A stretch of DNA of 64,000 nucleotides from positions 22,570,001-22,634,000 of the forward strand of contig OZ076409.1 in assembly GCA_964187785.1 (NCBI GenBank), given 5' to 3'. A model generated the notes under the pieces. It saw only the letters and a program-made list of their open reading frames with translations. It did not search any database and was not told the DNA's origin. The translations under genes and the position numbers were made by a program. The DNA comes from Amphiscolops sp. MND2022 (taxonomy: Eukaryota). Numbering within the stretch: position 1 is the stretch's first letter; each line of letters begins with the position of its first letter. Positions 1-64,000 of this stretch are shown piece by piece.

Positions 1-1008
1 AGAAAAGACTTCTCCAATCCTTCAGCAGGGCGACCATGTTGCGTGCGATCATGCTTCAACTTTGAATTACTGGACGTCATACCAGCCAGTTGGAACGGGG
101 AAACATCAGACGACCCGCCAGGCAAATCACCCATAACAGTGAATACGTCCCCCTCCTGAGGTAAGGGAGTCTGCGCTAAAAACAACACGCAGTAACTACA
201 AAGTTCTGGACCACAACAATGAAACCAATATACGAACTACCTACCTTCATCGTCTCCACCAAGGACGCCGGAGAAACCAAGTCCAGGACTGTCATCGGAG
301 CTCAACACATCAGTGCGCACCCGCTTTGTTGAGCCACTCGGAACAGCTGAGAGCAGACGCTTAGTGCGACGTGAACCGACATTGCCAACAGCCGAAGAAG
401 GGGTGAAATCCTCATCACTTGGATCATCTGAGAGCCCTAAGGAAACAGAGGTAGATGAAATGACGCATCTGCATCAAAACTGTTAACTAGCAAATAACAA
501 ATAGCTAAGCAACCTACCTGATTGTTCCAATAGATAATCCAGTTCATGGCGAGCATCACAGCTGGAAGAATGGACAGACCCAGCATCGTCGTCACGACGA
601 GCAGAACTGTCTCCAGGGGGAGCAACACCGGAATTCCTATCACTTTCGTCACCAGAACTGTCGTCTGTATCAATCTCGCCTAAACCAGCAACTTTACGGG
701 ACACAGGAACTAGCAGGGACCACATCGCCCAATTCACCCTCAAACTGAATTTCTCTTCTCTCTTCCACAACGACCAACCGATCGTCAGGAGGCGACTCAA
801 CACCAGCACATACCTCATCGACAGCCCTACTAACAGCACTCTGTTCTGTTGCCCCGGGGACATCAACAATTTGACTAGCCTCAGTTTCCACAGTCGCATC
901 TCCTGTATCGACTCGCTTCCCTCCCAGAGACTCACCCTCACTTTCCAAAATTCCAATCTGCTGCTACTGAGCAAAACGGACAGCATCCTCATCAGTAGAA
1001 TCTGTCAT
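1..1008 (-). pseudogene. 5' part of a spliced antisense gene of element E (acidic, low-complexity N-terminus), with stop/frameshift lesions; continues off the window
   Basis: GT-AG introns at 517-437 (CAG|GTAGGT...CCTTAG) and 244-176 (GAAG|GTAGGT...TTTTAG). Both are phase 1 and join into one open frame (...EQSG-LSDDPSDEDF...GGDDEA-QTPLPQEG...). Confidence 0.6.
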
Positions 1009-1339
1009 TTTTATCCGTTCAAAGCAATCTAAAAAAGGAAAAATAATCACCAAGATAAACCAACAGAAGACGTGGCGTAAAACCAACGAAACTATTAATA
1101 TGAAGTATTATTATTATGACGTAATGAAAATCATTCAGTCTGCCAGCTGAAAACTTTCTCAATCACGCGAGCGGCGTGAACAATATACGAGTAAAGGAAT
1201 TACCAGTTAAACGTTTCAACTACTCCCATTGCAGTTGACTACACAACTACCTTTATTACACAGCTAACTCTTAAATTGCTAGCAGCCTATTATTTCACAT
1301 AAGTTACTACTATTCACGCAATTACAATCAGAAGAAACA

Positions 1340-1984
1340 ATGCAGACACCAGAATTTGATTTATCTAGCGACTGCTTTATTCTGGATCGCGATGAGGACG
1401 AATACCTGAAATTACCTTAAGCTCAATCTACTCCTACTTTCAAACTATCTCTGCAGAACGGCTCCCCCCAGCCGAAATACATGATCTATATGAGATTATA
1501 AAGACTGAAGAAGAACATTTGGTTTTGCATCATGATACAGCACCAGTGACTATTCTATCTACGGCAAACGAAGACGGCCCGACTATTCGACGGTATACCA
1601 GGGACAACCCTGTGATTCAAGACGGCATAGAGATCAGTCCACCCCGAAATTACCGAGAGATGGACTGTTGGTTATTCGCCCCTAATAATGGAACAGTCAG
1701 CCAGCCCCATTTCGAGCCATTCTAGCTCAATTGGCTACTTTTCGGGGAGCGATTGGACGACCGACTTGTCTTGGCTATCATACGACTCTTTGATACAATC
1801 CGTTTTCCAACCGCCTATTTCATCCCCGTTCAGGCCGATTTCTCCACTTCCTCCCATACCGGACGTCCCTCAAGAAAGCCGGGGACTGTCGCGACCCCAA
1901 AGGTGTTACGGAATGCAAACAACAAAAGGAACGCCTGAAGAGAGAAGCAAGGAAATCGACCAGAGTAGGTCAGAAATGCCATAA
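1340..1984 (+). pseudogene. Sense accessory ORF of element E (interrupted), ending inside the putative LTR
   Basis: MQTPEFDLSSDCFILDRDEDE start, then fragments 1519-1725 and 1688-1984. The C-terminal LSxxxxCxG matches the A/B accessory ORF at the LTR junction. Confidence 0.45.
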
Positions 1985-3439
1985 CAAACCTAAAAGGGAA
2001 AACCAACAAACAACCTAAAATTATCTAAATAACGTGTAAATGTACATTTATTACCATCGTGCTGTACCTGAAATACATAGATATGTAAATATATATAATA
2101 ATAACAAGCGCAGAATTTGCTCAGTCAATCAGCCAGCGCGCTGACCGAAATTAATTCGATCAACACATCGACTGGGGACTTGCCTCAGCGGCAGTAGTGA
2201 TTTTAAATAATTCCGTCCGCATTGACCAATCGAGAGCAGTTGATGCTATTAGTGATTTTGAGTCAACGTCCCAGGCAGCATACCAGTGCGACTGAAGCTG
2301 GGACGCATGCTCAGTCGCATTGCCTGAATATACTGATGCAACTAATCGATGCTAAGTTTTAAATGAAATAACACGACTTAAAAGAAGTCAATTACCAAGA
2401 GAGTGTCCAAAGAACACTAATTAATAATAACTGAGTGTTATTGATGTATTTGATTCACCTCGGGTCTGAGTCGACCTCCCAGGCAAAGTGCTAAATTTCC
2501 TAAGTAAAACGACAGCCTGGGCAGGCGACCAAAATATTTGAGTAACATATAACATTTGGTTATCTCATTTCATTTGCGAAGCTGTCCTCTTTAGACGTAC
2601 TGATTGATAATATGATAGTGAAATAAACCCCCCAGTGCTATTATTCACCCCCACATGCATCGTTTAGTTCAATTACAGTTGAGTCATTCACCTGGTCAAC
2701 TGGCCAGAGGACCCAAAATGAAACGCGTTGCCTGGCGTTCATCCAGGATTTTAATTGTTTGTTTCAGCCTAAAACACCGATTAACGGCTATAGTTGTCTG
2801 ATTAAAAGAAAATCAGTGCTGTTAATTTGTAATACCGAAGTATTTTCCAGATTTGTTTATTAGTAAAATTCGGGAATATTCGATGTAAATTTCACTTTTT
2901 TTCCCGCTTCAGTAGCTAGATTCATGAATTTTCAGTGCCAACTATGTTTCGGCGTCTTGAATTGGCAGGAAATGAAGAAAGAAGTAACGCGGAATCAGGA
3001 CTTCGACAGGAAGTTGAATTCCACTTTCCCTTTAAAGTGAGTTGACGCTGAAAGCCGAGTCTCGAGGAAGCAGACCGGATTTGGATTTTCCTGCCTCGGA
3101 TTGACGCCGAGCTGAACGTGGTGTCAATTCACGCGCGGGATTCAACCCGCGTGTCTAGCGGAAGTTATATATACCTGAGGCGGTTTAAGGAGAGGACCAA
3201 TTTTATTTTGTGATTTTACGAACCGTTCACCTGTAATTTTGAATATTATTTTCATAACGTTATTTTTCCTAACAATTGTTGCTCTCTTAAACTGTTTGTC
3301 AATAATCCCTGCATTTGTACCGTCCGAAGTTTGGATACTATTTGTTTAATCAACTGTCCTTGCTTGGGGATAAGTTGGAACTATTAATCTTCAGAAAATA
3401 ATTAATTCAATTATTCCAAGCCTGAACACTTTCTTGAAA

Positions 3440-3802
3440 ATGCCTGAAAAGACTCAAAAACGGAATTTAAGGAGTGATCAGAGTACCAGTCAGGAAGAGA
3501 TTGAGAATTACAATCACCCAAATGACGAAAATGTAAGTCTTTCTGAACAGGATTTCGAGGATATTTCTAGCAAAATTGAAAAACGTTTGTCAAAACGGTT
3601 GAGAGATTATGAGTTCGGACAAAGAGAGATCTTGAAGTTGATCGAGAACCTCACGTCCAAAGTTGATAGCTTTTCAAACCCAGCCTCTGAACAGTGTGGT
3701 CCCGCCTTGCGTTTTGAATATGACACCGATCCGGTGAATGACTCAGGAAATGAAAATGCTATTAGGAACGTTGGCTCCAACACCGCGCTAGCAGAATTTT
3801 GA
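3440..3802 (+). CDS. gag N-terminal fragment encoded in the LTR of element E
   Basis: MPEKTQKRNLRS... followed by a helical, coiled-coil-like segment. Positionally equivalent to MPSTRKQK/MPTTRKQK in the A/B LTRs. Confidence 0.45.
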   Translation: MPEKTQKRNLRSDQSTSQEEIENYNHPNDENVSLSEQDFEDISSKIEKRLSKRLRDYEFGQREILKLIENLTSKVDSFSNPASEQCGPALRFEYDTDPVNDSGNENAIRNVGSNTALAEF

Positions 3803-6002
3803 AATGCCGCACCAAACAATTTTATAATTAACCGGCCTCAATTGTATATTCAAATCCCCCACATTCAACAAATGCCTCATCTAATTATAGCCTTCCACAA
3901 CAAAATAACCGCTATGATTGCTATTATTCCACTTCCCTCTTCCCTTCAAAACCCCCTTCTCCTGCTAACCAACATTCATGTTGAATTTAATCCCTCCAAT
4001 CTATTACAAACATTGCTTCCTCAAATGTTCTTCCTTTTTTCCTTCAAAGTTTTTTTTTAACTACTCCTCAGTAACCTCTTCCAGAAAAAAGGTTCTCTCA
4101 AAATTTCACCTCTTCTAGTTAAACAAAAACTAGCTCACTATGCTTAATGCTTTTCACTCGAATGACTCTGCAACTCTGCTTTCACAGTAATTCAAACTCT
4201 GAAAAAAAATCGGATTCATTTAACCCTAATTAACCTAGTGGTACTTTAATGCAGCCTATCGTTTTTTTTTCAATTTTTGTTTATTAAATACCCGCCAAAT
4301 GTGAAATATGTTTGAACAATATTTGACTAACAATGATTTACGCTTTTGAACAAGAAAAATAGTCACGCTGCCTTTTACTCATGAATCATTTCCAGTCTAC
4401 AAATTGAGGTCCAAGCCTTCATTGTTATGTTCAAAAGAAAAGTAATACTAATGCTTAGTTGATAAGAAACTACGACTCGTTGTTATTTTGCGTTGTTATG
4501 TTGCAATGTTCGTTAAAAAGTTGACCACCACCACTTCAAGATTCGTTTTCGTTCTTATCCGTCTGTCACTCATATGTCACTTCAAAAAGAGAAAACCGCT
4601 CGGGATGAATACATGAATAAATATTGGAATGCAAAACCAAAAACTTCCATTAAAACTATTCAAATAAACATACAAATTAACAAATTCTGGTTGCCCACAA
4701 GTATTTTAAACTTGCTCTAACTATAAAAAATTTCCCCCGAGAAATTCGCCAATTACTTTATTAACCTACTCTCCAAAAAAAGATTTTGCCCGACATCCAT
4801 GTAAGGGAAGAAAGGAAAGTGCTGTATAATGTTAATAAACAACAACTTCTGTATGACTTTATTATTGAACAACCCAGATACTTTCTGACAGGACAACTCA
4901 CTATTATCATACTCACTTACTTCTTCCTAAAACTTCCTCACCAAAGCTTAAAAGAGTCTCCACACTGTCCAACAAAACCCGAACTCTTAATTTACTTGTT
5001 TTCAAGTACCCCAAAGTTTTTCCTTTTCAAAAACCCGGTCGGATGATATAACCATCCTAATATTGTGAGGTAATCATTTAAACTTTTTCATTCACCTTTT
5101 CTCCAGCCTTGTAAATTGTCTAGACTAAATATATGTGATTTAAATACTTAATGTAAATTACCATAGCTAACCAAATCACCTTATATTCACGTTCTTATTT
5201 ATATCTCGAACTGAGCAGACAGTTCATTCTACCGCTCAGAGTCGTTCTTCAATACAGACCCCTTATTCTGCAGCTCTGTTAGCGTCCCTTCAAAGTACTT
5301 CCTCAAAACAGTTCTCCGTCAACTAAGACCATCTAAACCTAAAAACATAACTAAAACGAAACAAGTACTTTAATATCCAGCGGCTTCAGAAAACGCTGTG
5401 CCGAAAGGCGTCCTTAACGCCGCCCATGCTATAAAGGTAACCCTAGACCTTCAAAACCAAAGAACAAGCAAATGAGTTACTTTCTATGTATTTCAAATCT
5501 CAAATTCGCCGCTAAGGGGACCTCGAAGTTTTGACAAAAATTCGAACATGGTCACTCATACTGTGATCTGGGGAGCAGGAAACAATCTAAGGAAACGTCT
5601 AAGGAATAATGTCAAAACCAAATCACGCTCGGTCTTGCTTATTCCAAATGTTGATTCATTGGACTTTAGACCATATTCCCTAGACGTAATTCGCGCCGTA
5701 CTATGACCATAATCGTTGCCATGCTAGTCATAATATGATCATACTTTGACCATATTGTGATGATCTATTTTCAACATAATCATACGATGACATAGTATGG
5801 TTCACCATTTCTGAATACGAGGGTGAACCTGACTTCCGACAGTCACTCGTTTTTTTCTAAACAGACTTGAAGCGACGAAATTTTTGTTCAGTTTGTTCAA
5901 CTAAACACATACCTCCAAAATCTCATCTCATACCTCGGAAACGCATCTAAGTAAGTGCAAAGGGTCTACTCTTCAATTTTTTCTTTTCTGACACAAAACC
6001 GG

Positions 6003-6230
6003 ACGAGACTAAAGGGTTTTTCATTTTTTTTCAAAAAAGTTTTCCTCGGATTTTTCTTTCTGTTTCCAGTTGGGGAGAAAGTAATTTCCTGGTCTTATCG
6101 AACATGAATGGTGGATATTCCACGAGCATTGGTGTCTTCTGCGTTTTAAATAAAAACGTCCTGGGCATATTTCAAAAACATTGTGCTTTTTGAGCCTTAG
6201 ATATAGCGCCGACTATAGACGTTCCGGTCT
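6003..6230. repeat. Dispersed repeat, also present at ~43743-44060
   Basis: Shared GAGACTAAAGGG...TTTTGA(G/C)CCTTAGATAT(A/G)GCGCCGACT...GTTCC(C)GGT blocks. Confidence 0.55.
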
Positions 6231-6416
6231 TGTTGCCTATACGCTTCAAACTATCAAAAACAAGGCCAACTCGCCTTTGTTGAATAACGCATTTCCAACA
6301 ATTTTGGCAAAACTCTAACTATTATTCACTTCCATCCGATTGCAGACAAAACCACTCTAATAATCGGTTCATACTTCATATAGTGCTGAGTAAAAGCGAA
6401 CTTCGTTTTTCCAGTA

Positions 6417-6548
6417 GAAATTGCCAGTGGAAGTCTTGCAACTGATTTCTAAAAAAAGTTTTTCAAGACCTTCTCTTAGCTTGAAGCTAAGAGAAGGTCT
6501 TGAAAAACTTTTTTAGAAATCAGTTGCAAGACTTCCACTGGCAATTTC
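6417..6548. repeat. 132-bp near-perfect palindrome (66/65-bp arms, 1-nt loop)
   Basis: GAAATTGCCAGTGGAAGTCTTGCAAC...CTTAGCTT-G-AAGCTAAG...GTTGCAAGACTTCCACTGGCAATTTC. The only difference is one base in an A/T run. Confidence 0.95.
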
Positions 6549-6879
6549 ATCTTGCCGAACTTTTACCCCAACTTTCAATTCCGAATTCTAGCCTCAATAA
6601 TTGTCATATTCTGGCGCACTATAAAAACTCACAAACGGACCCTAGATGAACTTGATACAAGATACAAGAATTATATCAAGAAAAATGCTTAATGCTTTTT
6701 TTCAGATAAAAACTCCATTTTAAACTTATATTTGCTTCGCATTGTTCAGAAATTCTTATACTTTCCAAGAGTATCCTAACAGCTAGCAACGGTTTCTCTG
6801 TGGGTGTTCGGCTGAAGTTTAGGAGAAAAACTATGACCAGCATTGAATTAAAATTAAACCACGCAACAAAATTGTCAAG

Positions 6880-7607
6880 CAAATATTTCGCCAAACATGC
6901 AGCCGAGAGCTTGGTTCAGATTTCAACAGAAAACCAAATCGCTATCTTAATGGGTTGGGAAAAATTAGACTTTCAGAGATTATAAATTGGGCAGGTGTCC
7001 CGAATGTCGCAATTGAAGCTTGATCGAAATAGTACTGTCTTTTTTCGATCGAGCTTTGAAAATTAAAGAAAATGGACTTCGTTCTCAAAAAAACTAAACG
7101 AGAAGCAAAGTGCGGGCCGTCAGTTTTTTGCCTAACGAGAAAACGAGTATCCTTAACTACTTGAGGTTCATCTTGTGAGGTTACCTCTAAATGTGTTGAT
7201 TATTAAATTTGCGGGCTACTAAATCAGGTCTTTTTGTGCTTTTTGGTAACAACTTTTCAAACTTTTTGTGAAGTCAAATTTTGGCCGGCTGTATTCTCGC
7301 GGCTAGAACTTCGTCGTATTTCGGCTACAATTTCGGAGCTACTTATTTAAGAGGTAAAAAATCAAATTGTTTTTGCCCTGAAACCTACGTAACCAAAATT
7401 TGTCGAACTTGGTTCAGAGTTCACAACGAAAAGCCAGTTCGCTATCTAAGTTGCCAAAAACTAGACATTCGCAGATTCTAATTTGGGCAGGTGTCCCGAA
7501 GATTGCAATGAAGCTTGGGAGAAATGGTACTAACTTCGATCGAGATTTTAAAATGAAAAAATAGAATTTCGCTCTCAAAAAAAAAGTAAACTGAAAGCAA
7601 AGTGCGG
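6880..7607. repeat. Diverged direct repeat of ~230 bp at ~500-bp spacing (~6880-7115 and ~7390-7607)
   Basis: Shared TTGGTTCAGA...GCTATCT...TTGGGCAGGTGTCCCGAA...GAAGCTTG...AGCAAAGTGCGG. Confidence 0.75.
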
Positions 7608-8413
7608 TTTTTTCATGACTATTTACCACGAATTTTACGACACGGTGTCATTTGGGGTAGACTTTTCTTTGGAAGTCGTGGATTTCATCAGTTTGAAGTC
7701 TACATTTCCACATTGAGATCTTCATGTTAAACGGTCAATCAAAAAGTCATCAATTAAACTCAGAACTAGTTGATACTGGTACCTACTGACAATGTTGTTG
7801 CATCTGTTTGAGTTATTCATGAACTCAAACAAAATCACTAAATGAGATAAAATGATACTCTTATCACATAATTTTTGGTTATTTTATTTGCAAGATTCTT
7901 GCTAGAATTGTCATTCAAAATCGATTCGGTTCAACGACTTCTGAACGCAAACAACACTGACCGGTTGTTCAGAGATGATAGCACTTAATTGCTTCAATTT
8001 GGTAACAACTTGACAGAAGAACAATTACTTTCAATTAAGGTTGGTTTTCACTGCCGCCGTAAAATTCGCGGTTTAGCAATAAAAAAGTAAAAACTATTGG
8101 TTTGATGACGTTTTCACACTAAAGAATTTTGAGTAGTTGCAGAAACTGAAGAATATTCAAAACATTGTAAGCATTCATTTTATGCGTTTAGACAATGCAA
8201 AATAGTTTAGTCGGTACTTCGCCGAAGCTCAACACGTTCAAAGTTCTTTGAAAAGATTCATTGCGTTGCAGAATTTGGAAAACTTTAATCATGGCGAAGA
8301 GGACTTTTAAGTTCAATATTTTTCTACAAAAAAAAACGCATGGATTCTGAATACTTTAAAACAGGGTGCGTCATGATCTGAAACAATCAGGGTGTTTCAA
8401 ACATTAATGGCCA

Positions 8414-9091
8414 CCCAGTGTTCGAAGCAATGATATCCTTGCCAAGAACCATTTCAAGATCCTTGCTAGCCTTGTCAAGATCTTGCCATGATCTTGTATG
8501 AACTTGGCAAGGATACCATGGCCATGCAAGGTCGTGCAAAGGCTAACCATGATCTTGGCAAGGATGCCAAGATTATCCATGTTCTTGACAAGGGGTCCAT
8601 GGTAAAAAATCTGTTTTTGATGGTAACTCCCAGTGTTCGAAGCCATGTTATCCTTGTCAAGATCCATGTTCCCTCTTGCCGCTTTAGAGGTTTTCCCGTT
8701 TTGCATTTAGATGTTATTCCTTAGACGTTATTCCCACCGCTCGCCGCTTTTAGACGTTATTCCCGTTTTGCATTTAGATATTATTCCGTAGACGTTATCC
8801 CCGGTCACCATGACATTCGCGACTTCCACGCATTCATAGACAGGCCTTCCAACTAGGGACACGGTCAATAACTTAAAATGGTTAAATCGAACTTTCGACA
8901 AGACATCCTTGGTAAGGACCATGACAAACCATGGTTATCTTGTCGAGATCTTGTCATAATCTTCCAATGATCTTGACAAGCGTTCCATGTGTCATAATTT
9001 ACCATGATCTTGACAAGGGTACCATGCTTAACCATGATTTAGCAAGATTAACAATGATCATGGTAAGCGTTCTATGGCTTCGAAAACTGGG
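8414..9091. mobile_element. MITE-like non-coding element with terminal inverted repeats and internal CTTGNCAAG/CATG palindromic subrepeats
   Basis: CCCAGTGTTCGAAGC at 8414 and again at 8629; inverted ATGGCTTCGAAAACTGGG ending at 9091. No TSD was established. Confidence 0.6.
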
Positions 9092-9659
9092 CATAAACTT
9101 CAAGCTTTTTTTTTCTTGGAAAAAATAGGCTATCATTGCTGAATTCGAAAAATCAGTCATTTAAATTATTCCATTGTTGACAAACGAGTCGCTTCCAGAT
9201 CCCTCATCTGGGTTTTTCAAAGTCACTCCTGATCGTCTTTTCATTCCAAAAAATGTGAGTGACACTGAGGAATATATGTATATTTTATTTCTAGACTCAT
9301 TGTTGATAAATTTCACCGATAACCATCAAAAGTGAGACCAACTTGTGTGTGCTAAGCAAATTTTGTGTTACTCACAAACAAATGTGTTCCGCTGGCCCGC
9401 ATTCATTTTGCAAATTATGTATTTCGCAGCAACTAACATGTTTTTTAATGTCAAACTAATGGTAATTACAACAACCAATTACTCCACTATCGGATTGTTT
9501 CGAAATCCCCTAATTTTAGCATTAATTTTGATTAATTGCGTTTGCCATTTATGTTTGACAGAGCTTGGGATGTAACGACCGGCTACCGACGCACATCTAG
9601 GAAAAGGGACAACGCCTAGGGTGCTCAAACAGGAGACCGTTGTCTTACTACATCCCTAG

Positions 9660-10973
9660 TGTGAGAATCATGACCCATGGTATCTCCTAAATCTCCTACA
9701 GATCGTGAATCTTTCTTGCAATCTTTATTTTAGGCCCAGATGCGCTTTCCCTGTTTTCCTGACTATTAGGGGACAAACTGGCCTCAGTGTCCCTATGACC
9801 CGTAGAGGACACCGAGTTAGCAATGTTTTGGATTTCTGGGATGACTCTTTCAGCTATAGCTGCCGTAATGGCTCTACTTATCTGACTATGCATCAGTGAC
9901 ATCATAGAGTCCATTTCTTGAGACAGTCTAAGGTTGAATTCATTTGAGAAAGTTTCAAAAGACTGTCTGACTTCATTTTGTCTCAGTAGATCATTTTCAT
10001 GTAAGTAATTCCTATATTCATTTTCTTGGTACGCATTTGTATAAGCGTCCCCGTGGGTCGACGACTGATCTATCGCTTCAGCTAATTCTCTTTCTATGGG
10101 ATTATTATTACTATTTCCCAGCATCACGTCTAAGTTTTCAAAGTCGGACATCATGTCCATTTCTCTAGATTTCCTGGCTTTAGCCTTTTGTTTTCTTGTG
10201 GAAGGCATAAGAGATTGTTACAAGATAAAGAAGTGAATTATCTTTTAGCTTGTAAATCCAGTGTGAGATTACTAAACGGTGAGTAACTAGCATGTAGTAT
10301 CATACAAAAGTTGTTGTCCCCGGGACTAAGAGTCCCGGCTATATATTCTTGAAACTACATGACGATCATAATTTTAGCTGTCATGAGCAAAAAATAGCCT
10401 TAAGGGCTTTCTAAATATAGCCAATGTTATAAATAGTAACAAGCATCATCATGACGTTATATACATCAAAGGGCCTTCCCGACAGTTAACGTGGCGGGAA
10501 GCCCGTGAGTCCATACGGACAATCAACTATATATGTGCATAAAACTAAACAAAATACATGTATTTCAAGACTGGTTAGAATTACATGAATTATATGAAAA
10601 TGCACTTGTAGCTCGTTGTCTGCCGTATTTCATAAGTCCTTTGAGGACCAATAATGCATCATATGGGAAACTAAAACACCAACAATTATTTCCGAGATTT
10701 CGTGTCCTGATTTCCGCAAAACGCTCAGAAAAAGCTTGCAGATGCACTGTAATGCCTTTACCTGTACGCCTTGGTGTCCAATTAACTTACATATTAACGC
10801 CAGTATTTTAACTTTACATGTGATTGCATAATACAAAACATATTATGAAATAAACTATAAGGTGTACATGACTTTCTAGGATAATTTTAAGAGTTTTGTT
10901 GTGTAGGGCTGCACTTTCTTGTAGTCGTGGCAAATTGAATATACGTTGCCATCACAGGCGGACGCCTAGGACA
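9660..10973 (-). repeat. 3' LTR of element A (1314 bp), containing the gag 5' fragment (ORF 9696-10208)
   Basis: Direct repeat of 23404-24886; TG...CA ends on the minus strand; preceded by a short purine run AGGGGGAG (10974-10981). Confidence 0.92.
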
Positions 10974-11767
10974 CTCCCCCTGGAATCAGCATAAAACAGC
11001 CCACTTTCATTCCTTCCAGAAAGGCTAGTCTTCTTGCGTTGAACTGCTCGGCTGATTCCCCCCGTATGGCCGTTTTATGAAGATAGTCAATGACTGCCTC
11101 ATCCTGAATTTGTTCAACGGATTTCCGCAAACAAGGCAATCTGTACAGCCTGAGATATAGGGGCTGTCCCCGCCAGTCGGTCCCCTGAAGTAGATGCCGT
11201 TAGAATGTTGCTGACTGTTACTAGTAGTGGCTTCTGCTGCTATCCTCCAGTCGCCTGACGGGTATTTGAACCTGGCCGGGGGCGACATTGGCGTGTCGAC
11301 CATGGGGATTAGTTGACTGCACAAATTGATTCTGGATCATTTCTTAACCGTGGGTCTCTCGCAGTCGGTCCTCCGCCCATTCCCAAGTCAAAGTAGCCAG
11401 CATCAAACATAGGCCCTGGGATGTACGCCAGCCTGGGTGCCGCAGCACGAGTCACTTCTTGTTTGTTGGCAGTAGAGGGGATTGGAATACCTTCTGATGT
11501 CGATGGAAGTTCCATCTGCCTCTCCACACACTGAGCCAGGAGGGCCACCTCGTCGTCGTCGAACAGACTTTCCAAATTGTCAACAGATGCACTGCTAGCG
11601 CACTCCTTGTCGTCATCTGACGAAATGTAGATTATCCCGTCTCCGGGTGCCGCCCCTTGGAAGTCCTCAGGGTAATATTGTGGAGACTCAGAGTCGAAGT
11701 GACTTGACAAGAATTTATCCATGATCAACTTTTTGGCTATCTTGGAAAATTGACTGAAGGTTTTCAA
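10890..11767 (-). pseudogene. Sense accessory ORF of element A (frameshifted), homolog of 58693-59559
   Basis: SQFSKIAKKLIMDK, IIYISSDDD, TPMSPP, DCLVCG and VS(Q)ASACDG match B in the same order. Confidence 0.8.
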
Positions 11768-13005
11768 GTTTTGATTTTTTGAAGAGCTGCTGTTTTTGAG
11801 AATGAAACTGAAGCAATGGCGGTTTTCCCCCTTTGTCGACTTGCGGGAGTTTTCGTTTCAGTTTCCCGGGGTTTTACTCTTCCTTGCTTAGTAAACCTTC
11901 AATACCAAATTTCTTTCCTTCAGAATCTTTCAAGTAGCCGCTCGGTCTTCTTTGAAAATGCCGACCGAGGCTTTGTTGACTTACATCAACTCTATCAACA
12001 CTTCCATATTAAGAGCGTCGCTTCAAGTGTTTATTAACACTCATCTAGCACTTATGAATTTCAAGAGGGTGAAGATATGGCAGACGGCCACGCCGTCCAT
12101 CAGCAGTTTTGATTACCCAATAGGAATGCAGCATAATTCTTCCTGAATAAAAATGGCTCCTCAGGGTCGTAAATCCATATATGGACTAATGTAAAATGAC
12201 CTTGGAAATAAATAAAATCTTGATAAAATCATGAAATAATTTGTAAAAATGGTGTAGTTTCGAAATAAATGAAGGAATGTAGATATCGCTGGCAGACTCC
12301 ATCCACATAATAATGTAAATTGTATATATATGCAAATTAGACACCAAATTGTATAGCCACGAACTCCAATTTTGACACTTTGTCACATTGCCGATTCACC
12401 TTTCAATTTTTTTACAATTGAATTCTCTCCAATTACTCTCTTTGTATTATCGCCAGTATTTAATCTTCTTTAGTCTTCTAGTCTTTGAGTCGTATTTATT
12501 TGTACGTTGTCTGAAGTTTCCATTTATAATTTCTCCTCATTACATCTTCTGTGGATTTCTTGGGTCACCCTAGGACAATCGACACTGAGTCCCTTTTGGC
12601 AAACCCAGCCATATTCAGCATTCTCTCCCTCTTTCAAAGAAGATTTTGCTCTTCTTGCTCAGCAGCTGCTGTAGAATCGCTATCCTGATCCCAACGTACT
12701 TCTCTTCGGCAGATCGACCTCCAGGACTAATAATTCATCAATCGTCAGCAATATGTGCTCAGAACGTCCTTCCTTCAATTTAATCCATACAGGTCAGTAG
12801 CATTTCAGGGTTTTTTCATTTCTATTTTTAGTAACGAACTAATTTGAGGCTTGATCAGGGCTCTCATTTCATTCACGTACTTCCTGTCCCATAACTCAAG
12901 CATTCACTTGAGTTCAAAATATCTACTTCCGGAAGATTTTTTAACGCGGTAATGGACTCTTTTTCAGGAAGCTTTCCGCTTGAATTTATCTCTTTTTATT
13001 TAGAC

Positions 13006-16000
13006 ATGTCGTCCGAAGAGCACAATGAAGTTGTTCCCGCTACCGCTACTGGAACCTTGATAGAAGAACAAGAAGTTCCACAACAGCTCGAAGAAACAGC
13101 TGTCAGCCAGGCTACTGCTGCACTAAAGGACGCTGAGTCCAAACAGCCTGATCCGCCAAAAGACAGTTCAGCAACGACTGACTTAACTCCTAGTCCTTCC
13201 ACCGATGAGAGTATCTCTTCATACATTGAGCGTCAGTTGCAGACTCTAGGTTGTCAGGGCACTGGGCTGGACATCTCTTTCTTGCATCCTACCACATCTG
13301 CCATCGTAGACAATGCGCCTGAGCCAACAACTGAGACGGTTTCTGAGTCGGAGCCAATTCCCCAGGTCGCAACCGGGTCAGCTCACAAGGAGTCGCCCGT
13401 AGTCGAGACTGAGCGAGTGACTGACATCGTCAGTGAAGCTGGATTTTCCGTCACCAGAGCGGATTATTTTCAAACAGACACCAGCGACGTTGAGGAGCTG
13501 CTCGATAGTTCCGGTGCTGGGACTGTCAAGGAATCTCCTTTCCTGATCACGATGGAAACACAAAGCGCCACTGGGTCAGAAACCCGCAAGGATACTGAGC
13601 AATTGTCCTGAGCAGGGTTGCCAGACGTCTCTTCCCCAAAACTTTTTAGTCCCACTAGACCTCTGTCCACCTCTGCTCGCACACTCATTAATCAACATTT
13701 CAGCGAGACCAATCCGAGCATTCTCCCAGTGGGCCATGCAACTGTAGCCTTTAATCAGGGACAGGTGCATTCCATCTTGCGCGCCGTCTCCACTGAGACA
13801 ATTACTTCTTCCCTACACCAGATGAAGAATATACTGGAGGAAGCTATCCGGGTGGGAATCCGTTCCCAATGCACCACACAAGGACCCGGCAAACAGCGGA
13901 TCAAGTGCTTCCGCAAACAGGCTGACAGCCATGGACCAGATGGACAAGATAGCGACGTTGGGACTGAGGGGTATACCAGCGGAGCCCTAAGTTCAGAAGA
14001 TAAGTTTGTCATCAACTCACAAAGGACCGGTGAGGAGCTTAGCATCATTTCTCCCCCAAGTCCTTCTGGCCAAGGTTCGTCTTCCACGCCTGGACCAACA
14101 TCTATGCACCAAGTTCCCAGTCCAGGTTTCTGCTCAGCTGATTATGAGCCATTGGCTACATTGACCACTGACCAAGCCTCCGCCTCTAGTCCACCACGCA
14201 AGCGTCGACAGCTTCCAGGACGTAGCGGCAAGATAATGAAGGGGCCTATTTCAAAGGAATCCAATGGCCCGCACGTTTGTTACTGGCCCACTAGACCCGG
14301 AGCACAACAAACACAAATTCTATTGCCAAATATGCAAGACGAATGTTTTAAAATTCTCGAAAGGTGCCCGGGAGATCGTTCGTCATTTCCAGTGCGAATC
14401 CCACTTCCGTAAGGACCAGCGCTGGAGATATGAACATCTGAAGAAGAAGGACAAAGTGACTGGCCGAATTGTCCATGAAGTCAGGGGGAAGAAGGGCCAA
14501 CTGCTGACACCTTTGGAACTTGAAAAGGAGAAACCCTTCTTCATGCAGGCCCCTTTAGTTGAAACTGGTTGCAGTTACCCGTTTTACGAAAACCACATGG
14601 CAGGCCTGGGATCCATTGCTGGACAGGAGGAAATCAGATTGTGTGTCCAAGTCTCCATGGTTGCCCTCTTCGCTCCTCGCTGTGGGGATCTGCACGTCCT
14701 TGAGTTGCTATGGTCGCAGATTGGCACTGTAACCAACCACCAGAGTCTGTTCTCTCCATACGATTGGGGTGCTTCCACACTGACAGTAAGTATCGTCATT
14801 TTCTAGCCCCAGGGTCCTTCCGGACTAGCATAGCCTAGATATACTTTCATCCTTGTTGATATGTTTCAGACTATTTTCCATCACATCTTCCTCTGTGGTA
14901 TCGCAGACATCGCGTACCAAGTCAGTGTCACGGGCCAATACTCTTTGGAGTTTGCGATCAGAGGCACCTACAACTTTGTCTCGATTCGTTTCTGGAAGGG
15001 CGAATCCCTTAATGTCGTCCGTTTGCTGCGTTACCAGAACTGCTTCAGAGCCTGCTGCCGGTTTCCTGTTGGCACTTTCCCGTCTCTTGTCCGTGTTGTC
15101 AACACAGCCCCAAATTGTGAGCGTGTCTGGATGTCTTGCTGAGCTAATCCCGCTTCTTGAACGTTCTTGCTTCATCCAAAAGGGGATTGAGTACCCCTTT
15201 CGATTCGATGCATTTTCTTTGCCGGACATGATGCACGAACGGTGGGGAAGCGTGTTTGGTACCATCAGCTTCTTCTCACAGCTGAAGTTTCTGGTTGCCT
15301 TCTTGGACGGCTGCAGCGGACAGCCATGGGCCGCCCTAATGCCTGAATTCGTCAAGGTAAGGTCATTGTCTGTTCGACTGTAGGTCCAGATTTAGACTGC
15401 TTCTAATAAACATATTATCTGTGGGCTATGTCTACCCATCATCTGGAGATCGCTGCTGTGCCAACCATATGTTCGGAGCTGATTGCGAACTGGAAGTCTG
15501 TGCACCTACACTTGACGAAGATTGCGCCACCGCAAGTGAATCAGGAGGTCAAGAACAAGCCCCAAAGTCTCGAGTGGGAGATCATAGCTGATGATCTCTT
15601 CACCATCAAACTGGAGCTCTTCGCACGGATTGTTCGTGATTGTTAGTATATTGATCTTTTCTTTCTGTCCTCAGGACACACAGTCTCGGTTTTATTTGCC
15701 ACTAAATAAGGTTCATACAAGATGTAGTGGATTGACATATTAGGTCCAATGATGTCATAAGGACCAGGTGGGACAATAATATATTTTGTTTTCCAGACAC
15801 CAAGAGCTTCGACAGCCAGTTTACACAGCAAAGGGATAGCAGTTTCTACACTTTCCGCGAATTCCATACTTTCATCCGAAAGCTGGCTGCCCAAGCCCTT
15901 CTCCCTAGACACGTGCCTGAGATACTGGACTGGAAGTCGCTGGGTGACTTGCAAGGACAGAACTGGCGACAACTGTCAAATCGCGATTTCTTGAGTCGCT

Positions 16001-16947
16001 TGAAGCTCAAGGAGAATTTGGATGCTGCATGCCTCGCGCGCGTCAAGAAGATTTACAGTGAGAAACAATTGACTCCTGAAGAAACAGAAGCTGCAGTTGA
16101 GGCCAGTCAAGACGATTTCGCCACTAAGGCCCGAGGTTACCTCGTCCATCTTTTGAAAGTCTTCCTTGCAGACATTAGCCTCAATACTGGTATCGTGAGA
16201 GGCTTAGGCAGTTTCGATCCAGTAGCCCTCCTGAGTCTGCCGCTTGAACAGGCCACATATTGCTTCTTCACTTTATATCGGTCCTTCAGTTTGCGAGGAT
16301 GGTTGGAGAATTCCCCAGAGGCAGATGCCCGAGACGAGTACGTCGATTTTGTAGAGTACTTCCGTCAAGCAAATTCTGGAGCTAAGGACACCCCGGAGGT
16401 CTTCACCGACATGGTAGCCTTTCTGATGAGCATGCCCGAATTGAAGTTGCGCAAACATTCATTCTACGTCTTCCAGTTGAGTTGCCTGTGTCTAACTTCT
16501 AAATTGCCAGAACTCCCAGCCATCAAACTCTCTGGAGTAGATTGCAATGATCCCCGAAGTAGGCTTTTCGATGTCATCATGCCCGCACAGTCCTACCTTG
16601 CTAATGTGGTGAATTCAGTAGCTGTGTGCACTACAGAAGCTTCCCTGGGTACTTTCAAAGATTTGGAATTCCGTTTCAGTAGCGGCAACGTCCCAGGAGA
16701 TCCTTGGTCACACGTAGACAGTTTCGGCAAGGCCAATTTGCACAAAACCCTGATCGCAGTCTACAAGGCTCTGGGCAAGAGTTTCCGTCTTGACATCGAG
16801 TCCGCTTCCAGCACTTCGTCTAAAGAAGGGGGAAAACAGCGTAAGCAGTCCCCCGATAAAGGCAAGAAGGTTGGCTTCCGGTTACCTAGCGGAACTGAAG
16901 TCACAAAGTCCTCCGATGTGAACGCTCCCGGGACTTCTCAACCTTAA
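13006..16947 (+). pseudogene. Antisense spliced gene of element A: BED-type zinc finger + degenerate hAT-transposase-like protein (exons 13004-14785, 14870-15356, 15425-15641, 15797-16947), with stop/frameshift lesions
   Basis: FYCQICKTN...IVRHFQCESHFRKDQRW zinc finger. Introns lie at the same codons as in B; the acceptor at 15424 reads GG instead of AG. Colinear homology to B along most of the length. Confidence 0.85.
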
Positions 16948-17169
16948 ATGTACAGAGAGTACATTTGTTTCTAGACTGTAATTGTTGTAAACTGTTTTGT
17001 ATTTATTTCATCTATTTGTTGGTTTGTTTGGGTGTGGCCTTGTTTTATTCGCCACTGAGTCTTCTTTATTGTATATAATTATTTCAAGTAACAAAATAAG
17101 TCAGAAAAGTCCCAAGTAGAAATTAAATGTCCACACGGACTAGTAGTAAAGGAAAAAGGGACTGCTAAT

Positions 17170-20100
17170 TCAAGTTTCTGGCTTGTATCTGTTTTCATCA
17201 GTAAAGTTGTGGTTGGGGTTAGGTCGATGATTGTATCTCCCTCCTCTAGGGCTAGAGTTTTCTTCAGAGTTTTTTTCCCGATATTCCGGGCACGGTAATA
17301 TCTGCGCCTCTATTTGAAACATTTCCTGCATCTTGTAAATCATTAGTGACGTCATTTTCATATTGCGTAGTGTTAGTCTTTTCATCCAATGGTGACAACA
17401 CGTCTCGGCTATTACGTGACTGCGTTCGTGTTTCATTCTCGTTGACGTCATCCTCGTTAATTCGTTCGCTGTGGCTTTCACTCTCGCTTGCGCTGCCGCG
17501 TTCATTCTCGATGACGTAATTTTCTACACTGCCGTCCTCAGCGTCGGTTGGCCGGCGTGTGGCCACGTCGGTCCAATCATCTTTTCTCGGTTCAAATATT
17601 TCGTAGTCGAAATCCACTTCCCATGAGATAGTGTACAAGTCGTCTTGTGGTACTACAATCTCATTGTCAGGTTGTAATTTTTCGCCTTCATATTTGTCCT
17701 CTAAGGGGGCATTTCATATAAATTTCTTTAGTCTAATACGATGGAGTATTTGCGTTTTATTGGTATTCAATCGACGCACAATATAATTGTCATTGGACAA
17801 AACTGTCTGAACGACAAAGGGGCCAATCCTCCGGTATTCCCTGAATAAGATTTTTGATGCTTGGCTATCCGCTTTAGGCTGTAAAACGAAGCAATAATCC
17901 TTCTCTTTAAGCGGAGCTGCTTTGGCCTTTCGGTCGTAATAGTCTTTGTACTTTAAATAGGACTGCATAATGTTCTTTTTAGTCTGGTCGATGAGGATTT
18001 GTGTCCTCTGTTGTACTTCTTCCGCAAATTCCGTAGTTGGCAAGAAATTTTTGTTGGGGTTGTTTCCCAATTTGTGATCTAGGACGTTAAAAGGAATTCT
18101 GCCATGAAAGACTTTGCTCGGCTCATATCCAATACTGGAGTGGTATGTAGTATTGTAGTTGAGCACGGCCAATGGCAAGTATTTATGCCACTGTCGTCGA
18201 TATTCCCCTGAGGCCATTTTCAAGTTGGTCTTGATTGAGGCATGCGTCCTCTCAAGTTTGCCAATTGTTTGCGGGTGCTTTGTTGTGGCGCATTTGAGTG
18301 TTATGCTCAAAATTTGAGTTATCTCAGCTTTGATGGTTGATGTAAATGCGGTCCCTTTGTCCGTAAAAAGAGTTGTCGGTAAATATGAATGTTTCGTCAT
18401 AGTGTCTATTATTACTTTGGCTACATTTGTGACTGTCGCCTCAACTAGCGGGTAGGCGAATAGGTATCTCGAAAAAACATCAATAGCTGTCTTTACTGTT
18501 TGGTAGGCGCCACTGGTTGGTAGATTTGGTAATAAATCAATTTGCATGGCGTCTTCAGGACCGAGGTTCCATTCGGGCCTATTTAGCAATTCTGGTGTAA
18601 TAGTATTATTGGGGACCCTCTTGTCTCTGGCACACGTTTCGCAGCTTTCTACCCATTTTTTGACATGTTTAGCCATTCCGGGATAGTAGTATTTTTGGCG
18701 AATTTTTTGTAGCATTTTGGATATGCCGGGGTGTCGGTGTGCCGTGCCAGGTATTGCTTGTAGTAATTCTTTCAACAAGTGTTTTGGCAATAAAATGTGG
18801 TGGTATTTGACTTGGCCTGTTTCATCATAGTATTTCCTTGTCAAAATTTTGTCTTTGAGGACTATTCGGTTTTTTCAAATAATGTCTATACCGAATGTCC
18901 TGCTGGAGGATTTCTTCAGAGTATTCCTCATTCTGAATTTTTGCTTTTATTTGAAGCAAGATCGGGTCTTTTGTTCTAGCAGTATTTGGTTAGTTCTGCG
19001 GAGTTTCTGCGTGAAATTAGTAATTTCTTCAACAACATTTTCTGATATGGCATCAATCTCGATGACGGTCTCTGCGACCATGAGTCCTGCTTTCGATTGC
19101 CTTTTTCGTTCCCAAATTTGTTCTCCCGTTTCATTATCTTCCTCAGTGAAGAACACTTGTTCCTCTTCGGACACACCGGCCGATTAAACATTGACTTCAA
19201 TAGGTTGTGTTTCAACGTCCGTGCGAATCTTCAGGACTAACTTTTCAGTAGGGTCCATTTCCATACGGGACAGATAGTCTGCCGCTGTATTATTTTTGCC
19301 TAGAATGTGGGCTTTAGTGAAATTGAACTGGATGACGAAATCACATGCATTCCATAATGACGGCGGTATAATCTTGGTCTGGAAGAACCTTGTGACCGAT
19401 TTGTTGTCTGTAAGGATAATTACCGGTTTGGGTGTCCCCCAGAATATATGTCCGAATTCTTTAAACGCGTAATATATAGCGAGAAATTCTTTCGCACATA
19501 TCGACCTTTTGAGTTGGGAAGGAACAAAAGTTTTCGAGCCATAAGCAATAGGCGCATAGGATTTCTTGACTGAAGTGAATTTCTGGGTTGGATCGTCTTC
19601 AGTGAGTATAGCATCCCTGCTGCCGTAAAGCTGGCATCTGTCATCAGGACTAGCTGTTGATTCGGCAGCGGTTGCCTCAAGGCTAGCTGGCTACATCGAT
19701 CCAGGTCTCTATTGATTTCGTTGAATTGTTCGATTAACTTCGATGTCACTAAGACCTTCTCGTCCTTCTTGAGTAGTTGAAAAAAGGGAACCCGTTTTTC
19801 TGACAGTCTCGGTATGTAGTTTCTGTAGTAATGGAGGAATCCAAGGTATCTTTGCAAGGCTTTTTTGGATTTTGGGTATTTAGTTTTTTCTAGGAAATTT
19901 GTAATGCTTTCTTTTTGAGGCTTGACGCCCTCGGTGGTGATTGTTCTTCCCAGAAAGTCGATTTCGGTTGCGCCGAAATGGCATTTGTGCATTGTCAATT
20001 TTAATCCAGCCTCTCTGATGCATTCAAATGTGGCTCGGAGGTTTTTGATCAAGTGTTCAGTATCATTTGCCGCTATGCCAATGTCGTCGACATATTGCGC

Positions 20101-22260
20101 ACATTGATCAGCCTTGATAACTCGGTCCAAGTAATCCCTCATAAAACTGGAGAAGACCGACAGGGCTCTGCTGAGTCCTTGGGCCAATCTTCTGTAAGCA
20201 AAAATTCTGCTGGCAAAATTGAAGGCTAACATTTCAAGAGACCTTTGGTCTGCCATTTGAAGGCAGTGGTACGCCTGTGAGCAGTCGAGTTTGCAAAAGA
20301 GCTTCTTCCCGGCCATATGTTGCGCAGTGTCCGTTAAGGTACTAACTGGGTGGTTATTAATAATATAATCATCGGAGATCAAATTATTGATCTTTCTGAG
20401 GTCTACTAATAACCGTAGTTTCCCATTGGACTTCTTTTGCGCAAAAACAGGACTGGCGTATTTTGAGAACGGCAACGTACTTATGATACCGTATTTGTGG
20501 AGTAACGCCAACTCAAACAGGATATCCTCTTTTAAATTGATCGGAGTCGGTAAGCTCTGGCTGTAGGCAGGTGAGTCGTCCTTCGGGGTCAGTTTGACCG
20601 TGAACTCCTCGTTCATCCCAATATCAAACCTATGGCGGGCGAATATGTCGTGAAATTCCACTAAGAGAGCTTCTATTTGTTTGATTTCATGCTGTTGTAG
20701 CATTGAGTCTTTCCAGTCAAAATTACTGAGGAACTTTTGCCAAAATTCTTCATCTTCTTGAGGATTGAGGCTTTCTGCTTCTTGCAAATTTTGTAGTTCT
20801 CTGAGTATTCGTTTTTGTATTGGCGTGTGGGACTCTTAGTCCCCCGGATTCTCAGGAGTTGGAAACCAATATTGTTCGTATTGGTCATTGTTCCTGTTGG
20901 CTTTGAGAAGGCTGCTAATGTAGTGCACAGCGTCTTCTTCGTTTGCATTGAGTAGATGCCAGGTGGACACTGGGTCTATTGGCCTGACATGTTTCATCTG
21001 CTCGGGCGTCATTACTGAAAAGTTGGCTAGTGTGCATCCCTTTTTTGAGTTTGTAGGGTTGATCAGTGAAATTATTGACGTGTATCCTTGTGGTCCCTTC
21101 ATCCAGCGTAATTATAGCAGCGCAGAATGTTATATCATTTTCTTCATTTAGGGGTTCACTGGGCTGTAAGATCCCAGTGACAGCATTTTCTGCATAAATT
21201 CTGGACTAAATCGAGATAATTGTACGGTCATTTGGCAGAATTGTTACATCCTCAGGGTTGAGGATGGGTTCCATGACGTTCGAGTATTTGTGGTCAGCCG
21301 TTTTCAATTGCATTAAGAGAAAGGGAAAACTGAGTATGCCTTGGCGCATGTCTAGGACTGTGTGGTTTCTTTGTAAGAACATAAGTCCAATTAAAGGGCT
21401 GGATAGTTTTTCCATTACAATGAAGATTTCATGGAACTGAATGTCCCCCACTTCAAATTTCAGTTCCACGGTACTTTTGGGAGTCTCTAGGTCACCATTT
21501 GCAACCATTATTTGGAAAGATGGGGCAGGTCCCTCTTTTACTATGGATTGGTGCGCTAGTAGCCGTATTTTCCTGAAGTCTGCTTCTGGTATTCCACTGG
21601 AGTGGGCCCCAGTGTCTATGAGTCCATCTAACGTTAATTCTCCGAAGTCCATTGGAAAGTATAACATCCGCCTTTTGATTTTAAGTCCAAGATTAGTGGA
21701 AAGGGGAACGTATGGCGGCTCGCCTTGTTGTTCCACTGAAATATGCAGGAAGGCTGTTTCATCTAGAAGGCTGTTGAGGCCTTGATAGTCTTCCTGGTGT
21801 TGAGGTTCCACTATTTCTTCTATAATGGCTTCAGCATTTTGCTGCCAAAGTTCAATGAGGGCCCTAGAGGGTTTGGTGTCCTCTATCGTCCTTATCGTCC
21901 GTTGGTGGATAGTCGTCACGTCTGAATTGTAGGTTTTGTCTATCAAATAGTCCGTCGTCCCAATACGGGTCCTTGCCGTACTCAGGATCAGGGTACTGAG
22001 GGTGATAATCTTCGATCAAAGGTAAAGGTCGGAATTGAGTCTCAAAGTCCTTAGTATGGTCAATTTCGTAAAATAGGTCTGGGCGATCATTATGTACTAT
22101 TTTATAAGTTCGAATACAGGCTTTTTCCATTTGCTGCTGCCAGACAACAGTGGGAATACCTTTTGTATCCTAAATTCTTTGGCTGTAATTGATTATTGGA
22201 GGGTCTGAAATGACATATTGTCGAACTGACATATAGTCATGTATTTGGAGCAGTGGCAAA
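17170..22260 (-). pseudogene. pol: pol of element A (protease, RT, RNase H, integrase), with several frameshifts/stops
   Basis: LIDTGA, YVDD, TDAS, integrase H..HPG..C..C and QIDL/TDKG/ERTH motifs spread over ORF fragments; closely similar to B pol. Confidence 0.95.
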
Positions 22261-22261
22261 A

Positions 22262-23953
22262 TTAGTTTGTTGAATCAGTCTTTTTGGTATTGGATTGGCT
22301 TGAACTAGTAGCCGCCGAGTCACTAGTTGTTTTAGGTTTGCCTTCCGAGGTTGAAGCATTTGCATCCTTTTGCTCTGTCTGTGTTTTCTCGGGGCGCAGG
22401 TGGTGGGCGCCAGCGCCGTGCCAACATATTTCAGTTGAATGGTTCTTTTTCCCGCATGTGTCACATGGTGGGTAAGTTGGACCCTGTGGTATTTTGCCGT
22501 CTTTTTCCTCCATTTCCTTCTTTTTCTTGAGTTTAGGACAGCTTTTGTAATAATGTCCCGTTGCTTTACAGTAGGAGCATTGGGCATCTTTGTTAGTGTT
22601 GATGCCGTTAGACAGCAAATTGCTCTGATTCGTGGACGCCGAGGCCATAGTGGCCATTGGCAAGTCATCTGACTCTTCTAGTGCATTGAGTTCTAGTTCT
22701 CTTTCAAGATGAGCAATAATTTCTTCGTACGTTCCGTTCTCCAACCGGGCCATGTTGACAGATCTTTTTAGCTTTGGTGGAAGTTTCGCGTATAGCAAGC
22801 TGTCAATCATGCTTTTTGCATTTTCGCCAAAGGCTTTTTCAGCCCCTTGGTTCAATTCTTCCAAAAAGTCCGGCAATTTCCTGGTACCTGGGTCGTACGT
22901 CAGTCGATGCCATTTGTGTTTTGCCGTCACTTGGTATTCCGGTTTAACGTACTTTCTCCGGAAAAAGACCAGTACGTCCTCCAGAGTCTGACGGTTGATA
23001 GAATTTATGTTCCTGAACGTCTGTAATGCCCCTTTTCGTAACAATGAATGGAAATGATTGGTTTTCATCTGTTCTGTCCATGTAGGTTGCATTTTGATCA
23101 TCGTGTGGAACAAGAACTCGAAAAGCTCAAATTTTTCGCTTTTCCCGTCGAATGTCATTGGCGTTGTTTGGACAGGTCTAATGGTCATATTGTGAGGTTT
23201 ATTTTGTAAATTGACTAATACATCAGCCAATCTATTGAGCGGGTCCTGAGTTGTCTCGGGGACCTCGGGGTCTGGGGCTGGCAGAGCCGCATCCAGAGAG
23301 ACATTGTGGTTAGATTGTTGCCTCTCCAGGTTGGGGATTGAGTGGATTCGTCCAGTCAGAAATTCAGGAATTTGCTGTTGGGTGTCAATAGCTCCTGTCA
23401 CCAAGTGAGAATCATGACCCATGGTATGTCTTAAATCTCCTACAGATCGTGAATCTTTCTTTGCAATCTTTATTTTAGGCCCAGATGCGCTTTCCCTGTT
23501 TTCCTGACTATTAGGGGACAAACTGGCCTCAGTGTCCCTATGACCTGTAGAGGACATCGAGTTAGCAATGTTTTGGATTTCTGGGATGACTCTTTCAGCT
23601 ATAGCTGCCGTAATGGCTCTATTTATCTGACTCTGCATCATTGACATCATAGAGTCCATTTCTTGAGACAGTCTAAGGTTGAATTCATTTGAGAAAGTTT
23701 CAAAAGACTGTCTGACTTCATTTTGTCTCAGTAGATCATTTTCATGTAAGTAATTCCTATATTCATTTTCTTGGTACGCATTTGTATAAGCGTCCCCGTG
23801 GGTCGACGACTGATCTATCGCTTCAGCTAAATCTCTTTCTACGGGATTATTATTACTATTTCCCAGCATCACGTCTAAGTTTTCAAAGTCGGACATCATG
23901 TCCATTTCTCTAGATTTCCTGGCTTTAGCCTTTTGTTTTCTTGTGGAAGGCAT
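22262..23953 (-). CDS. gag: gag of element A (563 aa, two CCHC knuckles), starting inside the 5' LTR
   Basis: FDGKSEKFELFE capsid-like region, CSYCKATGHYYKSC and CDTCGKKNHSTEIC; open frame. Confidence 0.92.
   Translation of the reverse strand: MPSTRKQKAKARKSREMDMMSDFENLDVMLGNSNNNPVERDLAEAIDQSSTHGDAYTNAYQENEYRNYLHENDLLRQNEVRQSFETFSNEFNLRLSQEMDSMMSMMQSQINRAITAAIAERVIPEIQNIANSMSSTGHRDTEASLSPNSQENRESASGPKIKIAKKDSRSVGDLRHTMGHDSHLVTGAIDTQQQIPEFLTGRIHSIPNLERQQSNHNVSLDAALPAPDPEVPETTQDPLNRLADVLVNLQNKPHNMTIRPVQTTPMTFDGKSEKFELFEFLFHTMIKMQPTWTEQMKTNHFHSLLRKGALQTFRNINSINRQTLEDVLVFFRRKYVKPEYQVTAKHKWHRLTYDPGTRKLPDFLEELNQGAEKAFGENAKSMIDSLLYAKLPPKLKRSVNMARLENGTYEEIIAHLERELELNALEESDDLPMATMASASTNQSNLLSNGINTNKDAQCSYCKATGHYYKSCPKLKKKKEMEEKDGKIPQGPTYPPCDTCGKKNHSTEICWHGAGAHHLRPEKTQTEQKDANASTSEGKPKTTSDSAATSSSQSNTKKTDSTN
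23392..23403 (-). promoter_or_regulatory. Primer-binding site of A (TGGTGACAGGAG, tRNA-Leu-like)
   Basis: Immediately follows the 5' LTR; identical 12-mer in B. Confidence 0.75.
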
Positions 23954-24886
23954 AAAAGATTGTTACAAGATAAAGAAGTGAATTATCTTTTAGCTTGTAA
24001 ATCCAGTGTGAGATTACTAAACAGTGAGTAACTAGCATGTAGTATCATACAAAAGTTGTTGTCCCCGGGACTAAGTGTCCCGAGTATATATACTTGGAAC
24101 TACATGACGTTCATAATTTTAGCTGTCATGAGATAAAAATAGCCCTAACGGCTTTCTAAATATAGCCAATGCTATAAATAGTAACAAGCATCATCATGAC
24201 GTTATATACATCAAAGGGCCTTCCCGACAGCCCGTGAGTCCATACGGACAATCAACTATATATGTGCATAAAACTAAACAAAATACATGTATTTCAACAC
24301 TGGTTAGGATTACATGAATTATATGAAAATGCACTTGTAGCTCGTTGTCTGCCGTATTTCATAAGTCCTTTGAGGACCAATAATGCATCATATGGGAAAC
24401 TAAAACACCAACAATTATGTAATTGATAATAATCACTAGCTTGCGCTTTTAATTTAGTTGCGAACTCAGCGTCCAATAGACATGAACGGACCAGCGCTTT
24501 ATTGACAGGCGGCATATTGCCTTCCAGTCCTTTAATCTAATAATATGGTACAGCAACGAATAAAGAGAAAACTGCGCTGTGATTGGCTAACGACTTAACT
24601 GGACTGGCGGACCAAGGCGACAGGCGAGAAAACATTCGAACGCGTTTCCTTTACCTGTACGCCTTGGTGTCCAATTAAATTACATATTAACGCCAGTATA
24701 TTAACTTTACATGTGATTGCATAATACAAAACATATTATGAAATAAACTATAATGTTTACATGACTTTATAGGATAATTTTATTTTTGTTTGCGAGTTTA
24801 ATTTAGAGGAAGGGTGTAGGGCTGTACTTTCTTGTAGTCGTGGCAAATTGAATATACGTTGCCATCACAGGCGGACGCCTGGGACA
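23404..24886 (-). repeat. 5' LTR of element A (1483 bp)
   Basis: Direct repeat of 9660-10973 with internal indels; starts TGTCCCAGGCG on the minus strand. Confidence 0.92.
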
Positions 24887-27800
24887 CCTAGGCACTAGTT
24901 TTTGATCCCAAGTGGTCTCCAAGGGGGACCTTTTCTATCGTCTAAGGAGGCTTCCCTAGTAAGAGCCCCGAGGCGACGTGCCGTCACTCTCAAAGTCCGG
25001 ACACGCCCCAAAAGCCTGTAAAAACGAATCCTAGGTTCCTAACATACATTCCTGCCACCTCCTACTTACTTCCGAGGTCCAAAAATGTGTCTAACTGAAA
25101 TACATTTTGTTTGGGGAATAAGTTCTAAAATACAGATCTAGTAGATCAAACATCATCCAAATATTCCGTAAACGGTAATTAAGCACGGGGATAAGCCCCA
25201 ATAACATTACAGTTCAGGGTTGATTGTCAGTTTGGCCTCTGGCATCATTCCTCATCTTTGGGGCACAATGGTCTCATTTGGCACTTTTCTGCCGAAACCC
25301 TGTCTTTTTGCTGTCAGCTGGCACAAATCCTGACTCTCTCGCCTTCTGGGTGATGACATCTCTGACATTCACGTTCCTGGGTGGGGGTGGGGTCTTATGG
25401 GTGTTGTTTTGCCTTTGTTTTGCTTCCTCTACGGTTTTCCTACCTGCCGGGTCGGCCATCTTGAATGTGCTTGTTGGATACCGCACCTTTCGAATTTTTG
25501 ATCGAAATTTTCAAGAACTTCTGCAACGTCCCTTGCCTGACGTTACCTCCTCCCCGGGCCGTAGTTTGTCGTTCTCGAAAAACGAGAGAGGACGTTCACA
25601 TCTTGGTTGCCATTATCCAGTGATCCAGTTATACTGTTGCAACATGGTACGTCAGGAATCTAAAAAGAAGTCGTTGCCCAAAAACATGTTACTGCCCAAA
25701 AACATGAGTTTTTGCCAGCCTAGCAGGGTTCCTTGGATCCCACACCCACAGAGTCCTAGCACTGGAATACTATTAGCACCTTTAGACACTTCGCATTGTA
25801 TTCAAAACGTTTTCAAACTTTTAATTTCGCACTAAAATTATTAGCACTTTGTGTTACCGAATCTGTATAACTATAAAAAGCACTCATCAGAACAGATTTG
25901 GCATTGGCCGGGGGCCCACTTGATAAGTTTGGTTCTACAAAATGCACGATAGCACATAAGAATCGAAAAACAAAAGTAACAGCTGTGGTCTTGCAAAAGG
26001 GTCGTAGTTCATGGCCAACAGAAACTGCACAATAAATAGCACCAATGAGGAAACAGAGCTCAAAAATTCAAAAAAATCATCAAAAGTGAGGATCCAATCA
26101 GTCTATTTTGCTACCAGTGACGCTCTAATAAAGGTATCCTCTAGTTGGTACAAGCACTAATGTTTATGCAAGAGATGGAAATAAATTGCTTCTCAAGGGG
26201 ATGACAATGTCAATAGCGATGATACAGAAGATCCAATAAAAGTCAAAAAAAGCAAAAATCAGGCATTATAGATCGTGAAAACAGTCTTTGGCATTAAAAA
26301 CAAGTTCCAAAGCAATCATTCGAAATCTAAAAGCACGGCCGCTGGCCAAGCAGTTCTCAGAGCTTCGAAGCTCTGGGTGTTTCATCATGCTTGGTGTTGA
26401 TTTCTCTCGGGAGAGCACGGGTACTCCCCGAGCCAATCTCTTGTCCGGTGTTTTCACATCGACATGGTTCATTCAACTGTGGTACCGAGACTCGAGGTAC
26501 CTTTCACGCTTGAATCGAGCAACGAACATTGATTTTTTGAGAAGGCTGCTTGGCTACAGATGTTAGGTTGTCTGAAATGTCCGTTTGTCACTCATGCTGC
26601 CTTGTCTCTGGAGAGCACAAGTAAGGACGTAAAAGTAATCAGGGACTGAGAATAGGCCTTGGGGTTGAGTAGGAGGAAGGACACTGAGTTTAAAGTGCTT
26701 TCTTGCCTTACGATCGTAATTCGATCAGAGAAAGCGTTCTTTTTCAACTATGGTAGTCACTACTGCACTTGTTGTTCTGTTTTGAGACGCACTGCGTTCA
26801 AAGTCTGAACCTCTAAAAGTGCCTATAAACGAGATCCAGCACCCACAGGGTACACAGGGCACCGCGAATGTTCACAACGAATAATTTGCACTTAGGTGAC
26901 TTTGATAGCAGTCAGGAGGCGAATTTCAATTTTTGGTTTTTCACCTCTATGTCTCGTAGACCGTTTTCTCTGAGACCCGAGATCTTAGGGTCGGTTAAGC
27001 ACTAATCAAAACAATTCAGCAGGACGTGCTATGTGTGCCTAGTATGCTAGTGAGGTCGTTTGGGCCCTCACTGACACGTACACTGACAAAAAGTGTCCGA
27101 TTTGTCTCACAAAATTGCAAAATCAATAAATTTTTCGTCAACAGGCACCTCCGGGGAAGGTGAAATCAGTTCTAGCGCTGCTAGCAACCTGAAACTTTCA
27201 CAGCGTTTACTACACTAGCTGAATCGTGGGGAATTAACCTCCGATTTTGCCAAAATAGACCCTGTAAGTGTTACGGGCACTTAACAATGTTCACTGAAAA
27301 ATCGACTATGTCGTGAAATTCACAAAAGTTGGCACAAACTCGCTTTCTAGGCGTCCTAGCTAAGTCAAAAATTGTATGCGGTTGTAAATTGTGCCCACAT
27401 AACAGAAAATAACGGCGTTGTGTCTGAATGAATATCTGACGATCCGAAGTGACAAAATTATATGTACCTGAGGGACCACTTTTTAGGGTCAAAGTTTACA
27501 AAAATGGCAATTTCTCGGCTTTGGCTAGCCACTAGATGCTCAAATTGCACAAATCGTCGTGATTTGGTACCACAAGCTCGAAAATACGCGAAAAAGGTGC
27601 TGCGATACTTTGGGGATATCACACTGGGCTCAACTAAAATTCCGCTTTTTTGGCAATTTTGTGCACTTTTTGAGCAAAACTGCGACTAAGATTTTTCTAA
27701 GAGTATTGACAGTAGCTCCATCAAAATCACGCTACTAGCATAACTTTTTGCGCTCTACACGATAGTGCAATCCGTTTTTGGCTTTTCTTCCTAGGAGAGA

Positions 27801-29464
27801 TTTCGACTTGTCAAAAATACGTGATTGCCGAATTCCCAAAATGTCGCAAAAATAGCACGTTTTTGGCTATTTCTCAGCAACCACTGGTAGAAATCACTCG
27901 CAGTTTTCTGTGCTAGCAACGTTATACTCTATATTATTAGAAAATAGGCAAGCGAAACCTAGTCGGTCCCACCTTTTACACTCTGGGAACAATGTGAAAA
28001 ATACGTATTTTCCCTAGGAACTTTTTATTTCTCGGTTCCCAGATGTTCGGGATAGTTCTAAACGTAATCAAAAAAGGTGTAATAAATCCCAGGGGACTGG
28101 GTTTCTTTCAATTATTAGTTTTGATGTTATAAATCTCAGGTCTATGGGGTTCTCTACTCAGGTCTGTGTATATCAAAGAAAATCAAGGGTTAAGTTTCAA
28201 TTTTTATTGAAGGATGCTAAAAATTGTCTTGGCAGTAGTGTTTCATACTACCAGGCTCACGAACAACGTTTTTGGGTTGATCTAAAAGCTTGGAAACAAA
28301 TCCCCAAGGCTTTGCCCTCACCAATTTTGGTATTTTAGGCCAAAATTGATGTTTTTTCAACAAAAGTCGCTAAATTTTTCAATGTTTCAACAAACTAGCC
28401 AAACAATTTTTTCTGTTCCCAATCTAACAGGTCTAATGAAACGTTTTTATTGTATTCACACTGGCCGTACCCTCTTCTAAAAAATTTTGGCTTTTGTAAC
28501 TAATGATGACCGATACTATTAGAAGGCGGCTATTGTATGTAACAATTAAAATTGGCAGGTAACTTATTCAATATCTCGTTGGAGGGCCTCAAAAAACCGC
28601 TTGACGATAACGTTTTTTAATATCTGGCTCGGGAAAACAGTTTTAGGTGGCTCGCAATGCTCTGAGAAAAACGAATAGTGCTTCGCCCTCACCAAATTTC
28701 GTCTCAAAGTCCAAATTTGACATTTTCAAATCGCTAGATTTTTAGGTCTTTTTGGCAATTTAGCCTGGCAAACTTTTCTGTTCCTGACCTTTTAGGTCTG
28801 ATGGAACGTTTGTGTTGTATTCCCACCGGCCGTACCCTCTTCTGCAAAATTTTGGCTTTTGAGAGTAACCAAGTGGAAAATCGAGCTATATCAGGTGTTA
28901 TAGCTAGCTCGCTTTTTTTTCAAAAAACAATCGGAATACCCAGTGGGTTTTTTTCTCAGTTCTTACGCCTGGGAATAGGCTTTTAAAGCCACAAAAACAA
29001 AAAGGCAGATTGTAACCCAGCCGATTTGCTGCAATCAATTGGGTGAGGGAAGTAGTGTTGAACAGTTCGTCTCCACTTCGTCAGCGCTGATGGGGTAAGG
29101 ACTGTCACTGTGCTTGTTTCCCGTCCCAATGCATTGCAATTAGACTGAAGTAGAGCTACAAAACCCTTTAAAACAAAATCCGGTTAAGCTGGATGGTTAA
29201 TCTCGGTAAGCAGAAACGGCGTCAAAACGGTACTTTGCCGAAAATCAGTTATTTCTCATTCCAGACCTCGGAGACATGCAGGAAACGCAGGAATTCAGCT
29301 AGTAGAAAACCTACAAGGCTTGACTAAGGCAATAAAAATAATTTAGGACTCTCCAAAAGGTTTTCCTAGATCCGGACCCTCTGGGGCCGGAAAGCAGAAG
29401 TTTCTCCTACTTGTACGCAAAGTGAAAATTATCCCTCTGTGGTCGTCATAAAAACTATTCCAGA

Positions 29465-30059
29465 TGTAACGACCGGCTAGCGACGCACATCTAGGAAATG
29501 GGACAAGGCCTAGGGTGCTTAAACAGGAGACCGTTGTCTTACTTTATCCCTAGGCACTAGTTTTTGATCCCAAAATGGTCTCCAAGGGGGACGTTTCTAC
29601 CGTCTAAGGAGGCTTCTCTAGTTAGAGCTCCGAGGCGACGTCCGGACACGCCCACAAGCCTGTAGAAACGAAACCTAGGTTCCTAACATACATTCCTGCC
29701 ACCTCCTACATACTTCCGAGGTCCAAAAGTGTGTCTAACTGAAATACATTATATTTGGGGAATAAGTTCTAAAATACAGATCTAGTAGATCAAACATCAT
29801 CCAAATAACCCTGTCTTTTTGGTGTCAGCTGGCACAATTCCTGATTCTTTCGCCTTCTCGGGTGATGACATCTCTGACATTCACGTTCCCGGGTGGGGGT
29901 GGGGTCTTCTAGGTGTTTTTTTGCCGTTATTTTGCTTCCTCTACGGTTTTCGTATCTGCCGGGTTGGCCATCTTGAATGTGCTTGCTTGATACCGCACAT
30001 TTCGAATTTTTGATCGAAATTTTCAAGAACTTCTGCAACGTCCCTTGCCTGACGTTACA
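29465..30059 (-). repeat. 5' LTR of element C (595 bp)
   Basis: TGTAAC...GTTACA; lacks ~135 bp that are present in the other copy (~25163-25296). Confidence 0.85.
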
Positions 30060-32234
30060 GGAGCAATTAATCTAATACTTTTTTCCTGAACCAAAAAACG
30101 ACACTATTTCAAGCCAAAAACAATTTAAACATTATTTTATCCAAATTGCATGAAAGCTTATCACCAAAAAATGTAACTTCCGCCAAAAGTCGCACAAAAA
30201 GTCGTTCAAGATGTCTAAAACGCACGAGACAAGATGGTCGACCTGGCAGGTCCCTGAAATCAAAGAGAAAGAAAAAAGATGAGAAACATCCCCCCCCCGA
30301 ACTCCTAAAGAAGAGCCGAAAAAGCATAGAAACACGGAAAATGACGTTGTCAACCCATGACAAGCCACGAAGTTGTGCTTTCCCGTTAGGAAAACCCCTT
30401 TTTCGACAAGAATCAGAAGAATGCCAAAAACGAATCACTGTGCCCTGAAGATGAGAAGCAATGCCAGATTTATGGAACTGACGGAATTCAGAATGTGACG
30501 TTACTGGAGCTTGCCATTGTGTTATAATTGCTATTTCCAGGTATTTTGATGATGTTTGACCTGCTTGGTCCTTACTTCAGTCGTTATTCCCCAAACATAA
30601 TGTATTTTGGCTAAACCCTGTTTTTGCACCTCGGAGGTATGTAGGAAGTAACAAGAAGCCTAGTAAATATTATTACAGGCTTGTGGGACGCGTCCGGACT
30701 TTGTGTGTGCCGGCACGTCGCCACGGAGTTCTCATTTGAGGAGTCTCCTGAGACGTACAAAAAGTCCCCTAGCAGATTATAAGGGACAAAAAGCAAGTGT
30801 TTAGGATACCTGTAAGACTATGGTCTCCTGTCTAGGAACCCTAAGCACTGTCCCAGCTCTAGAATGTAGCTGCTAGCGCTTGCCGTTACAAAAGTTATCA
30901 CCAAAGTTGAAGTCGAACAAATGGAAAGTATCGTATTCTGAGTTCACAGTCTGCTAGTTTATACAAACAAACGAGGCAAAAACAAAAGACACAAACTCTT
31001 TTTGAACGACTTAACAACAAGGATTGTCAGGACTAACTCAATTTGAGTCGGCGCTTTGTGAAATGAAATGCGACTATTATATAGTGACTCATTTTTGCTA
31101 TCCACACTAACTAACCAAAATGTTTTCACAAAGTTCTACTAAGTTCGATGGTGTAAAATTGAACCATTTGGCCTACAGAACTGAACCAAAACTTCGAGAT
31201 TGTTCTTTTTTGCTTTTTCCTAGCCGAGCTGGTTTCTTGCTAGTTGGTTTCCTGCGTTTCCTGCATATTTCCGAGGTTTGGAACAAGAAATAGACAGTTA
31301 AATACAGAGTACCCCTCTTATCCTTTTCTTAAATGTTAAAATAGGTATTCCGGCGTATCCGGAATTAGTTTTATAAGGTTCTGAAGCTCCACTTGCTGGG
31401 CAAGTAACGAAACTGGGAGGACGCGGAGTGAAGGTCCCCATTAGCTGCAACGAAGAGGTGACGTCGTTCGCGGCTCTACCTCACTGCACACATTGATTCC
31501 CGCACCCACGGAAGCTGCTAGGTTACTTCGTTAGTTTTGCTTTTCGTGGCGCAAAAGGCATATTCCCAGGCCTATCCTCGCCCATACTAACTGAGGAAAA
31601 TACCCTTTATTTTCGATCGATTTGTGAGAAAAAAAACAGCGTGATCGAGACGCTACTAGCTCGAATTTTAGTTCTGTTACTTTTGAAATCTAAAATTTCT
31701 CAAAAAAGGTACGGCCAGTGGGAATACTAAAACAACGTTCCATCAGACCTATTAGGTCAGGAAGACAAAAATTCTCTTGGCTAAACTGTGCCACCATAAA
31801 AAAAATTCAGCGATTTTTGTTGTAAAAACACTGAATTTGGCCTTTGAGACCAATTTTGGTGATGTCGAAGCACTGGAGATTTCCTTCAGAGCTCTTTGAG
31901 TAGCCCAAAAACCTTTTTCCAAGCTTGGTAGTACAAAACATTACTGCCAAAACGTTTTCTGGTTTTCCTCAAAATAAATTGAAACTCTATCAGTTCTTTT
32001 CTTTTGATTTACATCGACTTGAGTAGAGGACGCCATAGACCTGAAAGATATAACATCAAAAATATAACTTGAATCGGTGGCAGTCCCCTAAATAAAATTG
32101 TAACGCTTTCTTACGCCACTGTTAAAACAAACCAAAAAAGTTGAGAACGAAGAAACAAAAATTTCTGAGTGAAAAATCGTGACATCAGTGTTGTTCCGGA
32201 AGTGTAAAAGGGGTCTGATGTGATCACAAGAGAT

Positions 32235-34145
32235 ATGGACGAGATGCGCAATGGTTTCATAGAAATACAAGAAAGTTGCAGGAGCCAAGGAAGATTGGAA
32301 GCGTCGATTGCCTGAATCAAAGATCTGATTAGACAACGCGAGAATTCAGCCAATACGCGTATGTCTGGAATTTCAGCCATTATGAAGGAGAGGAATCGTG
32401 AAGCCGACGCGCGCCTAAATCTCATGTCCGAACTCATACAACGTCGGGATTCTGACGCCAACAACTGCATGGTGGAGTTGATGACTACCATGCAGGATCT
32501 AACCCTAGGGGTAAGAGCAGCAGTGTCTCAAACAGCTGCAGCGCAAACCCGTCTTTCACCAATGCCGGTGGCACGGAATTTGGCGAACATACCCTCCACC
32601 AGCCCAGTGCCTCCCCCAATACAAACCACGTACAGGAAAGTAGCTCAGCCCAGTGAAGAGCAGGTCAAGCAACCCAAACTGACACCGCCCGCCACTTACA
32701 GAAAAGAACCTACCAAGGCGAACAAGATGGCAAGCAATAGTAACGCATGCCGAGTCACGCGAACTGACCCAATGACAGAAATCTCATCCGTTGACCCATT
32801 TGCCCGCGGTGCATCCACAACCGGAGACTACTACTCAGCGGCGAGCGGTCTGCTCACTCAAAAATCAGACTATCACACAGCCTTGTTAGAGGCAAGCACC
32901 AACCCACCAATGTTGTCATTCAGGGAGAAACTTCTGTGACCAGTGGCTTCCAGTACAAATTTAGTGCGAGTCAAAGCGGTACAGAAGTTGGAGTAAAAAC
33001 CAAAGACGAGATTCCGAGCACACATATAACTACACAATGACAAGCACTAGCAAAAGAAATATCGACGGCCATGTCCAAAGGTTTTTAACCGCTGCTAGCG
33101 GCCAAGAAGACAAAGAATGAGCCGACCAAAGACCGAGGCTCGAGAGGTGGAAATGCAGATGGATGAATAATGCTCCTGAAGCGCCACATCGAGAATACGC
33201 ATACGAAAGCAACACCCCTGGAAAAAGCTTGGACAATCATCGAGTTCCTAGAAAATGAGGCGCGCGTTTATATCACTAACAAGTCGGAAGCCAAAAGGAA
33301 CACCGACGAGAAGGTGTTCGCGCTTCTAGCGCACCGATTCGGAACGGGATCTACCAAAATTTTTGTACAACATTATTTTCGCACACGTAACGAGAATATT
33401 GAAGAAGACTATATGCAATATCTCGATGCCCTTGAGCGCTTGCGTAGTCAGGGATTCCCTAATAAGGAAGTGACAGTACGTCGTTCCGAGATAATGCAAA
33501 AGTTCATCGAGGGCGTAAGGAACTTCGAGCTGAAACGGAATCTCGCTTTATTGTATGCGCAGGAGCAGTACGTAGAAGCACCACCGACTGCGAAAGCCCT
33601 GCAGTTCACCGTTCAACAGTATTTGCGCATGCGCGGCGCGACACGATCGGAAAACTAACCCGCGCAGCCGCAACAACAACTGCATCCTCAGCTTCCCAAT
33701 CAACAATTTAGCACCTACCACGCCCCCACAAGCACTTAGAGTCTAGCAGCTTCAGCAACCGGTGCCCTAGTGACCGCTGCAACCATGCATGCGTTTCAAC
33801 TGTGGTGAAACGTCACATTTTGTAATAGATTGTCCTGTGAAGGACAGAGCGCGCAAACCGATACAGCAACAAGTTAACTCATGCCACACCAACCCAGCCG
33901 GGGATTCAAGTTGTCCATCGAATTCGTACTGAATGAACCAGGAATTGTTTCCCGCGATGTTGCCAATGCAAGGAACGGTAGCCTTCTGCATTAACTGTGG
34001 GCGGACGGGACACTCAGCATCAGAGTGTATGACGCCTGAAACAACTAGGCAAGAAGAGCAAGGGAGTCCGACGTGGTACGCCACCTTTAACACGCGCGCG
34101 GAAAACATGGACACCAATGAACAAACTCGGGTAGTCTCCCCGTGA
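32235..34145 (+). pseudogene. gag: gag of element D
   Basis: Capsid-like fragment 33170-33658; knuckles CFNCGETSHFVIDC (~33787) and CINCGRTGHSASEC. Confidence 0.8.
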
Positions 34146-37100
34146 CGGAAGCTGGAGGACCCTCAAGATCAGTTGTAGTCACCTACGGTGAAAAGCAAGT
34201 TCTAACAATGCTAGAAGCTATTGCACAGGACTGCTTGGATACCATAGTTTCCATTCCTTGGCTGCTCTCGGTCGAACAACAAAAGCCCGACTATGGCCTT
34301 GGCACAACTAAAAGATGAGTAATGCAGAAACACACGATACAAGGTTGCGTCCAGCCCCCTCCACCCATTTTTCGTGAGGGAGGACGAGACAAAACTACCA
34401 CCAGTTCGAAAGGTTAAAACCATCGCACCAGTCTCAGTAGCCATTGATGTCGACGGTGTCGATTTGAAATTCGACGCAATAGTGGTCCTGGAAGAACACT
34501 TACCACAACGATTATACTTAGGCCGACAACAGCTGAAGTGCTATAATATCGGCGTACAAGACGTAACTGAGGACGCTCGCATCGTTGAGAGGGCATCGTT
34601 GGTAGTTGCCTTCGGCATCCCCCTTAAGCAACCAGTTCCTCATTTCGGGATGCTCCAAACTGGCTCCGGTGTGTCCCTCATATCGCTGAGCGCTTTTCAG
34701 AAGATAGCCAACCCTCACGCGCTCAGTATTCAACCATTGGAAGGGCATCTCTACGCCACCAACGGGAAAAGTATTAACCCCATTGGTATCGCCGAAGACG
34801 ATAGCTTGCTGCTTGGAAGGTGTACGCTAAAGACGAACTTTGTGGTACCAGCAGACCACACTGGTGCCGAGAATTTCCTCCACGAACGAAACTTTCTGAG
34901 CATGTACAATATGCTGGGAGACCTCACGACCATGAGACTAACCATTCGAGAACCCAGAGCGCCCGGACATTTCAAGGCTGTGCATGAGGTTAGTAACCCA
35001 TAGCCATCTTTTGTAGTTTTAATTGAGGAGGTAGTTCTAGGACTAATCAAAGATACTGTGGAACACCCCTTTGAACGAAAGCTAGTGCAGGCCCAAGTTG
35101 TTACTCAGGACAACAATGAATTCCTAATTCGAATTGTAATGGTCACCCCAATAGCACGCGCAGCGACATCCCATTTGTTTTGAAAGACACTTTGACGTCC
35201 GTGACGTAGGAAGGAATGCTGTTTCCGGCGGTACATAACAAAATCGCCCAAGGAGGCACCAACATCGAAGCTAAACTAGTTATCGGCAAAGCGGTGCTTT
35301 CCAAATTTTCGTAAGAACCTGTTGTAGTAAATACTGTCAAAGAGCCTCTTTGCTATCCGCTGAAGGTGTTAATCAAAATATAATAAAATCCGAAACTTGC
35401 TCTGAGTTCGGTTCTTCTGCCCCAATGTTCTTGTCAACTACTGAGGAATCAGTAGTAGGTTTGTCTGAAAGTGACAAGAGAGAACCGATCCAAATTGCTG
35501 AAAGCCATATCAGGTTCCAACATGTCTTCCGTCTTTTTTCCGGGGAGAAGAGCAGAGAGAGAAAGAAGAAAGTATCTTAAGCGAGTACATTGACCTTTTC
35601 TTGAGAAACAAAGCCCACCAAGGTCCTTGTAAGATAGCAAAACACCAAATTGAGTTTGAGCTAGAGGCTGTGCCTCATCGAGAAGGAGCCAGGCGCATGT
35701 CCCCGGACGAAGCCGCCAAAGCACACGAGGAAGTCCCAAATTTGCTTTCCCTGGGACTGATCAAACACTCCTACTCGCCATGGGCCAGCGGCATAGTCAT
35801 GGTGAAGAAGAAAACAGGCGAGCTTCGCTCCTGTTGTGTTTTTTGCTGCTAAACGATGTAACAGTGAAAGATGCATTTCCCCTCCCCAGAATTGATGAGA
35901 GCCTCTCTCGGATAGGGAACGCCAGATTTTTACCAGTATCGATTCGGCGTGGGCATTCTGGCAACTTCTACTCAAGGAGCCTGACAGAAGGAAAACAGCT
36001 TTTGCTTGCGAATTAGTCCTGTTTGAATGGCGGCGCAAGCCCTGTGCAATCCATCCGCTATCTTCTAGAGATCAATCACGAGAGCCTTGCAGAACATTCA
36101 GCAGCAACATGGAAACGTTGTGATGGCTTACATCGACGTCATTGCAACTGAAACCATAGAGTAAAGATAAAAGAAGTGTTTGAGCGCCTCCGAGGAACCA
36201 ATTTCACAATGCGAGCCAAGAAATGCGATTTCATGTGCACTGAAATCAAACATTTTGAAGGGGCAGTAATAAAAGAACTGAAGGTGTAAGCAAAATCCAG
36301 GACTGTATGCCACCCAAGAACAAAGAGGAGCTACAAAGCTTATTAGGATTTGACAACTACTAACGAGACTTTGTCCCTTTCCACGTTGCGAAGGTACAAC
36401 CTTTGCAGAAACTACTGAAAAAGAATCAGCACATTTATTGGAGCAAAGAGCACCAAGAAACAGTTGATTCAGTGAAACAAGCACTAGCAGACGCTACCGC
36501 TTTGGCAGCGCCAAACGAAGAGGAACAATTTGTATTAGAAATGAATGCCAGTGCAGTTGCGATAGCCGGAATCCTACATCAAGAACAAGAGCGCAATTGT
36601 AAGACCACCCTACGAACAATCGTTGTTGGCAGCAAATCACTGACACGCACGCAACTGAACTACGGAGCCCCGAAACTGCAAATGTACGATCTATTCTACT
36701 TCATCGAAAAATTTCATTCGTACTTTGCAGGTCGAGAATTCACACTGCCCGTGGACAACCAAGTTTTCTCGTGGCTGGAGATATTTTCAATGGATCAAGC
36801 CATGATTGGACGCTGGATTGCACATCTCAACCACTACCATTTCAAGAAGATTGACCGACCCCGTACGCAGCACAGGAATGCCGGTGGACTCAGCAAGAGG
36901 ACCAATGATTATGTGCCTCGAGAGAAAATTACTGAAAATTGTCGGAAGTGAGCAAAAAATTTAGATTCATGTCCCACAAAGACTACGAAGATCTTCCCAC
37001 AGTACCATTTTTTGATAAACACGGAGGGCTAATACCAGGCCATCCAGAGCTTCCAGCAGAAGCCCGCGCTCAAATCCCGGTACTGTACATACAAAAGAGA

Positions 37101-38650
37101 AAACGAATGAGTTGAAAAACTTTTGACTCTATTCCATGGTATCCTCAAGTACAATAAGAAACAACGCCAGCAACTTTCGAAGACGAAATGCCGAGCTGCA
37201 TGCTTTGTCTCACCGCCAAGGTGCCTCCGGCACGCATTGACACGGTTGAAGGCGACCTACATAACGGAGACTACCAACAACATGCCAAGGCTACGCCGCC
37301 GAGCTCCGATTGGTGGGGATAGAATTGCATGAACTCCAATCGGCACAGCGTGGCCTCAAAGACCTACGGCTGGCACAGAACCGACATGTCCCTCTCCTAA
37401 CGTTGAAGAAGTTAATGAAAAAAGAACCATTGGATGATGCAGTGTTTCCCGAAGATGTCCAAGCATTTGTCAAACGCTATGATCATCAAAAGAAGGACCT
37501 ACCATTCATGAACCCTGATGACATATTGTGCGTCTTCTACATTCCGCAACAACGTGCAATGCACATGCGACCGTGCATGATAGTCATGCTGCAGCTCTAC
37601 CAACACGAGATTCGGTACCGAGCACACGATGAGTTCGACCACTAAGGCATAGGCAAAGTCCTAGCGAGAATTCAAGTGAAACATACCTGGACGGGCATCA
37701 AGCATGACGTGGTGAACCACATCAAGCACTGCTTGACGTGTCAGAAACAACACATCACGCCGGAAACCCCTGTTATCTTTTGGTGAGCGTCAACAGTAGC
37801 AACTTCAACGACTTAGTTAAATTCGACTATTTGGAGCTGTGCAAGACTGAGTCAGGAAACACAGGACTGCTAGTCATGATATACCACTTCACGAAGTTCG
37901 CAGAAGCTGTCCCTTGTGCTCATGACAAGTACAAAGCCCAGACTACAGTCAAGATCATTCTGAACAAGTGGTTTGCCCGTCCGGGCACTCCCTCCTGCAA
38001 GGATGCAATCCGACAGGGCCTCCAATTTCACTGCACAAATGGCCCAAGAACTCACGAAGGCCTCACAAGTCACAGAAAAACCTTCCACCCCAGCACACTA
38101 ACGAAGTAATGGCCTGGTAGAAAGACTAAACAGGACACTCTCACGCTGCTCAAAGTATACACATACTGCAGGATGCAGGACTGGGATGAGTATATAAATG
38201 GAGTACTAGTAGCCCACAACTCCACACGACACGCGACTACTGGTTTTCGCCATACAAGCACCAGCATGGAGCCGCGAAAGCAATCCCGCTCTCCTTTATA
38301 TACCCTGACTTCGCAGCGCCAGGATTTGAGTCGAAGTAAGAGTTTGTAGAGCACTTGCTAGTCCGGCAACAAGAAATTCACGAGCTTGTTCGCCGAAACA
38401 CACATCAAGCTCAGACAAAAGCAAAAATTCGACAAACACATGAAAGCAAAGGCACACGCCATTGGCGATGCAGTTTGGGTCTTTTGCCACTTAATACCAA
38501 AAGGTGGCACACGCAAATGGATTCGCGCTTGACGCTGCCCACACAAATCACCGACGTGTTGCAAAATTGTACGTGTTGGACGCTGGTCAAAACGTTCATT
38601 TCGAGCGTCTGAAGAAGCATATCTCTGCATTATAGGACTGGACAGCACAT
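34146..38650 (+). pseudogene. pol: pol of element D (protease-like x2, RT, RNase H, integrase), with many lesions
   Basis: LQTGSGVSLIS, SPWASGIVMVKKK, DAFPLPRIDESL, YID, MNASAVAIAGIL, HRNAGGLS, HFTKFAEAVP. Confidence 0.88.
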
Positions 38651-40260
38651 CAACCTTTCAGGTTGGAAAAAAACGTAGCTATCATTGCTGACTTGTACGC
38701 AGAGCAGTATCATGAATAGATAACATCTGACATTTCAGAGAATCCTTCTTGCCAGAACAACTTCCCGAGGCAACGATTTAACTAGAATCTTCTAGACCGG
38801 TGCCTTCAGTCAATTTAGGTACCCGTTTGACTCAGAATCTGAACGAGAAATGACCGAACAGCCGATCCCGGAAACGGCCTCACCAATGGTTTTCACAGAG
38901 TTGCACAACTTGGAGCCCCTGTTCTCAGACTATGAAGAGAGTCTCCCTATTCCCACACGCAGCCTGGTACTTTCGTCATCGAGAACGTCCGCGTCATTGC
39001 TCTCCAACCCAGCGCTGAAAGATACTCTGAGCAATTTCCCTCTATTTAGCTGTCAGGATTGAAACCCAACGTAACAAGAGCCAAAAGTAGATGACGGATT
39101 TCAGGAGACAACAAAAAGTGAGTAACAAGCAATAGATCAAGATCGCGAGCCACCTCCAATGCAAGACAGAACTTCCGTCCAAAGAGGTCGACGAAGAGGT
39201 CGACCACCTGGCCGCAGAAGAGGAAGTACGAAATACGACGTTTTCTGACAGAACACGAACGACATCAAGCAGAACCTCCACTCGACTCCACAGAGGATCC
39301 AACAGGACTTACAGCAAACATCATTACCAGTGCAATCCTGCCAATTGAGAACCAAACGGGCTCCTCGATGTCGTATGCGGAACCTGCGGTTCCAGCAACT
39401 TTAGTTGCGTCAACTTAGTCGAGGAAGAAGCGCATGATCAGCGATTTACCCGGGGATCAGACTTGCATTCCCAACGCAAACTTTTAGCGAGATGTGTTAA
39501 GCATTTTGAACTCATGTGGTTCATCACATAGTAATAACAGTAGGAGAGACGTATTCAATCAATAAATCGGAAACAGTACCACCACTAGAAACAAACTTGG
39601 AAGCAACAAATGACACTTCACCCTCGGATTGTCCCACGCATCGTTTCAATATGGACATCACACGACAAGAGCGGGCACGAATTCACGTTAGCCGTAACCA
39701 TCTCACCACTCCCGCCATCAATGTTCGAAGAAGTCCAACATGAGGACGAGAAACTCGTAATGATACCATGCACAAATGCACACCAAATATGGAAACGATA
39801 CGGTAACGTATCCCCATCAGGAGACATCTACAGGCCAACAGATGGCTGGTGGCTGCTAGTCACCTCTTTAGATGAAACTGCGCCTGTAGCTGCAAGAACC
39901 CTCTACAGCAATCCTCCGCACACTAGTAAACTCACACAAAACCTTTTGCTTCGACCTAGTAGATATATTCCGTGGCAAATGTTTCAGTCAGCATTGGCTG
40001 CAATGGATAGCAAATGTCTTCTGCCTGGAAGCAAAATTCCGCATGTTAGACAAACAAACTTTCACATTTGAAACAGCCATAACAGTGCTTGAAGCACTCT
40101 CCGTCGTTCACGACTGGTCAACCACGAATATGGGGAACCGCCCGAAGCGTCGAACGGTGTTGCAAGATAGCCTAGCAATGTCGAGCACATAACACTGCCC
40201 ACGATTTCCGACGAGCAACTACGAAAATGGTTAATCACGCAGTGGAAAATCCCACCGAAC

Positions 40261-40630
40261 TACCTCCAGTGGACCCAATACGACAACACGGATATCCTAC
40301 AAGCACCCGTTATTGTAGTTTTATGTTGTCCTGCGAACCTTGACTCCCATGCAGTAATCACGTGTCACGTCATTAGAGAATACGGACACGAAGCGATTTT
40401 CAGACAACTGCCCGCTATTGGTAAAGCCTTGCATTTGCCTCGATCCCCAAAGGCACGCGCCATGGGACAACGACTTCGTTCTCTTGTTTACAAGAGCCTC
40501 TTACAAATATCTGCTACTGCATGATTTTCTCCATCTATATCTAGTTGGTTTAGCTAAAAGGCTCCCGAAGGGTAACATCAAATCATTACACTTTCCAATC
40601 CATGGCTCAGAAGATTGGAGAGCATACTAC
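40261..40630 (+). pseudogene. Macrodomain (TARG1/OARD1/Poa1p-like) remnant in the 3' accessory region of element D
   Basis: My translation across one frameshift: TDILQAPVIVVLCCPANL...VIREYGHEAIFRQLPAIGKALHL...FVLLFTR...DFLHLYL...GNIKSLHFPIHG..EDW. It follows the TARG1 motif order. Confidence 0.55.
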
Positions 40631-43600
40631 AAACCTGGTATTCTATGCTCGAAGAACACATCTTTGATGCAAGCGTCAAAATAGTATTTCACAAGCCTTT
40701 GTATCGATAGCGTAGATCACCACAAGAAGTAGTTAAGTGTAGTTAAGAGATTAGGGTTCCACCATAGCAACTCGCGATGCCTGCGGCAAACTTTTAATCC
40801 CAATTTTACCCAAATTGAGACTTGTCTTTCTATTCATCCAAAGTGAGTCGACCTAAATTATTTCAACTCTCTTTTCTGGTACTAGTCTATATGTTCGCAT
40901 GACTTTTTATGTAGTAGTCACCCATGAACGTAGCCTGCTTTTCAAATTCGTCCTGCTTCATTGCCCTTGCGTGGCACTCCAACAGATATCCCCCTTCATT
41001 ACCGTTTATCATATCAACAACAATACTGCAAGGTGCTACCCATTATCGTGGACCAATCAGCTCGTCATCGCATGCCTGCCCCGCCTCCAACAAGTCACAG
41101 AACGGCACCACAAACATCAAATAGTTGTCAACAACTGCCCGAACCTGGGCATCCGCCTTTATCAGCACCTGTAGGTGAGATAGACGGCAAGGTAAATCAA
41201 GTTGCCTTAGTCGAACGCACTCTGTGTAATGGCACCACTCCAACGCTTGTTGCACGGATAGCCATGTTAATTGCCCGAATGCAGACGCAAGCCGATCACC
41301 CCGATAGAGCGGCATAGACTCTCTCACCAGCACAGCTAGCTTTAAAGACGGAGTTTGGCAAGGATTTGAACTGACTCATAGTCTAGGAGATCCCCGCTCA
41401 CATGCGATTATTGGAGAGCCTGCTAGGCCCCCCCATTGATCAGTGGAGATCACGGACCATTGGCCGAAAACCTACGCGAGCCGAAACACCACACACTCAG
41501 CTTGCGGCAATTCTAGGGTTTTTTCCAACGCCTCCGCCACAAACAACACCAATTCACGTGTACTCAACCTACCAGACCGCCACGCGTGCTTACTCCACCT
41601 GCGCACGCTTCCACTGACATAAATTTGCTGGTACAATCCACACCCAATCTCATGCTTCCTTCTTTCTTTCAGGGGGAAGGGGTGCAGATGAATACTCAAA
41701 ATGCAGAGCTCACGCCAACATCAACAGAAACAGAGGAACACAAGCCAAGGACCGTAACGTATAAGAATTCCTAGAGGACCCTCAACTACAAGAACGACAA
41801 CGCTCAGAAAGTAAGGCGTTGAGAGCACATGTGGACTTTAGGGAAAAGATTGTCGCACCGAAGGGAGCAAGGGTTCCAACGGGTTCCAATTCCTCCATAA
41901 GACCAGCGAATCCCTCACCCACACACAACAGACGGAGGCTAGAAGAGGAAAATTTTTAGGAGAGTCATTATCGAAAGCAGAAGAACGGCTGGACATTACG
42001 GCAAGGGACGCTGCGCGTCTGCAACGAGAAGGCTGAGCTATGGACCAGGAGTTAAATGTGAAGCGGTTAAAGATGTGGAAGGAGACCCGGAAGCTGTCTA
42101 AATCCTGGACAAGGCAACGTAGGCGTACACTACTTTTGCCCAGTTAAGAAATCCTCTTCGCTTGCGGATCGTGTACCTCCATGGTTCGAAAGACTAATGA
42201 CCGAACTACACCGAGACAGAGATCCATACGTGAACGCTCTACCCTTCCCAGGTTTAAGCAGTTGAGACACCAAAGCGACAAAGCACGGCTTCTCTGTCAA
42301 CATGACCTCTAACGACCAAGTTATCTTATCAGGCAGTACCTGTTATTTGAGTCTGCCGTAGAAATGACGCCGACAGTCATGGCAGCAATCGAGTCAGAAC
42401 TTAATGAACTGACGAACACGGAGCAGCGTAGCTCACCTTCTGCAGAGGCGATACCAGACAGTGTCCAATCAACTGGTGCCCCAGGCAACCAATGAAGTGA
42501 TTGAATTGATGGAGTTGAAAGCTGATGTCAATCTAACCAATGAAACAAAGCTACTTTTAACGACCTCAAACGTGAAACCCAAGTGCAATTTTTGTTTACC
42601 GGTTCTACAAGAAAAATCTTGGTGCTACTGCAGTAAGTTATTATATAATTCGTTTTGTTACCTGCACGACAATTAACTACCACCTGGTAGGTGGGTCCCA
42701 GCTTGGTGTCCTCCTCTGTGAAACCAAAAGAGCGTAATTAAAAGCTTAGAACGCTAAATTTCTTGTAGTTGTTGCGAGTGCCACGTGAGTAACCAACCCA
42801 AGAAGAAGTTTTTTTCAGATTGAGTTGGCTGACGAATGTTAAATGTTAAACAAAACTGAGGTTTTAAAAGGATAGAAACACGGAAAATGACGTTGTCAAC
42901 CAATGACAAACCAAAAAGTTGTGCTTTCCCGTCAAGAGAACCCCTTTTTCACCAAGAATGAAAAGAATGCCAAAAGAGGATCATTGTGCCCTGAAGATGA
43001 GAAGCAATGCCAAATATATGGAACTGACTGAATTCAGACTGTGACGTTATTGGAGCTTGCCATTGGGTTATAACTGCTATTTTCGGGTATTTGGATGATC
43101 TTTGACCTGCTTGGTCCTTACTTCAGTCGTTATTCCCCAAACATAATGTAATTCAGCTAAACCCTGTTTTTGCACCTCAGAGTTATGTAGGAAGTAGTAG
43201 GAAGCTTAGGGATTGTTTTTACAGGCTTGTGGGACGCGTCCGGACTTTGAGTGTTCCGGCACGTCGCCACGGAACTCTCATTCGAGAAGTCTCCTGAGAC
43301 GTACGAAAATGTCCCCTAGGAGACCTTTAGGGACGAAAAGCTAGTTTTTAGGACACCTGTATGACTATGGTCTCCTGTCTAGGAACCCTAAGCACTGTCC
43401 CAGTTCTAAAATGTAGCTGCCAGCTTGCCGTTACAAAAGTTATCCCTAAAGTTGAAGTCGGACAAATGAAAAATATCGTATTCTGAGTCTGCTAGTTTAT
43501 ACAAACAAACGAGGCAAAAACAAAAAAAACAAACTCTTTTCGAACGACTGATCGACAAATGTTGTCAGGACCAACGCATTTTTAGTCGGCGCTTCATGAA

Positions 43601-44344
43601 GTGAAATGCGACTTTTATAGTGATTCGTTTTTTCAATCCACACAAACTAACCGAAATAGTTCCACAAAGTTTTACTAAGTTTTATGGTGTAAGAACTCAA
43701 CCAAAAAAGTTTTCCTTTTTCCTCGTAACATACAATATCGGGTGAGACTAAAGGGATCCCTTTTTAGTATTTTCGGCCTTGTGAGACTTTTTTCGATATA
43801 AAATTTTTCCCCAAAGGGTTCCCTTTTCAGTTTTTTTTTCGGAATTTTGAGACTTTTTCCGAAAACTTTTTTAATGACTTCAAAGGGCCCGCAGCAAGTT
43901 TTTTTGATGTTTTGCGACAAAAATATTGAGAAATTTGAAAACTGCGCTACTTGGGTACAACTTTCGAGTTTGTCGGGTACTGAAAGAAATACTTGACACT
44001 CAGAAGTACTTTTGCTATTTTTGACCCTTAGATATGGCGCCGACTTATGCCGTTCCCGGTTTTTCTACTTTGAACAGTGACATGCAAACGAAACAGCAGG
44101 TTTTCATTCATCTATTTCAACTGAACCAAAAAGGAATAAAGTAGGATGAGTTCGTTCGGTGGAATTTATGAAATGCAAGCAACAACGAACACGAAGACGC
44201 TCTAGCGGGGTTAGACGCAATCAAAGTTCAATGCAGAACCGATAAAAGGTGCTTGTTTTCTTCTGTGGCTTTCTCAGTTTATTAATCATTCAGTCATATA
44301 ATCAAAGGTTTATTTTACACTGAATTTATCAGGAACTGTCAGTC

Positions 44345-44948
44345 ATGGAAGAAACTCAAAAAGAGAACCATTTCGATCTTAATTCCAGTTTGGGCACAAT
44401 AAGGGGGTATGTTGTGGAAACTCCTAACGGCTCCAAAGTTGCCAAGTTTCTTGGGATCCCCTATGCTCAACAACCAGTGGGCAAACTCCGTTTCAAACCT
44501 CTGCAGCCCTTGATTCTTCCCCTTGGAACTCCCGAAACACCTTTCCAGGCTCTCAATGTTGGCAAATCCAGCATCCAACCTGTCGACATTCCCTTTGCAA
44601 CCACGTTACCCACGGGTGAAGACTGTATTCATCTCAATATCTTGGCCCCACTTGAAAACATCGGGACTCCTGATAAGGCGGTCTTTTTCCACATACACGG
44701 AGGTGGATTTTTCCAAAGTAGCGGAAGTGAGCCGATTTTTGACTTGGTCAGTTTTGTGGAACGTCATAAATGTGTAGCCGTGAGCATCAATTACAGGCTA
44801 GGGATACTTGGTTTTCTGAGCATGCCGCCACTGATTGAGGAGAATTTGGGGCTCAAAGACCAGCAAGTGGCTCTGCAATGGGTTCACGAGCATATAAGGA
44901 GCTTTGGCGGTGATCCCAACAAAATTACTCTGTTTGGTAATTCAGCAG
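44345..44948 (+). CDS. Host carboxylesterase/cholinesterase-family gene, exon ending at the catalytic Ser motif
   Basis: FLGIPYAQQPVGKLRF, EDCIHLNI, HIHGGGF, NYRLGILGFL, NLGLKDQ, FGGDPNKITLFGNSAG; phase-1 donor G|GTTAG at 44949. Confidence 0.93.
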
Positions 44949-45115
44949 GTTAGGTTTTACACTGCTATCTGATGAATCATGCAAAATAGGTTAATAAATC
45001 ATGCAGATAAGTTTACGAAGTTTCAAGAAATATCTAAATTTCATTCTGAATAATCAGTAACACCTTTAACTACGTTTTTCATAGCCCACCTGCGGTAATT
45101 TTTCAAATTGTATGT

Positions 45116-46907
45116 TGTCGCAGGCTGCCGCCTGTGACGGCACAAGGATTACAACGACATCCGCAGATCAGGAAACGGCACCAGGTACTCTACCAATTTT
45201 CTGAAACTGGAACTTTTAAACTATGATGCTAACGTTTTGTAACAAAACACTCTCTTGTATTTTTGTTAATTCAGTTACATTGATTAGTCTGTTAAAAGTA
45301 GTACAATTGGAGTAATCCAAATCAAGTTATTGTATGGTTAAAATTGTTGAGATAATTGCAAGTAATAGCGACTGTAAGGCAGTATAGGAAACGTGTTCAA
45401 GTGACGTACGGCGCTGTACCGGTAGCGTCACTTGAGCACGTTACCTCAGCCAATCATATCGCAGTATGCAATCTCGTTTGTTGATGCTATTTAATTAATG
45501 GCCGAGTAAGGCCAGTTGCCGCGCTTTTAATATTCTCTTTTAATATACTGGTCAAATGGCCGGTTTCGTCCCCTCTGTTCAAAGCTGAAATAAGGTGGTA
45601 ATTTAACATGAGACGAGTTATGTTTGTTGTATTTGTACTTTCGCAATAGCCAGATCTTTTCCTATAACTGATGCTTTGTCTTAATACTCAACCTCTTGCT
45701 AGGCCTTCAAGGCCATATTTCATTAGTGCTTGCCTATTAATTAGCCGGCTATTTCCGGCCACTGAAGTTGTTGCGTTCTTTTGAAAAGTAAAGTAGCACA
45801 TGTATTTGGGGCTAATCGGTTGATTATCGTGTATGATTGTTAACATGATAATTGGCCGTATTGGGCCTAATAACATGATGTGCTTCACATTGTTGCAGAG
45901 CTTACTTCAGGCCACGTGGTGGCACGTGCCTGAAAGGAATGTGTGTAATGTTGTTTACATTCCTGATGAGTGCTAGGTCCTTTGATGGACAGAAGATCCA
46001 TTTGATGCACTAGTAAATATTTTGATGCCGCCTTTGATAGATAAACAATTGTAATTCTAGAATGCTAGGAATTTCCCAATCGAGCCGGAAAACTGAAGAT
46101 TGCAGTGTATTTCCCGCTAAAATCCTTAGTCCCGTGCCCCGATTGGAATGTTTGAATTCTATTCGTGAATTCCTTTTGTAAAAGTCATACCTCAGAGAGT
46201 ATATATACGAGTTTCACTCCTGAGGGACACACAAGTGTCATACGTTTGTACCAAACAGTTGACTCTTATTTTCCGAAAATAATAATTCAATATTTACCTC
46301 GGACTTTCTATCTAAATGCCTACCACAAGGAAACAGAAGAAAGCAAGAAAATCAAGAGAAGCAGAAATGTTATCAAACATTGAGAACTTAGACATAATGC
46401 TCGGAGGAGATCATTTTAATAGGAATTAAAGAAGTAAAAGTTTAAATAGTAACCAGGCCAGAAGACCTGGAAGTCTTTTTGGTGACGAATTTGAAAATGA
46501 GGATGAAGATAGGTCGTCTATCGCTAGAAATGATGAACTCGGTCCAAATGCCGAATTAGGACAAAACTCAGTTAGAGGTAGTTCTAATGCCGAGATCAAC
46601 AGACTGTCGAGTGAATTAAATTCCCGTATATCGCGGGAGATGGATGAGATGATGAATAGTGTCAGTGTTCAGATCCAAAGAGCTATAAGTGAGGCTATAA
46701 GCAATCAAGTACTTCCCCAGATTCAAAATGCCCTTATGGCCGATTCCGGACATATGACCAAAGAGAGATGGAACGTTCCGTCTGAGAGACCGGAAGGATA
46801 TTCTGAAGTTCTGCGTAATTCAGACTCTAGAAACAATTTGAAGAGTAAGACACTTGGTGACCGTCAGAAGGACGGATTCACATTATCGGACACCCATGCT
46901 TACGACA
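45116..46907 (+). repeat. 5' LTR of element B
   Basis: Near-identical to 59471-61262. Confidence 0.97.
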
Positions 46908-48037
46908 TGGTGACAGGAGAAAACGAATCTCCACTTGAAGTTCCTGAGTTTCTCACAGGACGAATGCCATCCACTAGTCATCTCAACAGATCCTGTGATG
47001 ACCTTCCGCTGCTCGACACGACGATCCCAGCACAAGAACGACCCGCTCTGGCATCAGAACAGGACCCCATCAACAGGCTAGCAGATGTTTTGACTAGTAT
47101 GCAGAACCGCACAACGGCCCAACAACTCACTATCCGCCCAGTCAACTCCAACACAATGACATTCGACGGAAAAAGTGAGAAGTTTGAGCTGTTTGAGGAT
47201 TTATTCCATACGATGATCAAGATGCAGCCTGAGATGACCGAACAAATGAAAATCAATCACTTCCATTCCTTGCTGCGAAAGAATGCACTCCAAACATTCA
47301 GAAACATCAGCAACGCCAACAGACAAACTCTTGAGGATGTACTTGTCATTTTCAGACGAAAGTACGTCAAACCCGAATCTCAGGCAACTGCAAAACATAA
47401 ATGGCATCGCCTAGTCTTTGACCCTAACACGACCAAATTGCCAGACTTTCTTGAAGAGCTTAACCAAGGAGCAGAAAAAGCCTTCGGAGACAATGCCCAA
47501 AAAATGATCGACAGTCTCCTATACGCAAAACTGCCACCAAAGCTCAAAAGATCAGTCAACATGGCTAGACTAGAGAATGGCTCTTACGATGAAATTGTCG
47601 CTCATCTAGAACGAGAACTGGAACTGAATGCACTCGAAGAGTCTGACGACCTGCCTATAGCATCAATGACATCTTCGATTGGCAAGACAAAAACTGTTCC
47701 TTCCAATGTACAGATGAGTGATATAACGTGCAATTATTGCAAAGAAAAGGGCCATATGGTCAAAGATTGCGAGAAATTGAAGAAGAAAAAACAAAAAGAT
47801 GCCGAACAAGGCAAACAGACTCAGAAAAAGACGTACCCGGAGTGTGGCACTTGTGGTAAAAAGAACCACCCGGAAGAAAGATGTTGGCAAGGTGCTGGTG
47901 CACATCTCAAACCCAAACGCACCAGACCAGATGACGCCAATGACGGTAAACCCAACTCAAAGGCGCAGAAACCACAAAACAAATCAACACCTTCCAACTC
48001 ACAGACCTCATCTTCCAATGATGAGTCAAAAAACTAA
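46316..48037 (+). CDS. gag: gag of element B (573 codons from the ATG in the LTR; premature TAA at 46427-46429 in this copy)
   Basis: ATG 46316 is in frame with ORF 46640-48037; the 3' LTR has GAA at the stop position; knuckles CNYCKEKGHMVKDC and CGTCGKKNHPEERC. Confidence 0.92.
46908..46919 (+). promoter_or_regulatory. Primer-binding site of B (TGGTGACAGGAG, tRNA-Leu-like)
   Basis: Directly after the LTR-terminal CA; one mismatch to the familiar Leu-type PBS TGGTGTCAGGAG. Confidence 0.75.
48028..48034 (+). promoter_or_regulatory. -1 ribosomal frameshift slippery site A AAA AAC joining gag to pol
   Basis: X XXY YYZ heptamer immediately before the gag stop; the -1 frame is open from 48028 into pol. 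Confidence 0.8.
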
Positions 48038-51000
48038 CTTCGCCACGACTCCAATACAACCAACTAATATCTGTCCGACAATACATCAGATCGGACCCTC
48101 CAACGCAAATTTTTCACCAATACAATCAACAATTGATGGGCTATCCTTCTGTTGTCTGGCAGCAGCAGATGGAAAAAGCTACCATTATTACCTATAATAA
48201 TACCCATTTGTTCCAAAAACCAATTCCTGTATGGGACCCTGATTACACATCCGCTTTCAATAGCCGATTCAGGCCCATTCCCTTGGTAGACAACTACAAC
48301 CCTACCTACATAGATCCTGACTATGGACGAGATCCCTATTGGGATACCGAACTTTACAACCAGGATTTGTTACAATTCCAATACGTTATTGATGATATCG
48401 AACTCTATAACAGATCAGTCCATGACAATCCACCAATCACCCATAACAAGAAAACCAGAGCATTGATTGAAACATGGCAGATGAACGATGGTACAAGCCA
48501 TCCGGTGTTCCCAAACCCCTTAGGGATCGAGACCTCAGACAAACCAGAAGAAACAATACCACAGTCACTACTTGACGAAAGTCAGTTCCAAAACATCCTT
48601 ATTACCAGAGAAGGTGAACCAGACTGTATACCCCTGTCTACCAACATAAACTTGAAATGCAAGAAACGCATGCTATATTTCCCTATGGACTTTGGGGAAT
48701 TGACCATTGATGGACTTATCGACACTGGTGCCTTATCCAGTGCAATCCCCGAAATGGACCTCCGGAAAATTAGACTCCTTTCACCACAATCAGTTATCCG
48801 AGAAGGTCCGCCTCCGAACTTCCAAATCATGGTCGCTAATGGGCAACTGGAAACTCCTAAGAGTACCATAGAGCTGAAATTCGAAGTTGGTGACATTGAG
48901 TTCCACGAAATTTTCATAGTAATGGAACATCTGACAGGACCAATCATAGGACTAATGTTCCTCCAGCGAAATCATACAGTTCTGGACATGAGGCAAGGAA
49001 TACTGAACTTTCCGTTTTTTTCGATGCAGCTCAAAACAGCTGACCATAAATACTCAAATGTACTTGAACCAATTTTGAACCCTACCGAAATCACAATCCC
49101 GCCAAATGACAGAGTCCTAATTAGGACTAATTCCCTATTATACCCTGAAAACACGGTCACAGGGATCTTACAGCCAAGTGACCTTCTCCATGAAGAAGGT
49201 GACATCACATTCTGCCCAGCCTTGGTCACCTTGAACGACGGCAATATAATGATACCAGTGAATAACTTCACAGATCACCCTTATAAACTTAAAAAGGGAC
49301 TCCACATTGCTAGTTTCTCAGTCATGACGCCAGAACAAATGAAATACGTCAAACCGGTAGACCCGGCATCGACCTGGCATTTGTTGCAAAACGACGAAGA
49401 GCAAGCAGCCCATTACGTCAGTAGCCTGATCAAGACGAACAGAAATCCACAAAACTCCGAAAATTACTGGTTCCCAACTCCAGAAAACCCTGGAAATCCT
49501 GAGGAACACACACCCATACAAAAACGAATCCTACGTGAGTTACAGGCCTTACAGGACCTGGAGACACTCGACCCCACCACAGACGCAGAATCGCGTGCAA
49601 AATTCTTAGAAAACTTTGACTGGAAAGATTCCACCCTTACTCCTGAAGAGAAGGAGAAAATAGAAGAATTGTTAGTGGAATTCCACGACATCTTTGCACG
49701 ACACCGATTCGATATAGGCATGAACGAAGACTTCAAGGTGAAACTGACACCTAAAGACAATTCCCCAGCCTATAGTCAAAGTCTTCCAGCTCCTATCAAC
49801 TTGAAGGAGGACATCCTAGTCGAATTAGCCATGTTACACAAATATGGCATCATCACCACTCTACCGTTCTCAAAGTATGCAAGCCCAATATTCGCCCAAA
49901 AGAAACCAAACGGGAAACTACGACTTTTGGTTGACTTGAGAAAAATCAACAACCTCATCTCGGATGATTATATAAACAATAATCACCCTGTTAGCACTTT
50001 GGTTGATGCTGCCCAACACTTGGCAGGCAAAAAACTATTCTGTAAATTAGACTGTTCGCAGGCATACCATTGCCTACCAATGGCCGACCAACGTTCAATA
50101 GAAATGTTGGCTTTCAATTTTGCCACTCGCACATTCGCCTACAGACGTTTGGCACAAGGCCTTAGCCGGTCACTATCCGCATTCTCGAGTTTTATGAGAG
50201 AATACCTCGACAAAGTCATCAAAGCGGATCAGTGTGCCCAGTACGTGGACGATATAGGCATTGCAGCAAACGACGCTGACCACCTCATAGCTAACCTGAG
50301 AGCTACATTCAAATGCAATCAGGAAGCAGGCCTTAAATTGACAATGCACAAATGTCACTTTGGTGCCAAAGAAATTGATTTTCTCGGAAGAACTATTACC
50401 CCGCAAGGCGTCAAACCCCAGAAACAGAACGTGCAAAACTTTCTGGAAAAGACCAAATTCCCGAAGTCGAAAAAGGCTTTACAACGATATTTGGGATTCC
50501 TAAATTACTACAGGAATTATATCCCAAGACTCTCCGAACGCCTTGCTCCATTCTACAAGATGCTAAAAAGTGACGAAAAAGTCCTAGTATCGAAAGAATT
50601 AGTCCAACAATTCGAAGAAATCAATAAAGCACTAGACAAATGTTGCGACTTGGCCCTACAACAACCCATCCCGAACAAGCAAATTGCATTAATGACAGAT
50701 GCAAGTTTTGGCGCAGCAGGATACGCAGTACTGATAGAAGATGATCCGAACCAGAAATTTACTTCCCTTCGGAAATCCTATGCACCGGTGGCATATGCCT
50801 CTAAAACCTTCACCCCAGCCCAGATAAAGATGTCGATATATGCCAAAGAGTTTCTTGCAATTTATTTTGCATTCAAAGAATTTGGACATATATTCTGGGG
50901 TGCACCCAAACCGGTCATTATCCTCACAGACAACAAAGCTGTGACGAGATTTTTTCAAACAAAAATAATACCCCCAACCCTGTGGAATGCATGTGATTAT

Positions 51001-53241
51001 GTAGTTCAGTTCAATTTTGTCATAGCACATATCCCGGGGGCACAGAACACAGCAGCTGACTATTTGTCCCGATTGGAGGCAGATCCGAAGGATAAATTAG
51101 TCATGAAAATCCGCGAAGACGTACAAACTTTACCCATTGAGATAAATGTTCAATCTGCGGGGGTATCACAGGAAGAACAAATTTTCTATACGAATGACGA
51201 CAACGAAACAGAAGAACAGTTTTGGGCAAGAAAAGAAGCAATCAGGAAAAATCCAGCAATTGACGAGCCCACTGTTACCATAGAAACTCTGTCAACCAAT
51301 CTATTCAAACAACAACCAGACATTCAAGTCCGATTAAAGAAAACAAACCAGATAATCATCGAGCAGTCCAAAGATGCAGTATTGCAACAATTGAAGGCAA
51401 AGCTCCTTCATGAAGACTATTCAGAAAACATACTGCAACAGGATGCCCGATATAGACATTATGCAAATAATCTGGAACGAATTGTACTAAAGGACGAAAT
51501 CCTGACAAGGCAATATTTTGATGAAACAGGGAATGTTAAATACCATCAAATTTTGCTCCCGCAACACCTACTTCGGGAATTGCTCCATTCCCTTCACGGG
51601 ACAGCGCATAAACATCCCGGGATTTCAAAAATGTTGCAGGAAATCAGACAAAGGTATTATTACCCTAACATGGCAAAATATGTCAAAAAGTGGGTAGAAG
51701 GGTGTGAACAATGTGCAAAGGACAAACGAGTCCCAAACGCAACAATCACGCCTGAACTACTTAACTTGCCGGAATGGGACCTTGGACCCGAAGACGCCAT
51801 GCAAATCGACTTATTGCCGAATCTTCCCCCAAGTGGAGGATATGAAAATATTTTAACCGCAATTGATGTCTTCTCTCGATACTTGTTTGCTTATCCTCTT
51901 ACGGACGCATCAGCGATCAATGTAGCTAAAGCAATCATAGATATTATGACCAAACATTCTTACCTACCGACGACGCTAATTACGGATAAAGGAACTGCCT
52001 TTACTTCCACGATCATTGCGGAAATTACACAGATTTTAGGCATTACCCTAAAATGTGCAACGACGAAACACCCGCAAACTATCGGAAAATTAGAGCGAAC
52101 CCATGCCTCATTGAAAATGAACCTGAAAATGGCATGTGGGGAATATCGCCGACAATGGCATAAATATTTGCCTTTAGCAGTTCTCAATCATAACACTAGT
52201 TATCATGCCAGTATCGGATGCGAACCCACAAGAGTGTTCCATGGGAGAATCCCATACAACATCTTGGATCACAAACTTGGAATGAATCCAAATGACCCAA
52301 TCCATCCGACTACTGAATTCGCAGAAGAAATCCAGAACCGGACCAAACTCCTTATTGACAAAACAAAGCAGAACATCATGCAGTCATATATCAAATATAA
52401 GGAGTATTACGACCGAAAAGCAAAAGCCGCCCCACTCAAAGAGGGCGATTACTGTTTTGTATTACAGCCGAAAGCGGATCATCAAGGATCAAAAATTCCA
52501 TTCAAGGATTATCGCTGGGTTGGACCATTTATAGTCCAGAAGATCTTACCTAATGAGAATTACATCGTCCGCAGGCTTAATACAAATAAAACGCAGATCT
52601 TGCATCGAATTCGTCTCAAAAAGTTTGTTCCAAATCAGCCACTTGAGGACAATTTCCGAGAACAGCGTCTACAGCCGGATGACGAAATAATCATTCCGCA
52701 AGACGACTTGTATGTAATAACGTGGGAAACAAACTTTGGCGAACAGCTAGATACACGAGGCAGCGAGCCTATTCCAGCCAGCTCGACGAATGACGAACAG
52801 CCGAGTACGGCAGAAGCGAATGCAAGTGACGCAAGCGAGAATGAAGTGGATTATGTAATCACGAGTGACGAATCAAATCTTACCGATCGTGCGTCGCACA
52901 GCCGGGATGAACGATTGAATGATGACGTCACTGAAAGAAATGAAGCTACTGCAGTGACAGAAAATAACAAATCTGATTGGCCGAATCCGGCCGTTTTCCC
53001 GAAAAACCAAGAAAATTCTTTGCCGAATACGGCAGATGGACTGGAAAAGGATGAAATTTTTTCAGAAAGAAATTCAATGAATGAAAACGATGCACAAAAC
53101 TCTCCAAAAAGGGGGGATGATATTATCGTGCCCGAAATATCCGAAAACGATGCTAGAAATGAAAGTCTGAGCCCTAGAGGAGGAAAATATAATCTCAGGC
53201 CTAACCCTAACCCAAACTACTCAGAAGACTTCAGATACTAA
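48028..53241 (+). CDS. pol: pol of element B, intact (protease, dUTPase-like linker, RT, RNase H, integrase with GPF motif, acidic tail)
   Basis: LIDTGA; YVDD; TDAS; HGTAHKHPG...CEQC; QIDL/TDKG/ERTH; WVGPF; 1702-aa ORF. Confidence 0.97.
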   Translation, partial: KKLTSPRLQYNQLISVRQYIRSDPPTQIFHQYNQQLMGYPSVVWQQQMEKATIITYNNTHLFQKPIPVWDPDYTSAFNSRFRPIPLVDNYNPTYIDPDYGRDPYWDTELYNQDLLQFQYVIDDIELYNRSVHDNPPITHNKKTRALIETWQMNDGTSHPVFPNPLGIETSDKPEETIPQSLLDESQFQNILITREGEPDCIPLSTNINLKCKKRMLYFPMDFGELTIDGLIDTGALSSAIPEMDLRKIRLLSPQSVIREGPPPNFQIMVANGQLETPKSTIELKFEVGDIEFHEIFIVMEHLTGPIIGLMFLQRNHTVLDMRQGILNFPFFSMQLKTADHKYSNVLEPILNPTEITIPPNDRVLIRTNSLLYPENTVTGILQPSDLLHEEGDITFCPALVTLNDGNIMIPVNNFTDHPYKLKKGLHIASFSVMTPEQMKYVKPVDPASTWHLLQNDEEQAAHYVSSLIKTNRNPQNSENYWFPTPENPGNPEEHTPIQKRILRELQALQDLETLDPTTDAESRAKFLENFDWKDSTLTPEEKEKIEELLVEFHDIFARHRFDIGMNEDFKVKLTPKDNSPAYSQSLPAPINLKEDILVELAMLHKYGIITTLPFSKYASPIFAQKKPNGKLRLLVDLRKINNLISDDYINNNHPVSTLVDAAQHLAGKKLFCKLDCSQAYHCLPMADQRSIEMLAFNFATRTFAYRRLAQGLSRSLSAFSSFMREYLDKVIKADQCAQYVDDIGIAANDADHLIANLRATFKCNQEAGLKLTMHKCHFGAKEIDFLGRTITPQGVKPQKQNVQNFLEKTKFPKSKKALQRYLGFLNYYRNYIPRLSERLAPFYKMLKSDEKVLVSKELVQQFEEINKALDKCCDLALQQPIPNKQIALMTDASFGAAGYAVLIEDDPNQKFTSLRKSYAPVAYASKTFTPAQIKMSIYAKEFLAIYFAFKEFGHIFWGAPKPVIILTDNKAVTRFFQTKIIPPTLWNACDYVVQFNFVIAHIPGAQNTAADYLSRLEADPKDKLVMKIREDVQTLPIEINVQSAGVSQEEQIFYTNDDNETEEQFWARKEAIRKNPAIDEPTVTIETLSTNLFKQQPDIQVRLKKTNQIIIEQSKDAVLQQLKAKLLHEDYSENILQQDARYRHYANNLERIVLKDEILTRQYFDETGNVKYHQILLPQHLLRELLHSLHGTAHKHPGISKMLQEIRQRYYYPNMAKYVKKWVEGCEQCAKDKRVPNATITPELLNLPEWDLGPEDAMQIDLLPNLPPSGGYENILTAIDVFSRYLFAYPLTDASAINVAKAIIDIMTKHSYLPTTLITDKGTAFTSTIIAEITQILGITLKCATTKHPQTIGKLERTHASLKMNLKMACGEYRRQWHKYLPLAVLNHNTSYHASIGCEPTRVFHGRIPYNILDHKLGMNPNDPIHPTTEFAEEIQNRTKLLIDKTKQNIMQSYIKYKEYYDRKAKAAPLKEGDYCFVLQPKADHQGSKIPFKDYRWVGPFIVQKILPNENYIVRRLNTNKTQILHRIRLKKFVPNQPLEDNFREQRLQPDDEIIIPQDDLYVITWETNFGEQLDTRGSEPIPASSTNDEQPSTAEANASDASENEVDYVITSDESNLTDRASHSRDERLNDDVTERNEATAVTENNKSDWPNPAVFPKNQENSLPNTADGLEKDEIFSERNSMNENDAQNSPKRGDDIIVPEISENDARNESLSPRGGKYNLRPNPNPNYSEDFRY

Positions 53242-53472
53242 GAAAGACTGAATTTAGGTCAGGAAATGAGCCCCGAACCTATTTTCTTTTCTTTAACGTT
53301 TTCTTTTTGTCCCATAGAAGCAAATTTTTTGAACAAATGATGGGACGTGCAAGAGACCCTTTTTCAAATAAATAAACACGGAGCCATAGAAATAGAATCA
53401 CAACTAAAATATACAAAAGAACAAATCAACAACAATTGCAGTCTCGAGATGTACATATATACATATGCACAA

Positions 53473-56400
53473 TTAGTCTTTAGAAGTGCTGGTAGAAGCC
53501 TCCATCACAACAGAAGATGATCTGGACCGAGACTGGCTCCTTTCCATACGTTTTCGCTTAGTGCCACTGGGCAATTTAACAGCTGGGGCATCTCGTACAG
53601 AAGGAACGCTGGCCACAGTAACATCTGCAGCACCCACTTCTGCGGAAGCAACCGAGCGATGAGAAGATATGAAGGATTTGTAAATCGAAGAACGCCCGAA
53701 GTTATCCACATACGTCCAGGGATCATAATCAGAGCAGAGTCCAGATTGCCCGAACGAAGAGGAGAGTAAGGAAAACTTCTCGAGATTAACATCAGTACAG
53801 CAAAGGGCCAAGGATTCGGAAACCTCAGATAAGTAGCTTTGACAAGGCAGAACTACATCAGATACCCGAGTCTGGAGGCCTTGTGTGTCCACCTTCCCCA
53901 TGGTCACAGCTGGATAACGGGGACTGACAGAAGTTAAACACAAACAGCATAGTTTGAAAAGGTAACGAATATGCTCATGCGTCTGGAGGAAATCAAGACC
54001 CATGAGGAACTCAATGAGGTCAATTGGCTCATCAGTGAAGCTCGGGTCGGAAGAATGGTAAGTTCGGAGATAATCCAACAACGCCAGATACTCATCCCTG
54101 CATGCAGCCTCATTTAACCCAGTGACCCAGGAACGCAACTGGAATGTGGTGTACAAGACACTGAAATGACGGAGGGCCACATCGGTGGGGCGTTTCATCA
54201 TAATATAAGGGTCGAAAGCAGCCAACCCCTTGATAAGATCGGAGCTAAGGCCAGTGTGTTGTAAGACAGCTCCCAGGAGAAATTCAATATATTTCTTGGC
54301 ACTGGTCACGAAGTCGGTCTTGGCTGCGTCAGCCGTTTTATCAATGGCAGCCTTACTTGACTTCTTGTTAAAATGTAATCCTGCAGCTTTCAGATTACTA
54401 GCGCTAGCCACCTTGTTGGTCATCTTAAGTCTGACCAAGAACTCGTCGTCCTGCATGAACTTCCCGTCGCTAGTCCTAAAATCCAGCAGGAGAAACCAAG
54501 CACTCTCGAGGGGAATGGTGTCAGGTTGGTACACCCGAAAGCAGAGTCGACTGATGAACTTGCAAACCTCCCCACAGAGATAGAAGGTTGCATCCCGTCT
54601 ATGGGAGAGATTGACTGAGAAGCTGGTCACATCTAAAACATAAATCAAAAGGGTCCATATACGGACATGTGACTGAAACATGTCAAAGCATAGTTTACTT
54701 ACAGTCATTTACGAGACGTTGAAAAATTCCAGCCTGACGGCGAAGAACTCGTCTGATATCAAGGACCACTCAAAGCTCTGGACCTTGTTGTGCACTCCCT
54801 GGTTCTCCTGTCGGTGAGAATGGACGGTCAAATAACGAAGAACTGATTTCCACCGCTTGAGTAAATCCCGACACAAATCGGGGAGCTTGTCCACTTCCAG
54901 TCTGCAGGTGGTAACAGCCTAAATACAATGTAATTGCAAAACATATAGTATGGTTCACGTCCTATCCACTGCGTAAGATGCTACTATCTGAATTGAGCAA
55001 AGTATACTAACTCGGGTGAGTTCAGGCGATTCTAGGACCCAGTCTTCTGTGACAGAACCGCCCAGGGAAACGAGGAGGCACTGGAGGACAGAGAACATAT
55101 CAATCCGGCCAAACACGCTGTATGTGTACTTGTGCATCAAGAGCCGCAGATCAAGTGTTTCAAAACGGAAACAGCTCTGAATGCCTCGTGAATAGGAAGG
55201 ATGCTGGTCAATTGCTCGTATGTAGTCAACTGAGCAGCCTGAACAGGCTACTATATCGGGGTCAGTTGACACCACTGATAACAACCGCGACAAAGATCCC
55301 AATTCGCCTGTGAGATCGGCAGCAGGAAGCGCACTCCGGCAGATGAAAACTCTACAGAGTTTAGTCTCCCTCCAATAGCGCAAGAACATCAGGCGATCTG
55401 TCCCACTGTCCTCGAATTCAATGGAGAAATGCTGTGCTGAGTTCACTTGTTCAGCTATATCTTCCATCACACAATTGAAGATGTGCTGGAATATAGCCTG
55501 AAATGGAAAGGATTGTATTTACTAGGTGCCACAATTTCACTTATGTTAGCTCACGTGTGTTTATTTATGTATGTATATGCGCGTGTATATATGCTTGTCA
55601 ATATGCTATCATGTGACTAGGTAACGAACAAGGCACACAAGTTATACTTACTGTGATCCTTTCCTCACTCCAATCGAAATCGTGGAAAGCTGCCTGGTAA
55701 TCAGTGAAAGACCCCACTCTTGACCATAGATTCCGAAGGACGGTTAAATCTCCCTGTCTTTGAATGAAGTCTCCGATGAGGCAGATCTGGGTTTTAGCCC
55801 GTGACTGGGGGGTTACCAAGGCAGTAGTGCTTCCCTTGAGGTAGTCCTCATAAAAGGGAAACCTTTTTCCCACGTCTACAAGTTCGGTGTGGATGAACTT
55901 CCGGAGTTCTTGTGCCAACTCAACTTTGCTTAGGATCTTCCCATTCCTCCCTCTGACCCTGTGTTGGACTTTTCCTGTGATGGGGTCGACGGTCTTGAGG
56001 TGCTCATAGCGCCAACGTTGATCTTTTCGAAGGTGTTTCTCTGTCCTGTGATGCCTTAGGATCTCGACAACCCCTTTCGTCTTGATTGAGAAATTTTTCT
56101 TACACATATGGCACCACACCATATGCGGATTGTGAAGGGGGTCTGCAGGACCAGATATAAAGGACCGAGTCCACCCAATCTTGGAGAAGAACTCCTCCCG
56201 CATTGGTACTCCTCGTCTCTGGGTGGTTTTGGCCTTGGAGGTCCTTTTGACAAGTTTTCTACTTCGAGGCTTTTGAGTCGAGGACTGCTCCCGCACTTCT
56301 GACAGTGTGACATCCAGACTGCTTTGTCCGGTGGATTCGTCTCCTCTGCCACCTGACCCAAGTGGTATAGACGTGTGTTGTTCAGGTCTGACGTCCTTGT

Positions 56401-57827
56401 TCGATGTCTTCCTAAAACTGTCAGCTATCAGGGCCATTTCTCCAGAACTATCAGTATCGTCCAGCATTGATATTCCTCGGGTCTCGAGCGACGTACTAAA
56501 GTCCCCACTGGCTTCAGAATCCTGTCCGGGATCGGTAATGAACCCTTCGGAACTGGTACTTCCAACTTGCTGGGGTCTAGGAGTCTGAGCGCGGCTTCGG
56601 AATTGCTTGGTTCTAGAGGGTGCCGTGGCTGGTCTCCCTCTCACTGCACCTATGACCATTTGCTCCATTGTTGTACAGGTCATGCTGATTGCCTCGTCCG
56701 TCAGGACTCTCAACAGGTGGTAAATCTGGGGCTCAGTGAAAGCCACTGTCCGGTGACCTACAGGGAAAATGTAAGGATCTTCAGTTTCGAAATACTGTTT
56801 TAAGATGGCTCTGCTACGCCCAGACAGCTCCCTTAAAGGTTCTTCTTGTTGCGAGGTCCCGGCCGCCGGTGTCCTGAGTGGGTTGTTGATGTAATCATCA
56901 AGTTCAGTATCGCTGCCCTTCTCGGAATCGAGCTCTGAACACCCTGGAATTGCACCATGAAGAGGGGGAAGGTCATCAATCCCGGATGCTGCTCCCGAGG
57001 TATCCATATCACTCGTTAGTTCAGTCTCTCGGGTTTTCCCTTTTGGTAATGGAGGGGGGCCACTGATTATGGAAGAAGAATCTTCTTCGCCTTGTAAAGA
57101 AGATACACCAGGAACCCCTCTTGACGTGTCTATACCAACTTGTAGTTCTGGAAATCCAGAGGAAGTGGTAGGGGCAATTTGTAGAAGCGACTCGAGCTGA
57201 GACAAACTCGGCGATTCTCCTGGGTCCTGGCTAATCTGCTTGGGAGTACTAGTTTTCCTGGGGTCAACTGGTGGGGGAGTGCACAGACCCTCCGTATTGG
57301 AAGCCTCTACAAGTTTGTCTACATCTGTTCTCATTACTGGCGGTGACACAGCAATTTGAGTTGCCTCCATCCGTTGAACCATCTCAGTTGCATAAGTAGT
57401 GACATCCACGTTGCTATCAGTACTTAGAGGGGATTCAATCATGTTCTGGCCCTGGAAAGTTACGGCTCTATTGTGAGGAAGAAGAGGTGGGAGAGGTCCC
57501 AGCCCAAGATTAGCAGTCGATTCAGGCAATTGACCCAACGTTTGATCAGACTGAGTAAGGTTGTTCTCCACGGTGTTGGTTGGAGTTTGAGCTTCATTTA
57601 TACTCTGATTCTCTAAACAGAAAGAGATGAAATTTGGCGGTGAGCTTCCTTGAAAAGAATCCATTTTGCCGCATTAGAAAACTTCCGGAAGTGTTTGAAA
57701 ATTTGAATAAAACGTGTTATCACGCGTTTACTAATGGGAACAGGAAGCATGTTGTGAACGAATTTAACCCTGATCAAGTTAAATTTTAGTTCGGAATAAA
57801 AACAAACCAACCTTCAGATGAAGACAT
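53473..57827 (-). CDS. Antisense 5-exon gene of element B (~1,280 aa): low-complexity N-terminus, BED-type zinc finger, degenerate hAT-transposase-like body; exons 57827-57812, 57612-55652, 55497-55012, 54918-54703, 54632-53473
   Basis: All four introns are GT-AG and phase-compatible if one T is restored in the T-run near 54722-54728. WCHMCKKNF...ILRHHRTEKH finger; EDIAEQVNSAQHFSIEFEDSG...MFLRYW resembles the first catalytic strand region of hAT transposases. Exon 1 is the least certain. Confidence 0.85.
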
Positions 57828-58692
57828 CCTTGAACTGAATCGAATGAAGGAACGAGTCCTTGTACGACTGAAGAGGCTGATGGATATGGCCGAAACCGGC
57901 TGGAGGAGAAGGATCGAGGGTCGCTTTGGGGTGAAGAATCGGCTAAGAAGTGTCGTTTGCGGGAAATAACTATAAGTTGAGAAGAGACAAACAGAAGATA
58001 ATTTGAATTAAAATGGAATTGGAATTGGGTAGAAGAATTGAAGAAATTAGAAAGTTGGAGTTCGTGGCTGAAGATTATTACCAGACTAATATTACGGGAT
58101 TATTTACATATTTATTCTGTACATGGAGTCTGCCAGCGAAATGTACAAAGATTACTTCATTATTTACAACTTATGGAATTATTGGCCGATTACGGCCGTT
58201 TACCCCATTTCGGTTTACCATCTTGTTCCATTTCGTTTGTTATCCTAATTGGGATTTCCGTTATTATAGTTACTCAAATTGTTATTTCCGATATTTTGAA
58301 TTATTTCGATTTATTATTTTCGCCATTTTAGTTATTCAAAATTATTATTTTCCGCCATCTTTACTATTCATTTTTCAAATTTATCGAAGCTCAAATTTGA
58401 TTGGCTAACGCCATTTTAGTAGACTTCACCTGACGCATGCCGTTAATTACTATCAAGCTCGATGTTAATTACCCACTTGAAAGCGGAATTATTTGTTGTT
58501 GTCAACTTAACGCCTCTCTGACTACCCACTTGAGAAGACGAAGATGGGGGGTTCCTACCTAAGTTTCAAAGGATTAACCGCCGCTGGAAATTCCATTCAT
58601 GAAAGTTTACGACAGATAAGGTTGAATAACCTAAGATTCTACCGCCTAAACGAGTCCACCGGGAAATTACCCGACTCGTCTTAAGGTGGGAA

Positions 58693-59559
58693 TTGGTAAA
58701 CTTATTTGAATTTGAATCTCCTCACCGTTCAGTCGACTCACAAGTTTCAAAAATTGCAAAGAAAATCATAATGTCTAAATACAACTTGGCAAGAAAATTA
58801 TTTGACTTCGACGGAGATAGCTCGGATGAGTCTGAAGCTTCAGTGATCTACATATCAAGTAGCGACGACGAACTGTCAGAAGGATGGGAGACGGACTGTT
58901 CCACGGACACGGAGCAGCTCATCGCGAGAATAGAGAAAGAAGTGACTTCGAGCCCTATGCTGATAGGAGGCAGAATCATGACCACGGACGACTTCGAAGA
59001 GGAACACATGGTAGCTGGTCCAAGCAGCTCACAGCCGCACAAGGACACTACCCCCAAAATGGACCAAAGATACTTCGACCATGAGAGATGCTATGCCCCA
59101 CCCAAGAGAGTGGAGAAGACGCGAATTGAGCTATGCAAGACGCTGCTGCCAGTACCGGAGTCTCCAATGTCGCCGCCGGAACACGAGAAAGGACCAAGCA
59201 ATGACACTCCCTTAGTACAATCCTTTGCAAGCGGATTTCATGCCTCTTATCATGTGCAATATACGCAACCCTACGAAGACATCAGCAGAGTGCGCTATAC
59301 AGGATGTCTGGTATGTGGCAGGTCCGTAGATGACATAAAGGACGAGAAAGTCAACTGGTATATGGAGAGGTCAACACCGCGGGACGAACCGGAGCACATT
59401 ACGAGATTAAGGCGCGAAGCTTATATCAACGGGCTGAACGCGGGCAGTCTGCTTTTCGTCGCTCCTGCAGTGTCGCAGGCTGCCGCCTGTGACGGCACAA
59501 GGATTACAACGACATCCGCAGATCAGGAAACGGCACCAGGTACTCTACCAATTTTCTGA
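58693..59559 (+). CDS. Sense accessory ORF of element B (unknown function; acidic, SIM-like VIYISSSDDE, CLVC motif), ending 89 nt inside the 3' LTR
   Basis: 288-codon open frame conserved with A; first ATG at 58771; no env-like hydrophobic signal or transmembrane segment visible. Confidence 0.82.
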   Translation: MVNLFEFESPHRSVDSQVSKIAKKIIMSKYNLARKLFDFDGDSSDESEASVIYISSSDDELSEGWETDCSTDTEQLIARIEKEVTSSPMLIGGRIMTTDDFEEEHMVAGPSSSQPHKDTTPKMDQRYFDHERCYAPPKRVEKTRIELCKTLLPVPESPMSPPEHEKGPSNDTPLVQSFASGFHASYHVQYTQPYEDISRVRYTGCLVCGRSVDDIKDEKVNWYMERSTPRDEPEHITRLRREAYINGLNAGSLLFVAPAVSQAAACDGTRITTTSADQETAPGTLPIF

Positions 59560-61262
59560 AACTGGAACTTTTAAACTATGATGCTAACGTTTTGTAACAA
59601 AACACTCTCTTGTATTTTTGTTAATTCAGTTACATTGATTAGTCTGTTAAAAGTAGTACAATTGGAGTAATCCAAATCAAGTTATTGTATGGTTAAAATT
59701 GTTGAGATAATTGCAAGTAATAGCGACTGTAAGGCAGTATAGGAAACGTGTTCAAGTGACGTACGGCGCTGTACCGGTAGCGTCACTTGAGCACGTTACC
59801 TCAGCCAATCATATCGCAGTATGCAATCTCGTTTGTTGATGCTATTTAATTAATGGCCGAGTAAGGCCAGTTGCCGCGCTTTTAATATTCTCTTTTAATA
59901 TACTGGTCAAATGGCCGGTTTCGTCCCCTCTGTTCAAAGCTGAAATAAGGTGGTAATTTAACATGAGACGAGTTATGTTTGTTGTATTTGTACTTTCGCA
60001 ATAGCCAGATCTTTTCCTATAACTGATGCTTTGTCTTAATACTCAACCTCTTGCTAGGCCTTCAAGGCCATATTTCATTAGTGCTTGCCTATTAATTAGC
60101 CGGCTATTTCCGGCCACTGAAGTTGTTGCGTTCTTTTGAAAAGTAAAGTAGCACATGTATTTGGGGCTAATCGGTTGATTAACGTGTATGATTGTTAACA
60201 TGATAATTGGCCGTATTGGGCCTAATAACATAATGTGCTTCACATTGTTGCAGAGCTTACTTCAGGCCACGTGGTGGCACGTGCCTGAAAGGAATGTGTG
60301 TAATGTTGTTTACATTCCTGATGAGTGCTAGGTCCTTTGATGGACAGAAGATCCATTTGATGCACTAGTAAATATTTTGATGCCGCCTTTGATAGATAAA
60401 CAATTGTAATTCTAGAATGCTAGGAATTTCCCAATCGAGCCGGAAAACTGAAGATTGCAGTGTATTTCCCGCTAAAATCCTTAGTCCCGTGCCCCGATTG
60501 GAATGTTTGAATTCTATTCGTGAATTCCTTTTGTAAAAGTCATACCTCAGAGAGTATATATACGAGTTTCACTCCTGAGGGACACACAAGTGTAATACGT
60601 TTGTACCAAACAGTTGACTCTTATTTTCCGAAAATAATAATTCAATATTTACCTCGGACTTTCTATCTAAATGCCTACCACAAGGAAACAGAAGAAAGCA
60701 AGAAAATCAAGAGAAGCAGAAATGTTATCAAACATTGAGAACTTAGACATAATGCTCGGAGGAGATCATTTTAATAGGAATGAAAGAAGTAAAAGTTTAA
60801 ATAGTAACCAGGCCAGAAGACCTGGAAGTCTTTTTGGTGACGATTTTGAAAATGAGGATGAAGATAGGTCGTCTATCGCTAGAAATGATGAACTCGGTCC
60901 AAATGCCGAATTAGGACAAAACTCAGTTAGAGGTAGTTCTAATGCCGAGATCAACAGACTGTCGAGTGAATTAAATTCCCGTATATCGCGGGAGATGGAT
61001 GAGATGATGAATAGTGTCAGTGTTCAGATCCAAAGAGCTATAAGTGAGGCTATAAGCAATCAAGTACTTCCCCAGATTCAAAATGCCCTTATGGCCGATT
61101 CCGGACATATGACCAAAGAGAGATGGAACGTTCCGTCTGAGAGACCGGAAGGATATTCTGAAGTTCTGCGTAATTCAGACTCTAGAAACAATTTGAAGAG
61201 TAAGACACTTGGTGACCGTCAGAAGGACGGATTCACATTATCGGACACCCGTGCTTACGACA
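59471..61262 (+). repeat. 3' LTR of element B, containing an open gag 5' fragment (from 60671)
   Basis: Near-identical to 45116-46907; followed by the TSD. Confidence 0.97.
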
Positions 61263-61566
61263 TATGTATTTTTCTCGTTGTTACCTGGAGGTGTTTTTGC
61301 ACAATCGTCTTTACAACTGCAGACTGAAGAGTTTTTCCACCTCCGGTTTTGCTTTTATTGGGCCAAAAGAGTTAGTAATCGCAACCATGTAATGTAATAA
61401 TTTCTCAGATTGATCTGAGATTACGCTTTTTTTTATAAACAAAATTTACATCCAACGCTTCAAAGAACGACGAGATTTCCTACTACGCTTTGATTTTGCT
61501 GACCTCGGCTGTATGTTTCTGGTAACTCGTGTAACTGTAATCCTTGCTGTGTTCTTGAACCTTTAG

Positions 61567-61981
61567 GCAGCGCTAGTTGTCATCACCACTGCTTGAACAA
61601 AACCAGTATTGATTTATTCGATCGAGCTATCTTGTCAAGCGGAGCAGTCAACCCGATTTGGGGATACGCGACCGAAAAAGACCAAAAAAGGAGAATCGCC
61701 TTTATCCTTAAACGGCTTGGCTGTCCAGAAACTGACAACCAAGAAGATATTGTCGAGTTCCTTTTGTCTTTGGATTCGTCGAAGTTCGAAAACTTGGGCT
61801 TGGCTACGGAAGAGATCATGAAGGTGATACCATTGCCAATGACGTCATTCATGGAAGCCCCTAACTCGGTGGTACCCTTGAAGAAAAAACCGATTCTGAT
61901 TGGTTTAACGAGAGAGGAGGGACTTTTATTCGTTCAACTTCTCTATCCGTCTAAATCGAATGACAGCACAGCGCTGACAAA
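61567..61981 (+). CDS. Host carboxylesterase-family gene, next exon (3' end approximate)
   Basis: TTTAG|GC acceptor restores GNSAG-SASCHHHCLNKTSIDLFDRAILSSG; contains LGCP and the catalytic-Glu motif GLTREEG; probable donor GTTAGT at 61982. Confidence 0.85.
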
Positions 61982-64000
61982 GTTAGTACATTTCAAATTG
62001 ATTTTTGCTAATTACCTCATTCTATCACACGTTACAAAAACTGGAATTTCAATTTTTTTTGGATGAATCGAAATTAAAAGTCTATTCAAGAATTTCTGTA
62101 ATTTCGCAATTTTCGCAATTAACGTTATTTCAAATCATGACTGAGAAAGAGCATGCTGCTCATCAATTCCATGTCCTTGAGAACCCGAGCAAGTTAAAAC
62201 TATTGTCCTATATTATGAACCTAATTGCTCATATTATAATAGGAAATTATTGTCATATTCGTAATAAACACTTCAATTTTTAAAATTACAAAAAAATACT
62301 TCTCTGTTCTCCCATATTTATATCAGACTAATATTCGCAACAAATGATTTATTACCTTTCTGTGACATACGCTGTAATTTTACTGGAAGGGAATCAAAAT
62401 GTGATTACCGACTGAAGACCTGATGAAGAGAAATCTCAAGAAATTGCTTTTCACGCTCTTTGCTTTTGATGTTCCTTCTTTTTGACTAGCAAAATGAATA
62501 GAAACCAAAACATACGCAATAAGCCCTGTACAAATTTGTGCGCGTCTTGTAAAAACGAATATGAAACGCACTTTTGCTCAACCAGTATTCTGACGAACTT
62601 TTCACTGCATATGACGCAATTTAGCATAAAAGACAAGTGTCGAAAAAGTGGAATTCTTGGTTCGGATCATGGATGGGCATAATTCGCGGGTTTATATCGC
62701 AAAATTCGCAGAAAATTAGTCTGAATTGCGCGCTAATAGTCGGACACTATCAAAATTCGCCGAAAATACATCTTCGAGAATTATTGAAAACAATGTTTCA
62801 CGGAAGACAAGGTTCCGTTTTCCTTTAGTGTAAAATATATCATGAATTAAACTACAAAAACATCTTTTGCTACTTTCTGCTGTCAAATTTATTTTGTCAT
62901 TGGTGAGTATTTTGTTGTAAAAACAGAAAAGTCTTTCCCATGCAGCCGAATGAATGAATGAATATTTAATTCATATTTGTTACCCCGTAGGGTTTACAAA
63001 ACTCAAACGTTCAAATTTACAGCGAACGCAGTCCGTGACCAATTTACAATACATACTGAGGTGCCTTAATTTTACGGTGCTTGTCGAGTTCGTCAGTTGG
63101 TCAAGTTTCAGCAGACTGGAGTTTCGCTGATAGCACTTGCATAGGTATTTTGCACGTATTTTGCACGTAAGTAAAACGTGGTACTAATCAGAATTCACTT
63201 GATTTTTACAGAGTGGACAATGCGTCTCTTTTACCCCTGTAAATTTTCCCTGACCTCTGTTATAGTCAGAGCAGCACATCGATATCTACTCAACTCAATT
63301 TTGTCTTTTTTCTTTAGGGTAAAAACATCTGGCTCTAATCGATATTTGTATTTATATGCAGCATACACTCTGCAGAGTGAGTTATTTTTAATTGATGTGA
63401 TTCACTGTTGTATTAACACATCCTGCAGCTTGTTCTTGGTATAATCTTTAAAGATAGCTTCATTACCATTTCCGACAAAATGATAAGCGCCGGGAATTCC
63501 CTATTCAATCAGTATTGTTTGAACATAAGGCAATAATTTTTCTGTATGGGAAGTTTTTTGTAGGTACTTGTAACTTAGGGACGAGAGTTTGTTTTTGTCG
63601 TCGCTCAACCTTTTCCGAAAACCCAAAATTCAGAGCTAAATATGATAATTTTTTCTTTCAGTTCTGCCTAATTCTCAGAAAATCATCGACTTTGGAAAAC
63701 TGTTCCGAACGTTTAAAAGCGTTCGCAAAATTTCCGGAATTGCAAGTTCATGACCAGTTGTTTCAGCTCTCAATTTGAATAATAGTTTTCTTGCTTTGTC
63801 AACGCTGTGTTTCATTGTTAGTTGAAAGGTATTGTTGTTTTTGAAATATACCCCTAAATACCTAAAACTGTCAATTTTTCTATTGGGCTGTTTTTTATAA
63901 ACATCACTGACTCTTTACGAACTTTTCCCCTGGAGCAGATCATATATATTGCTTTGGAACAGTTTATTCGAATGTTAAAATTACTGCAATATTGATATTC

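Follow-up and report, generated by a model that had tools for sequence, protein, structure and literature searches.

Does an intron-containing gene that lies on the opposite strand of a Ty3/Gypsy retrotransposon belong to the retrotransposon, and where does it come from? This question is raised by a locus of Amphiscolops sp. on contig OZ076409.1 (positions 22,570,001–22,634,000; this stretch of 64,000 nt is called the window, and all coordinates are positions within it). An earlier note on the same DNA had taken the gene for a captured DNA transposase of the hAT type that is kept under selection. Weighing all lines of evidence jointly, we think it probable that the gene is a selected accessory gene belonging to a Ty3/Gypsy family that is large and was active recently, and neither a nested insertion nor a set of chance ORFs.

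RESULTS

A complete Ty3/Gypsy element with an antisense gene

The carrier, element B, is a complete and young Ty3/Gypsy element (45116–61263) flanked on both sides by the same five bases, a TATGT target-site duplication (TSD; 45111–45115 and 61264–61268). Its 5′ LTR (1793 bp, 45116–46908, plus strand), whose TG...CA ends were read from the sequence, pairs with the 3′ LTR (59471–61263, plus strand) at 99.67% identity over 1793 bp. Directly after the 5′ LTR, at 46909, follows the TGG-starting, PBS-like sequence TGGTGACAGG. A gag gene with a predicted start codon (46966–48037, plus strand) encodes a zinc knuckle and a DUF1759-like region, both with weak Pfam matches (DUF1759, E = 2.7e-05; zf-CCHC, E = 0.0027). 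The pol gene (48025–53241, plus strand) is an open frame of 1738 aa along which Pfam places protease, reverse transcriptase, RNase H and integrase in this order (RVT_1, E = 1.5e-22; RT_RNaseH, 2.9e-16; Integrase_H2C2, 2.3e-16; rve, 1.2e-10). LTRs with TG..CA ends, the short TSD, the PBS and the order of the pol domains thus all agree with a Ty3/Gypsy assignment. In the 3′ part of the element a second accessory gene, ORF3 (58771–59559, plus strand), is found in sense orientation; it encodes 262 aa with the motif SVIYISSSDDE, and its terminal 89 nt fall within the 3′ LTR. ORF3 matched no Pfam family. The same N-terminus and a length of 256–262 aa were found in 17 of 21 copies, with pN/pS values of 0.18–0.35. 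The spacer between ORF3 and the antisense gene contains a 32-bp tandem repeat (58263–58370, 3.5 copies) with CGCCAT(T/C)TT motifs. Element B is inserted in a carboxylesterase-type gene.

The minus strand of B harbours, in the stretch from pol to the 3′ LTR, a gene whose four coding exons have GT/AG borders and which amounts to ∼1,291 codons in intact siblings. Exon 1 (55652–57664) contributes 671 codons of an open frame of 691 aa and is followed by intron 1 (55498–55651; GTAAGT...TTTCAG), which measures 154 nt in B and between 69 and 170 nt depending on the subfamily. Exon 2 (55012–55497) is 486 nt long and finds a gapless match in sibling copies; the donor and acceptor of intron 2 (54919–55011; GTTAGT...ATTTAG) are kept across copies. 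Exon 3 (54703–54918) has 216 nt in B and 217 nt in intact siblings, and this one missing base causes a frameshift with an in-frame TAA at 54711–54709. Intron 3 (54633–54702; GTAAGT...TTTTAG) ends at the acceptor AG of exon 4 (54634–54633, phase 1), and exon 4 (53473–54632) closes with the stop codon at 53473–53475. The last junction could be checked against two database relatives lacking intron 3, P0127 and P0206, which read through it precisely as the splice prediction requires. The gene has three introns in B but four in some subfamilies, so that one intron was gained or lost within the family.

Upstream of the ATG lies a conserved block of ∼160 nt (57665–57827, minus strand) with the elements ATGTCTTC..AG|GTTGGT, CACGTG and ACTTCCGGAAG and the palindrome I17. 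It is kept in all 11 aligned copies, which represent all subfamilies and among which coding synonymous sites are saturated. The block may be a promoter, or a 5′ mini-exon plus intron. The AG just ahead of the main ATG is likewise present in 11/11 copies; if the mini-exon were spliced in this way, the upstream ATG would run into a conserved TAA after 7 codons. From the five exons originally proposed for this gene we thus retain the four coding ones; the 5′ exon is unconfirmed, though block and AG are kept in every copy aligned.

A diverged homologue in the same window

The window contains an older, diverged relative, element A (9661–24887, minus strand), with LTRs at 9661–10974 and 23405–24887 that show 96.0% and 87.5% identity. 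The proteins of A and B are 62–78% identical in pol and 38% in gag. The homologous antisense gene of A (12952–16947, plus strand) consists of exon 1 (12952–14785), exon 2 (14870–15356), exon 3 (15425–15641) and exon 4 (15797–16947), and the antisense proteins are 30–44% identical. As the earlier note had claimed, the three introns of A and B interrupt the same aligned codons, in phases 0, 0 and 1. The near-equal sizes reported for the internal exons were also found; the odd ones among them, however, 487 nt for exon 2 of A and 216 nt for exon 3 of B, are frameshifts (exon 3 of A has 217 nt). A's gene is decayed: its exon 1 contains a stop and changes frame, and there are a frameshift in exon 2 and GG in place of AG at the exon-3 acceptor; owing to such frameshifts and stops, both antisense genes in the window are broken. 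The introns of A and B are indeed unrelated, but nucleotide-level similarity was not detected in any part of the A and B genes, so that this observation is by itself little informative.

Genomic copies, splice sites and selection

The genome holds thousands of copies (7,717 candidates at first look), and 117 of the best 150 genomic matches lie within open frames of at least 600 aa. Exon 4 retrieved 441 library matches at E ≤ 0.001. We examined 22 copies, namely A, B and 20 fetched ones, the latter found with the antisense gene as query and selected for an open exon 1. Position and orientation of the antisense gene are the same in A, B and 20/20 fetched copies; in every case ORF3 lies upstream of it and pol, on the opposite strand, downstream. 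The splice positions are equally constant: in 20/20 no more than 3 nt separate the exon-1 donor GT from the point where homology ends, and the exon-4 acceptor AG is found in phase 1 in 20/20, while the exon-2 donor GT and the exon-3 acceptor AG are each present in 19/20. A gapless 486-nt match to exon 2 was obtained for 13/20, with all six subfamilies represented. Exons 1, 2 and 4 run without interruption in 13/20, a set that had been picked for an open exon 1.

Only one pair of copies, L009 and L010, has unsaturated synonymous sites in the antisense gene (dS ∼0.2). For this pair, dN/dS values of 0.18, 0.03 and 0.12 were determined for exon 1, exon 2 and exon 4, respectively, all well below 1. 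In the remaining pairs pS ranges from 0.70 to 0.87, which is saturated or nearly so, with pN of 0.07–0.39 and pN/pS of 0.08–0.50; for exon 4, pN/pS is 0.13–0.41. Selection on the gene within an LTR lineage, as proposed before, is borne out by this pair and by the 20/20 copies. The data support the view that the antisense gene is integral to the retroelement lineage and held by purifying selection. It also has the features of the antisense aORF class, being an opposite-strand coding gene that lies between pol and the 3′ LTR throughout the lineage.

Reassortment of the antisense gene

Nucleotide identity between copy L014 and B amounts to 96–99% in pol and 92–98% in ORF3 but drops to 56–78% in the antisense gene, and L010 compared with B displays the opposite pattern. 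In pol, dS is 0.06 for L009–L014, 0.15 for L009–L028 and 1.19 for L009–L010; the antisense gene ranks the L009 pairs in the opposite order. Near-identical pol genes (dS 0.06) are thus paired with antisense alleles that are saturated at synonymous sites. Mosaicism is shown by these copies, with the antisense gene as an apparent swappable cassette. Each of the three, antisense gene, pol and sense ORF3, is reassorted as a module of its own, and far-diverged alleles of both accessory genes occur on almost the same pol backbone; recombination during reverse transcription together with the long-term upkeep of several cassette types would fit the mosaicism.

The antisense protein and the question of a hAT origin

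The N-terminal ∼480 aa of exon 1 are of low complexity and contain short conserved motifs and basic stretches. Exon 1 furthermore encodes one zinc finger, CX2C-X16-H-X5-H, whose residues C63, C66, H83 and H89 are invariant (alignment A6), followed by ∼130 conserved residues. Exon 2 was modelled as a three-stranded beta meander plus helix (P0098 model, pLDDT 70–90) and exon 4 as an all-alpha domain with a disordered basic/serine tail (AlphaFold, mean pLDDT 81.9). According to these models the product of ∼1,291 residues would have a disordered N-terminus with NLS-like basic stretches, a C2H2 finger and a folded region of ∼750 residues, predicted to open with the beta-meander and helix and to close with a large all-helical domain.

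Searches with sequence profiles returned no link to hAT transposases. Three sets were scanned with Pfam, namely B's 4 exon ORFs, 30 sequences of exon 4 and 37 of exons 1/2, and gave 0 matches to hAT families at E ≤ 0.1. The BED-like finger of the earlier note is seen as an invariant finger motif; the sole hAT-related Pfam row is zf-BED with E = 4.1 in 1 of the 37 exon-1/2 proteins. Neither DUF4371 (PF14291) nor, in the 71 sequences scanned, TRP28 (Transposase_28, PF04195) was matched by Pfam; no PF27xxx family appeared in any Pfam scan, and we assume that the Pfam copy used was without PF27073 and PF27046. With hhalign, probabilities of 1.5%, 0.4% and 0.4% were obtained against six full-length hAT transposases from the same genome, and the best local match aligns the zinc finger with a hAT finger at 0.4% probability. 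Neither Pfam nor hhalign lends statistical support to the segments said to track ZNF862 and hAT proteins. Hermes was not retrieved when PDB sequences were searched with profiles. The hATC dimerisation domain (PF05699) and a conserved D-D-E catalytic triad were looked for and not found; with no conserved triad found, the antisense protein does not seem to act as a transposase. Around the gene we searched for the terminal inverted repeats (TIRs) and the 8-bp TSD of an independent DNA transposon: neither was detected, the sole TSD being the 5-bp one of the LTR element, and no inverted pair was convincing, with 21 such pairs in the 5.5 kb examined.

In structure comparison, Foldseek against PDB yielded nothing at E ≤ 0.001. 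Two independent AlphaFold models both picked Hermes transposase, at low Z of 5.2 and 4.2; a Hermes chain ranked first of 48,161 chains for one model, and for the second, which covers a different part of the protein, Hermes provided the single long alignment among the leading ones. In the ESM Atlas the ten best named clusters all belong to ZBED5, FAM200, GTF2IRD2 or DUF4371 families, at a sub-threshold score of 0.82, which lies in a range attained by shuffled proteins in one third of cases; an ESM search with exon 2 gave no usable match. In our judgement the chances are about even that the folded region is a transposase of hAT type which has diverged very far and lost catalysis. The capture of a class II hAT transposase, proposed in the earlier note, is not demonstrated by Pfam, hhalign, domain, triad or TIR searches.

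DISCUSSION

Could the gene be something other than an accessory gene of the retrotransposon? Chance open frames or a dead relic would be conceivable, as both copies in the window are broken, but this is contradicted by the selection tests: dN/dS is 0.03–0.18, splice sites are kept, a 486-nt exon stays gapless across six subfamilies despite synonymous saturation, and 441 library relatives as well as a confidently predicted fold exist. We give this reading practically no credit. Hardly more credible is an independent hAT-like DNA transposon nested in single Gypsy copies. The gene does sit in a long non-pol region and is bracketed by an AT-rich inverted pair of 26 nt with 77% complementarity (53402–53427 and 58308–58333); the right arm of this pair, however, lies inside the tandem repeat, and such pairs are common in the region. 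Constant position, orientation and neighbours across A, B and all fetched copies, in subfamilies that are saturated, together with the 5-bp LTR TSD, contradict the nested insertion, and the genome's canonical hAT elements are unrelated in sequence. A passenger, i.e. a transduced or selfish gene that rides the retrotransposon for its own or the host's benefit and has no role in replication, is improbable to a lesser degree. Purifying selection alone is silent on the beneficiary, and the gene is a self-contained, reassorting cassette with its own conserved upstream block. On the other hand, the gene is present in every sampled lineage, even in the distant element A, and in this family with its thousands of members the majority of copies have stayed open, whereas a dispensable cargo of 4.4 kb would be expected to vanish fast from a retroelement; no gene-less copy occurs among the 22 examined, of which the fetched ones were found via the gene itself.

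A real, selected accessory gene of other descent, for example a captured host zinc-finger gene, deserves more attention and is a possibility that we rate as appreciable though not favoured. The resemblances to Hermes and to the ESM clusters may be generic, reflecting a large helical domain plus a zinc finger. Against this stand the position of Hermes at or near the top for two independent models of different protein parts, a third method (ESM) that indicates hAT-derived families for a further part, and the order of zinc finger, beta-meander and large helical region, which is the hAT layout. The antisense protein is similar to proteins of the hAT/Hermes/ZBED/FAM200/GTF2IRD2/ZNF862 type in having a CX2C...H...H finger followed by ∼750 folded residues; it differs in lacking significant sequence or profile similarity and in belonging to a retrotransposon and neither to a DNA transposon nor to the host's own gene set.

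For the accessory gene that we favour, known systems suggest a mode of action. HBZ of HTLV-1 and APH-2 of HTLV-2 have been cited as analogies for antisense retroelement genes (PMC11963269). Like the gene of B, they are minus-strand coding genes in the 3′ part of a retroelement, and their products are nuclear and regulatory. The 3′ LTR drives transcription of HBZ, a bZIP protein for which a spliced form also exists. The gene of B has no sequence relation to HBZ, and the conserved block upstream of the B gene lies ∼1.7 kb inside the element, from which we infer an internal promoter: the antisense gene, which is predicted to be transcribed and spliced in vivo, would be transcribed from the conserved block upstream of its ATG. 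It is established that introns in antisense orientation outlast each round of retrotransposition, since in the genomic RNA, which has the complementary sequence, they are no introns; the introns of this gene fit the rule. The product might be an accessory protein that binds DNA in the nucleus and serves the element in trans; by analogy with plant aORFs and HBZ, it may regulate the element's transcription or shield the element from silencing.

Although the earlier note knew of no description of this combination, accessory genes that run antisense in the region from pol to the 3′ LTR are known from plant and fungal Ty3/Gypsy elements (PMC7264820, PMC11963269). In these two papers, plant aORF-3R examples are gene23 of maize Grande, rice RIRE2 and the Retand elements of Silene and other angiosperms (TRP28); Grande gene23 is transcribed from a promoter of its own and yields a nuclear product, and the aORF proteins are predicted to bind DNA and are present in most copies of a lineage (PMC7264820, PMC11963269). 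The aORFs in both papers are single ORFs, and the word intron does not occur in either text (PMC7264820, PMC11963269); origin and function of antisense accessory genes are called unsettled in PMC7264820. Element B shares with the plant aORF-3R elements, as they are portrayed there, the extra antisense gene between pol and the 3′ LTR and tandem-repeat arrays in the same region. In contrast to them, its gene is split by introns and matches no Pfam family including TRP28, so that the resemblance is one of architecture only; B also has an additional sense accessory ORF, and its host is an animal. Zhao et al. (2011, Virology 417:248) reportedly described brtn, likewise an extra gene in antisense orientation, in Boty-like Ty3/Gypsy elements of Botrytis cinerea. 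Full-text searches of open-access papers and preprints returned no description of an animal Ty3/Gypsy element with such a gene. The antisense gene is a variant on the known plant and fungal antisense-accessory layout.

The family offers useful material: thousands of young copies, deeply diverged alleles under selection, conserved intron positions and a structural lead to a DNA transposase. The swapping of two accessory genes on near-identical pol resembles the swapping of env in retroviruses and suggests that lineage-specific interaction with the host depends on the accessory genes and not on pol. We put forward, tentatively and as a scenario we doubt more than we believe, that an animal Ty3/Gypsy lineage in the distant past captured a hAT gene with its introns, that the gene lost catalysis, that the lineage now depends on its product as a DNA-binding accessory factor, and that several old, diverged versions of this cassette and of the sense ORF3 persist and are shuffled onto whichever gag-pol is currently fittest. 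If the hAT link is true, a class I element has recruited a class II enzyme as cofactor, and this would be the first retrotransposon accessory gene with an identified DNA-transposon origin. The shuffling of cassettes would be expected if they are specificity or counter-defence modules in a conflict with host silencing.

Antisense gene of two related LTR elements

Self-comparison of the window revealed two related LTR elements, a young one on the plus strand (element B, 45116–61263) and an older, diverged relative on the minus strand (element A, 9661–24887). The LTRs of element B (45116–46908 and 59471–61263, +) measure 1793 bp each, start with TG, end with CA and are 99.67% identical. The five bases TATGT flank the element on either side, a primer-binding site starting with TGG directly follows the 5′ LTR, and, by Pfam, pol (48025–53241, +) has the Ty3/Gypsy domain order (protease, reverse transcriptase, RNase H, integrase). 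By these features element B is a complete 16.1-kb Ty3/Gypsy element, and we judge it from its LTRs to be a recent insertion. The frame preceding pol contains a zinc knuckle and a weak Pfam match to DUF1759. The LTRs of element A are 96% identical, and the protein identity between the two elements amounts to 62–78% for pol and 38% for gag.

Between pol and the 3′ LTR, the minus strand of element B contains four open segments with canonical splice signals at their borders: e1 (57664–55652, donor GTAAGT), e2 (55497–55012, 486 nt), e3 (54918–54703, 216 nt) and e4 (54632–53476). Counterparts of all four are present on the plus strand of element A with 30–44% protein identity to B, and the three introns split identical aligned codons in both elements, in phases 0, 0 and 1. 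An earlier note had placed an intron-containing antisense gene at this position in B and a homologue with three introns at the same codons in A; the four coding exons and the codon alignment agree with this. The internal exon sizes that it gave (486/487 and 216/217 nt) are correct as well, but the unequal lengths represent frame damage, in e2 of A and in e3 of B. The reading frame of A shifts midway through e2 (487 nt), whereas e3 of B, at 216 nt, lacks one base relative to intact siblings (217 nt) and therefore runs into a TAA. Element A also carries a stop and a frame change in e1 and lacks the AG before e3, so that both window copies are damaged, A heavily and B once. In the intact sibling L009, a copy from elsewhere in the genome, the four exons have a combined length of 3,873 nt (1,291 codons). 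No AATAAA polyadenylation signal was found in the 230 nt between the stop of the antisense gene and pol.

The window contains a third LTR element (element C, about 30320–43703) with repeats at 30320–31166 and 42866–43703 (87% identical) and a reverse transcriptase–RNase H frame at 36364–36951 (+). Its pol is just 24% identical to that of B, and the antisense gene is absent from it (about 30.3–43.7 kb). Further direct repeats at 24887–25546 and 29549–30058 (88–93% identical) adjoin the outer LTR of A; together with a 76% copy at 43088–43345 they may derive from another element, as LTRs or solo LTRs. Two open frames on the plus strand, at 44324–44953 and 61503–62066, match successive stretches of the carboxylesterase family PF00135 (positions 6–193 at E 2.5e-55 and 193–342 at E 2.4e-12, respectively). 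Since these flanking frames cover consecutive parts of one profile, element B looks to be inserted, in the same orientation, in an intron of a host carboxylesterase-type gene.

Conservation of exons and splice sites across the genome

The genome (1.07 Gb) was searched with the last 216 residues of e1, which gave 7,717 first-look candidates. The 150 that were scored all reached E ≤ 2.2e-111 at identities of 73–100%; for 117, the match falls within an open frame of at least 600 aa. We fetched 20 copies, each picked for an open e1 and jointly covering the identity range. All 20 contain the four exons in the same order, with pol downstream on the opposite strand and another ORF upstream. The GT donor of e1 (no more than 3 nt from where homology ends) and the phase 1 AG acceptor of e4 are present in every copy; the e2 donor and the e3 acceptor are each kept in 19, the misses being copies whose homology ends early. 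Over e2, 13 of the 20 copies, among them members of all six subfamilies, match without a gap along 486 nt, and intron 1 varies in length from 69 to 170 nt between subfamilies. In 13 copies of this set, preselected for an open e1, exons e1, e2 and e4 are all uninterrupted.

Two relatives among database ORFs (P0127 and P0206) lack intron 3 and read through the e3/e4 junction exactly as predicted for the splice, which confirms this junction independently. Four subfamily groups (L022–L028) contain an extra intron of about 70–100 nt in e3, at a K/R-to-V codon boundary equivalent to about 54780 of the window; it is absent in the B group and in A. Together these differences indicate that introns have been gained or lost within the family, in a gene carried by a retrotransposon. 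With e4 as query, HMMER retrieved 441 relatives (E ≤ 0.001) from the full library; the lengths of the top 150 all fall between 79 and 418 aa. The relatives retrieved with this and the other exons are unnamed ORF calls without Pfam domains, mostly of single-exon length, and no full-length spliced homologue was found among proteins of more than 1,210 aa. The arrangement observed in the earlier note is real, well beyond chance.

Selection and modular history

Nei–Gojobori estimates covered 8 of the 20 loci, each of eight groups being represented by a single copy; those for e2 and e4 used the six of these copies with a single uninterrupted match. The only unsaturated pair, L009 and L010 (dS about 0.2), gave dN/dS values of 0.18, 0.03 and 0.12 for e1, e2 and e4, respectively. 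For the remaining pairs pS is saturated or nearly so (0.70–0.87), with pN of 0.07–0.39. With a dN/dS of 0.05–0.18 in pol for comparison, the antisense gene is under purifying selection as strong as that in pol. The data support the suggestion that selection has retained it as an accessory factor.

Sliding-window comparison of eight copies with element B reveals a modular element whose parts differ in history. Copy L014 is 96–99% identical to B in pol and 92–98% in the region of a second accessory gene, ORF3, but just 56–78% in the antisense gene. The opposite pattern is found in L010, with 91–95% in the antisense gene, 79–91% in pol and 58–67% in ORF3. Accordingly for pol, dS is 0.06 between L009 and L014, 0.15 between L009 and L028 and 1.19 between L009 and L010, and in the antisense gene L009 and L010 form the sole close pair. 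Identity breaks at about 53.0–53.5 kb and 57.5–58.0 kb, where the antisense gene begins and ends. The pol backbones are far younger than the accessory alleles that they carry. Recombination between co-packaged RNAs during reverse transcription is established for retroelements and offers the simplest reading of this mosaic. Balancing or diversifying selection may have maintained the old accessory alleles.

ORF3 (58771–59559, +, 262 aa) lies between the antisense gene and the 3′ LTR, with its final 89 nt inside the LTR. It contains the conserved motifs SVIYISS(S/D)(D/E)E, which we take to resemble a SUMO-interaction motif, W(E/D)xD(C/W)STDTE and CLVCG, and has no Pfam family. An ORF of 256–262 aa sharing its N-terminus occurs in 17 of 21 copies (pN/pS 0.18–0.35), and its alleles reassort independently of both pol and the antisense gene. 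Element A has a decayed counterpart at about 10966–11857 (−). The spacer between the two accessory genes contains 3.5 copies of a 32-bp tandem repeat (58263–58370) with three CGCCAT(T/C)TT motifs, presumably YY1-like. The 58.0–58.5 kb bin is 85–92% identical in L014, L023 and L028 while adjacent bins differ. Tandem arrays in the same region are described for plant Retand elements in PMC11963269.

About 160 nt ahead of the antisense ATG are conserved in 11 of 11 aligned copies, despite saturated synonymous sites. This block contains ATGTCTTC..AG|GTTGGT, a CACGTG and the palindromic ACTTCCGGAAG, which terminates in AG 17 nt 5′ of the ATG. A donor-like and an acceptor-like site are conserved where a 5′ exon had been drawn before, and the block could be a mini-exon plus intron, a promoter, or both. 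If the block is spliced as drawn, translation from an upstream ATG would end seven codons later at a conserved TAA, leaving 57664 as the start of the main frame.

Protein architecture and possible hAT ancestry

The e1 product comprises about 480 low-complexity residues with a few conserved islands (among them the N-terminal MDSFQGS..NFISF.LE and a block around ELSGRSRAILKQYF), followed by basic stretches and a single finger with the invariant pattern C-X2-C-X16-H-X5-H. Its best-conserved part is the 130 residues C-terminal to the finger. AlphaFold confidently models e4 as an all-helical domain whose basic/serine tail is disordered (mean pLDDT 81.9, with values of at least 90 for 204 residues). 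A second model is of the database ORF P0098, which covers e1 and e2 because it continues across intron 1. It shows three antiparallel strands followed by a helix in the first half of e2 (pLDDT 70–90); the model is poor overall (mean pLDDT 46), so that a fold search based on it weighs little.

The protein had been proposed to derive from a hAT-like transposase, with hAT segments along its length. Sequence and profile tests speak against this derivation. No hAT-related Pfam family was found in 71 sequences (4 B exon ORFs, 30 of e4 and 37 of e1/e2), the sole related row being one protein's match to zf-BED (E 4.1). With profiles of e4, e2 and the zinc-finger region, the PDB sequences yielded no hAT chain and no Hermes; the best rows were Taq polymerase (E 1.4) and Nup42 (E 0.55). 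Canonical hAT elements are plentiful in this genome (at least 150 hATC-model matches over the cut-off, from 2,215 candidates), several of their open frames measuring 597–697 aa. Aligned by hhalign to a profile of six full-length transposases from the same genome, e2 reached a probability of 1.5% and e4 and the finger region 0.4% each; under looser settings, local or global, the region where hAT motifs would be expected did not align. Foldseek with the e4 model found nothing in the PDB at E ≤ 0.001, ESM Atlas gave no usable match for e2, and a conserved D-D-E triad, an hATC domain and flanking TIRs were not found. A DUF4371 model gave no match in this genome and was uninformative, as control genomes were equally silent. 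The motifs recognized by eye (TGE, W-K-S/N, FDP, a CLCLT helix, in hAT-like order) were not accepted as evidence: conservation does not extend to the R of 'RW', the spacing is off and no program agrees. What counts for a hAT origin is that three methods point, in three parts of the protein and in the correct chain order, to one superfamily. The ten best named ESM-Atlas clusters for the finger region are all hAT-derived (ZBED5, FAM200, GTF2IRD2, DUF4371; score 0.82), and both AlphaFold models pick Hermes at low Z (5.2 and 4.2). Each of these leads falls below the level that its tool calls reliable. We consider hAT ancestry a moderately likely hypothesis, about evenly balanced between true and false; should it hold, the protein is not a working transposase.

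Comparison with known elements and proposed role

Antisense additional genes are described for plant elements in PMC7264820 and PMC11963269, one with a nuclear product, together with tandem repeats in the same region; brtn of the Botrytis Boty elements is cited as a further case in PMC7264820. Antisense accessory genes in Ty3/Gypsy elements are already known as an architecture, and in this respect the combination is not undescribed, as had been supposed. Such a gene in an animal element was not found in full-text searches of open-access papers and preprints. New here are the host, apparently an animal since B sits between two exons of a carboxylesterase-type gene, a gene this large and split into several exons, an additional accessory ORF in sense orientation, modules that reassort, the lack of any relation of the protein to TRP28 (PF04195) or to the fungal proteins, and a possible transposase ancestry.

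Because introns that lie antisense to the genomic RNA are not spliced out of it, they are copied in each cycle. The antisense gene is part of the element, shows conservation and selection, and is preceded by a conserved non-coding block. Judging from the sequence, an internal promoter, located within this block or upstream of it, would drive its transcription, the transcript would be spliced, and its product is a predicted nuclear, DNA-binding zinc-finger protein that would serve the element. Grande gene23, the Retand TRP28 proteins and HBZ are nuclear regulators that can be cited as parallels. Tethering of integration may be considered as a second choice. Because the parallels are nuclear regulators and the diversity of the cassettes looks like a mark of conflict or specificity, we favor a role in which the protein would control the element's own transcription or counter silencing by the host.
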